In this document: positions 1 through 64,000 of the stretch, piece after piece
Layout: every line of letters begins with the position of its first letter
Position numbering within the stretch: position 1 is the first letter of the stretch
Source of the DNA: Blastocatellia bacterium
GTDB taxonomy: Bacteria; Acidobacteriota; Blastocatellia; RBC074
Length of the DNA stretch: 64,000 nt
Assembly (NCBI GenBank): GCA_031409955.1
Contig: JANNYF010000088.1
Coordinates: 82,927-146,926, forward strand
Direction: 5' to 3'
Notes under the pieces: generated by a model
What the model saw: only the letters and a program-made list of their open reading frames with translations
Database searches by the model: none
What the model was told of the DNA's origin: nothing
Position numbers and translations under genes: made by a program

Positions 1-515
1 AGGCGTATGCTGAAGGTGCCAAAGAGGCGGGACACGAGGTGAAAGTTATCGCAGTCGCAAGCCTTGAATTCCCACTGCTGCGCAGCAAAGAAGAGTTTGA
101 GCATGGCGTGCCGCCGGAAGCGATTCAGCAGGCCCAGCAAATCTTCGATTGGGCGCAGCATCTGGTGATTTTTTACCCGCTCTGGCTCGGCGCAATGCCT
201 GCGATCTTGAAAGGATTTCTGGAGCAAGTGTTTCGCCCGAAGTTTCTTTCCGGCAGCGCCGAAATGGGCAAGACCTGGCAAAAGACCTTACGGGGAAAAA
301 CCGCGCGCATCGTGGTGACAATGGGAATGCCTGCGCTCGTCTATCGTTGGTATTTCGGCGCGCATAGCCTGAAGAGCCTGGAGCGCAATATCCTCAGCTT
401 TTGTGGCATTGGCCCGATTCAAGAAAGTCTGATCGGAATGGTTGAAGCGCCGGACAATGCCAAACGAGAGAAATGGCTAGAGAAAATGCGCAGCTTCGGG
501 CGGCAGGGGAAGTGA
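1..515 (+). CDS. NAD(P)H dehydrogenase (quinone)/flavodoxin-like-fold oxidoreductase, 5'-truncated by the window edge
   Basis: The frame is open from nt 3 (AYAEGAKEAGHEVKVIAVASLEF...). The C-terminal region (WLGAMPAILKGFLEQVF..., GKTARIVVTMG) matches the flavodoxin-like NAD(P)H oxidoreductase (KefF/MdaB-type) fold. The stop is at 513-515. Confidence 0.6.
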   Translation, partial: AYAEGAKEAGHEVKVIAVASLEFPLLRSKEEFEHGVPPEAIQQAQQIFDWAQHLVIFYPLWLGAMPAILKGFLEQVFRPKFLSGSAEMGKTWQKTLRGKTARIVVTMGMPALVYRWYFGAHSLKSLERNILSFCGIGPIQESLIGMVEAPDNAKREKWLEKMRSFGRQGK

Positions 516-1848
516 AAAAACCTATCGTGGCAAGCACTGTCGGCAAACAATCCGCGTCAGACGAAGTAGCGGATGACGCGCGCGGATTGCAACCCAAACC
601 AGTTCCCAGTGGCCACTTGCGCCGTTTCTTTGCCGAGCTTGGGCCGGGCCTGATTACTGGCGCGGCGGACGATGATCCCTCCGGCATTTCAACCTATTCG
701 GTCGCGGGCGCGGCCTTTGGGTTCAATCAACTCTGGACAGCAATCTTTTCTTTTCCCTTGATGGCAGCGGTGCAATTGATGTGTGCGCGCTTGGGCATGG
801 TGACGGGCAGAGGTTTGGCGGGTGCGATTCGCCATCGCTATCCGCGTTGGGTTTTGTGGGGAGCTTGCGCGTTGTTAGTTACGGCCAACACCGTCAACAT
901 CGCAGCGGATTTAGGCGGCATGGCGGCGGCGATGGAGATGGTGACGGGTGTGCGTGCATTTGTGTGGCAACCGTTCTTTGCCGCCTTGATTGTGGTGTTG
1001 ATGATCTGGTCAAGCTATCGGCACATCGCGCGGGTTTTCAAATGGCTGACGCTGGTGTTGTTTGCTTACATCGCCGCTGCATTTCTGGCGCATCCGCCGT
1101 GGAGCGCAGTGTTGCGTGCCACGTTGATGCCGCACATGGAATGGAACGCGCAATATGTAGCGACCTTCATTGCCATTCTCGGCACTACGATTTCGCCGTA
1201 TCTATTCTTTTGGCAAGCCGCGCAGGAAGTCGAAGAAGAGCGCTCAAGGGGACGCCTCACCTTGAAGCAACGGCAAGGCGCAACCGACGCCGAGTTACAC
1301 GCCGCGCGCACCGACGTGCTTTCGGGAATGGCCTTCGCAGGCATCGTGATGTACTTCATCATCCTGACGACCGGCGCAACGCTCTACGCGACAGGGCAGC
1401 GTGATATTGAAACGGCACGCCAAGCGGCGGAAGCCTTACGCCCGCTCGCAATTTGCTGTTCACCATCGGCCTGGTCGGCACAGGAATGTTAGGCGTGCCG
1501 GTGTTGGCTGGCTCGGCAGCATACGCCATAGCCGAAGCGATGCACTGGCGCGGCTCACTCAATGATCGTCCTCGCGCGGCATCGAAGTTTTATACAGTGT
1601 TGGCAATCTCCGTCATCGCGGGACTGTCGTTGGATTACTTTGGCTTCAATGCGGTACGGATGCTGTTTTGGGCTGCGGTTGTAAACGGGGTGTTAGCGCC
1701 GCCGTTGATCGTGTTGGTCGTGTTGCTCACGAGCGATAAAAAAGTAATGGGCGCACGCGTCAATCCGCTGCTGCTGAAAGTTTTGGGCTGGCTGACTGCT
1801 GCGTTGATGACCGCCGCAACCGTGGCAATGATTCTATTGTCGCTCTGA
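473..1848 (+). pseudogene. mntH: Nramp/MntH-family divalent metal cation transporter split into two frames by a 1-nt frameshift near 1451
   Basis: The N-terminal part (GPGLITGAADDDPSGISTYSVAGAAFGFNQLW, MPH motif) is in frame 473. The C-terminal part (LFTIGLVGTGMLGVPVLAGSAAY...) continues in frame 1453, with no intervening sequence. The junction, gcaATTTgctg, looks like a lost A in an AAA run. Possible starts are ATG 473, GTG 512 or GTG 527. Confidence 0.55.
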
Positions 1849-1997
1849 CGTCCCTGCGCAAAGTTTCGCAGTCAGTAGCGCAAAAACCCTCAAGACTGAA
1901 CGCTACAGCAAGAATTCCGAGCCAAGCCATCTCAAAACCAGCGGCACAACGGTTGCCTTTGCTAGTGGCAGCAATTGATTTGCAGAAAGAGGTAATT

Positions 1998-2885
1998 ATG
2001 AAAATTCTAGTTGGCTATGACGGTTCGGATTGTTCCGAGCGGATGATCTGGGATTTGAAACACGCGGGGCTACCAAAGCAGGCCGAGGTGATCGTGATGA
2101 CGGTCGCGGAACATTGGCTCGCCACGCCGACCAGCTTTGGCGGTGTAGATGTGCATTTCACCGAATCGGCGGATGAAGGAAAAAACACGCGGGCAATGGC
2201 TGCGCAAGCGCAATCGCTCCTCAGCTATCACTGCCCGGAATGGAACATCAAGACCGCAGCAATGTGGGGGACGCCGGCGTCCAAGCTGGTCGAAAAAGCC
2301 GATGACTGGCAACCGGATTTGTTGGTCGTGGGTTCGCACGGTCGCGGTGTTGTGGGCCGCTTTTTCCTGGGCAGCGTCTCGCAAAAAGTTTTGCACGAAG
2401 CGCATTGTTCTGTCCGCATTGCCCGTGGCAGCGCCGAAGCAGCGGAGACACCGGCCCGGCTTCTGATTGCGATTGACGGCTCAAGAGGAGCGATGGCAGC
2501 CGTGGACGCAGTGGTGGCGCGGCACTGGCCTGCCGAGAGTCAAGCCCGCCTCGTGAATGCGACGTGGTCAATGCCACCCATTACTGCCGGGCGGATGGTC
2601 GCCCCCATCACCGATTGGATCGCCGAGGAAAATGCGCGGATCAAAACCGCGATGGAGGCCGCGACCGCCAAATTGCAGGGCGTCGGACTTATTACCTCTT
2701 CCGTAGTGGAAGAAGAAGAACCGAAAGATTTGATCTGCAAAGAAGCCGAGCGTTGGGGCGCGGATTGCATCTTTATCGGCGCGCGTGGCATGGGGCCGAT
2801 TGAGCGCTTGCTGATCGGCAGCATTTCTTCCGGCATTGCAGCGCGCGCCGCTTGTTCTGTTGAAGTTGTGCGGCCTGCTAAATAG
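1998..2885 (+). CDS. Tandem universal stress protein (two UspA domains)
   Basis: Start is MKILVGYDGS with the SD aagaggt 7 nt upstream. Two Usp modules are present; the first ends VVGSHGRGVVGRFFLGSVSQKVLHEAHCSVRIAR and the second ends IFIGARGMGPIERLLIGSISSGIAARAACSVEVVR. Confidence 0.85.
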   Translation: MKILVGYDGSDCSERMIWDLKHAGLPKQAEVIVMTVAEHWLATPTSFGGVDVHFTESADEGKNTRAMAAQAQSLLSYHCPEWNIKTAAMWGTPASKLVEKADDWQPDLLVVGSHGRGVVGRFFLGSVSQKVLHEAHCSVRIARGSAEAAETPARLLIAIDGSRGAMAAVDAVVARHWPAESQARLVNATWSMPPITAGRMVAPITDWIAEENARIKTAMEAATAKLQGVGLITSSVVEEEEPKDLICKEAERWGADCIFIGARGMGPIERLLIGSISSGIAARAACSVEVVRPAK

Positions 2886-2896
2886 AAAGGAGATTC

Positions 2897-3286
2897 GTGA
2901 TGTCAGAGATGACCGATAAATGTGCGCATCCGTCGTGTCATTGCCCAGCGCGAATGGATACCGAATATTGCAGCGAGTCCTGTGAACTGGCAAAAGATGA
3001 GGATGAACAGAACCTCCATAAAAAGGCCTCCGCTGAGTGGAAAAGCATTTTGCGTGCCGAGCGGAAAAGCCTGTGTTTACTGGCTGCGATGAAGGTATGC
3101 TACGGAAAACTTCACGTTGGTTGCGAGCAATTTCCCAGCTTGCGTTTCGGGTTTTGGGTTTTGGGGATCAGACTCAGTTCATCCAAATTTGCGGCTCCGC
3201 CGCCTGATGTGCGGGAGGTCTGTGACCTCCCGGCAGACTTGCGCTCTCTTCTCTTCGGGGCTACGCCCCTACCTGCTGGGGCATAG
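2897..3286 (+). CDS. Small Cys/His-rich ORF; the N-terminus resembles the bacterial metallothionein (SmtA/BmtA) motif. The true 3' end is uncertain
   Basis: MSEMTDKCAHPSCHCPARMDTEYCSESCELA fits KCAxxxCxC...YCSExC. The ORF has no stop before 3286, yet it runs through a hairpin-rich, protein-unlike region (3100-3350). Confidence 0.3.
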   Translation: MMSEMTDKCAHPSCHCPARMDTEYCSESCELAKDEDEQNLHKKASAEWKSILRAERKSLCLLAAMKVCYGKLHVGCEQFPSLRFGFWVLGIRLSSSKFAAPPPDVREVCDLPADLRSLLFGATPLPAGA

Positions 3287-3381
3287 CCCCAAAAAGAAAA
3301 AGAGCAATCTCCCGGAAAGGCGCAGCCTTTCCGCACATCAGGCGGCAAAGCCGCAGGAAATAAACAAAATTTGGAGCTACT

Positions 3382-3484
3382 GAGACTGCCGAGACTGCCG
3401 ACCACCGACCACCGACTACCGACCACCGATTTCCCGCTGTCGCATCTTCATCGCGCCCCACGCCACCGCGACCACCGACCACGA
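3382..3484. repeat. Tandem short repeats: GAGACTGCC x2 followed by CCACCGA-type heptamers x4, plus a second CCACCGACCAC stretch
   Basis: gagactgccgagactgccgaccaccgaccaccgactaccgaccaccga ... ccaccgcgaccaccgaccacga. Confidence 0.6.
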
Positions 3485-3597
3485 ACTGAGCGGCATCAAA
3501 ATCGCCGTGGCTACGGGCGAAATCGGCTTGCCACTTTATTTTTACTTTAAGTGGCGACAGTAGCGGACTGGAAATCTGGCAAATGGGAGCGATGGCT

Positions 3598-5466
3598 TCA
3601 TCGTGTAAAATTCAGTGGCGGTTTCATTCCTGCACCCAGATAAAAGCTGGTGTGCGGCGGTTGATTATATGCGACGTTTTGCCACGCGATGCTCAGGCGA
3701 TATTGCGGATCGTGCATCAAGGTAGAAAGCCGATATTTCGTCGGGATCGTGGTGGTGTAAATCCGCAGCTCTTTATTATCCGTCGTGCGCCAGATGACTT
3801 CTTCGCGCCAATCACCGAATAAATCCGCGCTCAAAGTTGGCGTCGCTTTCGAGCCGTTGTTTGCGGTGCAGCCTTCAGCGGTCAGGATCGTATCAAGCTT
3901 GCCGTTTTGCCAGTCCCATTTGGCAATCACGTTGCGATCCAGCAATTCGCGCAGCAAATCGCCGTCCCACCAGATCGCAAAATTCATCGAACGCGGAGCT
4001 GCACCAAGGCGCTCGCCTTTGGCATTCTTCAGCCCTTCCGCCCCACCCCACATTTCTGCGCCCGGATGCCGTGGATCAATGTCCGCTGCCACGCCACGCC
4101 CGACGTCTTTGTTGGGATCACTCGTCCACAAAATCGTTCCTGTTTTGGCGTCATACAGCGCGGCGCCGGGGCCTTGCGTGTTCTCTTCGATTTCGTGAAT
4201 GCCATAGACCTCCAGGCCGGGACGCGTCGGGTCAAGGTCGCTGACGTGCAACGCATCGCCGTGCCGCAGTCCGGTGGAATACAAACCCTTGCCGTTATCA
4301 TCCACGCACATCGAACCGTAAATGATTTCATCTTTGCCATCGCCATCCACATCGGCGACCGAAAGATTGTGATTGCCCTGTCCCGAAAACGCTGCCAGGC
4401 CCGGCTGCGAGGAATCAAAGACCCAGCGCGAAGTCAGCTTGCCGTTGCGCCAATCCCACGCCGCCAACACCGTTCTGCCGTAATAACCGCGACACATTAC
4501 GACGCTTGGTCGGCGACCATCAAGATAGGCAACGCCAGCCAGAAAGCGGTCGGCGCGGTTGCCATTGTTATCGTTGCCGCCGTTGCCCCCGATGCCGCCC
4601 CATCCGCTTAAATCGCCGCGTGACGGAATGTAATCCACCGTCGCCAACGCCGCGCCTGTCCGTCCGTCAAAGATCGTGAAGTATTCCGGCCCGGTCAGAA
4701 CTTTTCCGAGCGTCGCTGCCTCTTTGCTCACCCAATCGGCTTTGGCATCGCCAATGATTTTGCCTTTGCCGTCCGTTGTGCCGTCCGCCGTTTTGCACGC
4801 GAGTTCCGCACGTCCATCGCCGTCCAGGTCATACACCATGAACTGGGTGTAGTGCGCGCCTTCACGAATATTTTTGCCGAGGTTGATGGTCCAGAGCAAT
4901 GTGCCATCGAGCTTGTACGCCTGAAAAATGGGGGGATCGGTCAATCCATTTTGCGAATTATCGCGCCCTCGCCCCGTTTGATGCAGCACGATTTCATATT
5001 CGCCGTCGCCATCCAAATCGCCCACTGACGCATCGTTGGGCGTGTATCCCGGCGGCGTTTGCAGCGGAAGCGAAAGGTATGGCTGCGCGTTGGCTGAGAG
5101 TGAAAAAGATTGGCTGGCTGCCTGTTCGCGGTTTTTCAGTAGCGGGCGTACGAAATACGCATTCGCGCTTGTCAGGTCAGCTTTGGCATCAATGAAACTC
5201 GTCACATCCGTGATCGGCTTGTCATTGAGCTTTGTCGCTTTGCCACCATTGGTCGTGCGATACAAATTGAAAGCGATGTCGGCGGAATCTGTACCGAGCA
5301 AGCGCCAACCGACATAGACTTTGCCTGCACCTTGATTGATCGCCACGACACCGCGCCCAAGCCGCTCCATTTGCCGTTGCGCAAACGCTACATTGCACAA
5401 AAAACAGCAGGTGATGAGTAATCCCAATCCGTGTTCCAAGAGGTTTTTGTGAGTTGATCGAACCAT
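3598..5466 (-). CDS. Rhamnogalacturonan lyase, polysaccharide lyase family 11 (YesW/YesX-like), secreted
   Basis: N-terminal signal peptide. Repeated Ca-binding beta-propeller motifs (VGDLDGDGEYEIV, VYDLDGDGRAELA, VADVDGDGKDEII) typical of PL11. Length 622 aa. Confidence 0.8.
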   Translation of the reverse strand: MVRSTHKNLLEHGLGLLITCCFLCNVAFAQRQMERLGRGVVAINQGAGKVYVGWRLLGTDSADIAFNLYRTTNGGKATKLNDKPITDVTSFIDAKADLTSANAYFVRPLLKNREQAASQSFSLSANAQPYLSLPLQTPPGYTPNDASVGDLDGDGEYEIVLHQTGRGRDNSQNGLTDPPIFQAYKLDGTLLWTINLGKNIREGAHYTQFMVYDLDGDGRAELACKTADGTTDGKGKIIGDAKADWVSKEAATLGKVLTGPEYFTIFDGRTGAALATVDYIPSRGDLSGWGGIGGNGGNDNNGNRADRFLAGVAYLDGRRPSVVMCRGYYGRTVLAAWDWRNGKLTSRWVFDSSQPGLAAFSGQGNHNLSVADVDGDGKDEIIYGSMCVDDNGKGLYSTGLRHGDALHVSDLDPTRPGLEVYGIHEIEENTQGPGAALYDAKTGTILWTSDPNKDVGRGVAADIDPRHPGAEMWGGAEGLKNAKGERLGAAPRSMNFAIWWDGDLLRELLDRNVIAKWDWQNGKLDTILTAEGCTANNGSKATPTLSADLFGDWREEVIWRTTDNKELRIYTTTIPTKYRLSTLMHDPQYRLSIAWQNVAYNQPPHTSFYLGAGMKPPLNFTR

Positions 5467-5484
5467 AAAAATTCCTGCCTGTGA

Positions 5485-6324
5485 TTATTTGGCAACGCGC
5501 AATGGCGCGGCTTTGATGGATTCTGCCTGCGGAGAAAAGAACGCGCTGAGCCGATTAGGTTGCAATGCCTTCAAGCCCGCGATGACGGCTGCCGCGTTGA
5601 GTTCCGCGCCTTCCCGACTGGTATGCGTATGTTCGTCGGCGAACAGGGCCTCGACTTTTTCTGCTCCCAGCGCTTCGTATTGCTGCGCGATGATTTCGTT
5701 CAGGTCAAGGAACGCGACTTTCGTTTCTTTCGCTATCGCCGCCGCCCACGTACCGTATTGATCGCGGGCGATTTTTCCTTCTTTCCAAATCTTGCGCGGC
5801 ACGGGCGAGCAAATGACAGGCGTCGCGCCTTTGGCTTTGGTGTCGGCCACGTACTTGCGCAAGTACCAGCCGTAGCTGTGAACGACTTCATGTTTTTTGG
5901 TGATGAGGTTGTCAATCTCTTCGCTTTCTTCGCCGATGCCCTTGATCGTGCCACGCGCACGCGACGTGTCATTGAGTGCGCCACCGTCGTTATGCCCGAA
6001 TTGAATCAAGACGAAATCGCCCGGTTTCATTGCCGCCAACACTTGTTCCCATAAGCCTTCGGTTTGATAAGTACGACTGCTGCGTCCGCCGCGCGCGCGA
6101 TTGAGTACCGTGATTTTCGCCGCATCGAAAAACGTCACGAGTGGTTCGCCCCAGCCCCATTGCTTATTCGCGCCATCGCCGCTCCCGTTTTTGACCGTTG
6201 AATCGCCCACCAGAAATATGGTTGGCAATGTCGCTGCGGGTTTTTGATTCGGTTGCGCGGTGAGGCCGCTGTAACTGAGAAGACAAAGGAAAAGCCAATA
6301 GATATTTCGTTGCTGAAATCGCAT
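5485..6324 (-). CDS. Rhamnogalacturonan acetylesterase (SGNH hydrolase, CE12)
   Basis: Signal peptide. CE12/SGNH blocks GDSTV, GWG and GHND. It lies adjacent to and co-oriented with the PL11 lyase. Confidence 0.8.
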   Translation of the reverse strand: MRFQQRNIYWLFLCLLSYSGLTAQPNQKPAATLPTIFLVGDSTVKNGSGDGANKQWGWGEPLVTFFDAAKITVLNRARGGRSSRTYQTEGLWEQVLAAMKPGDFVLIQFGHNDGGALNDTSRARGTIKGIGEESEEIDNLITKKHEVVHSYGWYLRKYVADTKAKGATPVICSPVPRKIWKEGKIARDQYGTWAAAIAKETKVAFLDLNEIIAQQYEALGAEKVEALFADEHTHTSREGAELNAAAVIAGLKALQPNRLSAFFSPQAESIKAAPLRVAK

Positions 6325-6417
6325 AGTTGTATTTGTCTCGTGGTGAATTTAGACTGCCGATTGTAAGGCATTACTGTAATTATTCAGCGTCTTTGCCGCA
6401 TTAGCGGCAGTTTGAAT

Positions 6418-6549
6418 TTAGCCGTGGATTTCAATCCACGGAAGTGGTTCGATGTTTCCGGCGTCGCGTTAGCGACGATTGAATTCAGGTGTCGCTGATG
6501 CGACACGGGAGCCTTATTTTGCGCACCGTGGATTGAAATCCACGGCTAA
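6418..6549. promoter_or_regulatory. Paired 20-bp palindrome CCGTGGATTTCAATCCACGG (two copies 84 nt apart) in the divergent promoter between the CE12/PL11 operon and gene 6600
   Basis: TTAGCCGTGGATTTCAATCCACGG at 6418-6441 and its exact reverse complement at 6526-6549. Extra small palindromes (CGTCGCGTTAGCGACG, GTGTCGCTGATGCGACAC) lie between them. Confidence 0.55.
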
Positions 6550-6599
6550 AGTCAGCCGCCGCGACGCGGCAAAGAGGCTGACCAGTTACTCAAACCTAC

Positions 6600-7577
6600 A
6601 TGAATACACACCGCATAAAACTCTGGTTGTTGTTGGTTGTCGTGATAGTCATCGGGAGCGCGACTGCTGCTATTCGTGGCGCAAATCAACTTCAACCCAA
6701 AGCCAAAGCACTCGCATTTTTGCAACGCGAAGTTCCCGTCTGGAAACAGCAAAACGGTTGCTTTTCGTGTCACAACAACGGCGATGCGGCGCGCGCTTTG
6801 TATGCCGCGATTCGCAAAGGCCATCGCGTGCCTGCCGAAGTTTTAGCCGAGACCAATGCGTGGGTCAGCGACCCAAACCGTTGGGAGCAAAACAAAGGTG
6901 ATCCAGGGTTTAGCGACCAGAAGTTGGCGAACTTACAATTCGCCGCCGCGCTGGTGGCGGCCATTGAGGCTGGGCAAATCAAAGATCAGGAACCGCTGCG
7001 CCAGGCCGCGCGAAAACTGATGAACGATCAAAGCGCGGATGGTTCGTGGCACATTGATGCGGCGGGTACAGTTGGCTCGCCTGCGACCTGGGGGACGCCG
7101 TTGGCGACGTGGATGGCGCGGCAAACGTTACGGCAATCCGATCTGCCCGAAGCCAAAGACGCTGTGCAAAAAGCCGAGCGCTGGTTGCTGCAAGCAAAGC
7201 CCAACAATGTATTGATCGCTGCCACATTGGTATTGGCTTTCGCGCGTGACTCCGGCGTCGCAGCGCGTCGCCAACACACGGAAAGTTTGTCATTGCTCCG
7301 TCGCGCACAAACACAAGATGGAGGGTGGGGGCCGTATGCGGATGCGCCACCCGAATGCTTTGATACGGCGCTGGTGCTGCTCGCTTTGGAAACTGTCCGC
7401 GCACAAACAGGAATTGCTGCAATGATTCAGCGCGGTCGCGTCTTCCTGATCGCGCAGCAAAACACCGATGGAAGCTGGCCTGCGACTACGCGGCCTTCGG
7501 GCGGCGACAGCTATGCACAAATGATGTCCACGACGGGCTGGGCGACGCTGGCGTTGTTGGAAACGGAAGGACGGTAG
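6600..7577 (+). CDS. Membrane-anchored protein with a CxxCH heme-c motif and prenyltransferase/squalene-cyclase-like (alpha/alpha toroid) repeats
   Basis: N-terminal hydrophobic anchor. CFSCH appears once. Repeats are QSADGSWH, QTQDGGWGPY and QNTDGSWP. Confidence 0.6.
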   Translation: MNTHRIKLWLLLVVVIVIGSATAAIRGANQLQPKAKALAFLQREVPVWKQQNGCFSCHNNGDAARALYAAIRKGHRVPAEVLAETNAWVSDPNRWEQNKGDPGFSDQKLANLQFAAALVAAIEAGQIKDQEPLRQAARKLMNDQSADGSWHIDAAGTVGSPATWGTPLATWMARQTLRQSDLPEAKDAVQKAERWLLQAKPNNVLIAATLVLAFARDSGVAARRQHTESLSLLRRAQTQDGGWGPYADAPPECFDTALVLLALETVRAQTGIAAMIQRGRVFLIAQQNTDGSWPATTRPSGGDSYAQMMSTTGWATLALLETEGR

Positions 7578-7622
7578 AGTCGGGGAGTCGGAGAGTCTCT
7601 GACTCCCTGGACTCCCCAGACT
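7576..7622. terminator. Imperfect hairpin built from GAGTC/GACTC repeat units between convergent genes
   Basis: agagtcggggagtcggagagtc-tct-gactccctggactccccagact. Confidence 0.5.
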
Positions 7623-7629
7623 TCTTCCC

Positions 7630-8013
7630 TTACTTGACGCGCTTGGCGACAAATTCCTGCGGGGTTCCGCCGCCTTGACCGCCTTCCATCGTGCGGGTGA
7701 ATTTGATTTCATCGCCTGCCAACACGCCTTTGTAGACGAGCTTGATGCTGTTGCCATTGAATTCACGCACGACATTGAAGGAAATAGCGCTTCCCTTGAT
7801 CGTGCCATCCGAAATCGCAACATCGCCCTGACGACCTGTCATCGTGCCCGTCAATTTTTCGCCTTCACCTTTGAGGGTGAAGGTGGTTTCCTGCGTGTTG
7901 CCTTGCCGTCCGGGGATTTGCGCCGTCCATTTGCCATCCACGTCTGCAGCCCAGGCCACCGTGAGGAACGCGAGCAAAAGGGATAGCGATAAAAGTAACT
8001 GTTTTGTCTTCAT
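7630..8013 (-). CDS. Small secreted hypothetical protein (lipocalin-like beta-rich pattern)
   Basis: Signal peptide MKTKQLLLSLSLLLAFLTVAWA. The mature part is DGKWTAQIPG...TFTLKGEGEKLTGTM.... Confidence 0.55.
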   Translation of the reverse strand: MKTKQLLLSLSLLLAFLTVAWAADVDGKWTAQIPGRQGNTQETTFTLKGEGEKLTGTMTGRQGDVAISDGTIKGSAISFNVVREFNGNSIKLVYKGVLAGDEIKFTRTMEGGQGGGTPQEFVAKRVK

Positions 8014-8129
8014 GGAATTTTTCTCCTTGATTGAAATTCTCCTGATGGAGAAGGGTTACGAGCAGCAATCTGAAAGGGGTTGTGTCAACTGCTCAACGTA
8101 CGAAAATACTCAGCAACGAAAAATTGTTC

Positions 8130-9311
8130 TCAGCGAATCTCAAAAGGTAATTTGACAGAGGACGTCTTGAGGTGTCGCTCTACGCCTGTAAATAAATCCA
8201 CTTCAAACGCCTTGCCAATATTGTTGCCTGCGAGGTCTTCCACGGTTGTCTGGATGACCAGATCATACGTGCCACGCGGCCACGCCAGGTTGGGTGTAAA
8301 GCTCCAACGTTGCTCATGGTCTTCCAGCTTCACTTGGCCTGGCACAATCTGTCCGGCTGCGGTTACAACGGTGATGAGCCGTGATGATAACGCATGATCC
8401 ATCGGTTCTGGAAATAGCAGGACGAGCGGTTCGCGCGTGCCGGAAGACAGCGCGCTTATTTGCCAGCGCTGGGGATCAGGCGGTTCGCGGTCGGGCGCGA
8501 CGACGCGGAATGATTTCTGAAATTCTACTTTGAGTGGTGCGCCATTGCCGTCTTTCCAGGCTTGGCGAATGACCAGCGTATAACTCTTTCCGGTTTCCAA
8601 GGACGGGCCGATTTCTTCCAGCGGCAACACGCCGCGCTTGATGCGACCGGGATCAATGAATACGGTCAAGCGCGTCAAGGTCGTGTCCCACAACTCCTCG
8701 TCAATTTCCAGAAACGGCAATTCGACTTGCTTGCCTTTGTCGTCGCGCAGTTGAATAAATTCGTAAATGCCACCGCGTTGCATCGGCGCAGAAAAGTGCA
8801 GATAAAACTTGAGCAGGTTTTCCGGCACGACCGCGCCGCTGGGATAGACAGCCGTGATGATTGTCGTCGGCGTGACGTCGCGCGGCGGCAACCGAAAGGT
8901 GCTGGTGATGGGCGCTGCGATCACGTTGCCAGGCAACTGCGTGGGGCGAAACTCGGCGCGATAGCCCAAGCCCGGCTCCATTGGAAACTGCGGCGCAAAG
9001 CGCAACACATTGCCTTGCACACGATACGCGCCGAGCATCGCTACGTCAGCGGTTGCCGTGTACACGGCAAACAATCGTTGCCATTGCGACGGCTGCCAGC
9101 GAACGCGTTGCAGTTGTTGCAGCGTCGCGGCATTCAAGCCGATGATTTCGACCGCGATTTTATGGGTGTTGGTTGCATCAGGCGTCCAGCGAATGGTTTG
9201 CGCTTGCGCGGTCACAACGCAAAGGAACAAAGCGACAAAGCGGCAAAGAAACCGCTGATGGCTCTTTGTCGCTTTGTCGCTTTGTTCCTTTGCGTTGAAG
9301 ATTCGCGTCAT
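8130..9311 (-). CDS. Exported hypothetical protein
   Basis: 393-aa ORF with a signal-like segment FVALFLCVVTAQA. Its start codon and first ~25 codons lie inside a tandem-repeat palindrome (9218-9294). It starts 6 nt downstream of the upstream gene's stop (stop at 9317-9319). Confidence 0.55.
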   Translation of the reverse strand: MTRIFNAKEQSDKATKSHQRFLCRFVALFLCVVTAQAQTIRWTPDATNTHKIAVEIIGLNAATLQQLQRVRWQPSQWQRLFAVYTATADVAMLGAYRVQGNVLRFAPQFPMEPGLGYRAEFRPTQLPGNVIAAPITSTFRLPPRDVTPTTIITAVYPSGAVVPENLLKFYLHFSAPMQRGGIYEFIQLRDDKGKQVELPFLEIDEELWDTTLTRLTVFIDPGRIKRGVLPLEEIGPSLETGKSYTLVIRQAWKDGNGAPLKVEFQKSFRVVAPDREPPDPQRWQISALSSGTREPLVLLFPEPMDHALSSRLITVVTAAGQIVPGQVKLEDHEQRWSFTPNLAWPRGTYDLVIQTTVEDLAGNNIGKAFEVDLFTGVERHLKTSSVKLPFEIR

Positions 9312-9316
9312 CGTTA

Positions 9317-10429
9317 TTACGGCAGCGGCAGCGTTTCGAGGTTCAGCGTGCCACCTTCTGCGCGGCGCACCACGATGGCATGTTTGCTATCGAAACGATC
9401 CAATTGATCTACGCCTGTCCACGCTTCAATGGTCTCGTAGGTCATGCCCTTTTTATCCGGCACGGGCGCGAGGATGCTTTCTGCGCCGGCAATGTTTTCG
9501 GTCGTGATCTTCATCACACCGCGACTGCTATTGGCCATCAGCAAATAATGCTTGCCGTCGCGTTGATAGACGATCATATCCAGCGGACGATTGCGGTTGC
9601 CGAGTTCCGCGATGGTTTTGCCTTGCAGCTTCGCGCCGGGTTTCAAATCGCTGATCGGGATTTGTACGAGCGGCGTGCAGGTGTACGCGGTCAACAGATG
9701 ATCGGTAGTGCCAATCTTGAAGGACGTGAAGGTGCGAACCGGCGCGCGCGTTTCAAAGCGTCCGTGTGCGCCGTGATAAATCTCCACGGTGGTTCCGCTC
9801 GCCACTGCTTTGAACGGGAAAGGAACGGCACGCAGGGTGGAAGCAAACTCTTCATTTGCCAGCCCTGCGACGAACAAACGACCATCTACAAACGCGATGT
9901 CGGTGATGGACTCAAGGCGCGGGTTGCTGGCACGATTGCCTTCGCCCATTATTTTGTCAGCGGGCGCATCGGGCAAATCCGCGCGGGAATACTTCACATT
10001 GTCGAGGGCGACGACCTCGATCTTACCGTCTGTTTTGACGCGCACCAACACGGGCATCGCATCGGCTCCGCGTCCGCGCGACACGGACAGATAGGCATTA
10101 CGCGAGACTGGATTGATCGCCAAATCCACAATCAAAATTTGATCTGCTGTGGTGCCGAGCAGCGCCGCAATTTTTTGATTGATGCCTTCGACTTTGAGCA
10201 GTGGCGTGCCTGCCGCAGCTTTCACATCACCTGTTGCGATGGCTATGATAGCGGCGGCCTTTGTGTCAGCCACAAACAGAACGCCGTCTGGGCCAAAGGC
10301 TAAGGGGCCGACTGATTTCAGTTCGAGCTTGCCTTCTGCCATACCTGCCGTCCACCGGGGGGCAGCCATTGCCGTTTGCAACACGACGCAACAAACCACG
10401 AGTGTCAGAAAAAGAGAAAACCGTTTCAT
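9317..10429 (-). CDS. Exported hypothetical protein (beta-rich)
   Basis: Signal peptide MKRFSLFLTLVVCCVVLQTAMA. No recognisable catalytic motif. First gene downstream of the receptor terminator hairpin. Confidence 0.6.
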   Translation of the reverse strand: MKRFSLFLTLVVCCVVLQTAMAAPRWTAGMAEGKLELKSVGPLAFGPDGVLFVADTKAAAIIAIATGDVKAAAGTPLLKVEGINQKIAALLGTTADQILIVDLAINPVSRNAYLSVSRGRGADAMPVLVRVKTDGKIEVVALDNVKYSRADLPDAPADKIMGEGNRASNPRLESITDIAFVDGRLFVAGLANEEFASTLRAVPFPFKAVASGTTVEIYHGAHGRFETRAPVRTFTSFKIGTTDHLLTAYTCTPLVQIPISDLKPGAKLQGKTIAELGNRNRPLDMIVYQRDGKHYLLMANSSRGVMKITTENIAGAESILAPVPDKKGMTYETIEAWTGVDQLDRFDSKHAIVVRRAEGGTLNLETLPLP

Positions 10430-10530
10430 TCAAAAACTCCTTTGGTTGAGAACTTAAAACTGGAAATGGGAATGCACGCCAGCCAAGACGCGGGGGCAGG
10501 GCAATTGGTTTCGAGGTTGATAAAAAAGTC

Positions 10531-10573
10531 GAGCCGGCTGGATGGCAACTGCGCGCTGCCATCCAGCCGGCTC
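10531..10573. terminator. Perfect 17-bp stem hairpin downstream of the receptor gene 10588-14028
   Basis: gagccggctggatggca-actgcgcgc-tgccatccagccggctc. Confidence 0.6.
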
Positions 10574-10587
10574 AATCATCTGGTCAG

Positions 10588-13500
10588 TTAGAAATTCAGC
10601 TTCAGCCCCATCACAATGCGCCGCGCGTTGGCTGCTGACGTGTAGGAACCAAACAGCGCATTGACTTGATTGTTGTTCGCGTCAAACCGCGCCGTCGTAT
10701 CTACGCCGGTGAATTGCGTGTGGTTGAAAGCGTTGTACATCTCCAGGCGATACTGCAACCGCACCCCGCCATCTTTCGAGAGATTGAAGGTCTTGAACAG
10801 CGAGATGTCCCAGTTGTTCGTGCCGGGCAAGCGGAACAGGTCTTTTGCGGCGTTGCCTCGGCCAAAATCGCCCGCCGTTGTGGGCGGAAGAACGGAACTA
10901 ACATTCAGATGACAGCCTCCCACTGCGGTCGTCTGCGCTGCCGTATTCGTGGCGGCAAAGGGGTGGGCGCAGAGCGAATTGCGCTGATCGCGCGCCAGCA
11001 CGGGATTGGCAATCAACAGAACTCGACTGTCCACGCCCGCGCCGCCGCCGCCGACCAAGTCACGCGCCGCTACCAGTGCGTAACCGATGCCCGATGGCGC
11101 TCCACTGATGAAGGATGTGACGCCAGACAATTCCCAGCCTCCAAAGATCTGGCGCGACACCGCATTGTCCCAGTATTTGCTCAGACTGGGCACACGGTAG
11201 ACGTAATTGAATACGAAATTGTGCGTGCGGTCGAAATTGAATCTGCCGTAATTCCGCACCTTGCGATCAATGAACGGATTGATGGCGTCACCGTTGCCGT
11301 TGACCAGACTCATCGCCTTCGACCAGGTGTAACTCACACCGTAGGACAGGCTGCTCGACAGACGGCGATTCAATTGCACCTGCAACGAATGGTAGTTGGA
11401 GTTGCCGCCCGTTTCGATCAACTGAATATCGGCATAGCCTTTGATCGGGCGCAGGAAGTTATCGGGCAACGGCGTCGTTCCGCCTGACACCGTCGGATCA
11501 ATACTCGACGCCAGGAACCGCGCGCCATAGGGCACAGCGTTCAGGCTGAGCCGTTGCAGCAAGTGCCGCGCCAGCGAACCGACGTACGCCACATCAAGCA
11601 CCGTGTTGTAGCCGATGTCGCGTTGCACGCCGAGGCTGAAGTTGTAGACCGCCGTCGGGGAAAATGTCGGGTCTACGGCATTGACGCCCGCCGGACTGGT
11701 GCTGAGGGGTGTTGCCAGCAAGTCTTTGATGGTCGTGAAATTGGCCGTGCGCGTAATGATGTTCGGCGGCTGCTCGCGTTGCTGCAATACCTGATCGTCA
11801 TTGAAGCGGTCGTAGAACACGCCGATACCGCCGCGAATCGAGGTCTTGCCGTCTCCAAAAACGTCGTAGGCAAAGCCGATGCGTGGTGCTACCTGAATCG
11901 GCGGTGTTTTGAAGACGCGCTCTGACACTTGCTTCATGCCTTGGAACGGCGTGCCCGTGCCATCCGCGAAGGTGCCGATCTTGACGGAGGGCGCAGTCGC
12001 CCCGGTGATCGGATTGCGGGCCAATTTGACGGCGTTCGAGCAGGGATTGACGTTGTTCGGACAATAAGGCGTCATCAGCGCTGGTTGCTTCGTGGCGTCA
12101 TAGAGCGAACGGTCGAAATATACCAACGAATCGCCTTCGCTGTAGGTTGGTTCGATGTAATAAAAGCGCACGCCCGCATCCACCGAGAACCGTTTGGCCA
12201 ACTTCCAATTGTCCTGCACAAACCATTCCACATTGCGATACCGCGCGTGACCATCGAGCTTGTTGTTCGATTCGGTGTAGGCGTTGATGGAGCCGATCAG
12301 TGCATTGGCGAACGGGTGATTGGTGTCCTGCGGATTGTTGACGTTGCGATCAAAATTGAACGTGCCGTTGAAGGCCGCTGAGCGCGCCGCGTTGCGTGTG
12401 GTGTATTCAAAATAGAAGCCGGTCTTGAGATTGTGATTGCCTTTGATCCACGACAGGTTATCCGACCAGTTCCAGATGTTATTCGTGCCAAAGAACGGGA
12501 AGCGTTGTTCGATGTTGAGTTGCGTCGGATTCGAGATGCCACCGAACGTCGCATTCGGCACGAGGCGCAGCGGGTTCGCTCCGGGGAAAAATTGCGGCAA
12601 GGTTAGCCCTAATTTGACGCGGTCGTTGCGGTCAATGCCTTCCTGATTCAGCGGCGCAACCGTTTGCAACGCGCGGTTGATGCCGAAGGTGGCTTCATTC
12701 GTCAACGTCGGCGAGAAGCTGTGAATCAAGGTGCTGACCAGACCGCGACTTTCGATCTGATATTTGATCGGGAATTGCGGCCAGACGTTCGACGCCAGCA
12801 CAAAATTGAAGTCGCCCTTGAAGGCTTCGTAATTCTGAATGCCGCGCGCATAAAAAGTCGTCTTCTGCGAAATGTTCCAGTCCATGCGCAAAATCTCTTC
12901 GCGGCGCGGTTGATCCACCTGGCTCTGGAAGACGTTATTGAAAGTATTCGCCGAGTTGCTGAAATTCGGCAGCGGGAAGATGTTGAGCAGTTTCTGCCCG
13001 TTGGCGTCAATGCGGTTGGCCGGAATGATGTTGCCGGGGAAGCAGGCCGTCGTATCGGTCAGCGTGCAGGCGCCGGTTTTGAGCGGATCGCGCACCGGAA
13101 TCAAGCGACCATTCGTGTCGAGGCTCTGCGAGAAGTTGCCTGCGCGTTCGAGCGCTGTCGGATAGGTGATCGTGCCTTGCCGCGTGGGATACAGGCGCGG
13201 CAGATATTCCTGCGACCAGAAAAAGAACAGCTTGTCGCGGTTCTTATTGAAGTTCGTGCCGGGAATCAGGACGGGGCCGCCGATAGTGCCGCCCCAGTAA
13301 TTGAACCGGTAGCGCGGTTTGGCCACGTTGCGCAGATTATTGAAAAATTCGTTGGCGTTGAATTGCTCGTGGCGTTTGAAATAAAAACCGCCGCCATGAA
13401 AATCGCGCGTGCCATTTTTGATGACCACGTTAATCGTGCCGCCGGAACTGCGTCCGTACTCAGCTTGATAATTCGTCAGCAATACTTTGACTTCGCCGAT

Positions 13501-14028
13501 GGCATCGAGACCAGGCGCAAGATACGGCCCCAATTGCGAACCAGTGTCGAGCGACGAGACGCCATCCAGCGTCAGATTGATCGTACCCGGGCGGCTGCCA
13601 TTGATGCTGACGCCGACCAGATTGTTCCAGCCCGGTGCTTCGCGGTTGGCCGTGTCAACGACGCCGGGCAGCAACTTGACCAGCCCCATATAATCGCGGC
13701 CTTTGAGCGCGATGCTTTGAATTTGTTGTTCGTCAATCAAACCCGCGCGTTCGGCGCTTTCCGTTTTCACGTAGGTTTGTTCTGCCGTCACCGTGACGGT
13801 CTGACTCACATCGCCCACTTCCAGTGCAACTTTGCCTACTGGAACGCGTTCGTTGGCGGTGACTACAATGCCTTTGCGCTCGAATCTCTTGAAGCCGCTG
13901 GCCGTCACCGTGATTGTGTATGTTCCCGGCAGTAATTGCGGAGCCACAAAGTTTCCTTCGCTGTCGGCACTTACCGTCACGATGCGCGCTGTCTCCTCAT
14001 TTGTAACTTCGACTTTGGCATTAGGCAC
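10588..14028 (-). CDS. TonB-dependent receptor-like outer-membrane protein (carboxypeptidase-regulatory-like domain + plug + barrel). It is separated from its own signal peptide by an in-frame TAA
   Basis: 1146 aa. N-terminus ...ISGTLADTQGSIVPNAKVEVTNEETARIV, C-terminal ...LKLNF. Upstream, in frame: ATG (14166, SD GGAGG) - MTQLFCRSMAQSVALCLTLVLLCGAGWAQGLTG - TAA (14065-14067). Confidence 0.8.
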   Translation of the reverse strand: MPNAKVEVTNEETARIVTVSADSEGNFVAPQLLPGTYTITVTASGFKRFERKGIVVTANERVPVGKVALEVGDVSQTVTVTAEQTYVKTESAERAGLIDEQQIQSIALKGRDYMGLVKLLPGVVDTANREAPGWNNLVGVSINGSRPGTINLTLDGVSSLDTGSQLGPYLAPGLDAIGEVKVLLTNYQAEYGRSSGGTINVVIKNGTRDFHGGGFYFKRHEQFNANEFFNNLRNVAKPRYRFNYWGGTIGGPVLIPGTNFNKNRDKLFFFWSQEYLPRLYPTRQGTITYPTALERAGNFSQSLDTNGRLIPVRDPLKTGACTLTDTTACFPGNIIPANRIDANGQKLLNIFPLPNFSNSANTFNNVFQSQVDQPRREEILRMDWNISQKTTFYARGIQNYEAFKGDFNFVLASNVWPQFPIKYQIESRGLVSTLIHSFSPTLTNEATFGINRALQTVAPLNQEGIDRNDRVKLGLTLPQFFPGANPLRLVPNATFGGISNPTQLNIEQRFPFFGTNNIWNWSDNLSWIKGNHNLKTGFYFEYTTRNAARSAAFNGTFNFDRNVNNPQDTNHPFANALIGSINAYTESNNKLDGHARYRNVEWFVQDNWKLAKRFSVDAGVRFYYIEPTYSEGDSLVYFDRSLYDATKQPALMTPYCPNNVNPCSNAVKLARNPITGATAPSVKIGTFADGTGTPFQGMKQVSERVFKTPPIQVAPRIGFAYDVFGDGKTSIRGGIGVFYDRFNDDQVLQQREQPPNIITRTANFTTIKDLLATPLSTSPAGVNAVDPTFSPTAVYNFSLGVQRDIGYNTVLDVAYVGSLARHLLQRLSLNAVPYGARFLASSIDPTVSGGTTPLPDNFLRPIKGYADIQLIETGGNSNYHSLQVQLNRRLSSSLSYGVSYTWSKAMSLVNGNGDAINPFIDRKVRNYGRFNFDRTHNFVFNYVYRVPSLSKYWDNAVSRQIFGGWELSGVTSFISGAPSGIGYALVAARDLVGGGGAGVDSRVLLIANPVLARDQRNSLCAHPFAATNTAAQTTAVGGCHLNVSSVLPPTTAGDFGRGNAAKDLFRLPGTNNWDISLFKTFNLSKDGGVRLQYRLEMYNAFNHTQFTGVDTTARFDANNNQVNALFGSYTSAANARRIVMGLKLNF

Positions 14029-14302
14029 GATGCTGCCTTGCGTATCCGCCAGAGTGCCAGAGATTTAACCGGTTAAGCCTTGCGCCCATCCCGCTCCACA
14101 GAGCAGGACAAGTGTCAGGCAAAGAGCGACCGATTGCGCCATTGACCTACAAAATAGTTGCGTCATGTTGCCTCCTGTTTAGGGTTCAGTTGATGAAAGG
14201 TAGAGCGTTAGTACCACTAAACTTTGGATGGGTCAAATCAGGCAGGGAAACTTGGAAGCAAAAAGCAAAAGTTAAAAGCGCGGCACTTATTTTTTCATGA
14301 AG

Positions 14303-14432
14303 AGGGTAGCGCAAACTGTTAGTTTGCGATGTTCGCCATATAACGCCTGCAAAGGAACCATGCCGTCGAACACCTTATTTCCATTAGGGTATCTGTCATT
14401 CAACCACGCAAACTGACAGTTTGCGCTACTCT
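14303..14432. promoter_or_regulatory. Paired near-palindromes CGCAAACTGTTAGTTTGCG (14310-14328) and CGCAAACTGACAGTTTGCG (14407-14425), ~130 nt upstream of the receptor start at 14166
   Basis: Each site is an internal 19-bp palindrome. The flanks AGAGGGTAGCG/CGCTACTCT are themselves inverted. Same core as the 16645-16751 pair. Confidence 0.6.
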
Positions 14433-14472
14433 GGCGAAGGCACTTCTGATTCCTTCTGCTCTGAGCCGACCA

Positions 14473-15258
14473 TCAAAGCGTGCGCAAATGAAATCCGCCG
14501 TCTACGTTGATGACTTCACCGGTTGAATATGGCAGATCGCCGTGTGCAATGGCGGCAACTGCGCGCCCGATGTCTTCGGGCTGTCCCCAACGGCGCAACG
14601 GCCACGCGCCCTGTGCAATCAGGTGATCGTATTTTTCCTGCACGCCCGCAGTCATATCCGTCGCAATCACACCGGGGCGGATTTCATAAACGTTGATGCC
14701 AAACTCCGCCAGACGCGCGGCAAACAACGCCGTCATCATTCCCAGTCCCGCTTTGGCGACGCAATAGTCGCCGCGATTGACCGACGCCGTGAAGGCAGAA
14801 ACGGACGAAATCGTCACGATGCGTGGCAGGCCAGACGAGCCAAAAGCATTCGTCTGAACCTGCGCGATCATTTGCCGCGCAACGATTTGCGTCAGGAAAT
14901 ACGGGCCTTTCAGGTTGATGTTGATGAGGCGATCAAACGATTCTTCGCCTGCTTCCAGAACATCAGCCCGAACATTGGGAGCCACGCCTGCATTGTTGAC
15001 CAGCAAATCAATCCGACTGTATGCCGCCAGCGTTTCACTCACGAGCCGCGCTCGATCTTCTGCCAGCGAAATATCCGCGCGCACCGTGATGCCATCGCCG
15101 CCTGCTGCGCGCACAAGTTGCAAGCAGTCGTCCGCCGCGCTTGCGTTGCCCGCATAGTTGATAACAACGGCGTGACCGAGCTTGGCCAGTTCAAGCGCAA
15201 TGCCGCGCCCGATGCCGCGTCCAGCGCCTGTGACCAATGAAATCGGGCGTTCGCTCAT
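14473..15258 (-). CDS. SDR-family oxidoreductase (KduD/FabG-like)
   Basis: [21 protein letters not shown] Rossmann motif, catalytic S...YxxxK (YCVAK), NNAG. There is a 4-nt overlap with the upstream GH88 gene. Confidence 0.8.
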
Positions 15259-16520
15259 GGTTGTGTCTCCCCCTGTGATTGTGGAGACGGCATCTCTTCC
15301 TCCGTCGGCCCATCCGCCCATTGCTTCGCCCACGCGGGCAGCGAATCTTCTGGGTACGGTGTCAGGCTTTGCGAAGTCGCTTCTTTGCTGAACGCGGTTA
15401 ATGCTTTGTCGAGCGCTTCCACGAAGAAGTATTCGCCAAACAGCACGGCTTCATGCACGCCGAGATTTTTGTGAATGTGATAGACGCCGCCGTTCAAGAT
15501 GCCTTCAAATCCGGGCATCAAATGACCGAGATATTTTTGCGACAAGGTTTGCAACGAGGTCAGTGCGAAGTCTCGATACGCCCGCGCTTTCGTGCGATCC
15601 GGCACGGCATCGGCTAAATCCAGCAGGCCGGAAGCCGCAATCGCACAGGCCGACGTGTCTACTTGCGATTTCGCCAGAGGCCCCGTTTTCGGCGCGTCAT
15701 AATCCCACGGCGTCACACCATCGGCGGGCGTGTGCTCCAAATAGAAATCCGCATTGAGCATAGCGGTTTGCAAATACTCGCCGCGCTGCGTTTGCAAATA
15801 GGAACGCGTGAAGCCGTAGAGCGACCATGCCAAACCGCGACTCCAACACGAATCGCCGCGATAGCCTTGATGCGTGGTTTGGCGCAAGCATTCGCCCGTT
15901 TCCACATCGAAAATCGCTTCGTGCGCAGTCGAACCATCGCCGCGCACAATCGTTCGCCGCGTCGTCAGGCAATGCCGATGCGCAATGTCCAGCACGTGCG
16001 CGTCGCCCGCTTTTAGCCCCGCATAAAACAGCGTCCCGACGTTCATCATAATGTCTATGAACAACGACGCCGGTTCGACGAACGAGCGCAGATATTGCCC
16101 GCGTTCCATAAATCGCATCGCCATTGTTTTGCCAGCCTGCATCAACAGCGGTTTGATATGTGCCGCCGGGCCGCCCAATTCCAACCAGCGCAGATGCGTC
16201 GAGAAAAACAAAAAGCCAAGGTCATGCACCGCGCGGTCATATTGGCGATTTTCGAGCGGCGTGGCATAGCGGATGGCGTGGTCGAGCCACTCGCTTGCGC
16301 CCGTGCGTTTTGCAAAGACAAACATCATGCCGGGATAAAAACCATCGCACCAATGCGTCCATCGTTTGCGGTCGTGGCCGAATTGCCCGTTGACCGTGTA
16401 CATCGGGTAGTAATCCGCTGGGTATTTTTTCAAAAGCGATTTCACTTGTGCCTGTGCAAAGTCAAAGGCTGTTTGCAGCGTGTGTTGCATCGCTTCACGC
16501 TCGTGCATAGAAATGGGCAT
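15255..16520 (-). CDS. Unsaturated glucuronyl/uronyl hydrolase, glycoside hydrolase family 88
   Basis: [12 protein letters not shown] start with the SD GGAGGAG. GH88-type motifs include WSRGLAW and HDLGF. ~420 aa. Confidence 0.75.
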
Positions 16521-16644
16521 TCTTTCTCCTCCAGGTTCAGTGGTATGAATTGTTTGATTGCAAGCTGCTGAGTCTGGTATCTCAACGGGTATTCCGTCAA
16601 GGCTTGAAGAGGTAGGCAGTGCGAGTTCAGGCAGCAAAATTTAT

Positions 16645-16751
16645 CCGCTGTTGCGCGAACTGTTAGTTTGCGTCTTCGCTGAGGTAGGCTTGAGTTGCCA
16701 GCAAAGTGTTTGGTCACGACCGACGCAAACTAACAGTTCGCGCAACAGCGG
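16645..16751. promoter_or_regulatory. Perfect 30-bp inverted repeat (16645-16674 / 16722-16751), each arm carrying the near-palindrome CGCGAACTGTTAGTTTGCG. It lies upstream of the GH88-SDR operon
   Basis: CCGCTGTTGCGCGAACTGTTAGTTTGCGTC and its exact reverse complement, separated by 47 nt. Located 125-230 nt upstream of the GH88 start (16520). Confidence 0.6.
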
Positions 16752-16850
16752 CAGCAATAAATTATCTTCCAATCTGCGTTCTGACAGGACAAACAGAAAA
16801 CCGCTCAAGACTCTCGCCCTGAGCGATTTCCCTTCGCGCTTTCAGCAGGT

Positions 16851-18242
16851 TTACTTGGCTTTCAGGTAGCGGCTGGCGAACGTCAGGAACGTCGGCCAAT
16901 TCGGCGCGGGCGTGTGACCCTCACTATGTTGCCGAAACGCTACATCGCCATCAATCAACGTCGTTTCGACGGGGGGGAATTCCATTGTCCCCATATCTTT
17001 TTTGCCGAGCAGCTTGTACACCGGCCCGGCGTGTGCGCCCGCCAGAAACATGCCTTTCGCATCAACCCAGCTATCGCCTTTGTCGCCGGAGCTAATAAAC
17101 ACAGGGCGCGGCGCACACAAGGCCACCAATTGGTGCGAATCCACTGGCAAGTCATTCGCCGTCAGCGGCCCTGCGTATTTCATGTAATTGCCCGCCATCC
17201 AGTGATACTCGCTCGGTGCGGCAACGTTTTCGATCATCTCGCCAAAATTATTGCGGCGATGCAGCTTGGCCCCACCTGCGCCGGAAGAACTCACGAAAGC
17301 GATAGCCAAACGCGGCTCATAAGCCATCGCGACAATCGTTGCTTTGCCGTAGCGGGAATGGCCTTCGATGGCGACCATTTTGGCATTCACGGCCTTGTCG
17401 GTCTCGAAGTAATCCAGCGCCCGGCTTGCGCCCCATCCCCACGCGCGCAATGAACCCCAATCATCCGGTTTGCGCGCCTGACCTTTGTTGACCAGGCCGA
17501 TGATGCCTTGCGTTAGACCGGCGCCATTGTCGGCCTGAATGCTGCCGGGAACCAGGCTGGCATAGCCCCAGCCTTGCGCCAGCACCTGTTGTTGCCACGG
17601 TGTTCCACCCTGACCCGCAGGAGCAGCGCCAGCCGCAGCGCCCGGACGCGGGCCACCGCCAAATCCGAATTCCATAATCACCGGCACAGGGCCTTTGGCA
17701 TTCGCCGGAGTGGTCAACGTCAATCGGATGTCTACGGTGACTTGCGGGTACGACGAATTGTCTACGTGACCGATGAGTTGTTTCGTGATGACAGGCGTGC
17801 CATAGCGTTCTTCATTGGTTACGGTGGCAACTTCCCAATTTACTTTGGGTGTGACTTTGGGCATGCGACCATAAATTTCGCGGTCAAAATCTTCGGCGAT
17901 CTCGGCGCGGCGTTGATTCCACCACAGCTTGGCGGACGTGACTTTCTTGCCGTTCTTGAGCATCAGCGGATCGGGCAAGGGCGGATAAGGAAGCACCTTC
18001 GCTTCATCGTAGTTGGCGGCATTCGGCGCTTGCGGATTGCTGCCGCTCGCGCCTTGTCGCAGCGCAGTGATTTTCAGCGCCGCCATCATCTTTTGATGAT
18101 CGGCTCTGGTGGCGGCCTGTTGCGCTTGTTGCTGCGCCTGTTGTTCAGGCGTGAGTTGCCTTTGCGGTTGCTGCGCGACCAGCACGGTGCCGGCCAATGC
18201 AATGAGCAATCCAACGGTAATGGTTAGTACGAACGACTTCAT
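16851..18242 (-). CDS. Glucuronoyl esterase-like (CE15) secreted alpha/beta hydrolase
   Basis: Signal peptide MKSFVLTITVGLLIALA. Nucleophile motif GHSRYGK (GCSRxG-like). Gln/Ala-rich linker after the signal peptide. Confidence 0.65.
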   Translation of the reverse strand: MKSFVLTITVGLLIALAGTVLVAQQPQRQLTPEQQAQQQAQQAATRADHQKMMAALKITALRQGASGSNPQAPNAANYDEAKVLPYPPLPDPLMLKNGKKVTSAKLWWNQRRAEIAEDFDREIYGRMPKVTPKVNWEVATVTNEERYGTPVITKQLIGHVDNSSYPQVTVDIRLTLTTPANAKGPVPVIMEFGFGGGPRPGAAAGAAPAGQGGTPWQQQVLAQGWGYASLVPGSIQADNGAGLTQGIIGLVNKGQARKPDDWGSLRAWGWGASRALDYFETDKAVNAKMVAIEGHSRYGKATIVAMAYEPRLAIAFVSSSGAGGAKLHRRNNFGEMIENVAAPSEYHWMAGNYMKYAGPLTANDLPVDSHQLVALCAPRPVFISSGDKGDSWVDAKGMFLAGAHAGPVYKLLGKKDMGTMEFPPVETTLIDGDVAFRQHSEGHTPAPNWPTFLTFASRYLKAK

Positions 18243-18452
18243 GGGAAAACTCCTTGTGGTGATTACTTGGCGACAACTTCGAGCTTCGCCTTCTGGTGTT
18301 TGACCGAACTCGCACCGACTATAACGTCGAACGCGCCCGGCTCTACGATGCAATGCATATTCACATCCAAAAACGAAAGTTTGTCCGGTGTGATTACAAA
18401 AACAATTGGTTTACTTTTTCATCGCCCGCGCGTGTTCCTATACGGTCTATGC

Positions 18453-18935
18453 TTACGAATCAGGCATCCGCGAAGAGTGATGATCCACAATCATCCATTT
18501 CCCGCCGCGCTTGCGAAACACAAACGTAAACCGCGCAGGCGTCGTTGTTGTCTTGCCGTCGCGCACCTCTGAAAACGAGTAGTAGCCCGAATTGATCGCC
18601 AGTTCACCAAAGATGCGAATGTGTTGCTCGCCCAATGTACAGCGCACGGTCGGACGTTGTGGAGCCGTTTTGAAATACTCCGCGACAGTCGCCGGAGTCG
18701 CGCGGATCGTCTTGGCGGTCGTGCCCCAGAACACGGCTTCTGCGTCATACAACGCCGTGATGCGCGCAGGCTCACGACTGTTCAGCGCCGCGACCCAAGC
18801 TGCGGTGGTTGCTGCGACTTCTTCTTTCGCTGACGATTTGCGGCGCGCAGCTTCTGTGCTTGAGAGCAACAGAGCAAGTACAAACAAGCTGCCGATGAAA
18901 ATCTTTTGGCGGTTGATAAAGAATGCGTTTCTCAT
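18453..18935 (-). CDS. Secreted SnoaL-like/NTF2-fold (DUF4440-like) protein
   Basis: Signal peptide, then WVAALNSREPARITALYDAEAVFWGT..., which is typical of the SnoaL_3/DUF4440 pattern. Lower-GC codon usage. Confidence 0.55.
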   Translation of the reverse strand: MRNAFFINRQKIFIGSLFVLALLLSSTEAARRKSSAKEEVAATTAAWVAALNSREPARITALYDAEAVFWGTTAKTIRATPATVAEYFKTAPQRPTVRCTLGEQHIRIFGELAINSGYYSFSEVRDGKTTTTPARFTFVFRKRGGKWMIVDHHSSRMPDS

Positions 18936-19471
18936 AGCAAATGTGCAGTGCGCTTCGATTCAAACGAGAAGACGTGCCAGCCTTCGCCATTCTTTTGGAA
19001 AGGAGTTGGATGAATGGTTTGGCTAAGGAACTCATCAATTGCGCGCCCCCAGAACTCCTTCGCCTTTTGATTCCGATCTATCACGCGCACTTCCCATTTC
19101 CCCGGAAACTGTTTCCAAACCTCGTGCGCCACTTTCATTCCAACTCCGCGCCTACGATAACCGCGAACAACAAAGAATTCTGTCATATCCCAAATATCCT
19201 CATCCCCTGAGATTTGCGATCCTTTCTGCAAGAAAACAAAACCCGCTAAATGACCATTAACCTGAATGAGAAATGGATAGCGACTGGCTTCTTTCCAGTA
19301 TAAGGGAAGGTGCTTGTAGCCGAAGCGGCCATCCGCGCCAAGTTCCAGATCCATGAATGCGCTGAAATCATGCGCATATAACTCAAGCAGGTTAGCCAAA
19401 ACCGGCTCTTGTTCTGGCAACGATGGGATAATTTCAAAATTCACGGGTGAAGTTGATTGAGAGATTATCAT
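18932..19471 (-). CDS. GNAT-family N-acetyltransferase
   Basis: Acetyl-CoA-binding motif VVRGYRRRGVGMKVAHEV. GC is ~47%, against ~62% for the surrounding DNA. ATGA overlap with the downstream gene. Confidence 0.75.
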   Translation of the reverse strand: MIISQSTSPVNFEIIPSLPEQEPVLANLLELYAHDFSAFMDLELGADGRFGYKHLPLYWKEASRYPFLIQVNGHLAGFVFLQKGSQISGDEDIWDMTEFFVVRGYRRRGVGMKVAHEVWKQFPGKWEVRVIDRNQKAKEFWGRAIDEFLSQTIHPTPFQKNGEGWHVFSFESKRTAHLL

Positions 19472-19501
19472 GTGAACATTATCAGTTGGTTACTAGCATA
19501 A

Positions 19502-21004
19502 CTACTTCATATCCGTATTACTGACGAAGGCAATCTTCTTGCTGTCCGGTGACCATGACGGAACATTGATTGTGCCTTGCCCGCCGTAGAGATACGCAAT
19601 TACCTTGGGCGCACCGCCACTAATCGGCAGCAAGCGCAAATACACATGTTTGTAAAACGGATGATCGCCCGGCGCGATGTCTTTCGGGAACGAGATGATC
19701 ATGATCCATTTGCCATCGGGCGAGATGTGCGGAAACCAGTTGTTGAATTCGTCGTTGGTGATCTGCGTTTGCTCGCTGCCATCGGGCTTCATGCGCCAGA
19801 TTTGCATCAGGCCGGTGCGAAACGAATTGAAGTAAATGTATTTGCCGTCGGGCGTGTATTCCGGCCCATCGTCTACGCCTTTCGTCGTCGTCAATTGCAC
19901 TTCGTCGCCGCCTTGGGCCGGGATTTTGAAGATGTCGAATTCGTCATTGCGGCGGCCTGCAAAGACCAGAAACTTTTTGTCCGGCGACCAGCCGTGCAAG
20001 TACGACGGGCCTTTCTTTGTTACCTTTGTCGGCTTACCACCTTTGCTCGGCAGCGTGTAAATCATCGAGACATTGCCGTCTTCTGCGCTCGAACTGCTGA
20101 TGCCAAGCAGCTTGCCATCGAAGGTCAGAACGTGATCGTTGTTGTTGCGCTTCACGTCGCCCGTATCAAATACCGCTGGCGTGTTCGTCGCCAAATCAAA
20201 GCGATAGAGCAAACCATTGTGGTTGTAGATCAGCGCCTTGCCATCCCGCGTCCAGTTGGGTGCTTGCAGTGAATCTTTGACGCGATACAGCACCTTGCGC
20301 GTGTTCGTGGCCAAATCCATGACTTCGAGATTGCTGCCGATGTATTCGCGGTACGGCACAAAGTTTTCTCTGACCGGGATCGTGATTTCGACATCCCGAA
20401 ACACAGCGGTTTCGACAACGGTGTTGTTGTGCGAGCAGACATACAAACCCGCATACACGTCATCGCCGAGCGGAATATCGGTGACTTCCTTGGTGATGAA
20501 CGCCTCGCCGAATTTGGCGACGGACATGATGTACTTGTTGCCGCGCCGTTCGAGTTGGACGACATCGAAGTTTTTTTCAGTGAACGCGACCTGTTCCGTG
20601 ACCGCACCTTTCGTGCGCCGAAACTGCAACGAAGTCAGGCCATCGCCGTGCAAACTGGCGTTGACGTGCGGCCCATCAGTATCCAGATTCGGGCGAATGA
20701 TCCAACCGATTTTGCGATGCGGATCAACGCCTTTGCCGATGAATTCCGTGCGGGCACGCAGAATGAAATTGCCCTTCATCCGCTTCCACGCGAAGTGAAA
20801 CTCATCTTTGGTCGCCCACATATTCGTGCCCGAAGCCTTGATCGTATAGGTTTGCTGCGTGGCGTCATATCCCACCGAACCAGCCGTAGCGACCGCGCCG
20901 ACATCTTGATGATGCTCAAATTGCCCGACGGGTGTTTGGGCATAAGTGAAAGTGGAGAAAGTTGCTGCGAGCAGCATAGAAGTTGCGAAGGATTTTAGAA
21001 ACAT
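19502..21004 (-). CDS. Secreted TolB-like WD40/PD40 beta-propeller protein
   Basis: Signal peptide MFLKSFATSMLLAATFSTFTYAQ. PD40 repeats are WSPDKKFLVF, YTPDGKYIYFNS, ISPDGKWIMI and WSPDSKKIAFVS. Confidence 0.7.
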   Translation of the reverse strand: MFLKSFATSMLLAATFSTFTYAQTPVGQFEHHQDVGAVATAGSVGYDATQQTYTIKASGTNMWATKDEFHFAWKRMKGNFILRARTEFIGKGVDPHRKIGWIIRPNLDTDGPHVNASLHGDGLTSLQFRRTKGAVTEQVAFTEKNFDVVQLERRGNKYIMSVAKFGEAFITKEVTDIPLGDDVYAGLYVCSHNNTVVETAVFRDVEITIPVRENFVPYREYIGSNLEVMDLATNTRKVLYRVKDSLQAPNWTRDGKALIYNHNGLLYRFDLATNTPAVFDTGDVKRNNNDHVLTFDGKLLGISSSSAEDGNVSMIYTLPSKGGKPTKVTKKGPSYLHGWSPDKKFLVFAGRRNDEFDIFKIPAQGGDEVQLTTTKGVDDGPEYTPDGKYIYFNSFRTGLMQIWRMKPDGSEQTQITNDEFNNWFPHISPDGKWIMIISFPKDIAPGDHPFYKHVYLRLLPISGGAPKVIAYLYGGQGTINVPSWSPDSKKIAFVSNTDMK

Positions 21005-21034
21005 AAGTTGATCCAATTTAGAGGATTGATTTAT

Positions 21035-21168
21035 CCACGAAGTCACAATCACGAAGATTTTTGACAGGATTGACAGGATTTTCAAGATTTAACTGAATCG
21101 CAAAACATCCTGTTCATCTTGTCAATCTTGTCTGATTCTTCTTCGTGCCTTTTCGTGTGCCTTCGTGG
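21035..21168. repeat. Nested hairpin whose arms are tandem short repeats: outer CACGAAG x2 / CTTCGTG x3, inner GACAGGATT x2 / AATCCTGTC-like
   Basis: ccacgaagtcacaatcacgaag...ttgacaggattgacaggatttt...aaaacatcctgttcatcttgtcaatcttgtc...cttcgtgccttttcgtgtgccttcgtgg. Confidence 0.6.
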
Positions 21169-21176
21169 ATGAGATG

Positions 21177-22421
21177 TTAATACTCAATCTCAGGCCGTCG
21201 CGCATCGTGCGGATCAGCCCAGCGATTGTTCGGCACAGTCGGCGTCCAGCCCGGTCGCAGCGGGTCTTGATCGTAGGGGTAGCCGCCTAGCCGTTTGTAG
21301 AGTTCGCTGTATTCGCCCAACTTCTCGCGGTCAAGTTTTACGCCCAAGCCCGGCGCAGTCGGCACAGCTATCGAACCGTCTTCATACTTCAATTTACCGC
21401 CCACAATGATGTCATCTACCACGTGGTGATAATGCGCGTCGGCAGCGAAGGAAAGATTCGGAATGACCGCGCCGAAATGCAGCATCGTTGCCAATTGAAT
21501 CCCAAGCTCACCCGATGAATGCACAGCGACACCAAGCTGAAACGTCTCGCAAATGCCCGCCGCTTTCACACACGAACGAATGCCGCCCCAGAACGTCGTA
21601 TCCAGCAAAATCACGTCTACCGCCGTGTTCAGAATATTCGCCGCCAGTTGCTCAAAATTGACTACGACGGTGTTCGTTGCCAGCGGCATTCGCACCTTCT
21701 CGCGCACGCGCCGCATGCCGTGCAAACCGAACACGGGGTCTTCCAAATAGTCGTTGCGAATGTCTTCGATTTGCTGCCCAAACCAGATGGCAGTTTCAGT
21801 TGACCAAGCACCATTCGGATCAAAGCGGAAGCGGTCGCCTTTCAGTGCTTCGGCTACGGCGCGGTAGCATTCCAATTCGTATTCCGGCGCAAACACGCCG
21901 CCCTTCAATTTGTGCGAGGTGAAGCCATATTTCGCTTTCAAATCTTTTGCGAGCGCGACCAATTGCTCCGCCGTGCGTGATTCGCCGCTGCCATCTTTCG
22001 GATTCGGGTAGCGAAAAAACAGGTACGATGCGAACGGTACGCGATCATTCAATCGTCCGCCCAGAATGTCGCACACCGGCACGCCCCACTTCTGCCCCAG
22101 AATATCGAGGCAAGCGAATTCGAGCGCGGCCAGCACCTGCGTGCGATTGTTGTACAGCGATGCCGTTGGGTTGGCGATCAGAAAGCGCATCTCTTCCAGC
22201 CGCGCCGGATCGTGTCCGACCAGATAGCTTTTCATCGCGCGAAACACCGCTTCCGCCGATTCGCCGCCGCCACCCATTTCGCCGAGGCCAGTAATGCCTT
22301 CATCGGTTTCGACTTCGACGATAGTGCGCACGAAACGTCCCCAATGACAGCCGTTCGCATGGCGCAGCGGCGCTTCCAACGGAACCGTGACAGTCGTAGC
22401 TTTGATGTCGGTAATTTTCAT
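21177..22421 (-). CDS. Enolase-superfamily sugar-acid dehydratase (mandelate racemase/muconate lactonizing family; glucarate/galactarate-dehydratase-like)
   Basis: MR/MLE N-terminal and TIM-barrel domains. Metal-ligand region FDPNGAWS; general fold pattern. 4-nt overlap with the downstream GNAT gene. Confidence 0.75.
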
Positions 22422-22933
22422 GGATGATTCGTGATGGTCTTGGCGAAACAAATACTCAGCGGGGAACCCACATATTCGCCATAAGTTGGAATTTCGGTGA
22501 ATCCAGCCTGCCGATAAAGACCAAGCGCCTCCTGCTGGCGAATACCTGTTTCCAGGAGTAAGCGATTGAGTCCGAGTGCCTGTGCCTCAACTTCCAACGC
22601 TTGTAGCAACGCGCGTCCTACGCCCAGGCCGCGCGCAGCAGGCGCGACATACATGCGCTTGAGTTCGCCGCTTCGTTCTCCAATGCGCCGCACCGCTCCA
22701 CATCCGATAGGCTCGTCATCTCGCAGCGCAATCAGGAACGCGCCATTTCCTTCGGCGACTTCGTGTGGATCAAGCCGAAAATAGTTCGCGCCTTCTTCGG
22801 GATAGCGGCGTGCGAGTTCAGCATTGAGCGCGGCAATCAATTCTTGCGCAAAGGGCGAGAGGAGGTCGCAACGTCGAATGATGACACCGTTGTCGTGTGC
22901 TTCTTTGTTCACCATCTTTTCAGGCATTACCAC
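22418..22933 (-). CDS. GNAT-family N-acetyltransferase
   Basis: Motif [22 protein letters not shown]. Small (171 aa), coupled within the operon. Confidence 0.75.
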
Positions 22934-25053
22934 GTCAGGCTTTTTGCTTTGTATTCATCCAGCGTCTTGGCTGGCTTCTCAACACCCGCAGGCAATGGGC
23001 GTTTGGAGAAGGTCTGAAAATACAACAGACACGCATCCCGCCAATGAATCGCGTCGCGTTCCTGAAGCTCTAATTTCTTGGCGACTGCGGCGTGACGTTC
23101 GGCATCAATCACGTTGGACAATGAATCCCACTGTTTGCGTGCCGCCCGCGTCCATTCGACGCCGCGTTGATAATGCAGCGCCAATTCATCCCACATCGTT
23201 TTCCCGGAACGCATTTGATGATCCCACCGGACGTGATGAAACCAGACCAGCAGGTTTTCCGGGCAAGTCTTCAAATCCGCGAAACGGTCGCGCACAGGTT
23301 GATGATATTGATTGACCGAATTACTGCCGCTTTTCGTGCGATCAAAGCCTAAGCCTTTTTCATCGGCGCGATGAAAGTACGGCGGGTTCCAATCTTCACG
23401 GCCTTCGCGGTTCCACCACGGCGCGGGGCCGTAATGATGCCCGCCCCACATAATGTGATTCAGCCCCAACGGCGTCATGTAATCCACCACTGCTTCGTGC
23501 GATTCAAGCATCAGTTGCGCCATCGCAGTCGCAGCTTTTGCGTCATTCGTAAACGTCATCCGCACCCATTCATCGGCAATCTGTTTAGAACTCAAATCAG
23601 GATTCCAGGCTAAGCGACCGAACGCGTACCAGTTGGATTGCGTCACGTCATGCCCTGTCCAATTGCGGTCGGTGCCGGTGTTGGCTACGCCTGCGATGCC
23701 GGTCAGTTTTTGTTTGTACAAACTGCCATCAGTCACTTTCGTCACGGTTGAGCCTTTGCCTTGCGCGTACGTGTCGGCGTCCAACACCTCGCGCCACATT
23801 GGGGCGAGAAAGACGAGGTGATTCGATTGCCCAAGATATTCCTGCGTGATTTGAAATTCGGGAATCACTTGTGTTTTCGGCATCCCGCCAAACAGCGGAT
23901 GAAACGGTTCGCGCGGTTGAAAATCAATCGGGCCGTTTTTGACTTGCAACAACACGTTCGTGGCGAACTTTCCATCGAAGGGTTGCAGGTTGTCATACGC
24001 CGCCGCCGCGCGGTCGTAGCCGGGTTTCACGTCGTACACGAATGCACGCCAGATGACGATGCCGTGGTGCGGCGCGACGGCGGCGGCCAGCATGTTTGCG
24101 CCATCGGTGTGATTGCGATTGTAGGTGCGCGGCCCCGGCTGGCCTTCGCTGTTGGCTTTGACCAGAAAGCCGCCGAAGTTGGGGATGAGTTGATAAATTT
24201 CGTCGGCCTTCTGTTTCCACCACGCAGCAACGGCAGGATCGAATGGGTCAGCCGTCTTCAATCCACCTAACTCAATCGGCGCGGAGAAACGCGCGGACAA
24301 AAACACCCGCACGCCGTAAGGTCGAAACACATCAGCGATGGCGGCAGCTTTGCGCAAATAAGCTGCACTCAGGCTTTGTGAATTGGCATTGACGTTGTTT
24401 AGCGCGGTGGCGTTGATGCCGATGGAAGCGTTGATGCGGGCGTAATCGCGCAAACGCGGATCAATCTTGTCCGGCAGCGCGTTCCAATCCCACAATGAAC
24501 GTCCCGCGTAGCCGCGCTCAATCGTGCCGTTGAGGTTGTCCCAATGATTCAGCATGCGCACTTGCAAACGCGGTTTTTGGCTGATGTTGAGATTGGTCAA
24601 CGGTTGTCCTGTTTGCAACAAGCGCAAAAAATGAAACGCGCCGTACAGCGCCCCGACTTCGCTTTCAGACGCGATGACGGTTGCCGCCCGCCCATTGATT
24701 TTCAGCGCACGAATGACAAAGCCTTCAGCGCCGAGCGGAGCTAGATTGAGGTTGAGATTGGCGATCAGCGCTGAACTTTTGGGCGTACCAACTAACACCG
24801 CGCCATCACGCTCTATCGTTTCACGGAGCGGAATCGTTGTGTTGAGTAAACCCGAACAACCAGTCGCCAGTTCCGTGCGAATTGCGTCGAGCGTGGCGGA
24901 ATTGCCGGGCGCTACGATGGCCGTGACGCGTGGTTGCGCCGTGCGCAGTAAATGCGCGGGGAGCGGTTGGTAGCGGAGCCAAACGTCGTATCCGGTTTCT
25001 GCTCCAACAGGGAGAGCGAATAGCAAAGTAAGGAGAAGAAGATTCCGTAGCAT
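22927..25053 (-). CDS. aguA: Xylan alpha-1,2-glucuronidase, glycoside hydrolase family 67 (AguA-like)
   Basis: 708 aa with signal peptide and GH67 three-domain organisation. Conserved stretches include [22 protein letters not shown] and [13 protein letters not shown]. Confidence 0.8.
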
Positions 25054-25274
25054 TAGGCAACGACTCCAAAAGGAAAAATGCGCTGAGAGGCGTTCTGGGC
25101 GCGACTCTCAGCGCTGCGCTCAAAGAGGTACTGCCAGTAAAATAAACTTTAATGGCGGGGAGCGCTAAAGTAAGTCGAGAGAGGTCTGGGGAAGTTTTGC
25201 GAAGTCTCGGCAAGTCGGAAAAGCGCGCATGACGCAGTGCTTATCCAAGCTTGCCAGGACTTTCCCAGACTTGC

Positions 25275-28200
25275 TTAGAACGTAAACCGCATCATGAATT
25301 GAATCCAACGCGGCGTATTACCTTGCGCCGTCACCTTGCCAAAATTGGCGCTGGTGATGTCGGTGTTTGGGCCTTGATACGTTACGTGATTCAGCGCATT
25401 GATGAAGTCCACGCGGAACTGCATTTTCAGCCCTTCCGTGATGGCGAAGTTCCGCGCGAGGTTCATATCCACCTGGTTCATGTTCGACGTGCGTAACCAG
25501 CTCAAGACGCTGGGGAAGACACGTTTGTGGAAGCTGTTCGGTTGGAAATTCACGGGTGTCACATTTTCAAAGGTGCAAGCCACGTTGTTTCCTGAACCAC
25601 AAATGTTACCCATCGCGGTTAATACCGCTTGCGGCACTAACGAACGAATGCGAGTTTCATAGGCAGCGCGATTCGACGCCGTGTAATCACGCGCCGCACC
25701 GGGCAACAATTGCCAATTGAACCAGGCATCGGTTGTCCGTTCGTCGCGTGATTTCGTGAAGGCTCGCAGGTCATTGCCGTAATAGAACCAATTCCCCACT
25801 CCAAAGGCCGGGCCACTTTGCAGGTGATAGATCGAACTAACCTGCCAACCACCGACAACGGCATTGGCAATCTTCGAACCTGACAGGAACTTCTTGCCTT
25901 TGCCAAACGGCAGTTCATACAAAGCATTGAACATGAAGTGATAGGGACGCGAGTTGTTGCTCTCTGTCCAAAGAGGAGTTGTATCGTATTCGTTTTGGAA
26001 TCCGGTGGCCTGTTGATTCCAGGTGCGGATGAGCGAGACCGAATACATCATGCCATTGGAAAAACGCTTGTTCAGCGTCAGTTCCAAATCGTGATAACGA
26101 CTTTTACCCAAAGGCGCACGCGAATTGGTGGAGCCGTTCAGATGCCCATTAGGACGAAGCAACGAAGACCTGGCTCTGGTTGCGCCCGTGAAGAAACCAT
26201 TGCCGTTCATATCCTGATACAACAACGGATTCGAGGTCTGCAACGAAGCGAAATTCGTAATGCGGAACGGATTCGCCACGTTTCCATTTAAGTAATTCGC
26301 AATCGTGTTATTGCGATATTGTCCTGAAGCCCAATACTGCTCTGGCAACGGATCAAGCCGTTGACCGATGGAAATACGATCTGAAGACGAACCGAGATAG
26401 GCGAACTCTAAGACCATGCTCTTCGACAATTCGCGCTGCACGCTGAAGCGCCACCGTTGTTGCCGCGCATGCTTCCAATCGCTCGGAATATAAGCGATGC
26501 CGCGCCCCACACCCGCCATCACGCCCAGTGCATTGCCGACGGGTTGCAGAAAGCGTTGACCATTGGCTTGAACCGGGAATGGGTCGGAGAAGATGGTCGT
26601 GCAGGCAGACGCGCTGGCGCGACAAGCCGCAGAGGTGAGATTGGAAGAAGTGAACGTCAGCCCGTTATCATTGGATACATTTGTCGCTGTGGTGCGGCTG
26701 TAGCCCAATTGATTCAGGTCGTTATTCAAAACGTTATTGGTATCGAAGAAAATTCCGTACCCGCCACGCACCACTGTTTTATCGTTGATTGAGTAAACCG
26801 CGCCGATACGTGGCAACCACAGGTTTTCACTCAGATGCGAACCATTTTCGTTAAGGTAGAGTGAACCACCTTTGACGGCAAACTGACTCGCGGGCAGTTC
26901 CGGCAAAGCGATGGCGGCATACGCCGCCTGAGCACCAGCCTCGATGGGCAAGGAGGCAGTCCGATCTAAGCCAACAATGGCGCGGTTATAGCGTTCTTTG
27001 AAGCCGCCTTCGCGCTCCATGCGCAAGCCCAGATTGACCGTGAATTTCGACGTCACGCGCCAGTCATCCTGCACATAAAATCCATAGTACGGATTGGTCA
27101 GATAATAACTGTCATTTTTAGTAACGCTGACCGAACCGCCGGGCGCACCCAGCAGGAAAGAAGCCCATTCCAGGCCGAGCAACCCAACCCCGTTGGTCGT
27201 TGTGGTGTTTGTCTGGCGCAGATACGTGTTGCGTGGTTGAATCACGCCGGAGGTGTTGCCGGGGTTATTAAATTGACGGTAATGTTGCCGCAAATCATAA
27301 CCAAAGCGCGTGCTGTGATTCTTGAAAATCTTCGTCAATTCGCCGCGCACGGTGCCAATGCTGTAACGGGTTGGCGTCGAGAACGTGCGACTGAAATCTG
27401 AGTTCGAATTATCACTGAAATCAAGCACTGGCAAATGCTTGGCATCGCCTGCGAAGGCCGTTAAATAGCTCGGCAGTCCGACCGAATCCGGCCCAAAGCT
27501 TTGTTGCACTGCGTTCTGGGTGTTGCCATCACGATAGCGATTCCAGGCGATTGAATTGTTCAGAATCGTGGTGGAATTGATCGTGTAAACGTGATCTACC
27601 ACGACGGCGATATTGTTACGGTTCAGACCGTTTTGATGTAAGCCACGCGCGGTTTCATACGTCCAGTCGGCGCGGTCTTCGAGAAAGTTTTGATAGCTCC
27701 ATTTCCCGAACACGCGATGCTTCTGCGAGGCCACCCAGTCAATGCGATTGCCGTAGTTTTCAAAATCCCAATTGAAGGGCGTCGCCGCGGCCAGATAGTT
27801 GTTCAGACCATCCGTTCCGACTACGCCCGGCACATTGTTGGGTTGCGGGATCAGTTTCAAATATGCCGCCGCCATCGGGTTGATGATCGGCACTTGATTG
27901 TTGACGAAGGGATCGCGGACAACGCAGGTATTGCCTGCGCCGCACACGCCACCGGTCACGTTGCGTGCTGTCCGTGGATCGTAAATCTGATAGCGCACCG
28001 GATCAATCGCGAGTAGTTCGGAGAAATCACCGGCCCGCTGTTTGACCGTCGGCACCGTGAAGCGAACCGCTAACGGCTCTTCGGTCTTGACCTCTTTCAG
28101 CCCGTTGTAGCTGAAGAAAAAGAAGAGCCGATCCTTACCGTTGTACAACCACGGCACGCGCACCGGCCCGCCTACAACGCCCGCATAGTTGTTCGAGCGG

Positions 28201-29108
28201 CCTGTTTGTTGGCGTTCCGTGGCGCGCAAGCGATCTGCTGTCGCCTGATTGGTCGCGCCATTGATGCCTCCCCAATACGAAGCATTGAGTGTGGTCGGCG
28301 TCGCGTTCCAGCGTTGTTGCCAGTGTTGCCAAGTCAATGAGCCGTGATAGGCATTGGTTCCACTCTTAGTCACCACGCTGATGCTCGCGCCGCTGCTGTG
28401 GCCTTTGGAAGCGTCAAACGGCGAAGTCTCAATCTTGATCTCGGAAACCGTATCAGCATACGGCAACGCGCCAACACGGCGCGAGGGTCCCGCATTCGGC
28501 ACACCGTCCATTGAGAATTCATTGCCGCCGACACTGCCTGCCGTCCCGATGGCGGAGGCTCCGACGTTCGAGTGTGGACCCAGGTAGTTGGCGTCAGCCG
28601 TCCATTGAATGCCAGGCACGGTACGCGCCAGGATGAGTGCGCTGTTATTCAGCACAGGCAAATCCATGATCTGTTTATTGGTCAAGGTCGTTGAGCCGCT
28701 GGCCGAAGTTGTTTCCAGCAAGGGCGCATCCGCCGTGACGTTCACGGATTCACTCGCCGCGCCGATTTCCAACGTCAGGTCGGCTTCAGCGCGAGTATTG
28801 ATGGTTAGGGCAAAGCCAGTCCGCACGGTCTTCTTAAAGCCGTTGGCAGTGGCGGTGATGGTGTAGGTTCCGGCTAACTGATAGGCCGCCTCATAGTACC
28901 CATTCGAATCGGTGACGAGTTGGGTTGTGCTGTTCGTTTCGGTGTTGGTGACAACAATCGTAACGCCTGCGACGACTGCGCCCGTGGCATCCTTCACGGT
29001 GCCTTGAATCGTACTGCGGGTTTCTTGTGCTACGCCGGAGCCGCCCAGCAACAGAATTAACCCTAAACTAATTAGGCTTAGCTGCAACCAGCGAAATTTG
29101 AAAGTAGG
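25275..29108 (-). CDS. TonB-dependent receptor-like OMP with carboxypeptidase-regulatory-like N-domain
   Basis: Start MPTFKFRWLQLSLISLGLILLLGGSGVAQE followed by TIQGTVKDATGAVVAGVTIVVTN. 1277 aa. C-terminal ...FMMRFTF. Confidence 0.85.
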   Translation of the reverse strand, partial: PTFKFRWLQLSLISLGLILLLGGSGVAQETRSTIQGTVKDATGAVVAGVTIVVTNTETNSTTQLVTDSNGYYEAAYQLAGTYTITATANGFKKTVRTGFALTINTRAEADLTLEIGAASESVNVTADAPLLETTSASGSTTLTNKQIMDLPVLNNSALILARTVPGIQWTADANYLGPHSNVGASAIGTAGSVGGNEFSMDGVPNAGPSRRVGALPYADTVSEIKIETSPFDASKGHSSGASISVVTKSGTNAYHGSLTWQHWQQRWNATPTTLNASYWGGINGATNQATADRLRATERQQTGRSNNYAGVVGGPVRVPWLYNGKDRLFFFFSYNGLKEVKTEEPLAVRFTVPTVKQRAGDFSELLAIDPVRYQIYDPRTARNVTGGVCGAGNTCVVRDPFVNNQVPIINPMAAAYLKLIPQPNNVPGVVGTDGLNNYLAAATPFNWDFENYGNRIDWVASQKHRVFGKWSYQNFLEDRADWTYETARGLHQNGLNRNNIAVVVDHVYTINSTTILNNSIAWNRYRDGNTQNAVQQSFGPDSVGLPSYLTAFAGDAKHLPVLDFSDNSNSDFSRTFSTPTRYSIGTVRGELTKIFKNHSTRFGYDLRQHYRQFNNPGNTSGVIQPRNTYLRQTNTTTTNGVGLLGLEWASFLLGAPGGSVSVTKNDSYYLTNPYYGFYVQDDWRVTSKFTVNLGLRMEREGGFKERYNRAIVGLDRTASLPIEAGAQAAYAAIALPELPASQFAVKGGSLYLNENGSHLSENLWLPRIGAVYSINDKTVVRGGYGIFFDTNNVLNNDLNQLGYSRTTATNVSNDNGLTFTSSNLTSAACRASASACTTIFSDPFPVQANGQRFLQPVGNALGVMAGVGRGIAYIPSDWKHARQQRWRFSVQRELSKSMVLEFAYLGSSSDRISIGQRLDPLPEQYWASGQYRNNTIANYLNGNVANPFRITNFASLQTSNPLLYQDMNGNGFFTGATRARSSLLRPNGHLNGSTNSRAPLGKSRYHDLELTLNKRFSNGMMYSVSLIRTWNQQATGFQNEYDTTPLWTESNNSRPYHFMFNALYELPFGKGKKFLSGSKIANAVVGGWQVSSIYHLQSGPAFGVGNWFYYGNDLRAFTKSRDERTTDAWFNWQLLPGAARDYTASNRAAYETRIRSLVPQAVLTAMGNICGSGNNVACTFENVTPVNFQPNSFHKRVFPSVLSWLRTSNMNQVDMNLARNFAITEGLKMQFRVDFINALNHVTYQGPNTDITSANFGKVTAQGNTPRWIQFMMRFTF

Positions 29109-29285
29109 CATGATGGGTCCTCCAAAATGGTGGGGTAATAGATAGATTGCAACGACAAGCCTCAATATGTCTTGTCAAAAGCCAAGCACGTGCGTTGACT
29201 TCTACAACCTTGCATTAAAAGGCAATTCCCGACCTTGAGCCGGCTACTTAGGCAGGCTTTGTTATTTAGGTTTATTGCCTTTGGG

Positions 29286-29326
29286 GCTACGAGCAAGCAA
29301 CCGCAACCAGGTCGCTTGCTCGTAGC
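29286..29326. terminator. 13-bp perfect stem hairpin downstream of the ROK regulator gene
   Basis: gctacgagcaagc-(15 nt)-gcttgctcgtagc. Confidence 0.5.
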
Positions 29327-29473
29327 TTTGGAATCATCCCAGCGTTAATTTAGAAACTGTCCGCATTGTTTGTACGGTCACTGATGTTTCTTGAAGTATC
29401 TTGTTCGAGACAACAACAAATATGCAACGCAACCAACTGGCTTTGAGCGATGAACGGCCACTCGTTCACTCTT

Positions 29474-30676
29474 TCAAGCCACTGTTGGAGCGCCAAAATG
29501 CTTTTGCAGTACCAGCGCAATTGTGCCGCGCAACCGTGGTTGGCTGGCGGGATCAGTCGGAACAATGCGTGGGGAGGCGTATGTAAAGGAGCGCTCCTTG
29601 ATAATTTGTTCAATGATTGGGCCAACCTGCGCCCAGGCACGCGTTACTTCGCCGACAATCACAATCACGTCCGGTGCCAGTCCTGTGACCAGCAATGCAA
29701 GCCCGACACCAATGTAATGCGCCATTTGTTGTAACGCCTCTATCGCTTTGGGTGCGCCCTGTTCCGCCAACCGCAAGACATCATCAAAGGTTGGGGCAGG
29801 CCTCGCGTCATTAGGCTTGCCATTGCGTTGTGGGGCAGTGGCCTGCGCATAAAAATGAACCGCCGCAGAGTTCGACGCATACATCTCCCAACAGCCATGA
29901 TTCCCGCATTTACATTGTGTCCCACCCTCAACAATGGTGACGTGTCCGAACTCGCCTGCTGCGCCTGAACTGCCGCGCACCAACTGTCCATTGACCATGA
30001 TGCCTGCGCCAATTCCTTCTGAAACCGTCACCGCCACTAAATTGCCGATGGCGTGATGCCCAAACCAGACTTCCGCCAGCGCACAGGCATTGGCAGCATT
30101 TTCCAATTCCACTGACAACCCGGTTGCCTGTTCGAGCGGAGTGATTAAATCTATATCACGCCAGCCCAGGTTGGGTGCAAACACCAATTTCTGGGTCGCC
30201 AAATCCACGCGCCCGGGCAAGCTCACCCCAATTCCTTCGTAAGAAATCTCAGGATGCGCCTTCATTAAATTGCTCAGGCGCATGCATAAAGTGGCGATAA
30301 ATTGCTCGGGGTCCTTGGCGGTTGGTAGCGATTCCTGCACCAAAAAGTGAGCGTTTAGATCAGCCACGCCCCAAGTCGTTTGGGTCGGGCGGATGGCCAC
30401 ACCAATGATCCCAATGCGCTCTTTATTCAGGTGTAGAAACCGGGGACGCCGCCCACGCGGTACATGCCCGGTAGCCCCTTCAGTAACCCATCTTTCCTTG
30501 ATTAGCTGTTCGGCGATCACCGAAACCGTACTACGTTGCAAGCGAGAATGTCGGGCCAAATCAGCGCGCGAAATGGGTTGATGTTGGCGAATCAAATTGA
30601 GCATGACACGGCGATTGATGTCGCGTGCCGTCTCACTGGTCGCTACCTGAAAATTGGTCAGATCAATCTTACGCAT
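29474..30676 (-). CDS. ROK-family transcriptional regulator (NagC/XylR-type)
   Basis: N-terminal wHTH (RADLARHSRLQRSTVSVIAEQL). ROK sugar-kinase-like body with the Zn motif CKCGNHGCWE. Confidence 0.85.
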   Translation of the reverse strand: MRKIDLTNFQVATSETARDINRRVMLNLIRQHQPISRADLARHSRLQRSTVSVIAEQLIKERWVTEGATGHVPRGRRPRFLHLNKERIGIIGVAIRPTQTTWGVADLNAHFLVQESLPTAKDPEQFIATLCMRLSNLMKAHPEISYEGIGVSLPGRVDLATQKLVFAPNLGWRDIDLITPLEQATGLSVELENAANACALAEVWFGHHAIGNLVAVTVSEGIGAGIMVNGQLVRGSSGAAGEFGHVTIVEGGTQCKCGNHGCWEMYASNSAAVHFYAQATAPQRNGKPNDARPAPTFDDVLRLAEQGAPKAIEALQQMAHYIGVGLALLVTGLAPDVIVIVGEVTRAWAQVGPIIEQIIKERSFTYASPRIVPTDPASQPRLRGTIALVLQKHFGAPTVA

Positions 30677-30814
30677 TACTACCCGGCAAACAGGGAAAAT
30701 GAATTTAATTCGAGAGGCGAACTATATGGATGGTAAAAACCTTTGTCAAGAACGTTTCAGGTGGGAATTCTCAATAATAATTGAAAAGAGTGGTCTTTGT
30801 TCCAAATCAAGCAA

Positions 30815-33208
30815 TCACCGCTTGCCCTTTAGTTCGGCGTTCAGCCGATAACGCTGGCCTTTCCGCATTTTTAATTTCAATTCTTGCTGTCCGTAGCGAA
30901 TCGTGATCGCTTCGCCGAGCAACGAGCGAACGGTTGCTGATGTGAGCTTACTGTTTTTCCAGGCAACATCCACTTCAAAGCCACCACGCGCCCGCAAGCC
31001 TGTGACGCTGCCTTCGCGCCACGCTTCCGGCAATGCGGGCAACAAACGAATCGCACCGTTGTGGCTTTGCACCAGCATTTCGGCGATGCCCGCTGCCGCA
31101 CCAAAATTGCCGTCAATCTGAAACGGCGGATGCGCGTCGAATAGATTGTCGTAACTGCCGCCCTGAAACCGCACGCCTTCGACATCTTTACGAAAGCCGA
31201 CCGGCGTCAGCAACAGCGTCAACAGCTTGTTGCAGCGATTGCCATCGCCAAGTCGCGCCCAGAAATTCAGCTTGTGCGCGAGCGACCAGCCTGTCGAAAT
31301 ATCGCCGCGTCCTTCGAGCGTTTTGCGCGCGGCGGCGGCGAGTTCCGGCGTCGCTTCGGGCGTAATTTCTGCGCCGGGATACAAACCCCACAAATGCGAA
31401 ACGTGGCGATGCGTCGGTTCTGGTTCGCTGTATTCTTCCAACCATTCCATCACACGCCCGCCTGAACCAACGCGCGTGGGCGCAAGGCGGGCGCGTTTTG
31501 CGCTTAACTCTTTTCTGAATTCTGCGTCGGTGTTGAGCAGCTTGGAAGCTTCGATACACGCGTCGAATAAATAACGCAGCAACTGCTGATCTATCGTTGG
31601 CCCCATCGCTACGTGAGCGGTTTTGCCGTTCGCCATTTGAAAGGCATTTTCGGGCGAATTGCCAAGCGCGGTTACGAGCCATTTATTTTTCGGCTCTTCA
31701 ATCAACATATCGGCGTAGAACCGCGCCGAGCCTTTCATCACGGGGTACGCGCGTTTGAGAAATTCTTTGTCGCGCGTGAACAGGTAATGATCCCAAAGAT
31801 GCTGACAGAGCCACGCTGCGCCCGTCGAAGTCGAACCCCAATTCGCCCCCTCGCCCGGAGCCGTGAAGCCCCACAAATTCGTGATGACATGCGCGACCCA
31901 GCCGCGCGCGTTGTAATACAGCTTCGCCGTGCGCTCGCCCGGTTTTTCGAGCGAAGCGATCAATGCGAATAATGGTTCGTGCAATTCTGACAGGTTCGCA
32001 TTTTCTGCTAGCCAATAATTCATCTGTACGTTGATGTTCAGATGCCAATCCGCATTCCACGGCGCTTGCACTTCTTCGGCCCAGATGCCCTGCAAGTTCG
32101 CGGGCAAGCCGCCGGGGCGCGAAGACGAAATCAGCAAGTAACGACCGAATTGAAAATACAGTGCCATCAACGCAGGATCGTTCGCGCCATTGGCTACGGC
32201 ACGCAAGCGCGCAGGCGTAGTTAATGCTGCTGTTTCTGGATTGGTTGGCAATGTCAGGCGCACGCGATTGAAATATTTTTGGTAATCGGCGACGTGCGCG
32301 GCGCGCAAGGTCGAGAAGTTTTTCGCGGAGGCTTTCGCCAAGTCGTTCGCAGAAGCGGCGAACGCATCAGCCGTTTTTCGTCCGGCAAAGCCCTGAAAAT
32401 TTGTTGCGGCAGTGATGAGAATCAAGGCCTCATTCGCATTCGTCACGCGCACGATGTTGCCGTCAATATTGCGCGCGCCGCCTTGCGACAGCACGCGCAA
32501 TCGCGTGGCGTATTTCATTCCCTTGCCGTCCGTGCCGTTGTTGAGTTGCCCGCTCATCAGCAATCCATTGTTGCCATCTGCAATTGTCATGAAGCGTTCA
32601 GGCCGATCCAGCGCGGCGTTGAAATTGATTGCGCTGGATTTATCTGCGGTCAATCGAATGATGATCGCTTCATCGGGGGCGCTGACAAACACTTCGCGCG
32701 TGAATTTCACGCCGCCTTGCTCATAGCTCACCCGCGCCGTCGCATCCGCCAGATTGAGTTCGCGTTTGTAATGGCGGGCTTCGGCGGTGGGAAATGTCAG
32801 CTTGAGATTGCCGAGGACTTGATACGAGCCGTATGGTTCATCCTTGCCGCGCGCGCGATTGGAGCCTTTCCCCAAACAGGTGAAATGCGCGTAGACCAGT
32901 TTTTCGGCTTCGTCATTTTTGCCTGCGAGCAGCAATCGTTTGATTTCGGGCAGGTATTGCGCGGCATCGGGACGGTCTGCATCCTGCGGCCCACCCGACC
33001 AGAGCGAGCTTTCGTTGAGGACGATGCGCTCTTCGTTCACGCCACCGAACACCATCGCGCCGAGGCGTCCATTACCGAGCGGCAAGGATTGCGTGAAGTT
33101 TGTGGCGGGCGTATCGAACCACAACCGTAAATCGGTTTGCGCCAGACTGGATTGTGCCAACGCAAGCAGCGCAAAAACAAATGTGAATAGTCGGATGGTA
33201 GGATTCAT
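30815..33208 (-). CDS. Glycoside hydrolase family 95 (alpha-L-fucosidase/alpha-L-galactosidase)
   Basis: Signal peptide [25 protein letters not shown]95 hallmarks are [19 protein letters not shown] and [13 protein letters not shown]. Confidence 0.85.
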
Positions 33209-33224
33209 ACCTTGAAGTCTTCGC

Positions 33225-34550
33225 TCAATTGCCAAGCGGTTTTGTCTCGGTGCGGATCGGACTCGCAGGGATTTTGAATTGCTCAATTGCATCGGGCTTA
33301 CGCGGATCAAACGCAGGCACATCTTTCACCAGATATTTTGCAATGCCAAGTTGGTTGGCTTTGATGCCTTCGACGATGCACTTCGCCAACTCGTAGCTGC
33401 CGTAATTGTTGTGATGTGTGCCGTCGCCTTCTTTGAAGGCTGCGGCGGATTTGTCCACGCCCAACGCTTCATAAAACAATTTGCTCATCGCGTGCAAATC
33501 AATCAATGCGATTTTATCTTCCTGCGCCACTTGCCGCACGGCTTCGGGATAATCGCCGAGCGTGCTGAAGATTTTGCCGTCTGCGCCAAAATTGCGGCGT
33601 TGCACCGAAGTCACTAACACTGGAATACCGCCGCGTTGGCGCGTTTCGGCAATAATTTTTTTCAAGTCGGATTTGTAGGTCGTGAATGCGCCCACGCCTT
33701 CACCTTTTTCTTTTTGATCGTTGTGGCCGAATTGCAGAAACAGATAATCGCCGGGTTTCATCAGGCTCCAGACTTTGTCGAAGCGGCGCGCGCTCACAGA
33801 GCTTCGGATCGCTTCACCGGATTCAGCGTGATTCGCAACGCTCACGCGCACATCGAAAAAGCGCGGCAGCATTTGTCCCCAACTGTTGTACGGCTCGCGC
33901 GGTTGATCGCAGATCGTTGAATCACCGAGCAGAAAGATTGTGGGGACGTTCGCAGGTGTGATTTCTACCGCGCAAATCGCCGGGCGCGTGCCGTTGAATT
34001 CGAGCGTCAGCTTTTCATCCCACGCCCACCATTCCATTGTTTTCTCGCGGTCTTTCAATTTCACTGCGCCGCCGCCACTAATTTCAGGCGTGCGAATGTT
34101 GACGATAAACGAACGTGTCTCGAACTTGCCTTTCGCTGTCTGCACGCGTTCCAGCATCAGGCGGCGCAATTCGGCTTTGACCGTCGTGTCGGTCGGTTCG
34201 TTCGCATCGCCAATGATGACCGTGACTTTGTAATTGCCTGCGGGCAGCGCGACGGAAAAGAAAAACGGTCTGTCGCTGGTGATGAAATCGCTGCGTAGCG
34301 CGTCTTTCTTATCACGATCAATACTGGTAAGCGTTGCGCCCGGCTCAAAGCCATAACCAAGTTCTTGGCTGTACAGCGTTGTTGACTGCACTTGTGTGTA
34401 GCCGGAAGCGTTTTTGCCCGCGCCAAAATCAAATCTGAAAGATTGCTTTTCGGGTGCGGCAACCGAGGACCGAGGAGTTGCAAAAAGAGAAAGAAAAATT
34501 ACAACGACGACGAACCACGCTGCTGTCAGGGCTGAGACGATCTTTCTCAC
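33225..34550 (-). CDS. SGNH/CE12-type acetylesterase with an N-terminal ~190-aa beta-rich extension
   Basis: C-terminal half carries [13 protein letters not shown] and GHNDQ, matching rhamnogalacturonan acetylesterase. Signal peptide present. Confidence 0.75.
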
Positions 34551-34619
34551 CGTATTCTCCCAGAAAAAAGGGGGAATCCGACAACTGCCGGATTCCCCTT
34601 GTGTGGTTGAAATTGAAGT

Positions 34620-37600
34620 TTAGAAAATGAACTTCAACGCGAGCTGAATGCGACGCGCGTAATTGTCCTGCGTCGAAGCTTGCACCGTCCCGAACTGTAC
34701 GACCGTTGGAGTTGTATTCGGTCCAGGGAAGAACGGGTGATTGAATGCGTTCAGGAATTCGGCGCGAAATTGCAGCGTCTTCCCTTCCGACAACTGCGTG
34801 TTCTTGAGGATTGATAAATCGTAGTTGCTCAAGTTGTCCGCCCGAATGAAACCGAAACGGAGCGGGAACGTCCGCACGTTGCTTCCGAGTTGTCCGGTGG
34901 CGTTATTCGCCGTCACTTTATTGAAGCCGGCATCGGTATTGAACCAGCGCGCGACGGTTTGTTGATCGCCGGGAAGGGCGATGGTTTTTACATCACCGTT
35001 GAAGATGATGTTGCCAAACCCCAGCGGCGCGCCGCTTTGATACGCGTAAATGCCCTGCACCTGCCAGCCGCTGACCACCCGCGAGATGAACCCGTTCGTG
35101 TTGCTCAACAAACTGCGTCCTTTGCCAAACGGCAATTCAAGGATGCCGTTGACGGTCATGCGATGCGGACGATCTACGCTGGAAATCACTTCGGTCGGAC
35201 GCGGATCAGCTCCGTTGAGCAGTTCGGTGGCTTCCATAAATTTGGAGTACGTGTAACTCGCTCCGAAAGTGAAACCATGCGTGAATCGTTTTTCCAACTC
35301 CATCTGCAACGAGTGATACCACGAATAGCCTTCGTTGGTCGTTGTGTTGACTGCGTCGAATTGCGGAAATGCTACCAACAGACGTGAACGCGCAATGTTG
35401 GTTGCACGAAAGACTGCGCCCGCCGTGGCTGGCATCAATCCGGCCAGCGGATTGCGTATGTTCGCCGACAGATAGTCGATTGTCGTCTGATCGCGGGTCG
35501 CGCTGGTACTCAAATATTTATTCGGCAGCGCGTTCAGGTTGCGCGTCATTTCGATGTGCGTCCCGCGATTGCCCACGTAACTGACTTCCGCCACGATGCC
35601 GCCGATCAATTGGCGCTGAAATCCGAGCTGCCAGCGTTGCATATACGGCGAAAGCGGTTTCGGATTAAAGAACGTGACGCTTTGTCCCAAGAATGTTGCC
35701 GGCCCATCCGCTGCCCCACGTGGTTCCGTGATGCCGTTCGGGAAGGGATTCGAGAGCGTGGAAAGAAAGGTCAACCCATTGTTCAGACTCGCCACGAACG
35801 GCGTCGCCTGGCTGAATCCGCTCTGGACAACATCGCCGCGTCGCTGTCCCAGAAAGCCATAAAAGATGCCGTATCCACCACGCACGACTGTCTTATCATT
35901 CAGTTTGTAAGCGAAGCCGAGGCGCGGCATCAGATTGTTTTTCGGCGTTTGATACAGACCACGCGGTTGACCATTCAGGCCGGGGAAGAGCAAGCCGCCG
36001 CGCAAATTGAATTGAGCCGCCGGAACTTCGGGCGTTGGGTTTAAGGCATACGCCGCGCGGGCTGCTGCTTCAAACGGTTGCACGAAGCTGGCATCGAAAC
36101 CCGAAACGCTGCGGTTGTAACGTTCCGTCAGCGCACCTTCAATCTCCCACCGCAAGCCGAGGTTGAGTGTCAGCCGTTGATTCACCTTCCAATCGTCGTG
36201 GAAGAAAATGCCTGTCGTGGTTGATTGTTCGGCGTAATCTGCCGCACGCGTCACGCCGCCGCTGCTGGGTAATCCCAGGAGCAAGGCCGCGACGGATTGG
36301 CCCAAACTTCCCGGCGCTGCTGCCGAATTATCAATCGGCCCGCGCGTCCAGGTGGAGTCAAAAACGAATTGACCGGTTTGCGTATTGGCAAAGAATTTGT
36401 CCGTCTCGCGGTACGAACGAAACTCCATGCCCGTCTTGAGCGAATGTGTCCCCAGCGATTTGTTCACGACCGCGACCAGCGAATGCGTATCGTTGGGGCG
36501 CAATTCACCGTTGACCCCCGTCCCCTGATAACCGGTGATATCGAAGCGCGGAAAGCGCCGAATAGCTTCGGGAATCAGCGCGTTATACGAAGCCGGAAAA
36601 CCGAGCGTCGTCAAATCCATGCCACGATTGCCCGGATTGGAATTGGTGCCGCGAATGAAGCGATTGTAGCCATACCGGAAGTTCAAGACGGTGGTCGAAT
36701 TGACCGTGTAGACGTCGTCGAAAGTCCCTTGCCGTGATTTGAAGATAAAGGCTTCACCCGTGGCGATGTTGCCAAAATAGTTATTGTAATCGCTGTCGCG
36801 ATCATACCAACTGGCGCGTCCAAAGATGCGCTGCTTATCGCTGATGACGTGGTCAATGCGAATGGTTTGCGTCAGGTATTTGATGTTTTCCAACAAGGCC
36901 GGATTCTGGAAATTGTTTGTGCCATCCGCATTGCCCGCTGTCAGCGGTTTCGGGAAGAAGCCGTCTATGACTTTGCGCGCGACGGGATTGATCATGTTGG
37001 CCGGAATAAGGTTGCCGATAAACGGGTCTTGTTGAAAACGTCCGCCCGCAATCGCGCGCCGCGTGAACGGATTAAAAATCTGATAGGGATGAACCGCGAG
37101 ATTGGTTGGATTCAAGGCTGGCACCAGCAGTTCAGAAAAATCTCCCTGCTTCATCTTTTCACTGGGTACGGTTGGCGTCCCGTTGTTGCGTGGGCGCGAT
37201 TCGGGAATCTTCTCAATGCCGTACATAAAGAATGTCCGGTTCTTGCCCTTGTAAACTTTCGGAATCCAAACCGGCCCGCCGACCGTGCCACCCCAACGGT
37301 TGTAACTGAAATCCGGGCGCGCGATCTTGTTCGCATTGGCAAAGAAATCGTTGGCGAACAGGTTGGGCGCAAGCTTCGTCCAATAGGCCGTACCGTGAAA
37401 ATTGTTCGTGCCTGCTTTGATGCTCAGGTTGGTGACGCCACCTTCGGTGTTGCCTGTCGCGGCGTCAAAGGTGGCCGTCTGCACTTTGAATTCGGCGACG
37501 AGGTCTTGCGGTGGAACGTAAGACGAAATGACTTCATTGGCATTGGCGGTCGCGGTGCTGGAGACGCCGTCAATTGTGATGTCGCTGCGATTGCCGCGCG

Positions 37601-38179
37601 TGCCGTCCATCGCATAACCGACAATGTGTGTCGGCTCGAAGGGGCGATCCAGGCGCTGCGAACCCGTGTAGGATACGCCGGTGGTCAACCCAATCAACTT
37701 GAATGGGTCGCCGTGCGCGATGGGCAATTCTGAAATCCGCCGTTGGTCAATCACCTGCCCCATCGAAGCGGTCGTCGTTTCGAGCGGCGAGCCTTCGGCG
37801 GTGACAGTAATAGAATCCTGTGCGCCGCCGACTTCCAGCGCGAGGTCGAGGTCAACGGTGCCGTTGACTTGCAACAAGACACCCTCGCGCACCAAGCGCT
37901 TGAACCCATTGGCTTCGACCGTAATCGAATAGGTTCCCGGCAATAACAATGGGGCCCGATAAACGCCTGATTCATTCGTCGTTAACGAGACAGTCGTCCC
38001 CATAGTCGTGCTGGTGATTTTGACGGTTGCATTGGGCACGACAGCCTGACCGGCATCGAAGATTTTGCCCGTAATCGTCCCGCGCGATTCCTGTGCGGAC
38101 GCGGGTAGCGCAAATGCTGCCGCCAATAAAAGCGCCGACAAAACGCTTCGCAATAAGTTGTCGAGTTTAATTTTCATAA
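34620..38179 (-). CDS. TonB-dependent receptor-like OMP with carboxypeptidase-regulatory-like N-domain
   Basis: Start [30 protein letters not shown] with the SD GGAG. Then [21 protein letters not shown]. ~1186 aa. Confidence 0.85.
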
Positions 38180-38297
38180 CTTCTCCTAAAGAATTCAGAC
38201 CGCGCAAGCGTTGTGCTTGCGAATTAGCCATCGGCAATGGCACGCACTGCCTTTGGAGCGATGCGTTGCCAAAGGGTTTCCCCCTCGCCAATCTTTT

Positions 38298-41200
38298 TTA
38301 GAACGTCAGTTTGAAGCCATACTGAATTTCGCGCCCGATATAGCCGGGACGCTTGTTGATGACCTTGCCGAAGTTCGCGTTATTGAAATCTACGAGGGGG
38401 TTGTCCCAGTTGATCTGGTTGAAGGCGTTGTAGGATTCCACGCGCACTTCAAATTTGTACCGTTCACGAATGCGGAATCCTTTGCTCAGCGTCATATCAA
38501 CTTGCGAAGTGCCAGGGCCAACCAAACCCTCATACGTCCACGCATTCTTGCGCACGATGTTCGCCGGATCAGCCGTGGTTCCGGCAGGTAACGCAGCAAA
38601 CACGGTCTTATCGAACCATTGACCAAAGGTCGGGTTCGAGATTTTCGGTGTGCCGCTGACAATCAGGTTTTGGTTGAAGATCAACTGACGGCCTGAATAC
38701 CAACGATTCGTCGTCGTCAATTGCCAGCCACCCAGCGCCATTTCAACCGCTGTGGGCGCGTTCTTCAGCAACCAGCGGCCTTTGCCAACCGGGATTTCCC
38801 ACGTCAGCGCGTGGTTGAAGCGATGCCGCGCAATGGGCAAATCACGCCACGTAAAATTACGGGCGTAGGCGGCGCGGTCATCAAAGAATTCCGTCTGGGC
38901 TTCGCGCTGATACGCATAGTTCACCAGCATGCTCAAGCCTTTGGCAAACGGACGTTGCGCTTGAAACTTGTACGAATAGACGTGCAAGTCGCGGCCTGCG
39001 GTGTTGGTCTGCGTGATCGCCGCGTATTGCGGATAGGGGCGCAACAACGAAGCCACCGTGACGTTGGCCGATCCATTGCGCAACGCGCCGGGGAATTTAT
39101 CAATCGTCAGGTAATTGCGGAAGGGATTGGCTACGGTTGCATTCGTGACCGAACGCGGATTGTCATACAGGAAGTTCGGATCAGCCTGGTTGAGGTCAAT
39201 ATCAATGGGCAGATTGAACCCGTTGTTGTAAAAGAAATCGAAGCTCACAACCGTGCGGCTCCAAATCTCACGTTGGTACGAGAGGCTGAAGCGGTCGTTG
39301 TTTTGCGGCTTCAAATTGTACTGATCCAAACTGACGGCATTGCCCAGATTCGTGTACCGTCCGAGCGTTTTTTCCGTCGGTTGTTGCAACGGATTGGGCG
39401 CGGTGCCAGTTGTGGGGAACGGATTGGAAACCGTGGCCAGCGGCACGCCGTTCAGTGGCGTCAGCACCGTCGTAATGGTGGAATAGCCCGTGTACTGATT
39501 GACGAAATCACCCAGCGGATCGCGGATTTTTGACGAGGGCGACATATAGCGCGCATAACCAAAGCGGAACACCGATTTGCTGTCGAGCTTGAACGCGCCA
39601 CCGATGCGCGGCATGAAGTTGGCTGCACTGCGAGACCACGCGTTGCGGTTGTTGGCATCCGTAAACACCCAGGCGCCGTTGTACGTCGGCTTGTACCCTT
39701 TGGTCGTCAACAGATTCAAAACAGCGGCAGGCATGTTCGGCGGCGTCGCCTGAAATTCAGGAATCGGGCTGGTCAAATCCAGTCGTTGCGACAACCGATT
39801 TTGCCGATCCACCGGGCCGGGTTCAAATTCCCAGCGCAGTCCCAAATTCAGCGTTAGGCGATTGTTCACTTTGAAATCATCCTGCACGTAGCCTGCATAA
39901 CCAAGCGTCACGACTTCCTGCACGGGCACGCGCCGACCGCTGGAGTTGTTGTCCACATAACCGAGCAGGAACGTCGCCCATTCGCTGCCCGAAATATTCA
40001 CGTTGGCATTGGAATTCTGACTCGCGGTGAGTTGTGGGCGGAAGTTCAAATTGATTGGCTCAAAGCGCGCGCCTTTGCCTTTGTCCACGCGCAATTCGCC
40101 ACCGAATTTGAGCTGGTGATTGCCTAAATACCAATTCATCCGCGCCGATCCGCCCCAGCCTTGCGGACGTTGCCAAAATTCTCTCCCGGTGCGCCCCAGG
40201 CGATTAGCGGTGCCAACATCTACTGCCGGATAATAAATATCGTCGCGTGTCAGCAAGGACGTGTACCAGGGATTGCTGGGCCAGAGAGCTTCAATGCCGG
40301 ATTTGCCGAGCAGGTTTGGCTCGTTCGCAAATTCGTCAATCAACTTGTGATAGTTGGCGCGCAGGTTCAGCACTTTGGACGACGAGATCGTGTAGACCGT
40401 ATCCGCCGCAATGCTCAGACCGTGGCGGTTGCTGCCCCCAGTCGGGAACAGTTTCCCTTGCGCGTCAGCCGTACCCGCTTCGAGCAAGCCGGTTTTGAAG
40501 TACCCAAAGCGCACAAAAGATTTCCATCGCTCATTGATGTTCCAGTCAAGGCGATTTGAGAGATTCCAATAATCAACATTCTCTGTTTTGGTGCCTTGCC
40601 AATTCAAGTCATTGCCCGGCAAATTGGGCAGCGGGATTTCGGCTAAAAGTTTTAGCGAAGTTGCATCGAACCGATTGATCGGAATGAGATTGCCCGCAAA
40701 GGCTGTGCGCACGCCGCTCGTGCCTGTCGCGGTGATCGGATCATAGATGGGGCGGACACACGGCGAGACGGTCGCGCCGGAACAGGTGCGCGACGATTGA
40801 CTGAAATTGCCTTGCCGTTCCAATGCAGTCGGTAACGTGAGCTTGACCGTAATCGGGCGATGGTCGTACCACTGCTCCCACGAGGTGAAAAAGAACAGCT
40901 TGTTTTTTACCAGCGGGCCACCCAGTGTGCCGCCGTACATTTTCAAATTTGTCCCGCGAAAAATCGTTTCATCCGCGCCCGCCGTGCGCACGATGGTGGG
41001 ATCGCCAAACGCGTTCAGGCGTGGGGTGCGGTTGTGATAATAGCCAGAGCCATGAAATCTATTTGTCCCTGATTTCATATTCAGAATCACGATGCCGCCT
41101 GCGCTGTAGCCGTATTCGGCGTCCACCGCATTCTTTTGAAAGGAAACCTCCTGCACCGCCTCAATTGATGGTGTGTAGGAAGTCTTGTAACTGGAGGTCA

Positions 41201-41825
41201 GTGGCACGCCGTCGAGTTGCACATCATTGGCGCGATTCGTTTGGCCGCCCGCATCGAATTCATTGGCGAAGGCGTGGTGATAGGGGCGATTTTCGCCATT
41301 CGCGTTTTCGCCGCCGTTGATGGTTGGATCAAGCGTGACAACGTTGTACGGATTGCGCCCGCGCAGCGGCAATTGGCTGATGATTTCATTGCCAATGGTG
41401 GTGGTGTCGCTGCTGGAATTGAATTGCACCGCGACGGGCGAATCCACAATGGTGATGGATTCGCTGACCGCGCCTGTTTCCAGATGAGCGTCTAAGGTCA
41501 GGTCGCCACGATTTTGCACAGTGAAGCCGCGTTGCTCATGGCGTTTGAAACCGCTCGCTTCGACGCGAATCGTGTAGATGCCGGATTCGACGAAGTCAAA
41601 AATATAGCGGCCTTCGTGATTGGTCATGCGTGTGACTTCAACCCCCGTGCCGTCATTTTTGAGGATGACTTTGGCATTTGGAATGGCAGCATTGGCGGCA
41701 TCGGTCACTGCACCTTGCACTTTGGCGCGATAATCCTGGGCGCTGACGAGTGAAACCAAAGTTAGGAAGAGCGCACCGCACACAATACTTCTGGCAACGC
41801 TTCTGGAAAGGCTGAAAAGATTCAT
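38298..41825 (-). CDS. TonB-dependent receptor-like OMP with carboxypeptidase-regulatory-like N-domain
   Basis: Start MNLFSLSRSVARSIVCGALFLTLVSLVSAQD with the SD AGGAG. ~1175 aa. Sits 7 nt downstream of the preceding receptor gene. Confidence 0.85.
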   Translation of the reverse strand: MNLFSLSRSVARSIVCGALFLTLVSLVSAQDYRAKVQGAVTDAANAAIPNAKVILKNDGTGVEVTRMTNHEGRYIFDFVESGIYTIRVEASGFKRHEQRGFTVQNRGDLTLDAHLETGAVSESITIVDSPVAVQFNSSSDTTTIGNEIISQLPLRGRNPYNVVTLDPTINGGENANGENRPYHHAFANEFDAGGQTNRANDVQLDGVPLTSSYKTSYTPSIEAVQEVSFQKNAVDAEYGYSAGGIVILNMKSGTNRFHGSGYYHNRTPRLNAFGDPTIVRTAGADETIFRGTNLKMYGGTLGGPLVKNKLFFFTSWEQWYDHRPITVKLTLPTALERQGNFSQSSRTCSGATVSPCVRPIYDPITATGTSGVRTAFAGNLIPINRFDATSLKLLAEIPLPNLPGNDLNWQGTKTENVDYWNLSNRLDWNINERWKSFVRFGYFKTGLLEAGTADAQGKLFPTGGSNRHGLSIAADTVYTISSSKVLNLRANYHKLIDEFANEPNLLGKSGIEALWPSNPWYTSLLTRDDIYYPAVDVGTANRLGRTGREFWQRPQGWGGSARMNWYLGNHQLKFGGELRVDKGKGARFEPINLNFRPQLTASQNSNANVNISGSEWATFLLGYVDNNSSGRRVPVQEVVTLGYAGYVQDDFKVNNRLTLNLGLRWEFEPGPVDRQNRLSQRLDLTSPIPEFQATPPNMPAAVLNLLTTKGYKPTYNGAWVFTDANNRNAWSRSAANFMPRIGGAFKLDSKSVFRFGYARYMSPSSKIRDPLGDFVNQYTGYSTITTVLTPLNGVPLATVSNPFPTTGTAPNPLQQPTEKTLGRYTNLGNAVSLDQYNLKPQNNDRFSLSYQREIWSRTVVSFDFFYNNGFNLPIDIDLNQADPNFLYDNPRSVTNATVANPFRNYLTIDKFPGALRNGSANVTVASLLRPYPQYAAITQTNTAGRDLHVYSYKFQAQRPFAKGLSMLVNYAYQREAQTEFFDDRAAYARNFTWRDLPIARHRFNHALTWEIPVGKGRWLLKNAPTAVEMALGGWQLTTTNRWYSGRQLIFNQNLIVSGTPKISNPTFGQWFDKTVFAALPAGTTADPANIVRKNAWTYEGLVGPGTSQVDMTLSKGFRIRERYKFEVRVESYNAFNQINWDNPLVDFNNANFGKVINKRPGYIGREIQYGFKLTF

Positions 41826-42040
41826 ATAGCTCCTTAAATTCTGGAAAGGCTGGCAAAGCAATCACGCTCCGCAGCGCTGGCGCTCGCTAATCCGAAGCGC
41901 AACTCGGCAAGGGAATCCGCAAAAGAAAAAAGGTTATTCAAATGTCCAGCAAAGCGTAATTGATTCGTTGATGAAATTTAGATCGCGCGCAGTTTACAAG
42001 CAATCGTCCTATCCGTAAAATTCATAATTCCGAAAGCTTC

Positions 42041-42057
42041 AATCGGTTTTTTCGATT
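42041..42057 (+). promoter_or_regulatory. LysR-type T-N11-A box (AATCG-N7-CGATT) immediately upstream of the LysR gene
   Basis: aatcggttttttcgatt, 20 nt upstream of the ATG at 42077, in the divergent region shared with the receptor operon. Confidence 0.4.
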
Positions 42058-42076
42058 AGTTACAGGAGCGAAAAAA

Positions 42077-42994
42077 ATGGATTTCCACCAACTCAAAGTC
42101 TTTTATTCAGCCGTCAGCACCGGCAGTTTCACGCAAGCGAGCCAGGCGCTGAACCTCTCGCAATCCACCATCAGCCAGCACATCAAACAATTGGAAAACG
42201 AATTGGGCTGCCACCTGTTTCGCCGAGTGGGGCGCGGCGTGCATTTGACCGAAGCGGGGCATTTGCTGCGCGATCATTGCGAGAAGATTTTTCAGGATGT
42301 CAAAAACGCCGAGATGGCGATCAAAGAACTGAATGGGTTGCAGCGCGGGCGCATTCGCTTTGGCTCCGGCGCAACCACGCTAATCTATCAATTGCCAGCG
42401 GTCATCGAAGCCTTCAGCGCGGAGTTTCCCAACATTGAGTTGGTGATTTTTTCTGACACGACCGAAGCAATTATCCGCGAGATCAAAGCCCAGCGACTTG
42501 ACCTCGGCTTAGTCATGAAACCGCCCGCCGAAAACGATTTGCAGTTCACGCCGCTGTGCAACGAAGAGTTGATGATCGCGCTTTCCAGCAAACATCCATT
42601 AGCCAGCAAACGCGCCCTGACGATCCCGGATTTGCAATCGTTGCGCTTCATTCTGTACGAAAAGAAAACCGCGATGCGCAGGCTGATTGATGACTTCTTC
42701 AATGAACTCGGCGTCACGCCACAAATTGCGATGGTGATGGAAAACATCGAAGCGATTAAAAGCCTGGTTGGCAGTGGACTTGGTGCGTCTGTCTTACCTG
42801 CTCACGCGGTTGGAGAAGACGCCGTGGATAAAAAGGTACGCATGCTCCGCGTGCAAAAACGCACCTTGCGTCGTCAACTCGGTTTGATTTCCTTGAAGTC
42901 GGTCTTGCCGCCCAATGCCGTCCATCAATTTTCGCAATTGGTCGTCAGCCAACTCGGAGCGAAACACCGTATCGCCCGTCACGACCCGAGTTGA
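42077..42994 (+). CDS. LysR-family transcriptional regulator
   Basis: HTH QASQALNLSQSTISQHIKQLE plus a LysR substrate-binding domain. It is divergent from the receptor operon. A T-N11-A box lies upstream. Confidence 0.9.
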   Translation: MDFHQLKVFYSAVSTGSFTQASQALNLSQSTISQHIKQLENELGCHLFRRVGRGVHLTEAGHLLRDHCEKIFQDVKNAEMAIKELNGLQRGRIRFGSGATTLIYQLPAVIEAFSAEFPNIELVIFSDTTEAIIREIKAQRLDLGLVMKPPAENDLQFTPLCNEELMIALSSKHPLASKRALTIPDLQSLRFILYEKKTAMRRLIDDFFNELGVTPQIAMVMENIEAIKSLVGSGLGASVLPAHAVGEDAVDKKVRMLRVQKRTLRRQLGLISLKSVLPPNAVHQFSQLVVSQLGAKHRIARHDPS

Positions 42995-43111
42995 TCGCTA
43001 TTTCAACCGGGAGCGCACGCGGAAGCGCATGCTAATCTTAAGGTCGGTTGCCTTGCGACGCAGGGGTACCTCGCCGCCCAAGGCACGCGTTTCCGCGTGT
43101 ACTCCCGGTCA

Positions 43112-45007
43112 TTATTGTTTCTTCACTTCAACCGCATACACGTGTGTCGCGCCGTGTAGATTGGAGCGAAATACCAGCCATTTCATGTCGGGTGTAAACG
43201 TCACATTCGGTTCCAGTTGATAATTATGCTGCGCCAGATTGACCAGCTTTTCCGCTTTTAGCTTGCCCCCCTCCGGCGTGAACAAATAAATCCATTGCCC
43301 GTTGCCCGGCGCAGCCACGCTCGCCGGCCCGCCGCCATCGCCTGCGAATAATTTGCCGTTCGGCGCGACATTAAAATGCACCGACCATTCGGCGCGTGGT
43401 ACGGGATAACGCGTTTGCTTGCCCGTCGCGATTTCTACGCCTGCGAGCCAGAATTCTTTCCCCTTTGGGGTTTGCAAGTCATACCAAACCATCTTGCCAT
43501 CGGCGCTGAAAAATTCGTGTCCAGCAATTTCCATGTCCATCGTGCGTTTGTGCATCAGGCGCGGCGTCGGCTTGATATCTTTGTTATTTGGGATGCGAAT
43601 TGTCCAGATGCGATCTACCTTGTGCCAGGGGCCTTCGTGACAAAACATCATGAGGCCAGGGTCAGTGGGCGAAAACTGTACGTGGTTGAGCCAATCGGTC
43701 GCGTGATGAAACGTTTTGACTTCGCCCGTTTTGATATTGACGGTGTAGAGCGACATCGGCACGCGCGCCGCCAAGCGCTCTTCCATCATTTGCCCTTTGC
43801 CTGGATAGGCGTCACCGCGTTGATTGGGCGGCACTGGATTCAGCGGCGGCGCGGCATTGCCTTCGATCATACTGCCGCCCAGCAATGTTTCATCCGCATT
43901 CACAGCCAAGCCTGAGCCAGTCCGTAAGGTTGGGTTCGCCACAATCGCACGCGTCGCTTTGGTGTCGAGATGCGTGACATACACCGTGCCGTCTTTCACA
44001 TAAAAAACTTGGCGCGTCTTTGGGCCAATAACCAGATTGCTGGCTCGGCCTTCGACAATCTGTTCAATCTTGCCTGTCTTGAGTTCAATGGTGGCGATGC
44101 CTTTGGGATTGGTGACAACCAGCTTGTCGCCACTTGCGGTGTACGCATTTTGATGAAAGTACAAACTCGCCGTGCCTGCTTCGCGTGACAACCGAATAAC
44201 GCGATGCCCTGTGTCTGGATCAATCCATTCAAGCGGCGGTTCAGCGGCTTGCGCTTTCAAGTATGGCGCGAGCGGGAGCTTTTGCTGCTTCAATTCTGCC
44301 ACTACCAAACCCGCCATTTGCGACGCGCCGTATTCCGAAAAATGCGTGTCGTCCTGTTTGCCGTTTGGCAGCGATTTGTATTGCCCTGGTGCGAGGTGCA
44401 GGAAAAGCTGCTTAGAATCTTCGACACCGTGTTGCTCAATTAGCTTCTGGCTGGATTGATGCAGATCAATCAGCGCCACATTCAATTCTTTTGCCAACGC
44501 GCGCACGGCAGCAGGATATTCGCCGTGCGTGTCGAAGAATTTCCCCTGTGCGTCAAAGCGGCGGCGCATCACAGGCGTCAATAAAATCGGGGTTGCGCCT
44601 TTGCTGCGGACTTCGTTGATGAAGCGCGTCAAGTTCGTTTTGTAATCGGTGTTTGGCGCAGCATAGCGCGTCGGGTCTTCTTTCTTTTCGTCGTTGTGGC
44701 CGAATTGGATGAAAACCCAATCGCCCTTTTGCAATTGCTGAGCTACCTTGTCCCAGCGTCCCTCGTCAATGAAACTTTTGGTGCTGCGACCATTCACTGC
44801 GTGATTTTTGATGACGACACGATCATCAAAGTACATCGGCAGCAACTGTCCCCAGCCGCGTTCGGGATTGTCCGCGAGCGGTTTGTCCGCCATGGTCGAA
44901 TCGCCGATCATGAAGGCGGTGACACGCGCTGCCGGAGGTTGTGCTGCCACGCTCAACCACATGAAGATCAGCCAGCAATGAAGGAGAACTATTTTTCTGA
45001 CAGGCAT
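43112..45007 (-). CDS. Fusion protein: N-terminal CE12/SGNH acetylesterase + C-terminal oligogalacturonide lyase (PL22, Ogl-like beta-propeller)
   Basis: N-terminal part has GDSTMADK, GWGQ and GHNDE. C-terminal part begins EWIDPDTGHRVIRLS...YFHQNAYTASGDKLVV...ELKTGKIEQIVEG, which matches the Ogl N-terminal pattern (DPDTG..V.RLT...YF.Q...G.KL). Confidence 0.7.
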   Translation of the reverse strand: MPVRKIVLLHCWLIFMWLSVAAQPPAARVTAFMIGDSTMADKPLADNPERGWGQLLPMYFDDRVVIKNHAVNGRSTKSFIDEGRWDKVAQQLQKGDWVFIQFGHNDEKKEDPTRYAAPNTDYKTNLTRFINEVRSKGATPILLTPVMRRRFDAQGKFFDTHGEYPAAVRALAKELNVALIDLHQSSQKLIEQHGVEDSKQLFLHLAPGQYKSLPNGKQDDTHFSEYGASQMAGLVVAELKQQKLPLAPYLKAQAAEPPLEWIDPDTGHRVIRLSREAGTASLYFHQNAYTASGDKLVVTNPKGIATIELKTGKIEQIVEGRASNLVIGPKTRQVFYVKDGTVYVTHLDTKATRAIVANPTLRTGSGLAVNADETLLGGSMIEGNAAPPLNPVPPNQRGDAYPGKGQMMEERLAARVPMSLYTVNIKTGEVKTFHHATDWLNHVQFSPTDPGLMMFCHEGPWHKVDRIWTIRIPNNKDIKPTPRLMHKRTMDMEIAGHEFFSADGKMVWYDLQTPKGKEFWLAGVEIATGKQTRYPVPRAEWSVHFNVAPNGKLFAGDGGGPASVAAPGNGQWIYLFTPEGGKLKAEKLVNLAQHNYQLEPNVTFTPDMKWLVFRSNLHGATHVYAVEVKKQ

Positions 45008-45160
45008 AAAATCCTTCTCTGAAAACGATTTTCTCTTGAACGCGCGAAGCGTCTGGAGTGCGACGGCTCCTGCGAATCTCAAATTTGAGATTTGAAATCA
45101 ATGGAGCCAAAGTTACATCAAGCCGCAGCACCACAAACGCTTCGCGCATTTCTTCAGCGC

Positions 45161-48100
45161 TTAGAAATAAAGCTTCAGCGCAATCTGTACAAAGCGCGGC
45201 GTGTAGCCTGACCGTCCAGGCGTCACATTCAAATAGCCCCAGCGATCTGCTGTGTAAGCCTGACGCAAACGATATTGCTGAATCCCCGCCACCGTCGTGA
45301 GATCGAACTGATTCGCGTTCTGCGAGAAGAAGCCTTCGCCGACGGGCACGTGGAAGAAATCACGGCGCAAGGCTTGGGTTCCGGTGATGCGATTGCTGGC
45401 GATGACTTGATTGATCTGCGCCAGCATTGCCGTGCCTGCGGCTGTCGTGCGTGCCGGGCGTGTGGCCGACGCAAATGCAGCCCACGCATCGTACTCGGCG
45501 TTGGAGATATTCGCTTCATTCGGCGCGGCAAAAATCTCGCCCGAATCTTCCAATCGTCCCGCGCGGAAGAACGGATGATTGAAGGCATTGATCGCATCTA
45601 CGCGGAATTGCAGGCGGCGTTTGCTGTCTTTGCCGAGGTAGAAGTTTTTCTGCACCGACAAATCCAGAAAATGCTGCGTGGGCATGCGGGCATTATCAAA
45701 CGCGCGCGGCGCATTGCCGAGCGTGCCTTTGACCGGACGCATAAACGCGGCGGGGTTGAAATACGGCTCGCACGCCTGATCTACGGGGCAACTGCGGCTC
45801 CAACGGGGATTGAGGAGCGGCACGCCCGACACGATGTCAGGCCGAATCGCGCGCACGTTGCCGTCAATGCCCAAGCCATTATCGTCGCGCAACACTGTGA
45901 CCAGCGGGATGCCGCCTTGAATGCGACCGATGCCGCTCAGACTCCAACCGCCCAGCACGGCTTCGACAATGCCCGGCGCTTTCGCCAGATAACTGCGCCC
46001 GCGTCCAAGCGGCAAATCGTACAGGAACGAAGAACTGAACGCGTGTTTGATGTCGAAGAGTGAAACCGAGCGATCCGCCGAACGCGGCGCTCCGTAATTG
46101 ACGTGTCCAATCGAGCGCACATTCAAATTGACAAAGCGCACATCGCCCGCGTCTGAAGCATCGTCCAGCCCTTTGCCAAACGTGTAATTGACCGTGTACG
46201 ACAAACCTTTGGTATGCCGTCGCCGCACGCTGGCAGTGCCAGCGTGACGTATGCTGTTGGCCGAAGCGTTGAAGACTTCGTTCAATCCTTCAAAGCCCAA
46301 ATATTTGGTGGCGAGATAGGCCGGCGAGTAATTCACCAACGCCCCGGTCACTGTGCGCCGACCCAGCGGGTCGTTCACATTCGGATTGAGCGAGTTGAGA
46401 CCGCGCGCCACAAAGCCTTCGGAAACGGAAAACGGTACTTGGTTGATATTGTTTGGTGCGAGGAATAACCGCGTGCCTTTGCTGCCGTTGTACGACAATT
46501 CAATCACCGTGTTCTGCGGGAGTTCATAAGCCGTCGTCAGGCTCCAGCTTTGCACATACGGCACATGCGCGTTGGGCGAAATCGCCAGCGCCGCGCCGAT
46601 CAGGTTGATGCTGTCCTGGGTAATCAGCCCATTGCTTGGAATGTTCAGAAACGTGTCCGGCGCAATAGGTCGAAGAATAGGAACGTTACAGCAAAGCCGC
46701 GCCGCCACGACGTTCGTGTTGTTGACGGTTTGCACCACCTGATTGCGATTGTCATAGGTTCCGTAGGTCACTGTTCCGGCGGCGAAGTCAGGAGCCGGAT
46801 TGCGCGTCATCCCCGTCAATGGCGCGTGCGACAGCCCATAGCCGCCGCGAATCACGAACGAATCGCGGCGCTGATTGAGACCGAAAATCTTTGGTGCCCA
46901 CGCAAAGCCGAAGCGCGGCTCGAAGTTCATTTTTTCAATTGGGAAGATATACCGCGAACGTCCGCCACGTCCCGAATACGCAAACGGTGGAATCAAAGTC
47001 GTCGTCGGCACACCGTCGGGAATCGCGGCATTGGCGGGCGCAGTCGTGGCCAACAATCCCAATCCAACCGCAATCGCGCGGCGTTGTGTGGCGTCCAGGT
47101 TGACGGTTTGCGCCAGCTCCGGCAGGAACACGCCTTGCCGATCATATTTTTCGGTGCGCGGCAATTGCAGGGAATAACGCAAGCCGAGATTCAAGGTCAG
47201 ATTCGGTTTGATCTTCCAATCGTTTTGTGCAAATCCAGCGGCGGAATTCCACTGGTAATAATACGGAATCAGCACTTCGCGCAGCGTCGCCTGATTATAA
47301 GTTCCGAGCAGATATTGCGCGAACTCAATGCCGCCTGTGCCTGCCGCAGCCCCGTTGCTATTGCTCAACGTGCGATTGCGGTTGAATTCATAACGACCTC
47401 CCGAAGCGCCAAACAGCGGGATCGTTTTCAGCCGCTGTTGCTGCAATTGCATGCCGAATTTCCACGCCATATTGCCGCGCACCCACGAAACGTTATCCGC
47501 GATTTCATAGCTGTGTTCGGCGTTTTCGTTTTGCTGCGACAAGCTCCAACCAACCGCCGCCGCGCCTGTCACGAACTCCGGCAAGCCGCCCGCCGTTACG
47601 CTCGGCAAGCCCAGTTCGGTCGAAAAGTTGCGCCCGGTCAACGCGTCGAATTCCGGCGGCAGATTTTTGGTGAAGCGCCCAAACGTGTAGTTGAGCCGCA
47701 ATTCATTGATGAGCCGCGCCGAGAACGTGTGTGTATCGGACACCAGCACTTGCCGCGACCAACTGTAATCGGTGCCGCCCGTGTTGATTTCATCGCGCCC
47801 AACCTGGAAATCCCCGCGCCCGCGATCCCCGCGAATCGGCACTTGCGTGTAGCGTCCGTACATCCGGTTATTCTCAGTGAGCTGATGATCGAGCCGCAGC
47901 GTCATGCGCTTTTCCAGATTCTTGATGAACGACGGCAGCACATAGTTGCGCAGGTTCCCGCCATCCAGAAAATACTCGCCTGCGGTGGGCATATATTTCA
48001 AGAGCGACACGCTGGTCGGATCAAGCATGCTTTGCGGAATGATGTTGTTGGGGAAGACCGGGTACGTCGTGCCGGCGGCTAAAGTGATGCGGCTGAACTG

Positions 48101-49255
48101 CCGGCCCGACACGGTGTACGGATTGTAGAGCGTGGCATCGCGGATTTGCGTTTGTAAGGCGAACTTCTCGGCCACGGAACGCAGCGCGTAGCCGCCATTG
48201 ACGCCGACGACATTGCTGAAATCGCCGCGCAGCATTTCTGCGGTCGGCAACAACAACGTGCCTTGCGAGCCGTCGTAGTAATAGCGCGGCTCCAACGCGA
48301 AGAAAAAGAACGAGCGATTACGTCCGTCATAACCAGCGGGGCCAAAGAATTTTTTCGGCAGCCAGATCGGGCCGCCATACGTCAAGCCGAACTGATGTTG
48401 CCGCCGATTGGACTCCGGGCGATTCGTGACATTCGTAGTGAACGGCGCAGCGTTGAGCGAAGGATTGCGATGATACCAATAAAACAAACCGTTGTAGCTG
48501 TTCGTGCCGGACTTCGTAGTCATATTCACGACACCGCCGCCGGTCTGTCCAAATTCTGCCGAGAAGTTGGAAGTCTGCACAGTGAATTCCTGCACCGTGT
48601 CCGGCGAAAACGTCACAATCGCGCGACCCAAGCCTGCTCCTGTGTTGTTCGCGCCATCCGCCAGAATCGCGGTGCTGCCCGCGCGACCGCCGTTGACGTT
48701 GACGTTGAAGCCGGGAGCCGGAATGTCTTGCCCCAGTTCCGGGTCTTCTGTGCCCGCTACGCCGGAGACGTTGCCGACGAGCAGGACAAGGTCAAGCACA
48801 CTACGATTGTTCAGCGGCATTTCGGCAATTTGTCGTTCCGTGATCGTTTGCCCTGACGTGCCGCTGACGGTGTTCAGCAAAGGTGTTTCCGCCGTGATGT
48901 CCACGACCGTTTCGACCGTGCCGGTTTCAAGCGCGATGTTCACCGACGCCGTCGTCGCCGTGTCCACTTTGACGTTGTTCACGAGCGCCTTTTTGAAGCC
49001 CGGCGATTCGACCGTGATGGAATACATGACAGGCTCCAATGACGAAGCTGTGAACGCCCCTTCTGACGAAGTCGTGAGCTTGGTGCTTTGATTCGTGCCG
49101 ACGTTTGTGACCGTGACCGTCGCGCCCGGCACGACGGCGCCCGTTGCGTCGGTCACAGTGCCACTGATGCCGCCGCGATTGGTTTGCGCTGCGGCAGGAA
49201 CCGCCAGCCAAAAGGCTACGAATAAAAAGACCACGAAGCGAAACATACTTTGCAT
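45161..49255 (-). CDS. TonB-dependent receptor-like OMP with carboxypeptidase-regulatory-like N-domain (largest paralogue)
   Basis: Signal peptide MQSMFRFVVFLFVAFWLAVPAAAQ, then GGISGTVTDATGAVVPGATVTVTN. ~1365 aa. Confidence 0.85.
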   Translation of the reverse strand: MQSMFRFVVFLFVAFWLAVPAAAQTNRGGISGTVTDATGAVVPGATVTVTNVGTNQSTKLTTSSEGAFTASSLEPVMYSITVESPGFKKALVNNVKVDTATTASVNIALETGTVETVVDITAETPLLNTVSGTSGQTITERQIAEMPLNNRSVLDLVLLVGNVSGVAGTEDPELGQDIPAPGFNVNVNGGRAGSTAILADGANNTGAGLGRAIVTFSPDTVQEFTVQTSNFSAEFGQTGGGVVNMTTKSGTNSYNGLFYWYHRNPSLNAAPFTTNVTNRPESNRRQHQFGLTYGGPIWLPKKFFGPAGYDGRNRSFFFFALEPRYYYDGSQGTLLLPTAEMLRGDFSNVVGVNGGYALRSVAEKFALQTQIRDATLYNPYTVSGRQFSRITLAAGTTYPVFPNNIIPQSMLDPTSVSLLKYMPTAGEYFLDGGNLRNYVLPSFIKNLEKRMTLRLDHQLTENNRMYGRYTQVPIRGDRGRGDFQVGRDEINTGGTDYSWSRQVLVSDTHTFSARLINELRLNYTFGRFTKNLPPEFDALTGRNFSTELGLPSVTAGGLPEFVTGAAAVGWSLSQQNENAEHSYEIADNVSWVRGNMAWKFGMQLQQQRLKTIPLFGASGGRYEFNRNRTLSNSNGAAAGTGGIEFAQYLLGTYNQATLREVLIPYYYQWNSAAGFAQNDWKIKPNLTLNLGLRYSLQLPRTEKYDRQGVFLPELAQTVNLDATQRRAIAVGLGLLATTAPANAAIPDGVPTTTLIPPFAYSGRGGRSRYIFPIEKMNFEPRFGFAWAPKIFGLNQRRDSFVIRGGYGLSHAPLTGMTRNPAPDFAAGTVTYGTYDNRNQVVQTVNNTNVVAARLCCNVPILRPIAPDTFLNIPSNGLITQDSINLIGAALAISPNAHVPYVQSWSLTTAYELPQNTVIELSYNGSKGTRLFLAPNNINQVPFSVSEGFVARGLNSLNPNVNDPLGRRTVTGALVNYSPAYLATKYLGFEGLNEVFNASANSIRHAGTASVRRRHTKGLSYTVNYTFGKGLDDASDAGDVRFVNLNVRSIGHVNYGAPRSADRSVSLFDIKHAFSSSFLYDLPLGRGRSYLAKAPGIVEAVLGGWSLSGIGRIQGGIPLVTVLRDDNGLGIDGNVRAIRPDIVSGVPLLNPRWSRSCPVDQACEPYFNPAAFMRPVKGTLGNAPRAFDNARMPTQHFLDLSVQKNFYLGKDSKRRLQFRVDAINAFNHPFFRAGRLEDSGEIFAAPNEANISNAEYDAWAAFASATRPARTTAAGTAMLAQINQVIASNRITGTQALRRDFFHVPVGEGFFSQNANQFDLTTVAGIQQYRLRQAYTADRWGYLNVTPGRSGYTPRFVQIALKLYF

Positions 49256-49481
49256 GGGAAACACCTCTTTCCGATTATGATTCTGTCTGGAGCGGGAACC
49301 CGCCGATTGTCTGTCTGTTGACGGCGCTCAGTTGAGCATAGCCATTTCGGCAAGTCAAATATTTTTCTACTGAGCCAAAAGCTTTTTTTACTGAGTAGAA
49401 ATTGACCTTGCCTTTTGGATTCTGTGCCGCTAGGGTAGGCTGCCGCATACGCGCTACCCCAGAACTTGCAAAAGTGAAACC

Positions 49482-50600
49482 ATGAGCGAAAAAAACAACG
49501 GAACGAACAAATACTTTGTGGAAGTCGTCGCCAAAGCCTTAGACGTGCTGGACGCGTTCAGAAAGCTGGAAGATGAGTTGACGCTGTCGGACATTGCCCG
49601 TCGCACGAACCTTCCTTCCAGCCACGCTTTTCGGTTGCTCCACACGCTCGAGCAAAAAGGGTGGGTGCGCAAGGTCAACGGCTCCAAAAAATTTCATCGC
49701 GTCAATCGTACGCAGCGCTGGCGCATTGGCTTTGCGATGCAATCCGGGCAATTGCAATTTTCGCAGGATGTGTTGCGCGGCTTGGAAGAAGCGGCGGAAA
49801 AACACGGCGTGCAACTGCTGGTGCTGGACAACGAATACAGCGAAGAAACGGCGGTCACGAATGCGCAAACGTTTGTGCGACAAGCGGTGGATTTGGTGAT
49901 CGAATTTCAGGTGAATGAACGTATCGCGCCAGTCATCGCTCATACTTTTGCCGAAGCAAAAACTCCCTGCCTGGCAATTGATATTCCGCAACCGGGCGCG
50001 GTCTATTTCGGCGCGAACAATTATCAGGCCGGGCTTCTGGCCGGACGCGCACTCGGCGAATATGCGCGCGCGCAATGGAAAGGCAAGGTGGACAAAGTGC
50101 TGTTGTTGGAACAGCCGATTGCTGGCGCGATACCCCAAGCCCGGATGACCGGAGCCGTAAATGGCATCCAGGAAATCATCGGCACAATGCCCGAATCGTC
50201 CGTCATTCATTTGGATGGCGGCAGCAATGAACAGGAAAGCCGTCGGGAAACTCTGCAATTTCTCAACGCGCTTTTGCCCACCGAAAAAGTATTGATCGCT
50301 ACGATTCACGACCCCGCCGCGCTCGGCGCAGTGCGAGCCATCAAAGAGGCCGGGCGCAACAAAAAAACGGTGGTGGTCGTGGGGCAGAACGCAACGCACG
50401 AAGCACGCAAAGAACTGAACAAAGCGCATTCGTGTTTGCTCGGACTGGTGGGATTTTTCCCGGAAAAATATGGCGAGCAACTCATCCCGCTCGCCTTGAA
50501 AATGCTGGGCGGCGAAGCCATGCCGCCGATGGCGTTTATCGAACATGCCCTCATTACCAAAAACAATGTTGCGGACTTTTACCCGGCTGCGAAGATTTGA
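49482..50600 (+). CDS. Transcriptional regulator with an IclR-type wHTH fused to a periplasmic-binding-protein type I (LacI-like sugar-binding) domain
   Basis: N-terminal part LDVLDAFRKLEDELTLSDIARRTNLPSSHAFRLLHTLEQKGWV is IclR-like. The C-terminal ~280 aa has a PBP1/LacI-type sugar-binding fold (VVVVGQNATHEA..., LIATIHDPAALGAVRAIKEAG). Confidence 0.7.
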   Translation: MSEKNNGTNKYFVEVVAKALDVLDAFRKLEDELTLSDIARRTNLPSSHAFRLLHTLEQKGWVRKVNGSKKFHRVNRTQRWRIGFAMQSGQLQFSQDVLRGLEEAAEKHGVQLLVLDNEYSEETAVTNAQTFVRQAVDLVIEFQVNERIAPVIAHTFAEAKTPCLAIDIPQPGAVYFGANNYQAGLLAGRALGEYARAQWKGKVDKVLLLEQPIAGAIPQARMTGAVNGIQEIIGTMPESSVIHLDGGSNEQESRRETLQFLNALLPTEKVLIATIHDPAALGAVRAIKEAGRNKKTVVVVGQNATHEARKELNKAHSCLLGLVGFFPEKYGEQLIPLALKMLGGEAMPPMAFIEHALITKNNVADFYPAAKI

Positions 50601-50612
50601 GATCTGAGCAAT

Positions 50613-50703
50613 AGACCGCGGATGACGCGGATGTAGCGGATCAGCACGGATCAGGCAGAAAAAAATCCGCGCCCATCCGCGTCATCTGCGTCATCCGCGG
50701 TCT
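50613..50703. terminator. Long hairpin with arms made of tandem 9-mers (GGATGACGC-like), between the regulator and the flhA promoter
   Basis: agaccgcggatgacgcggatgtagcggatcagcacggatcagg...ccgcgcccatccgcgtcatctgcgtcatccgcggtct. The terminal 17 nt are exactly complementary. Confidence 0.6.
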
Positions 50704-50767
50704 ATTCCTCTACTCTTTCCGAAAACTAAATGACTCTGCCAATCTCTAATCTTCCTTCCCCAATTCG

Positions 50768-50783
50768 TGGCACTCCGATTGCA
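50768..50783 (+). promoter_or_regulatory. Sigma-54 (RpoN) -24/-12 promoter upstream of flhA
   Basis: TGGCAC-tccga-TTGCA is an exact match to TGGCAC-N5-TTGCW. It lies ~65 nt upstream of the flhA ATG. Confidence 0.7.
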
Positions 50784-50847
50784 AACACTTTCTTCAGCCC
50801 CTGGCCGAATCGTCTGCCTCGACGTCCTTCGCGCCCGCGAAATCTTT

Positions 50848-52929
50848 ATGTCAGCGAACACGGATCGTCTGCTCAATACTGTCGGGAAATACGCGCATTT
50901 AGCCGTGCCAATTGCGGCGGTCACGATTCTATTTGTCTTGCTCGTGCCGCTGCCACCGTTTTTGCTGGACGTGTTGATCAGCTTCAATTTGATGTTGTCG
51001 GTGATTATCCTGTTGGCGGCAATTTACATTCTACAGCCTGTCAAATTTACGTCATTCCCGAATTTGCTGCTGCTCTCGACGCTCTATCGCCTGGCGCTGA
51101 ATGTGGCGACGACGCGGTTGATTTTGTCGCGCGGTGAAGCGGGCGCAGACGCGGCGGGCACGGTTATTAAAGCCTTTGGCGAGTTCGTGATCGGCGGCAA
51201 TTATGTGGTCGGAGCCGTGATTTTCCTGGTGCTGCTGGCGATTCAATTTCTGGTCGTCAACCACGGCGCAGTGCGTTCGTCCGAAGTCATGGCGCGTTTC
51301 ACGTTGGACGCGATGCCGGGCAAACAAATGGCGGTGGACGCGGATTTGGCGGCGGGGATTATTGACGAACACGAAGCCAAACGCCGCCGCGCGGACATCG
51401 GGCAAGCTGCCGAATTTCACGGCGCGATGGACGGCGCCATTCGCTTCACACAACGTGACGCCGTCGCCGCCATCATCATCACGGTCATCAACATTATCGC
51501 TGGTTTTGCGATAGGCGTGTTGCAACACAACATGATGCTGGTGGACGCGTTGAAGACCTACACAATGTTGACAGTAGGTGACGGCGTGGCGGCAGCCGTA
51601 CCTTCACTGATGGTGTCGGTCGCGGCGGCGCTCATCACCACACGCGCGGCGACCGACGTCAATATGGGCGAAGAAATGTCGTCCCAATTGCTGCTGAATC
51701 CACGCCCGCTGTTCATTGCTGCCTGCGTGTTGGGCGCGCTGGGGCTTTTGCCGGGGATGCCGCATCTGGCCTTTCTGACGCTCGCCGCCGCCGCCGCCGG
51801 AGCCGCCTATTTGGCCCAACAACAGCAATCGCGCGCTCAGTTACAAGAAGAATCGCGCCTGCGCGAAGAGGCCAAAACTAAAGCGGCGTCGCTGGATCAA
51901 GGCGAGAAAATCGAAGCACTGCTGCGGGTGGATGCGTTGGCCTTGGAAGTCGGCTACGGCCTGATCCCCATGATTAGCGCGGGCGATTCCTTTCTTTCCC
52001 GCGTGCGCGAAATCCGCCGCCAGATTGCGATGAACCTCGGCATCGTCGTGCCGCCGATTCACGTGACGGACAACTTGCAACTGGCCCCGCGCGAATACGC
52101 GATCCTGCTCAAAGGCGAAAAAATTGCGCAGGGCGAATTGTACCCGGACGGCTATCTGGCAATTGATCCGGGCGCGGTGCGCGAAAAGATTGACGGCATC
52201 GTCACGCAAGACCCCACCTTCGGCATGCCTGCCGTGTGGATTCGGCGCACGGCGGATCAAGAACGCGCGATGGCGGCGGGTTATACGGTGGTTGATCCGA
52301 CGACGGTCGTTTGCACCCATCTGTCCGAACTCATCAAACGGTACTCACCCGATTTGCTCGGACGACAGGAAGCGCGGGCGTTGTTGGATTCCCTGGCCGA
52401 AACGCATCCGAAGACGGTCGAAGAAGCGACACCAAAGGTTCTCACACTCGGTGACGTGCAGCGCGTTTTACAAAGCCTGCTGCGCGAACGCGTGCCGATT
52501 CGGGACCTGGCGACGATCCTGGAAGCGATCACAGATGCCGGAAGCTTGTCGCGGGATGTCAACGTCTTGGCAGAAGCCGCTCGCACGGCACTCTCGCGGA
52601 CGATCTGTGCCGGGCTGTCGAATGAGCAGGGAGAACTGGTGGTCTTGACTCTTGACCCAACGTTAGAACGCGAAATTGCTGATCGCCTCGGATTGCTCGG
52701 AGGCGCACCAACACAGGCGATAGAGCCGGATTTTGGCCGCCGCGTCCTTGAAAAAATCGAGACGGCGGTGCAGTCCGCGATCCTTTCCCAACCCGTTATT
52801 TTGTGTTCTTCGTCTATTCGCCCGCACCTGCGCCGACTTACGGAACGATTCTTGCCAGACCTTTCGGTGATTGCTCACGGAGAGGTCTCGGCAAATGTCC
52901 GATTGGTCTCGGTAGGAGCGATTGCATAG
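50848..52929 (+). CDS. flhA: Flagellar biosynthesis protein FlhA (export gate)
   Basis: The N-terminal TM region and the FHIPEP motifs are conserved throughout, e.g. VAAAVPSLMVSVAAALITTRAA. ~693 aa. Confidence 0.9.
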   Translation: MSANTDRLLNTVGKYAHLAVPIAAVTILFVLLVPLPPFLLDVLISFNLMLSVIILLAAIYILQPVKFTSFPNLLLLSTLYRLALNVATTRLILSRGEAGADAAGTVIKAFGEFVIGGNYVVGAVIFLVLLAIQFLVVNHGAVRSSEVMARFTLDAMPGKQMAVDADLAAGIIDEHEAKRRRADIGQAAEFHGAMDGAIRFTQRDAVAAIIITVINIIAGFAIGVLQHNMMLVDALKTYTMLTVGDGVAAAVPSLMVSVAAALITTRAATDVNMGEEMSSQLLLNPRPLFIAACVLGALGLLPGMPHLAFLTLAAAAAGAAYLAQQQQSRAQLQEESRLREEAKTKAASLDQGEKIEALLRVDALALEVGYGLIPMISAGDSFLSRVREIRRQIAMNLGIVVPPIHVTDNLQLAPREYAILLKGEKIAQGELYPDGYLAIDPGAVREKIDGIVTQDPTFGMPAVWIRRTADQERAMAAGYTVVDPTTVVCTHLSELIKRYSPDLLGRQEARALLDSLAETHPKTVEEATPKVLTLGDVQRVLQSLLRERVPIRDLATILEAITDAGSLSRDVNVLAEAARTALSRTICAGLSNEQGELVVLTLDPTLEREIADRLGLLGGAPTQAIEPDFGRRVLEKIETAVQSAILSQPVILCSSSIRPHLRRLTERFLPDLSVIAHGEVSANVRLVSVGAIA

Positions 52930-52931
52930 CT

Positions 52932-52994
52932 CACGTAGGAGCGAATTTATTCGCTTATGTTGACAAACTGAGCGAATGAATTCGCTCCTACGTG
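52932..52994. repeat. Inverted repeat with self-palindromic arms (GCGAATTTATTCGC / GCGAATGAATTCGC) between flhA and flhF
   Basis: CACGTAGGAGCGAATTTATTCGC ... GCGAATGAATTCGCTCCTACGTG. It is 21/23 complementary with a 17-nt loop. Confidence 0.6.
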
Positions 52995-53026
52995 CAAACC
53001 CTAAACCCCCAGATTAGAAGCCCAAT

Positions 53027-54592
53027 ATGAATATCAAACGATACCGGGCCGCCACGATGCGCGCCGCTCTCGAACAGGTGAAGCAGGAATTAGGTGCCGA
53101 CGCGCTGGTATTGGAAACCAAAGAAGTGCGCGCGGGCGGCTTTTTTGGCTTGGGTTCCAAACCGCTGATCGAATTGCGGGTGGCTGCCAATAAAGCGGCG
53201 GCGCTGCCGGAAACCGGGAAGAAGACGCGCGGCTGGAACGAAGAAGAACGACTTGAAGATACGGCCCCCGCCAAATCCTTCGGCAAACCTCCTGCCTCAA
53301 CCTCGGCTCCTACTTCAGGAGCGAAAGGCAATAGCAAAGGGTTTGCCGCGTTTGCCGCGCGCACCTATGCCACAGAATCCACGAAGCAGATAACGGAACC
53401 GCGTCGCGCAACGCCGCCGCCATCTCCCAAAAATGTTCCCTCGCCGCGCGCGAGTTTGCGGACAGGCGCAGCAACGCAAGGCGTTGAAATCGCCTCCACA
53501 CCGCCGCAAGTCGGGCGCCGATCTGCGCCGCCGCTGCCGCTGCCTGAGCCTCCTCTTGCTCCGACCACGCCACGCCAGACCGCGCCGCCCGCGTCCGCCC
53601 CGGCTGAAGCGGCGCAGGGCGAGTTCGCGCGTTTGCGGTCCGAGATGCGTGCCGAGATGCGCGCACTGGGCTTTTCGATGAATGCGATGGTCGCGCGTCA
53701 GGTGGCATACGGCGACAGCACCGAAGGCGCGCAAAATCAATTGCGCGAAACGTTCGAGGCCGACCCCGAAATGTTCGATTCGCCCTATTATGAAATCTAT
53801 TCCGTTTTGACGGCAGCCGGCTTACGGCCTGAATTGGCGCGCGGGGCGGTGCGCGCCGGGCGCATGAATGGTTCCCAACAACTGCGGAATTTTGAGACGT
53901 TGGCGCGCGCCGGTCTGGTGGCGACGTTGCCTTCCATCGCGCGGTTTGCGCCTGACCCGTTGGCACCGATGATTGGCAGCCCGGAGGCGCCGTCCGCGAT
54001 TGCGTTGATTGGCCCCACCGGGGTTGGCAAAACGACGACTATTGCCAAGCTGGCGGCGCAGGTCGTGTGTCGCTTGCGCCGTCGCGTGGTGTTGGTCACG
54101 CTGGACACCTATCGAATTGCGGCGACTGAGCAGTTGCGCATTTACGCCGAGATTATTGGGGCGGGCTATTACATCGCCCATTCCGTGCGCGAATTGGACA
54201 CGTTGGTGCGTCGCTTCAGCGGCGGTGCGACTGTGTTGATTGACACGGCAGGGCGCAGTCCGTCCGACCTGGCCGACGAAATGGAATTGGGCAATTACCT
54301 GCGCGAATGCGAAGACCTGCTCAAAATGCTGGTGTTGCCGGCCACCACCCATCCAGTAGATGCACATACGGCGGTGCGACAATTTTCTTTATTCGGTCCG
54401 AATCAATTGATTCTCACGAAGATGGATGAAACCACGCGACCAGGCGCGGCGGTCAGCGTGGCGGGCGATTCCGGGCTACCGCTCGCCTACCTTTGTTCCG
54501 GGCAACGCGTCCCAGAAGACTTAGAGCGGGCCACGCCGCTTTCGTTCGCTGCGCGTGTGGTGCGGGCTTCGTTTGCCATTCAGGAATTTTAA
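53027..54592 (+). CDS. flhF: Flagellar biosynthesis GTPase FlhF
   Basis: N-terminal MNIKRYRAATMRAALEQVKQELGADALVLE. Pro/Ala-rich linker. SRP-type GTPase motifs IALIGPTGVGKTTTIAKLA, DTYRIAA and LIDTAGRS. Confidence 0.85.
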   Translation: MNIKRYRAATMRAALEQVKQELGADALVLETKEVRAGGFFGLGSKPLIELRVAANKAAALPETGKKTRGWNEEERLEDTAPAKSFGKPPASTSAPTSGAKGNSKGFAAFAARTYATESTKQITEPRRATPPPSPKNVPSPRASLRTGAATQGVEIASTPPQVGRRSAPPLPLPEPPLAPTTPRQTAPPASAPAEAAQGEFARLRSEMRAEMRALGFSMNAMVARQVAYGDSTEGAQNQLRETFEADPEMFDSPYYEIYSVLTAAGLRPELARGAVRAGRMNGSQQLRNFETLARAGLVATLPSIARFAPDPLAPMIGSPEAPSAIALIGPTGVGKTTTIAKLAAQVVCRLRRRVVLVTLDTYRIAATEQLRIYAEIIGAGYYIAHSVRELDTLVRRFSGGATVLIDTAGRSPSDLADEMELGNYLRECEDLLKMLVLPATTHPVDAHTAVRQFSLFGPNQLILTKMDETTRPGAAVSVAGDSGLPLAYLCSGQRVPEDLERATPLSFAARVVRASFAIQEF

Positions 54593-54634
54593 GCACCAGC
54601 GCGCTTCATAACCTCACAGTAGAAAGTAACAACG

Positions 54635-55546
54635 ATGATTATTGATCAAGCGACAACTCTTCGACTGATGGCTGCGGTTTCGCTCGATGGCACTCTGGCT
54701 CCGACGGCGACCTTGCCGACCGAGCCGCTTTGGGCGACCACCAAGCTGGCGCAAACCATCGCCGTCGCCAGCGGCAAAGGAGGGGTGGGGAAATCCAATG
54801 TGGCGGTGAACGTCGCGCTGGAATTGGCGGAATTAGGGCATCGTGTCACCTTGCTGGACGCGGACATGGCACTGGCCAATGCGGATGTGCTGTTGGGCAT
54901 CACACCGAAATATCATCTGGGACATGTCCTGACCGGACAGCGCACCTTGCAGGAGGTGCAAATCGAAGTGACCGAGGGGTTGCGTTTGATTCCCGGCGGC
55001 AGCGGTGTCGCCGAGTTGGCGAGCCTCTCGCTGGAGCAGCAAGCGCGCCTGATTGCTGAATTGCGCGCCATCGAAACCGATTCGGATTTTATGATCATTG
55101 ACACGGCGGCGGGCATTGCCGGAAACGTCATCGGCATTCTCAAGGCTGTCGCCGAAGTCATCATCGTCACCACGCCTGATCCGACCGCGTTAGTGGATGC
55201 CTACGCGACGATCAAGCTGATGCACCAATCCTGCACCGACACGCCGATTCACATCGTGGTGAATGATGTGGTGGAGTTGGGAGACGCGGATCGCATCTTC
55301 AAACAATTGCGTACGACGACGGCGCGCTTTTTGAATCGGGACATCGCTTATCTAGGCGCAATTCCGCACGATTCTGAATTGATCGAAGCCGTGCGCGAAC
55401 AGCGGCCCGTGGTGCAATATGCGCCGGACACGCCGGCCAGCCGCGCCTTGCGCTTGATTGCGCGTCATTTGGAAATCAATCGCACAGGCCGTGACAAAAG
55501 CAAGAAAGCTTCGTTTTGGAGCGTGTTGAGTTCCGCCGATCAATAG
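54635..55546 (+). CDS. flhG: Flagellar number regulator FlhG/FleN (MinD-like ATPase)
   Basis: Deviant Walker A IAVASGKGGVGKSNVAVNVA. ParA/MinD fold. Confidence 0.85.
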   Translation: MIIDQATTLRLMAAVSLDGTLAPTATLPTEPLWATTKLAQTIAVASGKGGVGKSNVAVNVALELAELGHRVTLLDADMALANADVLLGITPKYHLGHVLTGQRTLQEVQIEVTEGLRLIPGGSGVAELASLSLEQQARLIAELRAIETDSDFMIIDTAAGIAGNVIGILKAVAEVIIVTTPDPTALVDAYATIKLMHQSCTDTPIHIVVNDVVELGDADRIFKQLRTTTARFLNRDIAYLGAIPHDSELIEAVREQRPVVQYAPDTPASRALRLIARHLEINRTGRDKSKKASFWSVLSSADQ

Positions 55547-55582
55547 TTGCCGCCCCCCAGTTGCGCCAGCCCTGACGAGAAC

Positions 55583-56563
55583 CAGATGCTGCTGAATACC
55601 ATGTCCCGCAGGATGACCTTGAACGCCACTTACGCCAGCACAAAATCGAAAAACAGCCTGCCGACCACGGCGGATCGGCAAGCCTTGATCGAAGCGCATT
55701 TGCCCCATGTCCGCTACATCGCAGAGCGGATGTTGACGAAGCTACCGCCGTCCGTGGATCGCGATGATTTGATTGGTGCAGGGGTGTTGGGCTTGCTGGA
55801 TGCGGTCGAAAAATATGACGGGCTGCGCGGCGTGCAATTCAAAACGTACGCCGAAACACGCATTCGCGGCGCAATGCTGGACAGCCTGCGCGAATTGGAT
55901 TGGTCGTCTCGTTCGTTGCGGGCGCGGGCGCGCGAAATCGAAGTCGCCGCGTGCAAAATCGAGCAGGAAAAAGGGCGCATGGCGGAAGAAGAAGAGTTGG
56001 CCGCCGCGCTCGGCTTGGATTTACCCGCGTATCAAAATTTGCTAGGCGAATTGCGCGGCTTGACGCTGATTGAATTAGACAATCACGATGAAAATTCGCC
56101 CGGAGCCAGCGCGTGGCAAATCCCGGACAAACCGGATCGCTCGCCCCTGATGGAATACGAGCGCCAGGAATCCCGCGAGCAACTCATTACCGCCATTGAT
56201 CATTTGCGCGAGCGCGAGCGACAAGTGGTCGCGCTCTATTACGTCGAAGAGTTGACGATGAAAGAAACCGGCGCGGTACTCGGCTTGACTGAATCGCGCG
56301 TCTCGCAAATTCACACGCAAGCGTTACTTCACTTACGCGCGGCGTTTGCCAAAGACACGGAACAGTACCGCGTGCGGTTGCGAGCATGGCTCACAAGTGG
56401 AATCTCTGCTCGCTACCGCTCGCGGTACTGTTCCGCTGCTTCATTAAATTACGAACATGACAAACCACGAACTGCTGACCAAAGAAGAAATGTCCTCGCT
56501 GTTGGAACACAGCGACAACCACGCGCCCGAAACCGGCAAACGTCGCCGCGTGATGCCCTATAA
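55583..56563 (+). CDS. fliA: RNA polymerase sigma-28 factor FliA, with an unusual ~70-aa C-terminal extension overlapping fliM
   Basis: Sigma-70 regions 2, 3 and 4 are present (YVEELTMKETGAVLGLTESRVSQIHTQALLHLR). The start is uncertain (ATG 55583/55598/55610; the ORF opens at 55547). The frame has no stop until 56563. Confidence 0.7.
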   Translation, partial: QMLLNTMSRRMTLNATYASTKSKNSLPTTADRQALIEAHLPHVRYIAERMLTKLPPSVDRDDLIGAGVLGLLDAVEKYDGLRGVQFKTYAETRIRGAMLDSLRELDWSSRSLRARAREIEVAACKIEQEKGRMAEEEELAAALGLDLPAYQNLLGELRGLTLIELDNHDENSPGASAWQIPDKPDRSPLMEYERQESREQLITAIDHLRERERQVVALYYVEELTMKETGAVLGLTESRVSQIHTQALLHLRAAFAKDTEQYRVRLRAWLTSGISARYRSRYCSAASLNYEHDKPRTADQRRNVLAVGTQRQPRARNRQTSPRDAL

Positions 56564-57419
56564 CTTTCGCCGCCCGGATCGCATTCCGCGCGAACAGATT
56601 CGCTCGCTGTATCTAATGCACGATTTGTTTGCGCTGAGCTTGTCGTCCAGCCTGCCCATCTTAATGCGCGCCATGTCGGGCGTAACGTTGATGTCCGTCG
56701 AGCAGCAGGCGTACTCCGAATATTTGCAAGGCTTAAGTGATCCGACCGCATTGTTCACACTCTCGATGCACCCTTTGCCGGGCGTCGCGGCCTTGGAGTT
56801 AAGTCCAGCCGTTGCGTTTCCGGTGCTTGATCGGTTGCTGGGCGGTGTGGGGGAAGATTTGGAGAACCCGCGCGCTGTCACTGAAATCGAACAACGTATT
56901 CTGGAAGGCTTTGTCAAAGTCATCACGGATGATTTGCGCACGACCTGGAAGCCGCTGGCTGATCTTGATCTACAAATTCTGGGCCGTGAAACGCGCCCGC
57001 AAATGTTGCAAATCGTCGCGCCGAATGAAGCTGTGCTGACGATTGCGTTTCAAGTGCAAATTGCCGAAGCGCGCGGTTTGATGAGTTTGTGTTTGCCTGC
57101 GATCACCTTGGAACCCGTGATTCAAAACCTGAATCAATCGGTCTATTCGCGCAGCCGCGAAGTGCCGCCCGACCAAACACGCACGTTGCTCGACATTTTG
57201 GCCGCCGTCAAATTTCCGGTCTCCGCTGAACTGCGCGGTACGAAGGCGTTGATGGATGATCTGATGAATTTGTCGCCCGGTGATGTGCTGCGGCTGGATC
57301 ATCGCGTAGACCAACCCGTCGAAGTCAGTGTCAGCGGCGCAGTCAAGTTTTACGGTGACCTCGTGTCGCAGGATCGCCGCACCGTTGTGAACATTACAGG
57401 TTTGAGTGAAAAGGATTAG
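56457..57419 (+). CDS. fliM: Flagellar motor switch protein FliM
   Basis: N-terminal LTKEEMSSLLE CheY-P-binding-like motif. FliM middle domain and a C-terminal SpoA-like region. Confidence 0.85.
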   Translation: MTNHELLTKEEMSSLLEHSDNHAPETGKRRRVMPYNFRRPDRIPREQIRSLYLMHDLFALSLSSSLPILMRAMSGVTLMSVEQQAYSEYLQGLSDPTALFTLSMHPLPGVAALELSPAVAFPVLDRLLGGVGEDLENPRAVTEIEQRILEGFVKVITDDLRTTWKPLADLDLQILGRETRPQMLQIVAPNEAVLTIAFQVQIAEARGLMSLCLPAITLEPVIQNLNQSVYSRSREVPPDQTRTLLDILAAVKFPVSAELRGTKALMDDLMNLSPGDVLRLDHRVDQPVEVSVSGAVKFYGDLVSQDRRTVVNITGLSEKD

Positions 57420-57500
57420 TTCACGTCGCAGCGCATTCATTCGCTGTGGTGTTGTGCTTCGAGCCAATAAAGTTGCTACTACATGAAAAGAATTTGAGTT

Positions 57501-58391
57501 ATGCCAGAACTACTTGAGAAACAACTAATCAACAGCTTTGCGATGGCCTGGAGCGACGCCGCGCCGTCTATGGTTGGAGCCGCCTCGGCGCTGACCTTGC
57601 TGGAGCAACGCGAAGCCGTCGGTGATGACGTGAAAGCGGCGTTGGAAAGCGCGCCTGCGTTTACGGCTGCGTTTGCGGCGCAATGTTCCGGCGCGTTGAC
57701 TGGCATGGTGCTGTGCCTTTTCAAAAAAGAAGACCGCCAACAAATCGAATTGTTCATCAGCAAAATGATGGGTAGCGACGGGGCTGCCGGAATCCCTTCA
57801 CTCCTCAATACGACGTTGGCGACAATTGCTGCCAGCTTGCCGGAGCAGGCCACGTTCGGCGCAGTCACGCAGATAGATTTGGCGAGCGCGGACGCCACCA
57901 CGATCCCTGCGCAGTTGGCCATCGCCGCCGGAGAAAGCGCGTCGGTGAACACGTTCACGCTGACCGTCGGCGAACGATTGAATTCGCAAATGCTGGTGTT
58001 GTATGCGCCGCACGGATCGGTCGAAGCCTTGCAGGCAGAGCTGGCAGAAACTGCGGCGGCGGCGGCGGCGGGCGCGAGCGGCTTTGCGAGCAAACGACGG
58101 GCGGGGCTGCCACGTGAAGATTCGTCGCGCAACATGGAACGCTTGCTGGACGTCGAACTCGAAGTCGTCGTGCGGTTCGGGCTGACACAAATTCCACTGC
58201 GAGAATTGGTGCGCATCGGCGTCGGCTCAATGATCGAACTCAATCGGCAAGTGGATGAACCGGTTGAATTGCTGGTGAACAATCGTCCGCTCGCACGCGG
58301 CTCAGTCGTGGTGGTGGATGGATATTACGGTGTTTGCATCACGGAAATTGGTCAGCCGGAAGAGCGCCGCCAATCGCTGACCAAAGTGTAA
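57501..58391 (+). CDS. fliN: Flagellar motor switch protein FliN/FliY (long form)
   Basis: C-terminal SpoA domain LLDVELEVVVRFG...ELNRQVDEPVELLVNNRPLARGSVVVVDGYYGVCITEI. N-terminal CheC-like extension. Confidence 0.8.
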   Translation: MPELLEKQLINSFAMAWSDAAPSMVGAASALTLLEQREAVGDDVKAALESAPAFTAAFAAQCSGALTGMVLCLFKKEDRQQIELFISKMMGSDGAAGIPSLLNTTLATIAASLPEQATFGAVTQIDLASADATTIPAQLAIAAGESASVNTFTLTVGERLNSQMLVLYAPHGSVEALQAELAETAAAAAAGASGFASKRRAGLPREDSSRNMERLLDVELEVVVRFGLTQIPLRELVRIGVGSMIELNRQVDEPVELLVNNRPLARGSVVVVDGYYGVCITEIGQPEERRQSLTKV

Positions 58392-58413
58392 TGCCCCTCA
58401 AGGAGAATGAATT

Positions 58414-58851
58414 ATGGAGCCACTCATTTCATTGCTGATCTTCGCCGGGATTCTGCTTTCCGTTCTTTCTGGTTTGGCGTGCTTTGCCCTCGCGCGGAAG
58501 TTGCGCGAAGTGATGCACAAACAGCAAGTGTTGGTGACGGACATGGATTATCGGCTCCATGAAATCCGGCACAATCTGGACGCGGTAGCACAACAAACCA
58601 CCGCCCAATTGCAACGCATTACCCAACCACGACCGCAAGCGCAACCGCAACCACCCGCATCAGAACCTGCGGTCGCTGTTGCTGCGGCCCAAGCGGCAGG
58701 TGCGAGGCAAAGTGTAACGGAACGCCGCCATCGCGTGTTGACGCTGTCGCGGCGCGGTATGGATGTCAAAGCCATTGCCCAAACGCTTGGCATGCCGCAC
58801 GGCGAAGTGGCATTGATTATCAGAATGAGCAACCCCAGATTCGGAGACTAA
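58414..58851 (+). CDS. Small membrane-anchored protein with a C-terminal HTH-like segment; function unknown, embedded in the flagellar operon
   Basis: N-terminal TM helix LISLLIFAGILLSVLSGLACFALA. Pro/Gln-rich linker. C-terminal RHRVLTLSRRGMDVKAIAQTLGMPHGEVALIIRM. SD AAGGAG. Confidence 0.6.
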   Translation: MEPLISLLIFAGILLSVLSGLACFALARKLREVMHKQQVLVTDMDYRLHEIRHNLDAVAQQTTAQLQRITQPRPQAQPQPPASEPAVAVAAAQAAGARQSVTERRHRVLTLSRRGMDVKAIAQTLGMPHGEVALIIRMSNPRFGD

Positions 58852-58856
58852 AAAGC

Positions 58857-59723
58857 ATGAACTACGGACTTTACTCAGCATTTTTAGGGATGCGCGCGCG
58901 GCAACGAACGTTGGAAACTATTGCCAACAATATTGCCAACGCTTCCACCGCCGGCTTCAAGCGTGACAGCCTGTTTCACCATTCGATTGAAAAGGCCGAC
59001 GCGGCGCTCATTCGCGCCCAACAAGCAGGCGTGCAATTGAACTCGCAAGAGGCCGCCCAAACCGCCCAGGCACGAGCCGCACTCGGCGCGGACGGAGGGA
59101 CGCCAACCCCGTCTGGCTCGTTGTTTGCCGCAGCGAATCCGCCCGATTCCATCGCGCGCGTGTTCGGCATTCTGTCGGGCGGCGTCACGGATTTTGCGCC
59201 CGGCGTGTTGCGGCAAACGGGGCGACCGTTGGATGTGGCGCTGGATGGCGCTGGGTTTTTAGTGGTGCAAACGCCACGCGGCGAACGCTACACGCGCGCC
59301 GGGGCTTTGACAGTTGATTCGTCCGGGCAATTGGTCACACAACGCGGCGAGTTGGTCGTTGGCGACAGCGGCCCGATTACGATTCGACAAGGCAAAGGCG
59401 ACCTCAGCATTGGCGCGGATGGCAGCGTGTCAGTAGATGGAAAACCTCTTGGCAAACTCAAAGTCGTGCAGTTCAATGATGCGCGTGCGGCGCTGACCAA
59501 AGAAGGCGATGCGCTGTTTATGGCGACGGGCAAAGAGCCACCGCAAAACGCCAACAACACGCGTGTTGTGCAAGGCGTGCTGGAATTATCGAACGTGAAT
59601 GCTGTCACCGAGATGGCCACGATGATGCACAATTCGCGCGAGTTCGATTCGCTGCAACGTTCCATTACGATGATGATGAATGACATCGGGCGCAAAATCG
59701 CCAGCGAGATTGGACGCATTTAG
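58857..59723 (+). CDS. flgF: Flagellar basal-body rod protein FlgF
   Basis: N-terminal rod motif ANNIANASTAGFKR. C-terminal VVQGVLELSNVNAVTEMATMM. Confidence 0.8.
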   Translation: MNYGLYSAFLGMRARQRTLETIANNIANASTAGFKRDSLFHHSIEKADAALIRAQQAGVQLNSQEAAQTAQARAALGADGGTPTPSGSLFAAANPPDSIARVFGILSGGVTDFAPGVLRQTGRPLDVALDGAGFLVVQTPRGERYTRAGALTVDSSGQLVTQRGELVVGDSGPITIRQGKGDLSIGADGSVSVDGKPLGKLKVVQFNDARAALTKEGDALFMATGKEPPQNANNTRVVQGVLELSNVNAVTEMATMMHNSREFDSLQRSITMMMNDIGRKIASEIGRI

Positions 59724-59789
59724 GAATCATTGCCTCCGCCCGGACGGCCAATTCAACTACCGGCAACCCACCACTGACAACGAGGTATT

Positions 59790-60578
59790 ATGTATCGAGC
59801 GCTTTACACGGCTGCCACTGGCATGGGCGTGCAGCAGATGAATGTAGACAACATCGCCAACAATTTGGCGAACGCTTCCACCACTGGCTTCAAACGCGTG
59901 CGGTTGGAATTTCAAGACTTACTCTATCAAACGCATCGCTCGCCCGGTGCAGCGGCGAATGCTTCCACGACGTTACCAGTAGGCTTACAAATCGGGTTGG
60001 GCGCGCGCGTGATTTCCAGCGAGCGCATCTTTTTACAAGGCGATTTTCACCAAACGCAAAATCCGCTCGACCTCGTGATCGAAGGCAGCGGCTTCTTTCA
60101 GGTGCGGCAAACGAATGGCGAACTTTCGTACACGCGCGCCGGTTCGTTTCACTTAAATGCCGAGGGGCAAGTCGTCACAGCGACGGGCGAAACGTTGGAA
60201 CCCGCGATCACGATTCCGCGCGAAGCGACTTCGATCACGGTCGGCACGGACGGCACGGTCAGCATTACGTTGGCGGGGCAGACGAATGCGCAAAACGTCG
60301 GCCAGGTGCAACTCGCGTCGTTTGCCAATCCAGCGGGGCTGGAATCGTTGGGGCGCAATCTTTTCAAAGAGACGGCGGCTTCCGGGCAGGCCACGGTGGG
60401 CGCGCCGGATGCGCAAGGGACGGGACGCGTCAATCAAGGCTACCTCGAAGGCTCGAACGTAAATGTGGTCGAAGAACTGGTCAATATGATTTCGGCGCAG
60501 CGCATTTACGAAACCAATTCCAAAGTTATTTCGGCGGCTGACCGCATGCTCGGCACCATCAATCAGGCTGTTTCATGA
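59790..60578 (+). CDS. flgG: Flagellar basal-body distal rod protein FlgG
   Basis: MYRALYTAATGMGVQQMNVDNIANNLANASTTGFKR...GYLEGSNVNVVEELVNMISAQRIYETNSKVI. 262 aa. Confidence 0.9.
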   Translation: MYRALYTAATGMGVQQMNVDNIANNLANASTTGFKRVRLEFQDLLYQTHRSPGAAANASTTLPVGLQIGLGARVISSERIFLQGDFHQTQNPLDLVIEGSGFFQVRQTNGELSYTRAGSFHLNAEGQVVTATGETLEPAITIPREATSITVGTDGTVSITLAGQTNAQNVGQVQLASFANPAGLESLGRNLFKETAASGQATVGAPDAQGTGRVNQGYLEGSNVNVVEELVNMISAQRIYETNSKVISAADRMLGTINQAVS

Positions 60579-61549
60579 GGATTGAGAAACAAACCATTTT
60601 CCTCAGTCTGGTGCTGGTGTGCTGGGCGAGTGCAACCAATGCGCAACCGGCGAAAAGTGTGGTGCAAGTGGCGGCGGAAACCATCGCGCAGCAAGATCGC
60701 CTGACTTTAGGTGACATCGCTGAGGTCCGAACCGAGAAGGCAGAAACCGTAGCACGATTGCGCGCGGTCTCGCTGGGCTATGCCCCCAACGTGGGGATGA
60801 CCCGCGAGATTGCGCGCGAACGCATCACGCTGGCTATTGCGGCGGCAGGCTTTGCCGATGGCACTGTGCGGCTGGAAGCGCCTGCGGTCATTCTGATCCG
60901 GCGTGCAGCGCAGGTCGTTGATGCACTCTTAATTCGGGAAGCCATCGAACACGCAACATTGGATGAACTCAATGCTTCGGGTGCGACGGCGCGACTCTCA
61001 CGTATTGAGCTACCAGAGACGATGGAAGCGCCTGCGGGTCAGCTCGAAATTCGGGCATCGGCGGGGCAGGTGCGAGATGTCTTTTCGCCCTTCACGGTTT
61101 TTGTTGAGCTATGGCAGGAAGGCCGCGTCGTCAAGCGGTTCAATGCCACCGCGCAGGTCGAAGCCTTCGCACCCGTTCTGGTGGCCGCGCGTGAAATCGC
61201 GGCAAACACACGCTTGCGGCAGGATTCCTTCAAGACCGAAGTGAAACGATTGGAACGACCGCTGAACCAGTACGTCACCGACCCGGAACGATTGCGCGGA
61301 ATGGCGGTGCGACGGGCGATGGCGCGTGGCGAAGCGATTATGACCGATGCGATCCATTCGGAAATTGTCGTGCGTCCCGGCGATCAAGTCAGAATCATTG
61401 GACAGTCGGGCGCGCTGCAATTGATCGTCACGGGCGAAGCACGCGCGGCGGGACGCATCGGCGACCGCATTCAAGTGAAAAACTCGCAATCGGGCGCATT
61501 GCTGCAAGCCATTGTCACGGACGAAGGCGTGGTGCGCATCCGGTTTTAA
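60575..61549 (+). CDS. flgA: Flagellar P-ring assembly chaperone FlgA
   Basis: Signal peptide. C-terminal SAF/FlgA domain (GDQVRIIGQSGALQLIVTGEARAAGRIGDRIQVKNSQSG). ATGA overlap with flgG. Confidence 0.8.
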   Translation: MRIEKQTIFLSLVLVCWASATNAQPAKSVVQVAAETIAQQDRLTLGDIAEVRTEKAETVARLRAVSLGYAPNVGMTREIARERITLAIAAAGFADGTVRLEAPAVILIRRAAQVVDALLIREAIEHATLDELNASGATARLSRIELPETMEAPAGQLEIRASAGQVRDVFSPFTVFVELWQEGRVVKRFNATAQVEAFAPVLVAAREIAANTRLRQDSFKTEVKRLERPLNQYVTDPERLRGMAVRRAMARGEAIMTDAIHSEIVVRPGDQVRIIGQSGALQLIVTGEARAAGRIGDRIQVKNSQSGALLQAIVTDEGVVRIRF

Positions 61550-61572
61550 GAGGCAACAAAATCGTGTTTCGT

Positions 61573-61673
61573 GACTCCTGATTCCCGATCTCTGATTCCT
61601 GACCACAAAATAGCAATTGGTTCAAGAATGCTTTTTGGTGAGCCGGAATCGGGAATCAGGAATCAGGAGTCAG
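61573..61673. repeat. Hairpin with arms of tandem heptamers (TGATTCC / GGAATCA) between flgA and flgH, inside the flagellar operon
   Basis: gactcctgattcccgatctctgattcctgacc ... ggaatcgggaatcaggaatcaggagtc. Confidence 0.6.
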
Positions 61674-61690
61674 AACTAAAAGGAATTGCT

Positions 61691-62479
61691 ATGAATAAAT
61701 TTTTCGCAACGCTTGTGCTGACGGGGTTTGTGATCGCGGCGGTTGATACTTCCGCTGCGGCGCAATTGAAATTGCCGTGGGCAAAAAAGAAGACCGAGAA
61801 GTTACGCGCCGAGGACAAAAAGAAAGCCAACAAAGACGTGGGTACAGAGGCCCCGGAAGACGTGCAACCGCAATTCGTGCAGGCGCAACCAGACGAAGCG
61901 ACCATCGCCAAATTACAAGCGCGTCCAGCGAACGGATCGCTTTTCACAGCGGATGCGCAAGGCACTGATTTGTTGGGTGATTTCCGCGCGCGGCGATTGG
62001 GCGATCTGGTCTTCGTGGACGTTGTCGAAGGCAGTGCGGCCAGTGTTTCCTCCAGCGCCAAACGGTCGCGCGATTCGGGTACGCTGGGCGGTTTGATCAC
62101 AGCGGCAGGCGCGTTGCCTACGCCGGGCGCCGCCGTCGTTGCGGGCGCTGTTGGCGCATTGGGCAATCGCAAATTTGAGGGCAAAGGCAACACCGAACGC
62201 CGCAGCGATTTGCGCTCGCGCATAGCCGCGCGCGTGATCGAAGTCCTGCCCAATGGCGACCTGCGCATCGAAGCGCTGAAGAGCGTCAAGATCAATCAGG
62301 AGTCGGAAAAGCTCCTGCTCTCCGGCATCGTGCGCCAACGCGATTTGACGAATGATAACGTGGTACCGACCACTGCTGTCGGCGACTTGCGCGTCGAATT
62401 GAATGGCAAAGGTGTAGCGTCCGCCGACAATGCGCCGGGCTGGTTGTTTCGGTTGTTTGAGAAGATCACGCCATTCTAG
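61691..62479 (+). CDS. flgH: Flagellar L-ring protein FlgH
   Basis: Start MNKFFATLVLTGFVIAAV with the SD AAAGGAA. FlgH core (GDLVFVDVVEGSAAS..., SGIVRQRDLTNDNVVPTTAVGDLRVELNGKG). Confidence 0.85.
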   Translation: MNKFFATLVLTGFVIAAVDTSAAAQLKLPWAKKKTEKLRAEDKKKANKDVGTEAPEDVQPQFVQAQPDEATIAKLQARPANGSLFTADAQGTDLLGDFRARRLGDLVFVDVVEGSAASVSSSAKRSRDSGTLGGLITAAGALPTPGAAVVAGAVGALGNRKFEGKGNTERRSDLRSRIAARVIEVLPNGDLRIEALKSVKINQESEKLLLSGIVRQRDLTNDNVVPTTAVGDLRVELNGKGVASADNAPGWLFRLFEKITPF

Positions 62480-62495
62480 GAAAGGCTGGAGAAGT

Positions 62496-63629
62496 ATGAG
62501 GATGAACCGTTACAAAAACATTTTGCTGATACTCGTTGGCAGCATGTTGGCGCTCACTACCTACGCGCAAAAGATCAATGATCGCTTGACCGTCCGCGTC
62601 AAAGACATTGCCGAAATCGAAGGCGTGCGCGGCAACCAATTGATCGGCTACGGCTTGGTCATCGGCTTGAATCGCACAGGCGACAAAGTGCAGCAAAATT
62701 TGTATGCCCGCCAAACGTTGCAAAACCTGTTGCAGCGCATGGGCATTTCGACCGCAGTGGATACGCTCAAGCCGGAGAATATTGCGACGGTGTTGGTAAC
62801 CGCAACCTTGCCGCCGTTTGCCCGCCAAGGCTCAAAGATTGACGTGCTGGTTTCTTCTATCGGCGATGCGCGTTCGTTGCAGGGTGGTACGTTGATTGTC
62901 TCGTCGCTGAAGGGCGTGGACGGACAGATTTACGCTCTGGCGCAAGGCTCGGTTTCAATTGGCGGCATCTCGGCGGGTGACGCGGGAAACTCCGTTGAGG
63001 TCAATCATCCCACCGTCGGACGCGTCCCGAATGGCGCGATGGTGGAACGAGCCATCGTGACAGATTTGGCGGCGAATGGATCGCTCACGCTTGTGCTGCG
63101 ACAGGATGATTTCACGACTTCGGCTCGGCTCAGTCGGGCGGTCAATGAAATGTTTGGAGCGGGGACTGCGCGTTCGTTGGACGGGCGCAACATCGTCGTC
63201 AAAGTTCCCACCAAATATCTGGACGACAACGTTGGCTTTATTTCTGATTTGGAAACGGTGCGCGTGCAAACCGATATTGTCGCCAAAGTCATCATCAACG
63301 AACGCACTGGCACGATCATTATGGGCAGCAATGTGCGGCTCTCGTCCGTCGCAATTTCGCAAGGCGGCGTCACCGTCCGCATTGGTACGGAATACGATGT
63401 GTCGCAACCCGGCATTCTCTCGAAAACAGGCGAGACCGCCGTCACGCCGCGCGTCAATGTGGATGTCAAAGATCGCAAACCGGAATCCGTCATCTTGCCG
63501 GATGGCGCAACCATCGAAGAAGTCGTGCGCGGACTGCGGGCCGTGGGTGCAACCGCCCGCGACATCATCAGCATTCTGCAAGCGATCAAAGGCGCAGGCG
63601 CGCTCGCGGCAGATTTGGAATTGCAGTAA
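62496..63629 (+). CDS. flgI: Flagellar P-ring protein FlgI
   Basis: Signal peptide, then LIGYGLVIGLNRTGD, LQGGTLIVSSLKGVDGQIYALAQG. Confidence 0.9.
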   Translation: MRMNRYKNILLILVGSMLALTTYAQKINDRLTVRVKDIAEIEGVRGNQLIGYGLVIGLNRTGDKVQQNLYARQTLQNLLQRMGISTAVDTLKPENIATVLVTATLPPFARQGSKIDVLVSSIGDARSLQGGTLIVSSLKGVDGQIYALAQGSVSIGGISAGDAGNSVEVNHPTVGRVPNGAMVERAIVTDLAANGSLTLVLRQDDFTTSARLSRAVNEMFGAGTARSLDGRNIVVKVPTKYLDDNVGFISDLETVRVQTDIVAKVIINERTGTIIMGSNVRLSSVAISQGGVTVRIGTEYDVSQPGILSKTGETAVTPRVNVDVKDRKPESVILPDGATIEEVVRGLRAVGATARDIISILQAIKGAGALAADLELQ

Positions 63630-63631
63630 TT

Positions 63632-63660
63632 GGTGGTTGGTGGTTGGTGGTTGGTGGTCG
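63632..63660. repeat. Heptamer microsatellite (GGTGGTT)x4 immediately after the flgI stop
   Basis: tggtggttggtggttggtggttggtggtcgg. This is the reverse-complement flavour (AACCACC) of the 3382 repeat. Confidence 0.6.
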
Positions 63661-63692
63661 GAACAATCCTCAGACATTGCCCTTTTTGAATT

Positions 63693-64000
63693 ATGAATCT
63701 TGTACGAATGGACGCGCCGAATGTTGGCGCTTCACCTAACCTCACACAAAACGATTTTGCCGCGCGGCAAACGGCGATGGAGTTTGAAGCGCTGTTGCTG
63801 ACCCAGCTCACCGCCGCGTTGAATCCAGCGTCCGACGAAGCTGAAGATAATCTGTTCAGCAGCACGGGCGCGGACATGTACAAAAACATGTTCGGCGAGC
63901 AAATCGCCAAGATCATGGCCAGCAACGGCGGCATCGGTGTGGCAGACACGATTCTGCGTCAGTTGCGCGAAAAAGCTTCTGCGAAATCTCCGGCGCTGGA
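63693..64000 (+). CDS. flgJ: FlgJ-like rod-binding protein, 3'-truncated by the window edge
   Basis: N-terminal rod-binding domain signature AARQTAMEFEALLLTQL. Runs off the window end. Confidence 0.55.
   Translation, partial: MNLVRMDAPNVGASPNLTQNDFAARQTAMEFEALLLTQLTAALNPASDEAEDNLFSSTGADMYKNMFGEQIAKIMASNGGIGVADTILRQLREKASAKSPAL

Follow-up and report, generated by a model that had tools for sequence, protein, structure and literature searches.

The paired palindromes in the divergent promoter region of a rhamnogalacturonan-lyase operon from a Blastocatellia bacterium are most probably the arm cores of a non-autonomous, REPIN-like mobile doublet, which an IS200-like Y1 transposase would move in trans. 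As for Acido-Lenti-1 (RF01687), the only Rfam family matched in the window (the whole 64-kb stretch of DNA that was analysed), the balance tips slightly towards a REP-like DNA partner of TnpA-Y1 subclass 1.2 and away from an RNA gene. Repeat and enzyme together would then constitute a third system in the style of REPIN/RAYT, one whose arms have three hairpins and whose doublets are gene-less, found in at least eight phyla. For the regulation of the rhamnogalacturonan operon the element is ordinary; for specialists in mobile DNA it is a modestly interesting lead.

Architecture of the paired palindromes

The window carries two copies of a 20-nt palindrome, CCGTGGATTTCAATCCACGG at 6422-6441, preceded by the tag TTAG (6418-6421), and CCGTGGATTGAAATCCACGG at 6526-6545, the second being the exact reverse complement of the first, loop included. 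The first-pass annotation had described the 24-nt stretches formed by palindrome and tag (6418-6441 and 6526-6549) as exactly inverted, 84 nt apart and located between the start of the CE12-PL11 operon (6324, minus strand) and gene 6600 (plus strand). The sequence confirmed the inversion and the spacing, and the flanking genes are as described (Table 1). Both copies fit CCGTGGATT(TC/GA)AATCCACGG, with 104 bp from centre to centre, and by sequence complementarity each forms a hairpin (H1) with a stem of 9 bp and a loop of 2 nt (9+2+9). The inverted arms are longer than first noted, extending over 29 nt with 97% complementarity (6413-6441/6526-6554). The pattern CCGTGGATTNNAATCCACGG, with up to three mismatches (<=3), had two matches in 64 kb vs 0.00 expected (100 shuffles). 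The small palindromes reported between the copies are also real (6462-6477 and 6489-6506). On folding, 6380-6600 forms one long hairpin, with z scores of -13.9 for the plus strand and -11.1 for the minus strand.

A covariance model built here from oriented units (R1, described below) detected exactly two units in the 64-kb window, one in each arm, and no further unit of the repeat elsewhere in it. The left unit scored 66.1 bits (E = 1.5e-15) and the right unit 61.7 bits (E = 2e-14). As single-stranded DNA the left unit is predicted to fold into a double hairpin (-15.4 kcal/mol, z = -6.4), and the right unit does so too. The weak partial R1 matches of the two inner hairpins (the left one at 6462-6484, minus strand) correspond to the linker and H2 part of the model. 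No Y1 transposase gene was found anywhere in the 64-kb window, so the cognate enzyme, if present, would be encoded elsewhere in the genome.

Table 1 Features of the element and its surroundings (positions counted from the first nucleotide of the window).
Feature	Position	Strand	Description
PL11 rhamnogalacturonan lyase	3598-5466	-	after the CE12-like ORF
GDSL/CE12-like esterase	5485-6324	-	
Native sequence adjoining the CE12 promoter	6325-6375	-	outside the element; alignment with L119-L122
Whole element	6376-6589	no strand	two-fold symmetric, gene-less repeat doublet; ~200-214 nt
Outer, weaker inverted ends	reach 6376 and 6589		GTAAyTnnTCAGC
Core common to copies in other genomes	~6385-6580		blastn to L082 and L084
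Left repeat unit	6391-6441	-	20-nt hairpin, CTAA tag, 8-nt linker, outer hairpin
Left outer hairpin (H2 type)	6394-6409		TGCCGC-ATTA-GCGGCA
Left inner hairpin	6462-6477		CGTCGC-GTTA-GCGACG; Y1-flank alignment; weak partial R1 match
Symmetry centre	6481-6486		GAATTC; position of the Y1 transposase gene in related loci
Right inner hairpin	6489-6506		GTGTCGC-TGAT-GCGACAC; weak partial R1 match 6483-6505(+); Y1-flank alignment
Right repeat unit	6526-6574	+	H1 6526-6545, tag CTAA 6546-6549, linker, outer hairpin
Right outer hairpin	6558-6570		GCCGC-GAC-GCGGC
Native bases before the ATG of gene 6600	6590-6599	+	outside the element; only 10 left
Squalene-cyclase-repeat protein (gene 6600)	6600-7577	+	

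Insertion into a short divergent intergenic region

The window was compared with four orthologous loci (L119-L122) that have PL11 relatives 87-90% identical and keep the same gene order. The 6600-type gene and its CE12 neighbour lay 67 nt apart in L119 and L122, 64 nt in L121 and 41 nt in L120, vs 275 nt in the window, and the excess of the window over the orthologous empty sites was 208-211 nt. The 45 nt adjoining the CE12 start codon, which include the invariant CGGCAGTCTAAATTCAC, aligned in all five genomes. Alignment with the orthologs was restricted to sequence outside ~6376-6589 and broke at the start of the element. When 6376-6589 was removed, 61 nt remained, which is the ancestral length, and R1 found no unit in this intergenic region of L119-L122. 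This comparison shows that the element is a ~210-nt insertion into a divergent intergenic region of 61-67 nt, and that the insertion postdates the split from the relatives with the 87-90% identical lyase.

The element was also present at this locus in L118, which comes from a separate, independent assembly of short reads from the lineage; there the 3.2-kb contig ends inside the right arm. Such a break is expected at a repeated sequence, and a multi-copy state in the source is possible. Elsewhere in the L120 locus, R1 gave weak matches only.

The conserved block adjoining the CE12 promoter is intact, and within it GTGAATTTAGACTGCCG (6343-6359) is invariant across the five genomes compared. For the rhamnogalacturonan operon, the control region to consider is this short conserved block by the CE12 start codon and not the palindromes, which removes a false lead. 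On the other side, the transcript of gene 6600 must either originate within the element or traverse it, because so few native bases precede the ATG, and the recent palindrome insertion may have separated this gene from its own promoter.

Dispersal in other genomes

The 20-mer was scanned against one genome per species. Among the matches listed, more than 117 unrelated loci contained it, none of them from the source genome; they belong to Acidobacteriota (Pyrinomonadaceae, Blastocatellia), Verrucomicrobiota, Bacteroidota, Chloroflexota, Ignavibacteria, Planctomycetota and others. Single MAGs held 7-10 loci among the matches listed (entries counted per assembly). A literature search for the 16-mer GTGGATTGAAATCCAC found it in no paper.

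In other genomes of Blastocatellia and Acidobacteriota, the doublet recurs as a unit at loci unrelated to this one. In blastn comparisons, identity to the window copy was 90% over 6387-6590 (L082) and 87% over 6384-6582 (L084), these being two sites in one Blastocatellia MAG. Identity was 83% over 6413-6576 in L054 and 80% over 6413-6588 in L027, and shorter stretches of the element were matched in L099, L045, L087 and L012. The flanks were unrelated in each case. The L082 copy matched at 90% in one orientation vs 76% in the other, which indicates a doublet with distinct left and right arms that spreads whole.

No target-site motif was consistent across the flanks of the window, L082, L084, L054, L027 and L099 copies, and no target duplication was definable from the few full-length copies. 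The pentanucleotide TTACT stands on both sides of the window copy and is not found so placed in L082 or L084.

In the listed loci, a crude ORF call placed 83 clusters of the repeat between ORFs vs 20 inside, the latter mostly at ORF ends. The inter-ORF clusters were divided among tandem (47), convergent (23) and divergent (13) gene pairs. The context of the clusters is extragenic, which is REP-like behaviour. The first-pass annotation had named pure REP behaviour beforehand as the observation that speaks against operators, and this is essentially what was seen. Its second suggestion, a family of palindromic mobile or structural elements, is the one that stands, given an insertion that is dispersed, mostly extragenic and arranged in doublets, and that flanks Y1 genes elsewhere.

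Besides doublets, single units and tandem arrays of the repeat also exist. Copies in Dyadobacter frigoris (L011) are arranged in runs with a 76-nt period. A CRISPR array was considered for these runs and rejected, since the inter-hairpin sequence is itself repeated and leaves no spacers.

Structure and conservation of the repeat unit

Each unit is composed of H1 (CCGTGGATT-[G/A]A-AATCCACGG), a (C/T)TA(C/A/T) tag, a linker of ~8 nt and a second hairpin, H2, which has a 5-6 bp stem and a 3-4 nt loop (often CTACG). Orientation by flank was possible for 125 of 150 copies, all reading H1 and then CTA or TTA. The majority tag was CTAC (GTAG on the other strand), found in 64/125 oriented units. The window tags are not of this majority type; they read CTAA/TTAG, as in ~21 other units.

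The second hairpin is under structural constraint. Across 65 distinct units, double compensatory changes were found in five of the six H2 pairs, and 95.8% of H2 cells were paired, vs 28-44% when the partner columns were slid by 1-3. None of 500 shuffles reached the observed covariation values. The unit is strand-asymmetric, and the structure of H2 is kept through compensatory changes and not through sequence.

Units also have a preferred arrangement relative to one another. When neighbouring units up to 300 nt apart were compared, 36 pairs were (-,+) as in the window, i.e. with H1 facing inward and the tag and H2 outward, vs two pairs (+,-). The spacings of these doublets fall into classes, the commonest being 82-88 nt, and the 84 nt of the window lie inside that class.

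Relationship to Acido-Lenti-1

The RF01687 match in the window covers 6526-6571 (plus strand) with 37.1 bits, borderline against a gathering score of 37 (E = 8.5e-05), so that the right unit reaches this score, while the left unit gave no match to RF01687 even at E up to 10. Both units nevertheless have the RF01687 layout, consisting of two hairpins and a GCUA-containing linker of ~12 nt, with covarying stems. The same layout is seen in the RF01687 seed alignment, which contains a near-identical variant, CCGUGGGAUGAAUCCCACGGCUAA, from NC_009483, as well as tandem runs with a period of ~74 nt that resemble those of Dyadobacter frigoris. The likeness between family and element extends to the 8-9 bp short-loop hairpin, GCUA(A/C), the ~8 nt that follow and the 5-6 bp hairpin, and to the multi-copy, tandem occurrence. 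Hairpins of the CCGTGG type are borderline for RF01687; in 18 related loci, only one further unit passed at the gathering score. R1 was built because the Rfam model recovered so few of the related units.

From 89 representatives in very few genomes, Weinberg et al. 2010 (PMC2864571) judged the motif, by its covariation, to be 'probably RNA' and gave no function. According to a 2026 preprint, little is known of Acido-Lenti-1. In Rfam the family is labelled as an sRNA of unknown function that is confined to Acidobacteria and Lentisphaerae, whereas here it appears as inserted, dispersed DNA in many more phyla. In the present data, repeats of the Acido-Lenti-1 type also form the arms of Y1 transposase genes.

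The Rfam label gives substance to one alternative, namely that one or both units are transcribed as a structured non-coding RNA, perhaps one that regulates the adjacent genes. The match at the gathering score and the published rating speak for it, as does the covariation of the outer hairpin, which was confirmed here, and it does not conflict with the repeat reading if the repeat is transcribed as well. Covariation is, however, equally expected of hairpins recognised in single-stranded DNA, and the family behaves as dispersed, insertion-polymorphic and multi-copy DNA, with tandem arrays of 74-76 nt and inverted doublets. The stems contain very few G-U pairs. As a guide to the strand of function, wobble pairs favoured neither strand: in the seed of Weinberg et al. 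they were A·C in 37 cases vs G·U in 8, but mostly inherited within one genome, and in the set assembled here they were balanced (8 to 9). The left unit, with its lack of an RF01687 match, also argues against an RNA, as does the failure to find a promoter-like site in the region by a scan that is weak for this phylum. We therefore consider an RNA gene improbable.

Association with Y1 transposase genes

The repeat was found beside genes for Y1 transposases. In one locus (L024), three minus-strand and three plus-strand units flank an ORF of 153 aa that carries an HUH motif. Among the matches listed, Y1 genes adjoined units in 10 of 117 repeat-selected 8-kb loci, and in four of the repeat-selected loci (L024, L107, L077 and L108) the units flanked the Y1 gene in inverted orientation. 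Four associated proteins matched the Pfam family Y1_Tnp (PF01797) with 86-103 bits. The associated proteins also passed the cut-off of the NCBIfam model for IS200/IS605 (NF033573), with 65-80 bits, whereas they reached only 21-24 bits vs a cut-off of 80 for REP_Tyr_transpos (NF047646). The nearest solved structures in the PDB were the ISDra2 and IS608 transposases and not E. coli TnpA-REP. The enzymes are 149-153 aa long, and all have (D/N)H(I/V)H, WQ, YIxNQxxHH and a conserved C-terminal tail. Judged by motif alone, the partner enzymes bear the signature of TnpA-Y1 subclass 1.2.

In the reciprocal test, 80 metagenome loci were picked by the protein alone. Five of these (L185, L188, L203, L138 and L184) had R1 units in the arrangement (-)gene(+). 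A generic double-hairpin detector gave the expected orientation in 13 of 71 loci and the opposite one in 2/71, vs 0/710 with shuffled flanks. Inverted flanks scoring >=40 were present in 32/71 protein-selected loci, i.e. only about half were clear. The H1 sequences of the protein-selected loci differ through compensatory changes, and H1 can be identical in all 20 of 20 bases while the adjoining enzymes are only 38-52% identical. These two-way association tests support a role for Acido-Lenti-1 as the putative partner repeat of the subclass 1.2 enzymes.

The layout of the window element likewise corresponds to that of Y1-gene flanks. In L185, L188 and L203, the upstream as well as the downstream flank of the Y1 gene aligns with the entire length of each window arm. 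In Y1 loci, the distance from the gene (start or stop codon) to the beginning of the flank is 1-13 nt, and the hairpin that matches the left inner hairpin of the window lies at this distance. Because the arms align with these flanks, the window element can be read as two Y1 arms joined where the gene would be.

This alignment weighs against an ordinary MITE, i.e. a TIR element served by a DDE transposase, and against a chance local palindrome expansion, both of which would be unrelated to Y1 enzymes. The element does look like a MITE, being ~200 nt long, symmetric and gene-less, with inverted ends. A target-site duplication is, however, not evident at the junctions, the arms coincide in full with the Y1-gene flanks, Y1 genes recur among the repeat-selected loci at the frequency given above (10/117), and single units and tandem arrays occur, unlike in TIR-bounded MITEs. 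We regard this origin as very unlikely.

A distinct regulator with looping geometry, as the first-pass annotation had suggested, i.e. a dimeric transcription factor that would bind the 20-bp palindromes, loop the ~100 bp between them and control the divergent CE12-PL11 and 6600 promoters, is scarcely credible: perfect 9+2+9 palindromes 104 bp apart in a divergent intergenic region would suit it, as would two other paired palindromes upstream of genes in the same window, but the region is missing from four orthologous copies of the gene pair, the identical 20-mer recurs across phyla at upwards of 117 loci with no relation to this one, some copies in tandem arrays and some next to transposase genes, and the sites belong to a strand-asymmetric multi-hairpin unit whose covarying second stem points to folded single strands and not to duplex recognition.

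A mechanism for the mobile doublet can be proposed by analogy with the IS200/IS605 TnpA and E. coli TnpA-REP enzymes (PMC3479197, PMC6006769). Read from the centre outward, each arm comprises an inner short hairpin, a variable spacer of ~20 nt, the CCGTGGATTGAAATCCACGG hairpin, the (C/T)TA(C/A) tag, the ~8-nt linker and the outer short hairpin, and the window element would consist of the arms of a Y1 gene joined at GAATTC with the gene left out. The hairpins may form in single-stranded DNA, e.g. on the lagging-strand template, and may be bound there by a Y1 transposase whose gene lies elsewhere in the genome. The enzyme would then cut and rejoin beside the tag tetranucleotide, and the doublet, once excised or copied, would be inserted in trans.

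Comparison with known systems

The element shares several features with the REP, BIME and REPIN sequences associated with RAYTs (Nunvar 2010, PMC2817692; Bertels & Rainey 2011, PMC3116915; Ton-Hoang/Messing 2012, PMC3479197). As in REPs and REPINs, the palindromes are short and extragenic and carry a tetranucleotide tag, which for the majority of the family is GTAG on the complementary strand. As in REPINs and BIMEs, the inverted doublets fold as one long hairpin and many dispersed copies exist, here in other genomes. As in REPtrons, copies of the repeat stand in inverted orientation on either side of an HUH/Y1 gene. Unlike in REP-RAYT systems, the partner enzyme does not belong to the class 2 RAYTs and is IS200-like, with Y---Q--HH. 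Each arm has three hairpins, vs one in REP, and the window tag is TTAG, vs GTAG. The element thus departs from classical REP-RAYT systems in one defining feature, the class of the enzyme.

Quentin et al. 2018 (PMC6006769) described subclass 1.2 as low-copy and not IS-like, without REPs or IS-type terminal structures. Its members were mostly cyanobacterial and from Bacteroidetes, and ~148 aa long. The enzymes adjoining the repeats have the signature of this subclass in common, i.e. (D/N)H(I/V)H, WQ, YIxNQxxHH, a length of ~148 aa and the C-terminal tail. Unlike in the published subclass, the genes here are accompanied by inverted multi-hairpin repeats, and the hosts extend beyond the published range to Acidobacteriota, Ignavibacteria, Verrucomicrobiota and other phyla. 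The repeats are thus candidate substrates for a subclass of Y1 transposases that was thought to have none. For an Rfam family described as of unknown function, the pairing provides a testable identity. If it is true, Acido-Lenti-1 annotations would mark mobile repeats that cause assembly breaks, and not regulatory RNAs.

Likeness to IS200/IS605 elements lies in the Y1/HUH transposase (PF01797, NF033573) and in the subterminal hairpins. The window element also resembles PATEs, the gene-less derivatives of IS200/IS605, in being a small non-autonomous element made of ends only. The two ends of IS200/IS605 elements carry different hairpins on the same strand, without inverted repeats. In contrast, the arms here are inverted copies of each other, and because they are inverted and not on the same strand, one defining feature of IS200/IS605 is absent.

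TIRtrons provide a further parallel, as these also have tyrosine transposase genes between palindrome-containing inverted repeats. Di Nocera et al. 2013 (PMC3733652) described 'double palindromic TIRs' in TIRtrons/TIRYTs, some of which form moderately abundant dispersed families, including in Acidobacteria. Most TIRYTs were assigned to subclass 2.1, which is marked by the motif GGGGWSAS and by an HTH tail (Quentin et al., PMC6006769), whereas the present enzymes and repeats lack both the motif and the tail. Taken together, the element is best filed with REP-like repeat doublets associated with Y1 transposases.

Transcription signals and other palindromes in the window

A scan of 6200-6720 for sigma-70-like promoters returned no site, a result that says little for an acidobacterium. 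A terminator was considered at the one terminator-like site in the region (6393-6410, plus strand) and rejected, as 0.8 such sites were expected and no gene reads into it.

Two further inverted pairs occur in the window, at 14303-14333/14402-14432 and at 16645-16674/16722-16751. The first-pass annotation had likened the element to these 14.3/16.7 kb pairs. Their palindrome is absent from all 203 fetched loci, which leaves it with no tie to the repeat family at 6376-6589, so the two pairs are a separate matter and the likeness holds as one of geometry.

Palindromic repeats elsewhere in the window

A second palindrome, GC(A/G)AACT-NNN-AGTT(T/C)GC, was present in the window as inverted pairs near 14.3 and 16.7 kb and at a further site. 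At up to one mismatch it had five matches, compared with 0.1 expected, and one of the five falls within gene 6600, encoding a squalene-cyclase-repeat protein. One of the pairs has GTAG before it and CTAC after it, and the corresponding flanks of the other are GTTG and CAAC. The palindrome was absent from all 203 loci compared. These pairs could represent either a genome-specific REPIN family or true paired operators, situated upstream of the outer-membrane genes and the genes beside them. The window also contains six additional long inverted repeats (arms of 26–48 nt, 79–97% complementarity), and long palindromes are therefore abundant in it. The one at 61.6 kb shares 90% identity across 41 nt with a contig from another Blastocatellia genome (L082).

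Coordinates of palindromic and related features in the window and in other genomes
Feature	Location	Coordinates	Remark
GC(A/G)AACT-NNN-AGTT(T/C)GC, inverted pairs	Window	14303-14432, 16645-16751	Distinct from the 20-mer of the element
GC(A/G)AACT-NNN-AGTT(T/C)GC, further site	Window	6927-6943	
Additional long inverted repeats	Window	3190-3355, 9215-9297, 50606-50710, 52932-52994, 56358-56435, 61572-61672	
Match to the 61.6-kb inverted repeat	L082	2992-3032	
Native block	Window	6343-6359	GTGAATTTAGACTGCCG; invariant across five orthologous loci
Linker adjoining left 20-nt hairpin	Window	6413-6421	TGAATTTAG
Possible CRISPR-repeat-like 11-mer	Window	6528-6538	GTGGATTGAAA
Nested-repeat units	L120	1710-2110	TTAG-CCAGGGGT...ACCCCTGG; CCGGTGGTTCCACCACCGG-CTAA-...GCCCCTTCGGGGC
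Head-to-tail array	L011	2400-3500	76-nt period
Lentisphaera members of Rfam seed	NZ_ABCK01000001	416513-416780	74-nt period

Sequence context of the element

The 9-mer in the linker beside the left hairpin of the element also occurs, identically, inside the native block, where 24 nt separate it from the site of insertion. The match may hint at a target preference, or it may be coincidence. The orthologous locus L120, whose PL11 rhamnogalacturonan lyase is 89% identical, carries a different nested inverted repeat of ~400 nt between its CE12 esterase and PL11 genes, composed of units with the same layout as those of the element and other hairpin sequences; the CE12-PL11 gap in the window is 18 nt.

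The 20-nt hairpin also includes a stretch that appears similar to the 3'-terminal part of CRISPR repeats of type I-C (...GTGGATTGAAAC), a likeness that may be coincidental.

The repeat unit in other genomes

In Dyadobacter frigoris (L011) the unit forms a head-to-tail array of at least 14 copies, and members of the Rfam seed from Lentisphaera also recur with a regular period. A CRISPR array was ruled out for both, as the entire period is repeated.

Within the stems of the seed alignment of RF01687 (Acido-Lenti-1; Weinberg et al. 2010), A·C mismatches outnumbered G·U pairs (37 versus 8), the majority of these cases being inherited within Lentisphaera araneosa; our own set of units was balanced (8 to 9). 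Because A·C reads as a G·T wobble on the opposite strand, the seed sequences suggest that the complement of the Rfam-annotated strand may fold better.

Finally, we compared hairpins with the adjacent Y1 proteins (IS200-like tyrosine transposases) between loci L024, L037, L046, L107 and L077 and the protein-selected loci L185, L188 and L203. In this comparison, biased in that loci were chosen by the exact 20-mer, an identical 20-nt hairpin lay beside Y1 proteins from different phyla that were only 38–52% identical to one another, and Y1 proteins 57–68% identical among themselves adjoined hairpins with compensatory differences.

Follow-up and report, generated by a model that had tools for sequence, protein, structure and literature searches.

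An outer-membrane barrel requires Sec export and BAM insertion to reach its place, and FhuA and BtuB are known as phage receptors as well. Among the described systems, the closest to the gene reported here are the acidobacterial TonB-dependent receptor (TBDR)-like proteins that combine a CarboxypepD_reg domain (PF13620) with a PF25183 barrel, and their domain order and length (~1190 aa) are equal to those of this gene. Among these acidobacterial CarboxypepD_reg-type receptors, only the present copy carries a stop at Gln34 and thus encodes no exportable product. Like the receptors of polysaccharide-utilisation systems, the gene sits among glycan-degrading enzymes. It also shares with the young single-nonsense pseudogenes of bacteria one transition in a conserved codon, an intact remainder, the presence of paralogues and another disrupted gene nearby. 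Nothing sets this case apart from them, and that the stop falls five residues past the predicted cleavage site is a conspicuous coincidence. The loss-of-function alleles of BtuB in Salmonella (PMC13196588) concern the same protein class and likewise involve loss-of-function point mutation; phage selection is known there, whereas for the present receptor such a link is a possibility. Generally, the inactivation of the receptor is real but ordinary: of the five paralogous receptor genes, this one has very probably become a nonsense pseudogene, or a loss-of-function allele, only very recently.

The window (the whole 64,000-nt stretch of DNA from a Blastocatellia bacterium that was analysed) carries the broken receptor gene on its minus strand, and the features of the gene and its surroundings are collected in Table 1. 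An earlier note on this DNA had described an in-frame TAA behind a leader with a Shine-Dalgarno sequence before ATG 14166, and both the stop and the ribosome-binding site were read directly at the places it gave. The block around the Shine-Dalgarno sequence, CAGGAGGCAACATGA, has the same letters in the relative L013. The note had also let ATG 14166 open the signal peptide. This start is kept, because L013 also begins M(M)QLFCRSMA, but the peptide quoted for it (MAQSVALC...) begins at the second Met (14142), while ATG 14166 opens MTQLFCRS....

The leader ORF is MTQLFCRSMAQSVALCLTLVLLCGAGWAQGLTG, which contains 33 codons (the 28-residue signal peptide and QGLTG) and has Arg7 in a charged n-region, a hydrophobic core and a G-W-A motif. 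In the orthologues, the leaders end with small residues at -3/-1 (AWA, ANA, ALA, AFG), and QGLTGQISG follows. From the AXA rule and these small residues, cleavage is predicted after G-W-A (Ala28), which would make the stop mature residue 6. The sequence context at the stop is ACCGGT-TAA-ATCTCT, with A as the +4 base, and the wild-type peptide over the site is AQGLTG-Q-ISGTLADTQGSIVPNAK. After the TAA the frame resumes as ISGTLADTQGSIVPNAKVEV... and is open to the TAA at 10590-10588. It was said before to continue for 1146 aa as a full receptor; the receptor is indeed complete, but the open frame has 1158 codons and the figure of 1146 aa counts from GTG 14028. The 1146-aa product from this GTG is leaderless, automatic gene callers begin there, and upstream of it there is only a weak AAGG. 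A chance pattern is excluded, as a frame of 1158 codons with a 577-bit barrel lies right behind the stop and after a conserved leader, and as the orthologues all have Gln at the site.

Table 1. Coordinates of the broken receptor gene, its domains, its paralogues and the palindromes upstream of it (positions in the window).
Feature	Position	Strand or place	Evidence and remarks
Perfect palindrome CGCAAACTG-A-CAGTTTGCG, operator-like	14407-14425	upstream of receptor	pattern search and direct reading
Palindrome CGCAAACT-GTT-AGTTTGCG	14310-14328	upstream of receptor	pattern search and direct reading
Shine-Dalgarno AGGAGG	14171-14176	-	direct reading; 4-nt spacer (CAAC) before ATG
Start codon ATG	14166-14164	-	direct reading
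Predicted 28-residue signal peptide MTQLFCRSMAQSVALCLTLVLLCGAGWA, with start	14083-14166	-	reading and orthologue leaders
QGLTG, first five predicted mature residues, within leader ORF	14068-14082	-	motif common to ~115 orthologues
Premature TAA at Gln34	14065-14067	-	coding-strand CAA>TAA; plus-strand G>A at 14067
Rest of receptor frame, 1158 open codons, ends ...MGLKLNF	10591-14064	-	direct reading
GTG, first in-frame start past stop	14026-14028	-	12 codons downstream of TAA
CarboxypepD_reg, PF13620	13822-14064	-	61.4 bits, E = 1.1e-16; residues 1-81 past stop
TonB-box-like QTVTVTA	13783-13803	-	direct reading; residues 88-94 past stop
Plug-like region, PF07715	13438-13737	-	18.8 bits, below 23.9 cutoff; E = 0.0024
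Beta-barrel, PF25183 (OMP_b-brl_4)	10615-13425	-	577 bits, E = 8.6e-173, profile 1-837 of 838
Own terminator codon TAA of receptor	10588-10590	-	direct reading
Intrinsic-terminator-like hairpin, 20-bp stem, 13 G-C pairs, then T-run	10530-10574	-	directly 3' of receptor gene
Receptor paralogues, same architecture	25275-29165, 34620-38291, 38298-41861, 45161-49264	-	profile search

The terminator-like hairpin behind the receptor gene is strong, and the gene is therefore probably monocistronic. Upstream, a TTGACC-N17-TACTAA block is conserved with L013; since a strict sigma-70 scan upstream of the receptor gene called no promoter, this block is regarded as a candidate promoter only.

For the frame past the stop, the plug-like match spans positions 12-105 of the 107 in the PF07715 profile (residues 110-209) and lies between the N-terminal domain and the barrel, as expected. 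The heptapeptide QTVTVTA resembles the TonB box consensus, D/E-T-x-x-V-x-A, and is a candidate for this box, and the C-terminal ...KLNF, an aromatic beta-signal feature of the TBDR superfamily, is present. In the search with PF00593 (TonB_dep_Rec_b-barrel), this copy fails at E<=0.001 and two paralogues pass. TBDRs require a signal peptide on the barrel, and here TAA 14067-14065 parts the leader from the barrel. The PDB search gave no sequence match at E<=0.01, and the sole match in the NCBIfam search was a 26-bit fragment to PqqU, so that no informative model was found there. NCBI labels the orthologues as “TonB-dependent receptor” or “carboxypeptidase regulatory-like domain-containing protein”. 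To the intact orthologues in Blastocatellia MAGs, the amino-acid identity is 90-95%; for the open frame past the stop it amounts to 92-95%, with no indels.

We searched 5.8 billion proteins with the receptor and got 4,857 matches at E<=1e-50, the best 120 of which were examined. It turned out that ~115 of these best 120 are full length (about 1,140-1,220 aa; <=90% identity) with the leader covered, and that QGLTG-Q-ISG occurs in every one of them. The alignment to the orthologues is gapless at this point, so exactly one residue has given way to the stop. The same had been concluded earlier from four intact paralogues, and these were found too, all on the minus strand and with intact leaders. 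We also read the codon at the site from 58 motif matches among the genome loci listed, two of which (L044 and L058) fall by chance in sequence of another kind. The genuinely orthologous sites of these loci contain CAA (25) or CAG (25) and never a stop, while Ser/Thr codons appear at the site only in distant (~60% identity) Bryobacter/Solibacter-type homologues.

Among the matches listed, the nearest relatives have GGT-CAA (L013, L040 and L002) or GGC-CAA (L001). For instance, L013 and L040 read GGT-CAA-ATC where the window reads GGT-TAA-ATC. P0127, a protein cluster member that is the closest intact relative (95% identical), also has Gln at the site. Because CAA is found in the nearest relatives and CAA or CAG at the remaining orthologous loci, the lesion, as read from these codons, is one C>T transition that converts CAA (Gln34) into TAA. 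CAA was one of the ancestral codons that had been named as candidates. The earlier note had also considered that orthologues might share the stop; a stop at the orthologous position was found in 0 of ~115 proteins and at 0 true orthologous sites in the listed loci. A degenerate scan of the metagenome collection for Q-G-L/F-T-G-(TAA/TAG)-I-S-G did not find one either: it gave 7 matches, all of them non-coding or out-of-frame chance matches, and none had a leader upstream or a receptor downstream.

The rest of the gene looks like that of an intact receptor. None of the Shine-Dalgarno sequence, start codon, leader and terminator is damaged, the first three being common to the window and L013, and the window row of the alignment has no indels beyond those common to all sequences. 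The dN/dS between the window and eight relatives is 0.075-0.094, and that of intact orthologue pairs is 0.062-0.092. Changes private to the window lineage include 139 synonymous and 16 nonsynonymous ones; the same ratio in intact orthologues is 119:19, 169:15, 176:10 and 195:16. With no other decay, the stop is therefore either very young or biologically ineffective. From the absence of secondary decay one can conclude only that the lesion arose recently or that the population still segregates for the allele; it is no proof of a dead gene. A fresh nonsense pseudogene, one of three options in the earlier note, agrees well with these results, namely the ancestral CAA, the single C>T and a remainder without decay.

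In the proposed mechanism, one C>T would turn the Gln34 codon CAA, the predicted mature residue 6, into TAA, and translation from the intact Shine-Dalgarno sequence and ATG would then stop after 33 residues (signal peptide and QGLTG). Re-initiation at GTG 14028 would yield a leaderless cytoplasmic fragment with no entry to the Sec pathway. Since a barrel depends on Sec and BAM, the leaderless receptor would be functionally lost, trace readthrough aside. Both this loss of export and function and the youth of the lesion are what we infer from the DNA. The loss is probably buffered, because four paralogues accompany the gene in a pectin/hemicellulose-utilisation region. For annotation, the gene would be better labeled as a pseudogene (CAA>TAA, codon 34) than as the 1146-aa “carboxypeptidase regulatory-like” protein from GTG 14028 that is found in the public collection. 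Besides, a metabolic reconstruction of this Blastocatellia genome should count one of the five receptors of the region as non-functional.

Another gene in the window is broken in a different way. The Nramp/MntH-like gene at 473-1848 (plus strand) is frameshifted, with the junction at ~1448-1456: ORF 473-1492 corresponds to positions 1-250 of Pfam Nramp, and ORF 1453-1848, in another frame, to positions 257-355. The protein reads ...EALRPLA up to the junction and then LLFTIGLVGTGMLGVPVLAGSAAYA in the other frame. About six profile positions are absent, from which an out-of-frame deletion of ~13 nt at the junction is deduced. The Logan assembly of run SRR20217191 contains the same split, with products of 339 aa and 117 aa. 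Two lesions in about 46 genes fit the ordinary pseudogene background of a free-living bacterium.

The options of a sequencing error and of readthrough, which the earlier note had set beside the pseudogene, fared less well. If the TAA were a base-call or consensus error, the organism would truly have CAA and an intact gene. Such an error would likewise leave the rest of the gene pristine, and the source looks metagenome-type, with all relatives being MAGs. We regard this as having a slim chance, as the same stop is found in a separately built assembly. In the Logan assembly of SRR20217191, whose contigs were reached through neighbours of the receptor gene (PL11 lyase, FlhF, SDR and Nramp), contig L087 matches window 12880-15875 (2,996 bp) at 100% identity, TAA included. 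It reads ...ACCGGTTAAATCTCTGG... at the site, and its gene call begins at the equivalent of GTG 14028. Contig L085 is also 100% identical to the window, and L086 differs at 2/4,510 positions; from these mismatches it follows that neither consensus, deposited or Logan, was copied from the other. P0125, from an NCBI-derived collection (a record with a 154,274-bp contig), is identical to the truncated 1146-aa product. With the TAA present in Logan as well, and with a truncated product as the gene call deposited at NCBI, a sequencing or assembly error is unlikely. The two assemblies may share reads, in which case the TAA could come from a systematic error in the reads, or an intact allele could be present as a minority; against this, the substitution lies outside a homopolymer and is not a typical systematic error, and the structurally different Nramp lesion (deletion/frameshift) is likewise reproduced. 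Among metagenome contigs, the exact 38-mer over the site (Y at the variable base) had no match. Contigs encoding exactly the truncated product of 1146 aa, the leader ORF of 33 aa or the downstream gene of 370 aa were looked for and not found either. A functional leaky or programmed readthrough, in which tRNA-Gln misreads UAA, restores the wild-type residue and keeps a low receptor level, is barely credible. It is known that tRNA-Gln is a near-cognate tRNA misreading UAA/UAG in E. coli and yeast (PMC5289835, citing Nilsson & Ryden-Aulin 2003 and Blanchet 2014). Therefore trace readthrough would regenerate the native protein exactly, though only at background level. The +4 base at this stop is A, and the strongest context would be U. 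Among the stop codons of bacteria, UAA is the one read through most rarely (PMC5289835). Programmed readthrough sites usually have a leaky UGA/UAG with stimulatory context or RNA structure, whereas here the stop is UAA-A. The RNA fold at the stop gave z = +0.42 against shuffled controls, with no stable hairpin, and a recoding RNA structure was rejected on this result. A programmed event should moreover be conserved, and this stop, absent from the orthologues and from the metagenome scan, is private to a single lineage. In the window, TAA is a normal terminator and the commonest genuine stop, closing 19/46 greedy ORFs including all five receptor genes. A tRNA gene search of the window found none, so there is no suppressor tRNA within it, and reassignment of TAA or an alternative code was rejected because TAA terminates genes here. 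We found no other gene in the window split by a nonsense codon in the same frame; the same-frame neighbours (FlhG|FliA, FlgA|FlgH and the tandem receptors) are separate genes.

Adaptive loss would give a reason for the pseudogene and not an alternative mechanism: the TAA allele may have become dominant via phage or bacteriocin resistance, with four paralogues covering uptake. We consider it doubtful. BtuB, a TBDR, is a phage receptor in Salmonella, and its loss-of-function mutations are selected under phage pressure (PMC13196588). In addition, two assemblies from an environmental sample both have TAA as their consensus, and the four paralogues lie inside the same 40 kb. However, nothing related to phages or defence was noticed around the receptor gene, a neutral or mildly deleterious hitch-hiking mutation fits the data equally well, and the Nramp lesion, a further pseudogene with no relation to the receptor, points to ordinary background decay. 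The dominance of the TAA allele could come from neutral drift buffered by paralogues or from selection to lose a site on which a phage or bacteriocin docks, for which the window gives no direct sign. It is very improbable that the allele is a selected “dimmer”, in which nearly all of a phage- or bacteriocin-exploited receptor would be gone, rare misreading by tRNA-Gln would keep trace uptake, and a one-step T>C change would allow reversal. If population data were to show that the allele swept, it would be a small natural case of an uncultured acidobacterium from soil losing a receptor.

The receptor gene belongs to a glycan-utilisation region (3598-49264), in which the five CarboxypepD_reg-type receptor genes are interleaved with enzymes and regulators. 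The enzymes include PL11 rhamnogalacturonan lyase, GH88, CE15-like glucuronyl esterase, KduD-like SDR, several GDSL esterases, GH67, GH95, PL22-like lyase and an enolase-superfamily dehydratase, and the regulators are of the ROK, LysR and sugar-binding types. In this acidobacterium, the region is the analogue of a polysaccharide-utilisation locus for pectin/rhamnogalacturonan and glucuronoxylan side chains.

The two palindromes that had been reported upstream of the receptor are present (Table 1), although the inverted-repeat search did not report either of them. The 19-nt palindrome, CGCAAACT-N3-AGTTTGCG, has four copies in the window: the two upstream of the receptor and a pair at 16654-16672 and 16724-16742, which is located upstream of the GH88-SDR genes. 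A pattern search with <=2 mismatches gave 5 matches, and 0.42 were expected. The relative L013 has similar sites, ACAAACTGAAGTTTGT, upstream of its intact receptor orthologue. The palindrome is probably an operator of a local sugar-acid/pectin regulon, for which the candidate regulators are ROK (29474-30676), LysR (42077-42994) and a protein with IclR-HTH and periplasmic-binding domains (49482-50600).

Downstream of the receptor, positions 8130-10429 (minus strand) encode a 370-aa protein without Pfam match, followed by a 393-aa Big_5 Ig-like protein. The position and length of the 370-aa protein are kept in L013 (8429-9541). These two proteins may be surface glycan-binding partners of the receptor; the strong terminator lies between the receptor gene and their genes.

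Elsewhere in the window, a match to the Rfam Acido-Lenti-1 sRNA (RF01687) was found at 6526-6571 (plus strand; 37.1 bits against a gathering score of 37). It is located immediately upstream of ORF 6600-7577, which encodes a repeat protein similar to prenyltransferase/squalene-hopene-cyclase. A flagellar cluster with apparently intact genes extends over 50767-63629 (plus strand), including FlhA, FlhF, FlhG-like ParA ATPase, FliA sigma factor, FliM, FliN-like, rod proteins, FlgA, FlgH and FlgI. What is more, several GTDB-representative MAGs with Blastocatellia-type orthologues of the receptor (L002, L005, L006, L007 and others) bear the title “uncultured Heliomicrobium sp.” or “Heliobacteriaceae”, and one bears “Phycisphaerales”, which looks like mislabelled taxonomy.

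Follow-up and report, generated by a model that had tools for sequence, protein, structure and literature searches.

The intergenic gap of 172 nt between an enolase-superfamily dehydratase gene and a PD40/TolB-like beta-propeller gene (positions 21005-21176 of the window, the whole 64,000-nt stretch of DNA that was analysed) contains a composite nested palindrome of 138 nt (21033-21170). Judged by its repeats, this palindrome is a hairpin of a family built from ACAGGAT units, standing within the loop of a hairpin of a second family built from CACGAA units. On balance, the two are best explained as dispersed REP/REPIN- or MITE-like palindromes, one nested in the other, that constitute a candidate intercistronic RNA barrier and not a clean terminator.

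The composite hairpin and its gene context

The genes upstream of the hairpin are, in order, GH67, GNAT and the dehydratase (ManD/glucarate-dehydratase-like, beginning MKITDIK; 21177-22421, minus strand, stop codon 21177-21179), and downstream is the PD40 gene (called as 19502-21004, minus strand, with its ATG at 21004 and a signal peptide MFLKSFATSMLLAATFSTFTYAQ), in agreement with the initial annotation, which had placed the hairpin between the end of a dehydratase/GH67 operon and the start of a TolB-like gene. The base of the stem is 6 nt past the dehydratase stop codon, and a leader of 28 nt (21005-21032, minus strand) separates the hairpin from the PD40 start codon. The supposed boundary of a lower-GC island at this position did not hold: only the gap itself is AT-rich, with a GC fraction of 0.38 compared with 0.53 for the PD40 gene, 0.47 for the next GNAT gene and 0.555 for the window on average, and the adjacency of the dehydratase and PD40 genes is syntenic in relatives. 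The two genes flanking the gap, both of sugar utilisation, encode proteins by which the window is assigned to the class Blastocatellia of the Acidobacteriota. The closest species-representative match to the PD40 protein has 88% amino-acid identity, and in a scan of metagenomes with this protein for close strains the best match had only 81%. The window also possesses genes for polysaccharide utilisation (PL11, GH88, CE15, GH67, GH95 and five large outer-membrane beta-barrel receptors) and a flagellar cluster extending from flhA to flgI. An Nramp transporter gene (473-1848) is split into two overlapping orfs, of which one (473-1492) covers the initial 250 positions of the Pfam model and the other (1453-1848) its final 100; this is a frameshift, a pseudogene or a sequencing error.

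A single nested stem spans 21033-21170, where a nested hairpin with repeat arms had been reported at 21035-21168, and its sequence is as then described. The PD40-proximal outer arm (21033-21058, plus strand) reads ATC-CACGAAGT-CACAAT-CACGAAGA and belongs to the CACGAA family, with a decayed middle unit. The inner arm that follows (21061-21090, plus strand) consists of two copies of TTGACAGGA and a degenerate unit TTTTCAAGA with a period of nine (TRF, 2.2 copies with 100% match); seen as the unit GACAGGATT, the exact copies occupy 21063-21080 and the degenerate third unit is TTTCAAGAT. An apical loop region TAACTGAATCGCA (21091-21103), which varies between family members, leads to the complementary inner arm (21104-21134, plus strand; ATCCTGTTC, ATCTTGTCA and ATCTTGTCT), so that each inner arm is made of three 9-mers. 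The dehydratase-proximal outer arm (21139-21170, plus strand) contains three full CACGAA-family units, reading ATC-CACGAAGG-CACACGAAAAGG-CACGAAGAAG on the minus (sense) strand. Each outer arm thus has three degenerate CACGAAG-type units of irregular length, about 8-12 nt. The two CACGAAG copies noted on the left are exact (21036 and 21050), as are the two inner copies of GACAGGATT, and the CTTCGTG copies noted on the right are two exact ones (21141 and 21161) and a variant, TTTCGTG (21151).

When the arms were compared with 20,000 shuffles, none was as periodic as the inner arms at lag 9, the right outer arm was weakly periodic (p = 0.017 at lag 10), and the left outer arm, in which the middle unit has decayed, had no significant periodicity at lags 6-11; the repeat nature of the left outer arm rests on its homology to the CACGAA family. 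Folding of the 172-nt gap as RNA gave -56.9 kcal/mol on the sense (minus) strand (z = -5.8) and -64.6 kcal/mol on the plus (antisense) strand (z = -7.2), and folding as DNA gave -27.9 kcal/mol (z = -4.9), with none of 200 shuffles as good in any of the three cases; in the RNA folds the antisense strand of the stem is more stable than the sense strand. Rfam covariance models identified no relevant family at the target at gathering or relaxed thresholds, all matches being sub-threshold (microRNA-precursor families and one Streptococcus sRNA family).

Repeat families of the two hairpins and related palindromes

The inner hairpin has the pattern GACAGGATT.ACAGGATT...AATCCTGT.AATCCTGTC, and its family has the consensus GACAGGATT-(A/G)ACAGGAT...ATCCTGT-AATCCTGTC. 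The family comprises eight hairpins, that of the window and seven in fetched loci (designated L: L013, L020, L171, two in L229, L233 and L243). An alignment of six of the eight (A2: the window, L013, L171, L229:872, L233 and L243) keeps 17 basal stem pairs at the sequence level, and the degenerate third unit is common to the window and L243. In the flanks printed for the ACAGGAT copies, neither direct repeats nor target-site duplications can be seen. A scan of viral contigs with the ACAGGATT pattern recovered five true members of the family, the remaining matches being mostly unrelated, apparently coding-type repeats (only L232 was inspected). In a clade of Pyrinomonadaceae (L020 at 9884-9954, L105, L107 and L026), the divergent promoter region immediately ahead of the PD40 ortholog contains an ACAGGAT/ATCCTGT hairpin, its arms in the order opposite to those of the window. 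One rare unit, ACAGGAT, is found ahead of a PD40 gene in two lineages, that of the window and the L020 clade.

The outer hairpin has the pattern ATCCACGAA..CACACGAA, and its arms follow the consensus (A/G)ACGATC-CACGAAnn-CACACGAAnnnn-CACGAA of an oriented array, which is made of tandem direct repeats without an internal palindrome. The pattern CCACGAARNNACACGAA occurs 11 times in seven of the 161 loci (about 2 Mb) fetched at that stage, for a chance expectation of about 0.01 by our own estimate. Altogether, the CACGAA arrays number 32, distributed over 17 sequences, and many of them have the head ACGATC-CACGAA. Arrays are joined tail-to-tail in L003, L011, L014 and L082, which is also the form of the window element, and head-to-head five times in L111 and once in L132; an automated count gave four tail-to-tail and six head-to-head dimers and missed the window element because one of its arms has decayed. 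The printed flanks of the CACGAA copies, too, contain no visible target-site duplication. By comparison with these families, the arm repeats of the target, including the degenerate third unit, are a matter of family consensus and were not generated locally.

The loop of a CACGAA hairpin that is intact in L011 is interrupted in L090 by a 1.4-kb IS3-family insertion (4500-5850), with an orfA encoding a helix-turn-helix, an orfB encoding a DDE integrase, inverted ends TGGAGCGAACCCC.../...GGGGTTCACCCCA and a 3-4-bp duplication. It was considered as a dedicated mobility partner of the hairpins and rejected: it is an ordinary insertion sequence, and its ends differ from those of the hairpin.

Four of the six sites at which the initial annotation had noted similar structures (7576, 9218, 50613 and 61573) are indeed repeat-armed hairpins. 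They are located at about 7574-7627 between convergent genes (a GAGTCGG/CCGACTC-like unit with a period of 8-9), at 9215-9297 (8-mer CAAAGCGA/CTTTGTCG, with 35-nt arms that are 97% complementary), at 50606-50710 upstream of flhA (9-mer GACGCGGAT/ATCCGCGTC, a unit family also found in L068) and at 61572-61673 between flgA and flgH (7-mer TGATTCC/GGAATCA). The other two sites, 3382 and 63632, turned out to be unpaired tandem arrays (3382-3429 and 63630-63658). The unpaired heptamer arrays of the window are TTGGTGG x4.1 (63630-63658, directly after the flgI stop codon), CCGACCA x4.6 (3398-3429) and TTGGGTT x3.7 (3140-3165); having no complementary partner, they indicate that tandem 7-mer expansion occurs alone in this genome. 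The arms at 7576-7622 and 61572-61673 are runs of GANTC sites (GAGTC/GACTC and GATTC/GAATC, respectively). The hairpin at 9215-9297 falls inside the longest orf (8130-9311, minus strand) of a Big_5-domain protein; read from the ATG at 9311, its first arm encodes the polar sequence NAKEQSDKATKS and its complementary arm the hydrophobic sequence FLCRFVALFLCVV, followed by TAQA|Q, in the manner of a signal peptide. Either this palindrome was co-opted as signal-peptide coding sequence or the true start codon is downstream.

A k-mer search of 1.4-2.1 Mb for tandem units facing reverse-complement tandem units found 35 such inverted pairs, compared with one or two in shuffled sequence. By a strict criterion, 100 kb of Acidobacteriota sequence contains 2-3 members of the class, and the same length elsewhere about 0.5-0.7. 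The recurrent unit types are CACGAA, CGCAGA(T/G), CGCGGAT, CACAGA(G/T), CGCAAAG and ACAGGAT, and looser analogues made from unrelated units are found in Vicinamibacteria and in Bacteroidota (Spirosoma, Mucilaginibacter, Fibrella and Chitinophagaceae); the architecture is also seen in a Calditrichia MAG. The proposal of an element family distinct from ordinary terminators was correct insofar as a recurrent class exists that is not made of classical terminators, but the class is not specific to this genome: the units of the five window hairpins are mutually unrelated, the two families of the target recur in other Blastocatellia MAGs, metagenome contigs and IMG/VR viral contigs, and the architecture extends to the other taxa just named. 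In L111 there are six repeat-armed hairpins within 11 kb, occupying almost every intergenic gap, and nesting is frequent in the class (for example, in L003 and L014).

The genes that flank 45 hairpins are co-directional in 27 cases, convergent in 13 and divergent in five, compared with a background of 58%, 19% and 23%, respectively; genes in fetched loci were called simply as longest orfs, and these counts carry some error, as when L049 and L059 were classed differently at one orthologous site. This split indicates that the hairpins favour the 3′ ends of genes without being confined there. Members of the ACAGGAT and CACGAA families are also found in divergent promoter regions (L020, L111:6343 and L243). 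Across the class, the sense strand folds better in 11 cases and the antisense strand in nine, and the two are equal on average.

Palindromes of other kinds were observed in the window and in related loci. Long inverted repeats at 14303-14432 and 16645-16751, with a small palindrome GCAAACTGTTAGTTTGC in each arm (the arms of the latter are 30 nt long and 100% complementary, and a similar motif is found in L008), resemble genuine REPIN-type dimers and would add another kind of intergenic palindrome to the window. The sole Rfam match in the window, Acido-Lenti-1 (6526-6571; 37.1 bits, the threshold being 37), forms an inverted pair with 6413-6441 in which both arms contain the palindrome CCGTGGAT-TGAA-ATCCACGG, and the divergent intergenic region that holds this pair (6376-6589) is heavily structured (z = -9.5); in the window, the Acido-Lenti-1 'sRNA' motif behaves like a REP-type repeat. 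A nearly loop-free 31-bp palindrome (52932-52994, 87% complementary), with arms that contain GAGCGAAT..ATTCGCT, is located between flhA and a flhF-like GTPase gene in a gap that folds at z = -11.4. Other hairpin families occupy similar sites in relatives (L001 at 9886-9963, L008, L114, L040, and L291 and L292 at 3249-3312), several of them containing AAGCTTTAGCTT-type or GCCAGCAGGATGCTGGC mini-palindromes, and in L290 (3690-3760) a direct array of four copies of a 14-mer is found upstream of a CE15 esterase gene.

Variation at the locus among relatives

Contigs of relatives were recovered via close homologs of the dehydratase. In one of these, the 106-kb JGI contig L286, an orthologous composite hairpin lies between the same dehydratase and PD40 genes. 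The coding genes of L286 have 79-85% nucleotide identity to those of the window, and the four-fold degenerate sites of the dehydratase have 56%. When ungapped columns were compared, the outer arms were 86% and 96% identical and the 28-nt leader 84%, values that exceed the four-fold degenerate baseline (binomial p of about 1e-5 to 3e-3 for the three segments) and that are somewhat inflated by alignment optimisation, chiefly in the inner part, which was not relied upon. Conservation of the outer stem and leader above neutral expectation suggests either an RNA role or homogenisation against other copies of the family, and it could mean that a label such as 'selfish repeat' underrates a specific function.

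The differences between the two orthologs are of whole units. The PD40-proximal outer arm of the window is 7 nt (one unit) shorter than that of L286, and the dehydratase-proximal inner arm has three units in the window versus four in L286; the inner element can be aligned between the two in both orientations. These indels confirm unit-scale slippage at the target, a process that, according to the initial annotation, would alter the length of the stem. Another instance is the pair L059 and L049, with four versus two units between flanks that are 96-97% identical, and one hairpin arm has an indel between L086 and L089, whose overall identity is 99.4%. At one orthologous site, L011 has a CACGAA hairpin and L014 a CGCAGAT hairpin. 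In the orthologous hairpins of L111 and L112, all units of both arms read CTCTGTG in one of the two and CTCTGCG in its counterpart, a sign either that units and arms have been homogenised or that a sister family has replaced the element.

The site itself turns over among relatives. The composite is kept in L286, but of other relatives at similar divergence, L001 carries a perfect 28-bp hairpin of unrelated sequence, L082 lacks any hairpin between the two genes, and in L004 an extra gene is inserted. The only contig of the same strain, L081 (from Logan, 100% identical), stops inside the target hairpin, and L002, with L286-like sequence, starts exactly at the base of the stem. Both breaks, in independent short-read contigs, look like failures of assembly at the palindrome.

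Origin and possible function

The outer element is a tail-to-tail dimer of the oriented array ATC-CACGAAnn-CACACGAAnnnn-CACGAA, and the inner element, lodged in its loop, is a hairpin from the family of GACAGGATT-type 9-mers. Both families are dispersed over many unrelated intergenic sites of Blastocatellia, unlike a locus-specific regulatory sequence, and the tandem 7-10-nt units of the arms belong to the consensus architecture of each family, with whole units being gained and lost through replication slippage after insertion. We infer mobility solely from the dispersed distribution; no mobilising enzyme, pair of empty and filled sites or target-site signature was found in the DNA examined, and no autonomous element with matching ends was noticed in the fetched DNA.

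Among known systems, REP, BIME and REPIN sequences are likewise short multi-copy intergenic palindromes with several families per genome, located mostly 3′ of genes between co-directional or convergent orfs, assembled from oriented units joined head-to-head or tail-to-tail into larger hairpins, without target-site duplication and with fast turnover among relatives (PMC3733652). The REP monomer is a short imperfect palindrome, an 8-9-bp stem-loop tagged with GTAG or CGTC (Di Nocera et al. 2013, PMC3733652), whereas the monomer here consists of 7-10-nt units in a tandem array that is not palindromic and has no mini-palindrome tagged in this way; furthermore, there is no transposase, RAYT (IS200/IS605-like tyrosine transposase) included, among the 47 genes of the window, and the host phylum is Acidobacteriota, not Proteobacteria. 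MITEs resemble the target in being small, non-coding, dispersed, nestable and foldable when transcribed, with inverted ends, but target-site duplications cannot be seen here, and among the fetched DNA no related autonomous insertion sequence was noticed, the only insertion sequence seen being the unrelated IS3-family element of L090.

In architecture, the target comes closest to the intergenic GGGAATC heptamer arrays of Xanthomonas, which occur 70-75 times per genome as convergent pairs capable of forming stem-loops (Rehm et al. 2015, PMC4692102). Related strains differ in the length of these arrays but retain the type of pair (PMC4692102). The target likewise has at least two tandem units of 6-9 nt with a reverse-complement array nearby, unit number at one locus likewise varies (between the window and L286, and between L059 and L049), and the arm at 61645-61673 uses GGAATC(A/G). 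Xanthomonas has one dominant G-rich unit capable of forming G-quadruplexes (PMC4692102), whereas here there are many unrelated, mostly AT-rich 7-10-nt units, a conserved head motif and nesting. The unpaired arrays of the window (63630 and 3398) resemble the STRR of cyanobacteria and the TAACTGA repeats (MacGregor 2015, PMC4679880), which are intergenic tandem 7-mers, but those are mainly direct, without an inverted partner, and often associated with start codons (PMC4679880). Heptamer arrays in general, which are in excess among long simple-sequence repeats, are ascribed to polymerase slippage (Mrazek et al. 2007, as cited in PMC4679880).

If the hairpin were instead a dedicated factor-independent terminator of the GH67-GNAT-dehydratase operon with its stem length tuned by repeat slippage, one would expect a stable hairpin immediately after the stop codon, which is the case (the stem begins within 6 nt of it); moreover, the class is depleted in divergent gaps (five of 45 versus about 23% of the background), another strong hairpin occupies the syntenic site of L001, and the differences in unit number are real. 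Such a terminator is nevertheless improbable. There is no T-tract 3′ of the stem on either strand and a scan of 20500-21700 found no terminator-like site, the sense strand past the stem reading AUAAAUCAAUCC; the stem is several times longer than that of an intrinsic terminator, AT-rich and nested; and the 28 nt to the next ATG are too short for a separate promoter. The flagellar cluster contains sister hairpins, one ahead of flhA and another in the gap from flgA to flgH, L082 has none at this site, family copies occur in divergent regions, and folding has no strand asymmetry. The window does contain textbook hairpins with T6 tracts at 10530-10574 and 34571-34598 (both minus strand), with GC-rich stems of 17 and 12 bp, downstream of large outer-membrane receptor genes; from these it follows that the organism uses classical intrinsic termination.

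Two further explanations were weighed. Purely local mutation, by which a seed was expanded by slippage and reverse-complemented by replication template switching without any dispersal or family, would account for the different unit in each window hairpin and for the unpaired heptamer arrays right after stop codons (63630 and 3398). At an orthologous site with the full hairpin in L023 and L010, L015 is 'empty' except for one CTTTGCGAC unit, and template switching is a documented source of hairpins that can create and homogenise their arms (PMC8794818). Even so, local origin is still a shade less probable than a terminator, as both halves of the target match unrelated loci of other genomes over 17-33 nt, and these matches extend to the spacer bases and to the degenerate third unit, features that local growth would not produce independently. 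Least probable of all is an array of protein-binding sites, in which tandem ACAGGAT and CACGAA sites would be an operator or promoter of the PD40 gene: TTGACA is present within the units, the leader and outer arms are conserved above neutral, and three tandem ACAGGAT elements were found in independent lineages among the first 161 loci, two of them directly upstream of a PD40 ortholog, but the two lineages have the units arranged in opposite ways with respect to the gene (tail-to-tail versus head-to-head), other family copies adjoin unrelated genes, the element is missing from the closer relatives L001 and L082, and the families are too numerous and dense for the sites of a regulon, as the hairpins of L111 illustrate. 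Judged from the sequence, readings as DnaA boxes, parS, integron attC or CRISPR-like sequence were rejected, the motifs being a misfit and the context one of syntenic metabolic genes.

For the dispersed palindromes favoured here, the location of the target suggests a function at the RNA level. The element is probably transcribed within a polycistronic mRNA, since it begins 6 nt past one stop codon and ends 28 nt ahead of the next ATG. Its interrupted stem of about 55 bp could hinder RNA polymerase or 3′ exonucleases in part, or serve as a target of RNase III, and the expression of the PD40 gene would then be uncoupled from that of the dehydratase operon, as with enterobacterial REP/BIME elements; REP, BIME and REPIN hairpins in RNA are thought to stabilise or attenuate transcripts (PMC3733652). 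If transcribed, the hairpin may thus attenuate read-through, block exonucleases or attract RNase III. The copies in divergent promoter regions fit a purely 3′-end RNA role poorly, and since the antisense strand folds better at the target and the class has no strand bias, there is no G-U signature of transcript selection.

A broader proposal is more tentative, and we consider it rather unlikely, though less so than the alternatives weighed above: the repeat-armed hairpins would be an uncharacterised class of self-spreading palindromes of Acidobacteriota, with analogues in Bacteroidota and Calditrichota, spread by an unknown hairpin-recognising enzyme or by template switching, some copies of which, the target among them, would have been kept by selection as intercistronic RNA structures. 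The traits of such a class would be the oriented head (ACGATC-CACGAA), dimers of both types, the lack of target-site duplication, nesting in loops and the concerted evolution of units across arms.

Acidobacteriota are among the most abundant bacteria in soil, and to our knowledge almost nothing is known of their non-coding DNA. If palindromes of this kind fill many intergenic gaps, as they do in L111, they would shape operon polarity and mRNA stability and would create hotspots for indels and for insertion sequences. They would also fragment short-read assemblies, as with the contigs that end in or at the target hairpin (L081 and L002), and would mislead annotation, as with an extended orf at 19502-21085 and the spurious microRNA-like matches to Rfam.

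What the first reader, a model, noticed from the sequence alone, without database searches (positions are those of the whole stretch)
43112..45007. Single polypeptide fusing a CE12 acetylesterase to a PL22 oligogalacturonide lyase
The N-terminal ~230 aa carries the SGNH blocks GDSTMADK, GWGQ and GHNDE. The C-terminal ~400 aa begins with the Ogl-like signature (DPDTGHRVIRLS...YFHQNAYTASGDKLVV...TGKIEQIVEG) and is beta-propeller-like. Coupling deacetylation to lyase cleavage in one secreted enzyme is unusual. Ogl is normally cytoplasmic and not fused to an esterase. It suggests extracellular processing of acetylated oligogalacturonides. The gene neighbours the largest receptor and the IclR-PBP regulator.
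Basis: partly seen in the sequence, partly recalled or inferred. Interest (0 to 1): 0.55.

Follow-up and report, generated by a model that had tools for sequence, protein, structure and literature searches.

The report
Exported acetylesterase fused to Ogl-like lyase
A soil acidobacterium encodes one exported protein that joins a pectin-type acetylesterase to a divergent relative of oligogalacturonate lyase, a real but rare fusion that probably strips acetyl groups from imported pectin fragments and then cleaves them.

Summary
An uninterrupted 631-aa ORF lies on the minus strand (43112-45007). It carries a Sec-type leader, a complete CE12-like SGNH esterase (aa 23-251), a 4-residue connector and a PL22-like seven-bladed propeller (aa 256-631). 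Pfam, PDB sequence search and an AlphaFold model (pLDDT 89; best folds YeOGL 3PE7, YxiM, RGAE) all agree.

The interpretation needs three corrections.
- The propeller is not an Ogl orthologue. It belongs to a large, uncharacterised clade from Acidobacteriota and Verrucomicrobiota. That clade keeps the proposed catalytic Arg/His and one metal ligand, but changes HxH to ExN and lacks the Gln350 loop.
- Export is normal for this clade: 96 of 103 stand-alone members have Sec or Tat leaders. Location is more likely periplasmic than extracellular, because the gene follows a TonB-dependent-type receptor gene.
- Neighbourhoods (GH106, PL11, GH28, GH51, GH88/105) point to rhamnogalacturonan-I/pectic oligosaccharides, not only homogalacturonan.

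The fusion is rare but recurrent, with about ten lineages in both domain orders. I found no published description. It is a new variant of a known kind and of moderate interest.

The parts
43112..45007 (-). Complete gene for the 631-aa fusion protein (stop codon 43112-43114)
   Evidence: ORF list. Identical protein P0001 in public assemblies.
45012..45019 (-). Shine-Dalgarno-like GAGAAGGA, 4 nt upstream of the ATG at 45007
   Evidence: Sequence read.
44942..45007 (-). Sec-type signal peptide, aa 1-22 (MPVRKIVLLHCWLIFMWLSVAA|QPP). No lipobox.
   Evidence: Sequence shows a hydrophobic core (maximum Kyte-Doolittle 2.58) followed by VAA-Q. Modelled as one N-terminal helix, aa 2-21. No dedicated signal-peptide predictor was available.
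44255..44941 (-). CE12-like SGNH acetylesterase domain, aa 23-251. Catalytic blocks: Ser37 (GDS), Gly73, Asn105 (GHND), Asp219-x-x-His222.
   Evidence: Pfam PF13472/PF00657. PDB hits YxiM and RGAE. Foldseek 2O14 and 1DEO. Motif positions. Closest stand-alone relatives are 76-81% identical, and more distant relatives (58-66% identical) are named rhamnogalacturonan acetylesterase by NCBI.
44243..44254 (-). Four-residue connector AQAA (aa 252-255). It joins the end of the esterase (...YLK) to the first conserved motif of the propeller (EPPLEW...). The propeller's own leader peptide is absent.
   Evidence: Junction compared with the C-termini of stand-alone esterases and the N-termini of stand-alone propellers.
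43115..44242 (-). PL22-like seven-bladed beta-propeller, aa 256-631. Arg466, His497 and His544 correspond to YeOGL Arg217, His242 and His287. Glu599 and Asn601 replace His353 and His355.
   Evidence: Pfam PF14583. PDB hits 3PE7 and 3C5M. Profile-profile alignment at probability 99.9% with residue mapping.
45161..49264 (-). Upstream co-oriented gene for a 1367-aa TonB-dependent-receptor-type outer-membrane barrel (CarboxypepD_reg + OMP_b-brl_4). Likely the same transcription unit, with a 153-nt gap.
   Evidence: Pfam. No terminator-like site in 45008-45160. Orthologues at 72-73% identity lie next to stand-alone propeller genes in L022 and L023. A TBDT lies within 600 bp in 23 of 80 loci.
42077..42994 (+). 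Convergent LysR-family regulator gene, a candidate local regulator
   Evidence: Pfam HTH_1 + LysR_substrate. A 72%-identical orthologue lies near the fusion gene in L001.
49482..50600 (+). IclR-HTH + periplasmic-binding-protein-fold regulator, divergent from the receptor gene. Association is not conserved elsewhere.
   Evidence: Pfam. No homologue in any of the 89 fetched loci.

Best explanation
The gene encodes an exported, most likely periplasmic, bifunctional pectin-oligosaccharide enzyme. After Sec export and leader cleavage, the N-terminal CE12-type SGNH esterase removes O-acetyl groups from galacturonic-acid residues. These would sit on rhamnogalacturonan-I or acetylated homogalacturonan fragments brought across the outer membrane by the co-transcribed TonB-dependent-type receptor.

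The esterase is joined by only four residues to a PL22-like propeller, which then cleaves the deacetylated oligosaccharide by metal-assisted beta-elimination. The conserved His497 would act as base and Arg466 as stabiliser, as proposed for Ogl His242 and Arg217. The metal site is rebuilt from His3Gln to His/Glu/Asn. Such an oxygen-rich site would suit Ca2+ (or Mn2+) outside the cytoplasm.

The fusion arose within a Blastocatellia-like lineage from two separately encoded, separately exported enzymes, with loss of the propeller's own leader.

Shown here: the domain identities, intact catalytic motifs, the leader, the junction, the recurrence of the fusion and the gene neighbourhoods. Inferred: both enzymatic activities, the substrate, the metal, the periplasmic location and co-transcription.
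For: - Domain identities.
- The esterase has all four SGNH catalytic blocks. More distant relatives (58-66% identical) are named rhamnogalacturonan acetylesterase.
- Propeller residues: R466, H497, H544, H442 and H457 are at least 97% conserved in both canonical Ogl and the exported clade. E599 and N601 are 100% conserved in the clade where Ogl has H353 and H355. All 47 distant representatives carry EPN.
- Export: the query has a leader, and 96 of 103 stand-alone clade members have Sec (84) or Tat (12) leaders, whereas Ogl has none.
- Receptor linkage: a 153-nt gap with no terminator-like site. TBDTs are co-oriented in 47 of 80 loci and within 600 bp in 23 of 80.
- Pectin/RG-I context: the 78%-identical orthologue lies among GH28, an esterase, GH51 and GH106. 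Other fusions lie with GH106, GH43, GH88 and GH2. A stand-alone member lies next to PL11 and GH106. GH106 occurs in 30 of 80 loci. The window itself carries PL11, a GH88/105-like gene and two more CE12-like genes.
- Functional coupling: independent fusions exist in both domain orders and with extra modules (15 proteins, about 10 lineages). Separate CE12-like genes lie within 600 bp of the propeller gene in about 7 of 80 loci.
- Junction analysis shows an end-to-end join with loss of the internal leader.
- From established knowledge: RG acetylesterase is known to be needed before RG lyases and hydrolases can act.
Against: - No member of the exported ExN clade has been characterised, so lyase activity is inferred from homology at about 23% identity.
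- Three of the four Ogl metal ligands are changed or absent, which could mean a different metal, a different substrate or a different chemistry.
- The identities of the Ogl catalytic and metal residues come from my memory of Abbott et al. 2010 (paper not held), supported only by their invariance here.
- No signal-peptide predictor or localisation data were available, so secretion beyond the periplasm by a type II system cannot be excluded.
- The window also holds glucuronoxylan-type genes (GH67, CE15), and a CE15-propeller fusion exists (P0075). Uronic-acid substrates other than pectin therefore remain possible.
- The promoter and terminator scans are weak evidence for an operon.
Confidence: 0.6

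Rival explanations
1. Same bifunctional chemistry, but the enzyme is secreted to the medium or cell surface. It would act there on acetylated pectin or oligomers before uptake.
For: A signal peptide is present. A published metatranscriptome study of an acidobacterial MAG assumes PL22 enzymes act extracellularly (PMC10564751). Multi-domain CAZymes are often extracellular.
Against: There is no lipobox, C-terminal sorting domain or carbohydrate-binding module. Characterised PL22 enzymes prefer short oligomers (PMC13314786). The gene lies immediately downstream of an outer-membrane importer gene, a pattern repeated in 23 of 80 loci. 12 of 103 relatives use Tat leaders, which is typical of periplasmic metalloenzymes though not exclusive to them.
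Confidence: 0.2
2. The propeller half is not an oligogalacturonide lyase. With its rebuilt metal site it would either cleave a different uronic-acid linkage (for example Rha-(1,4)-GalA ends of RG-I, or glucuronate-containing oligosaccharides) or serve mainly as a binding or scaffold domain for the esterase.
For: H353->E, H355->N, H211->W and deletion of the Q350 loop are fixed across the clade. The strongest CAZyme linkage is to GH106 rhamnosidase (30 of 80 loci), not to homogalacturonan enzymes. A CE15 glucuronoyl-esterase-propeller fusion exists (P0075). CE15 and GH67 genes lie in the window.
Against: The pure binding-domain version is unlikely. The putative base His, the Arg, one metal His and further active-site His/Glu residues are at least 97% conserved in both groups. 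The replacement residues Glu and Asn are themselves invariant metal-ligand types. A changed specificity within lyase chemistry is compatible with the best explanation and is covered in the novel case.
Confidence: 0.15
3. The fusion is an artefact. A sequencing or assembly error, or a recent inactivating mutation, would have merged two adjacent genes, and the product would not function as one protein.
For: Both halves exist elsewhere as separate genes at 81-85% identity.
Against: The same N-to-C architecture with the same short junction occurs at 76-90% identity in independent assemblies from JGI, ENA, Logan and NCBI. The internal leader has been cleanly removed rather than read through. In the related 9.5-Mb genome the two genes are about 850 kb apart, so the fusion is not a simple stop-codon loss between neighbours. 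All catalytic motifs are intact.
Confidence: 0.01

Closest known systems
Oligogalacturonate lyase Ogl (CAZy PL22): Yersinia enterocolitica YeOGL (PDB 3PE7), Vibrio parahaemolyticus VPA0088 (3C5M), Dickeya Ogl
   Same: Same seven-bladed propeller fold (Foldseek E 2.7e-26, TM 0.81). Full-length Pfam PF14583 match. Profile-profile probability 99.9%. Arg217, His242, His287, His192, His207 and Glu208 equivalents are conserved.
   Different: Only about 23% identity. H353 and H355 are replaced by Glu and Asn, the Q350 loop is deleted and H211 becomes Trp. It is exported rather than cytoplasmic. It is fused to an esterase. Its context is receptor/GH106/PL11 rather than a kdg-regulon context. Activity is untested.
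Rhamnogalacturonan acetylesterase and relatives (CAZy CE12): Aspergillus aculeatus RGAE (1DEO), Bacillus subtilis YxiM (2O14), PaeY
   Same: SGNH fold (TM 0.78 to 1DEO). Sequence hits at E 3.5e-19 and 4.8e-12. All four catalytic blocks are present. Relatives at 58-66% identity are named RG acetylesterase. The context is pectin side-chain and backbone genes.
   Different: It carries a lyase-type propeller at its C-terminus. It lacks the galactose-binding-like domain of YxiM, which is present in the window paralogue 33225-34550. NCBIfam PaeY and AxeA1 scores are far below the equivalog cut-offs.
Esterase-lyase fusions in pectin degradation, such as PL1 pectate lyases carrying a methylesterase activity (Pd5_PL1 of Catenovulum, PMC7953866)
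   Same: Same logic: one polypeptide removes an ester substituent from galacturonan and then cleaves the backbone by beta-elimination.
   Different: The families differ (CE8+PL1 acting on methylated polymer, against CE12+PL22-like). That enzyme is a surface or extracellular endo-enzyme, whereas this one is probably a periplasmic oligosaccharide-processing enzyme.
Other multi-domain PL22-like proteins: PL22+PL22_2 tandem of Fervidibacter sacchari (PMC11535203); tandem propellers P0006-P0011; CE15-propeller P0075
   Same: They show that PL22-type propellers outside the Enterobacterales occur in multi-domain, exported CAZymes.
   Different: The partner domains differ, and none has been characterised biochemically.

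Membership tests
CE12 / SGNH rhamnogalacturonan-acetylesterase-like | SGNH alpha/beta/alpha fold similar to characterised CE12 members | tested here: met
   Foldseek: 2O14 at E 4.7e-14; 1DEO at E 6.6e-14, TM 0.78. phmmer against PDB: 3.5e-19 and 4.8e-12. Pfam PF13472 and PF00657 above cut-off.
CE12 / SGNH rhamnogalacturonan-acetylesterase-like | Four catalytic blocks: GDS Ser nucleophile, block II Gly, block III GxND Asn, block V DxxH | tested here: met
   GDSTMADK at aa 35 (Ser37), NGRS at 72 (Gly73), GHNDE at 103 (Asn105), DDTH at 219 (Asp219/His222).
CE12 / SGNH rhamnogalacturonan-acetylesterase-like | Deacetylation of RG-I or pectin | not testable with these tools
   Only names of relatives and gene context are available. 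NCBIfam PaeY scores 76 bits against a cut-off of 1000.
PL22 (Pfam Pectate_lyase22) | Full-length match to the family profile, and a seven-bladed propeller closest to solved Ogl structures | tested here: met
   PF14583 at 63.6 bits (cut-off 30), covering 16-383 of 386 positions. 3PE7 and 3C5M are the top fold hits by 16 orders of magnitude. hhalign probability 99.9%.
PL22 (Ogl sensu stricto) | Proposed Bronsted base His242 and Arg217 (YeOGL numbering; roles recalled from Abbott et al. 2010) | tested here: met
   His497 and Arg466 align with them and are at least 98% conserved in the clade.
PL22 (Ogl sensu stricto) | Mn2+ site formed by His287, His353, His355 and Gln350 | tested here: not met
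   Only His287 (His544) is retained. H353->Glu599 and H355->Asn601 are 100% fixed, and the segment carrying Gln350 is deleted.
PL22 (Ogl sensu stricto) | Cytoplasmic, leaderless, single-domain protein of about 388 aa | tested here: not met
   The query has a Sec leader and an esterase domain. Canonical sequences start MAKGK... with no leader.
PL22 (Ogl sensu stricto) | Beta-elimination of short (unsaturated) oligogalacturonides | not testable with these tools
   No characterised member of the ExN clade was found in the PDB or the literature.

The most novel reading that the evidence does not exclude
The propeller half represents an uncharacterised, exported subfamily of PL22-type lyases, abundant in soil Acidobacteriota and Verrucomicrobiota. 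Its rebuilt His/Glu/Asn site would bind Ca2+ rather than Mn2+. Its real substrates would be rhamnogalacturonan-I-derived oligosaccharides rather than oligogalacturonides. On this reading the fusion is a self-contained 'deacetylate-then-eliminate' exo-enzyme for acetylated RG-I fragments in the periplasm. That would be a new specificity and metal usage in PL22, and a missing step of acidobacterial pectin turnover in soil.
Probability: 0.3. Interest if true: 0.55.

Novelty: new variant of a known kind. Interest (0 to 1): 0.37.

Why it matters
Acidobacteriota are among the most abundant soil bacteria, and how they break down plant cell-wall pectin is known almost only from gene counts.

This locus shows that their 'oligogalacturonate lyase' genes are not the cytoplasmic Ogl of enterobacteria. 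They form an exported clade with a different metal site, usually linked to outer-membrane importers and rhamnosidases. Current pathway reconstructions that equate PL22 with cytoplasmic Ogl may therefore be wrong for these organisms.

Independent fusions to CE12 esterases, in both domain orders, are a natural 'Rosetta stone' indicating that deacetylation and cleavage act on the same substrate.

The fused enzyme is also a compact candidate for processing acetylated pectins such as sugar-beet pectin, which resist ordinary pectinases.

It does not overturn any principle. Esterase-lyase fusions and multi-domain CAZymes are familiar.

Tried and rejected
1. I tried to read Abbott et al. 2010 for the Ogl active-site residues. 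The paper is not held, and the Klebsiella OGL paper gives no residues. Residue roles therefore rest on my memory plus invariance.
2. A plain MAFFT alignment misplaced the HxH region. I replaced it with motif counts and an hhalign profile-profile alignment. This also corrected an off-by-one in my first numbering: the residues are Glu599 and Asn601.
3. I suspected that loci L008 and L014, where tblastn matched both halves, showed the pre-fusion gene pair. ORF inspection showed the propeller gene comes first there and is followed by a different multi-domain SGNH gene. They show neighbourhood but are not the direct precursor. The closest stand-alone esterase lies about 850 kb from the propeller gene in the 9.5-Mb genome.
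4. Most two-stretch hits in the representative search turned out to be esterase-only multi-domain proteins. Only 15 proteins carry both domains.
5. The 527-aa PD40 propeller at 19502-21085 is not a paralogue (E 0.04).
6. The IclR-PBP regulator is not conserved near relatives.
7. Promoter and terminator scans gave nothing above the shuffled expectation.
8. Literature searches for CE12-PL22 fusions, PL22_2, exported or periplasmic Ogl and acidobacterial PL22 found no characterisation.
Full report
**1. Observation**

The window carries one uninterrupted ORF on the minus strand, 43112..45082. The finding's end coordinate, 45007, is the ATG that gives MPVRKIV... and a 631-aa product. That ATG is preceded by GAGAAGGA with a 4-nt spacer. 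The identical 631-aa protein is already called in public assemblies (P0001; an independent Logan contig).

Pfam finds Lipase_GDSL_2 at aa 34-206 (E 1.8e-20). It also finds Pectate_lyase22 at aa 263-629 (E 1.8e-17), at twice the gathering score and covering nearly the whole profile. The PDB sequence search returns YxiM (2O14) and A. aculeatus RGAE (1DEO) for the first half. It returns the two solved oligogalacturonate lyases (3PE7, 3C5M) for the second half.

An AlphaFold2 model built on 54 homologues has mean pLDDT 89.2. Its best PDB fold matches are 3PE7 (E 2.7e-26, TM 0.81), 3C5M, 2O14 and 1DEO (TM 0.78). The next propeller scores 1.9e-10.

**2. Anatomy**

- Residues 1-22 form a Sec-type leader (MPVRK, hydrophobic core, VAA|QPP) without a lipobox.
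- The esterase half has all four SGNH blocks: Ser37, Gly73, Asn105, and Asp219-x-x-His222.
- Stand-alone esterases end ...YLKPxxxxxxR. Stand-alone propellers begin with leader-AAQ-xxx-EPPLEW.
- In the fusion these are joined as ...YLK-AQAA-EPPLEW. That is a four-residue connector with the propeller's own leader removed.

**3. The propeller is PL22-like but not an Ogl orthologue**

I aligned a profile of 122 clade members against a profile of 117 canonical Ogl sequences (hhalign probability 99.9%).

Conserved at 97% or more in both groups:
- Arg217/Arg466
- His242/His497
- His287/His544
- His192/His442
- His207/His457
- Glu208/Glu458

Fixed differences:
- His353 becomes Glu599.
- His355 becomes Asn601.
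- His211 becomes Trp461.
- The ten-residue segment carrying Gln350 is absent.

Canonical sequences have an invariant RQ[VI]THPHPSFTPD motif. The clade has LEPNVTFTPD, and all 47 more distant representatives (37-60% identity) also carry EPN.

From memory of Abbott et al. 2010 (paper not held), His242 is the proposed base. His287, His353, His355 and Gln350 bind Mn2+. On that basis the catalytic dyad and one ligand survive, while the rest of the metal site is rebuilt with oxygen ligands. That would be consistent with Ca2+ use outside the cytoplasm, but this is an inference.

**4. Export is a clade property**

Of 103 stand-alone close relatives, 84 have Sec-like and 12 have twin-arginine leaders. 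The other seven look like truncated start calls. Canonical Ogl starts MAKGK... directly before the propeller. 'Secreted Ogl' is therefore ordinary in these organisms, and only the esterase fusion is special.

**5. How common is the fusion?**

The exact architecture occurs at 76-90% identity in P0002-P0005 and in MAG locus L007. Both halves have closer stand-alone relatives: 85% for the propeller and 81% for the esterase. In a related 9.5-Mb genome the two genes lie about 850 kb apart. The fusion is therefore a lineage-specific event within Blastocatellia-like Acidobacteriota (record titles).

Local domain mapping of all 390 proteins then retrieved found 15 with both domains (Pfam):
- Esterase-propeller order: this lineage; P0040 with an added galactose-binding-like domain; P0084 with two esterase modules; P0241, a 2108-aa protein; P0243; and P0256.
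- Propeller-esterase order: P0081, P0107, P0117, P0244 and P0245.

A CE15-propeller fusion (P0075) and propeller tandems also exist. Among 80 species-level genome loci only one holds the true fusion. About seven have a separate CE12-like gene within 600 bp, nearly always co-oriented (examples). The fusion is rare but recurrent, which argues for functional coupling.

**6. Context**

On the minus strand the gene follows, after 153 nt with no terminator-like site, a 1367-aa TonB-dependent-receptor-type barrel. This is the largest of five such genes in the window. A LysR regulator is convergent downstream. An IclR-HTH/PBP regulator is divergent beyond the receptor.

The surrounding 45 kb is a polysaccharide-utilisation island containing:
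- a PL11 RG lyase and an SGNH esterase
- a GH88/105-like gene and an SDR
- CE15, GH67 and GH95
- a YxiM-like second CE12
- a ROK gene and an enolase-superfamily gene

Related loci give a consistent picture:
- The 78%-identical orthologue lies between GH28, an esterase and GH51 on one side and GH106 on the other, with a 72%-identical LysR nearby.
- P0040 lies with GH106, GH43, a TBDT, GH88 and GH2.
- The stand-alone P0023 lies with TBDTs, PL11 and GH106.
- Across 80 loci, TBDTs occur in 47 (all co-oriented, 23 within 600 bp) and GH106 in 30. GH51 occurs in 13, GH95 in 11, CE12-like genes in 11, GH28 in 5 and PL11 in 4. The FlhA control occurs in 0.
- Receptor orthologues at 72-73% identity flank stand-alone propellers in L022 and L023.
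- The IclR-PBP gene has no counterpart in any fetched locus.

This context is pectic and leans towards rhamnogalacturonan-I.

**7. Mechanism proposed**

The receptor imports acetylated pectic oligosaccharides. In the periplasm the esterase half deacetylates GalA residues, and the tightly tethered propeller half performs beta-elimination. From established knowledge, RG acetylesterase action is a prerequisite for RG lyases and hydrolases, so a fused pair makes biochemical sense.

Both activities, the substrate, the metal and the compartment are inferences. My confidence in the overall picture is about 0.6. The rivals are extracellular action (0.2), a changed or non-lyase role for the propeller (0.15) and an artefact (0.01).

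**8. Comparison and novelty**

At Pfam/CAZy-family level the protein is CE12 + PL22. It fails two features of Ogl sensu stricto, the His3Gln metal site and cytoplasmic single-domain status. It should therefore be described as 'PL22-like, exported ExN subfamily', not as Ogl.

Esterase-lyase fusions are known in pectin degradation (CE8/PL1 type; PMC7953866). PL22 tandems have been noted (PMC11535203). I found no paper describing a CE12-PL22 fusion or characterising the exported clade. One metatranscriptome paper simply assumes extracellular PL22 action in an acidobacterial MAG (PMC10564751). Automated annotations call the fusion 'oligogalacturonide lyase'.

**Verdict:** a real feature, a new variant of a known kind, of moderate interest (0.37). 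The most interesting aspect is the uncharacterised exported PL22-like subfamily rather than the fusion itself.

Noticed in passing
window 33225-34550 (-) and 5485-6324 (-): There are two further CE12-like SGNH esterase genes in the window. One is YxiM-like with a galactose-binding-like domain, 41% identical to the fusion's esterase half, next to GH95. The other is a 279-aa gene, 31% identical, directly upstream of a PL11 rhamnogalacturonan lyase.
   Followed up: partly
window 3598-49264: A polysaccharide-utilisation island of about 45 kb holds five TonB-dependent-receptor-type genes (10588-14028, 25275-29165, 34620-38291, 38298-41861, 45161-49264). It also holds PL11, a GH88/105-like gene, CE15, GH67, GH95, a ROK gene, an SDR and an enolase-superfamily gene. 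It mixes pectin (RG-I) and glucuronoxylan-type functions.
   Followed up: partly
window 50767-60578 (+): A flagellar gene cluster (FlhA, FlhF-like SRP GTPase, MinD/FleN-like ATPase, FliA-type sigma factor, FliM, FlgF/FlgG-type rod proteins) starts directly after the IclR-PBP regulator. This suggests a motile Blastocatellia-like organism.
   Followed up: no
window 9317-10429 (-) and 8130-9311 (-): A 370-aa protein with an N-terminal hydrophobic leader and no Pfam match, and a 393-aa Big_5-domain protein, lie directly downstream of the receptor gene 10588-14028. They are candidate accessory or surface glycan-binding proteins. No homologue was found in the fetched loci.
   Followed up: partly
window 19502-21085 (-): A 527-aa PD40/TolB-type propeller protein sits inside the CAZyme island. 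It is not related to the PL22-like propeller (BLASTP E 0.04). Its function is unknown.
   Followed up: partly
proteins P0121, P0125, P0126 and many others: JGI/IMG names many stand-alone relatives of the esterase half 'DNA sulfur modification protein DndE'. They are SGNH esterases that NCBI names rhamnogalacturonan acetylesterase, so this looks like a propagated misannotation.
   Followed up: no
proteins P0075, P0006-P0011, P0241: Other unusual architectures occur in the same propeller clade. P0075 is a CE15 glucuronoyl-esterase-propeller fusion. Tandem propeller-propeller proteins run to about 815-850 aa. P0241 is a 2108-aa protein with two esterase modules and a C-terminal propeller.
   Followed up: partly
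loci L009, L027, L065: Genome records titled 'uncultured Heliomicrobium sp.' and 'uncultured Bifidobacterium sp.' carry genes 56-82% identical to this acidobacterial protein. These MAG labels are probably wrong.
   Followed up: no
proteins P0013, P0018, P0021, P0023, P0024 etc.: About 12% of stand-alone clade members use twin-arginine (Tat) leaders instead of Sec leaders. This hints that some are exported folded, possibly with the metal already bound.
   Followed up: partly
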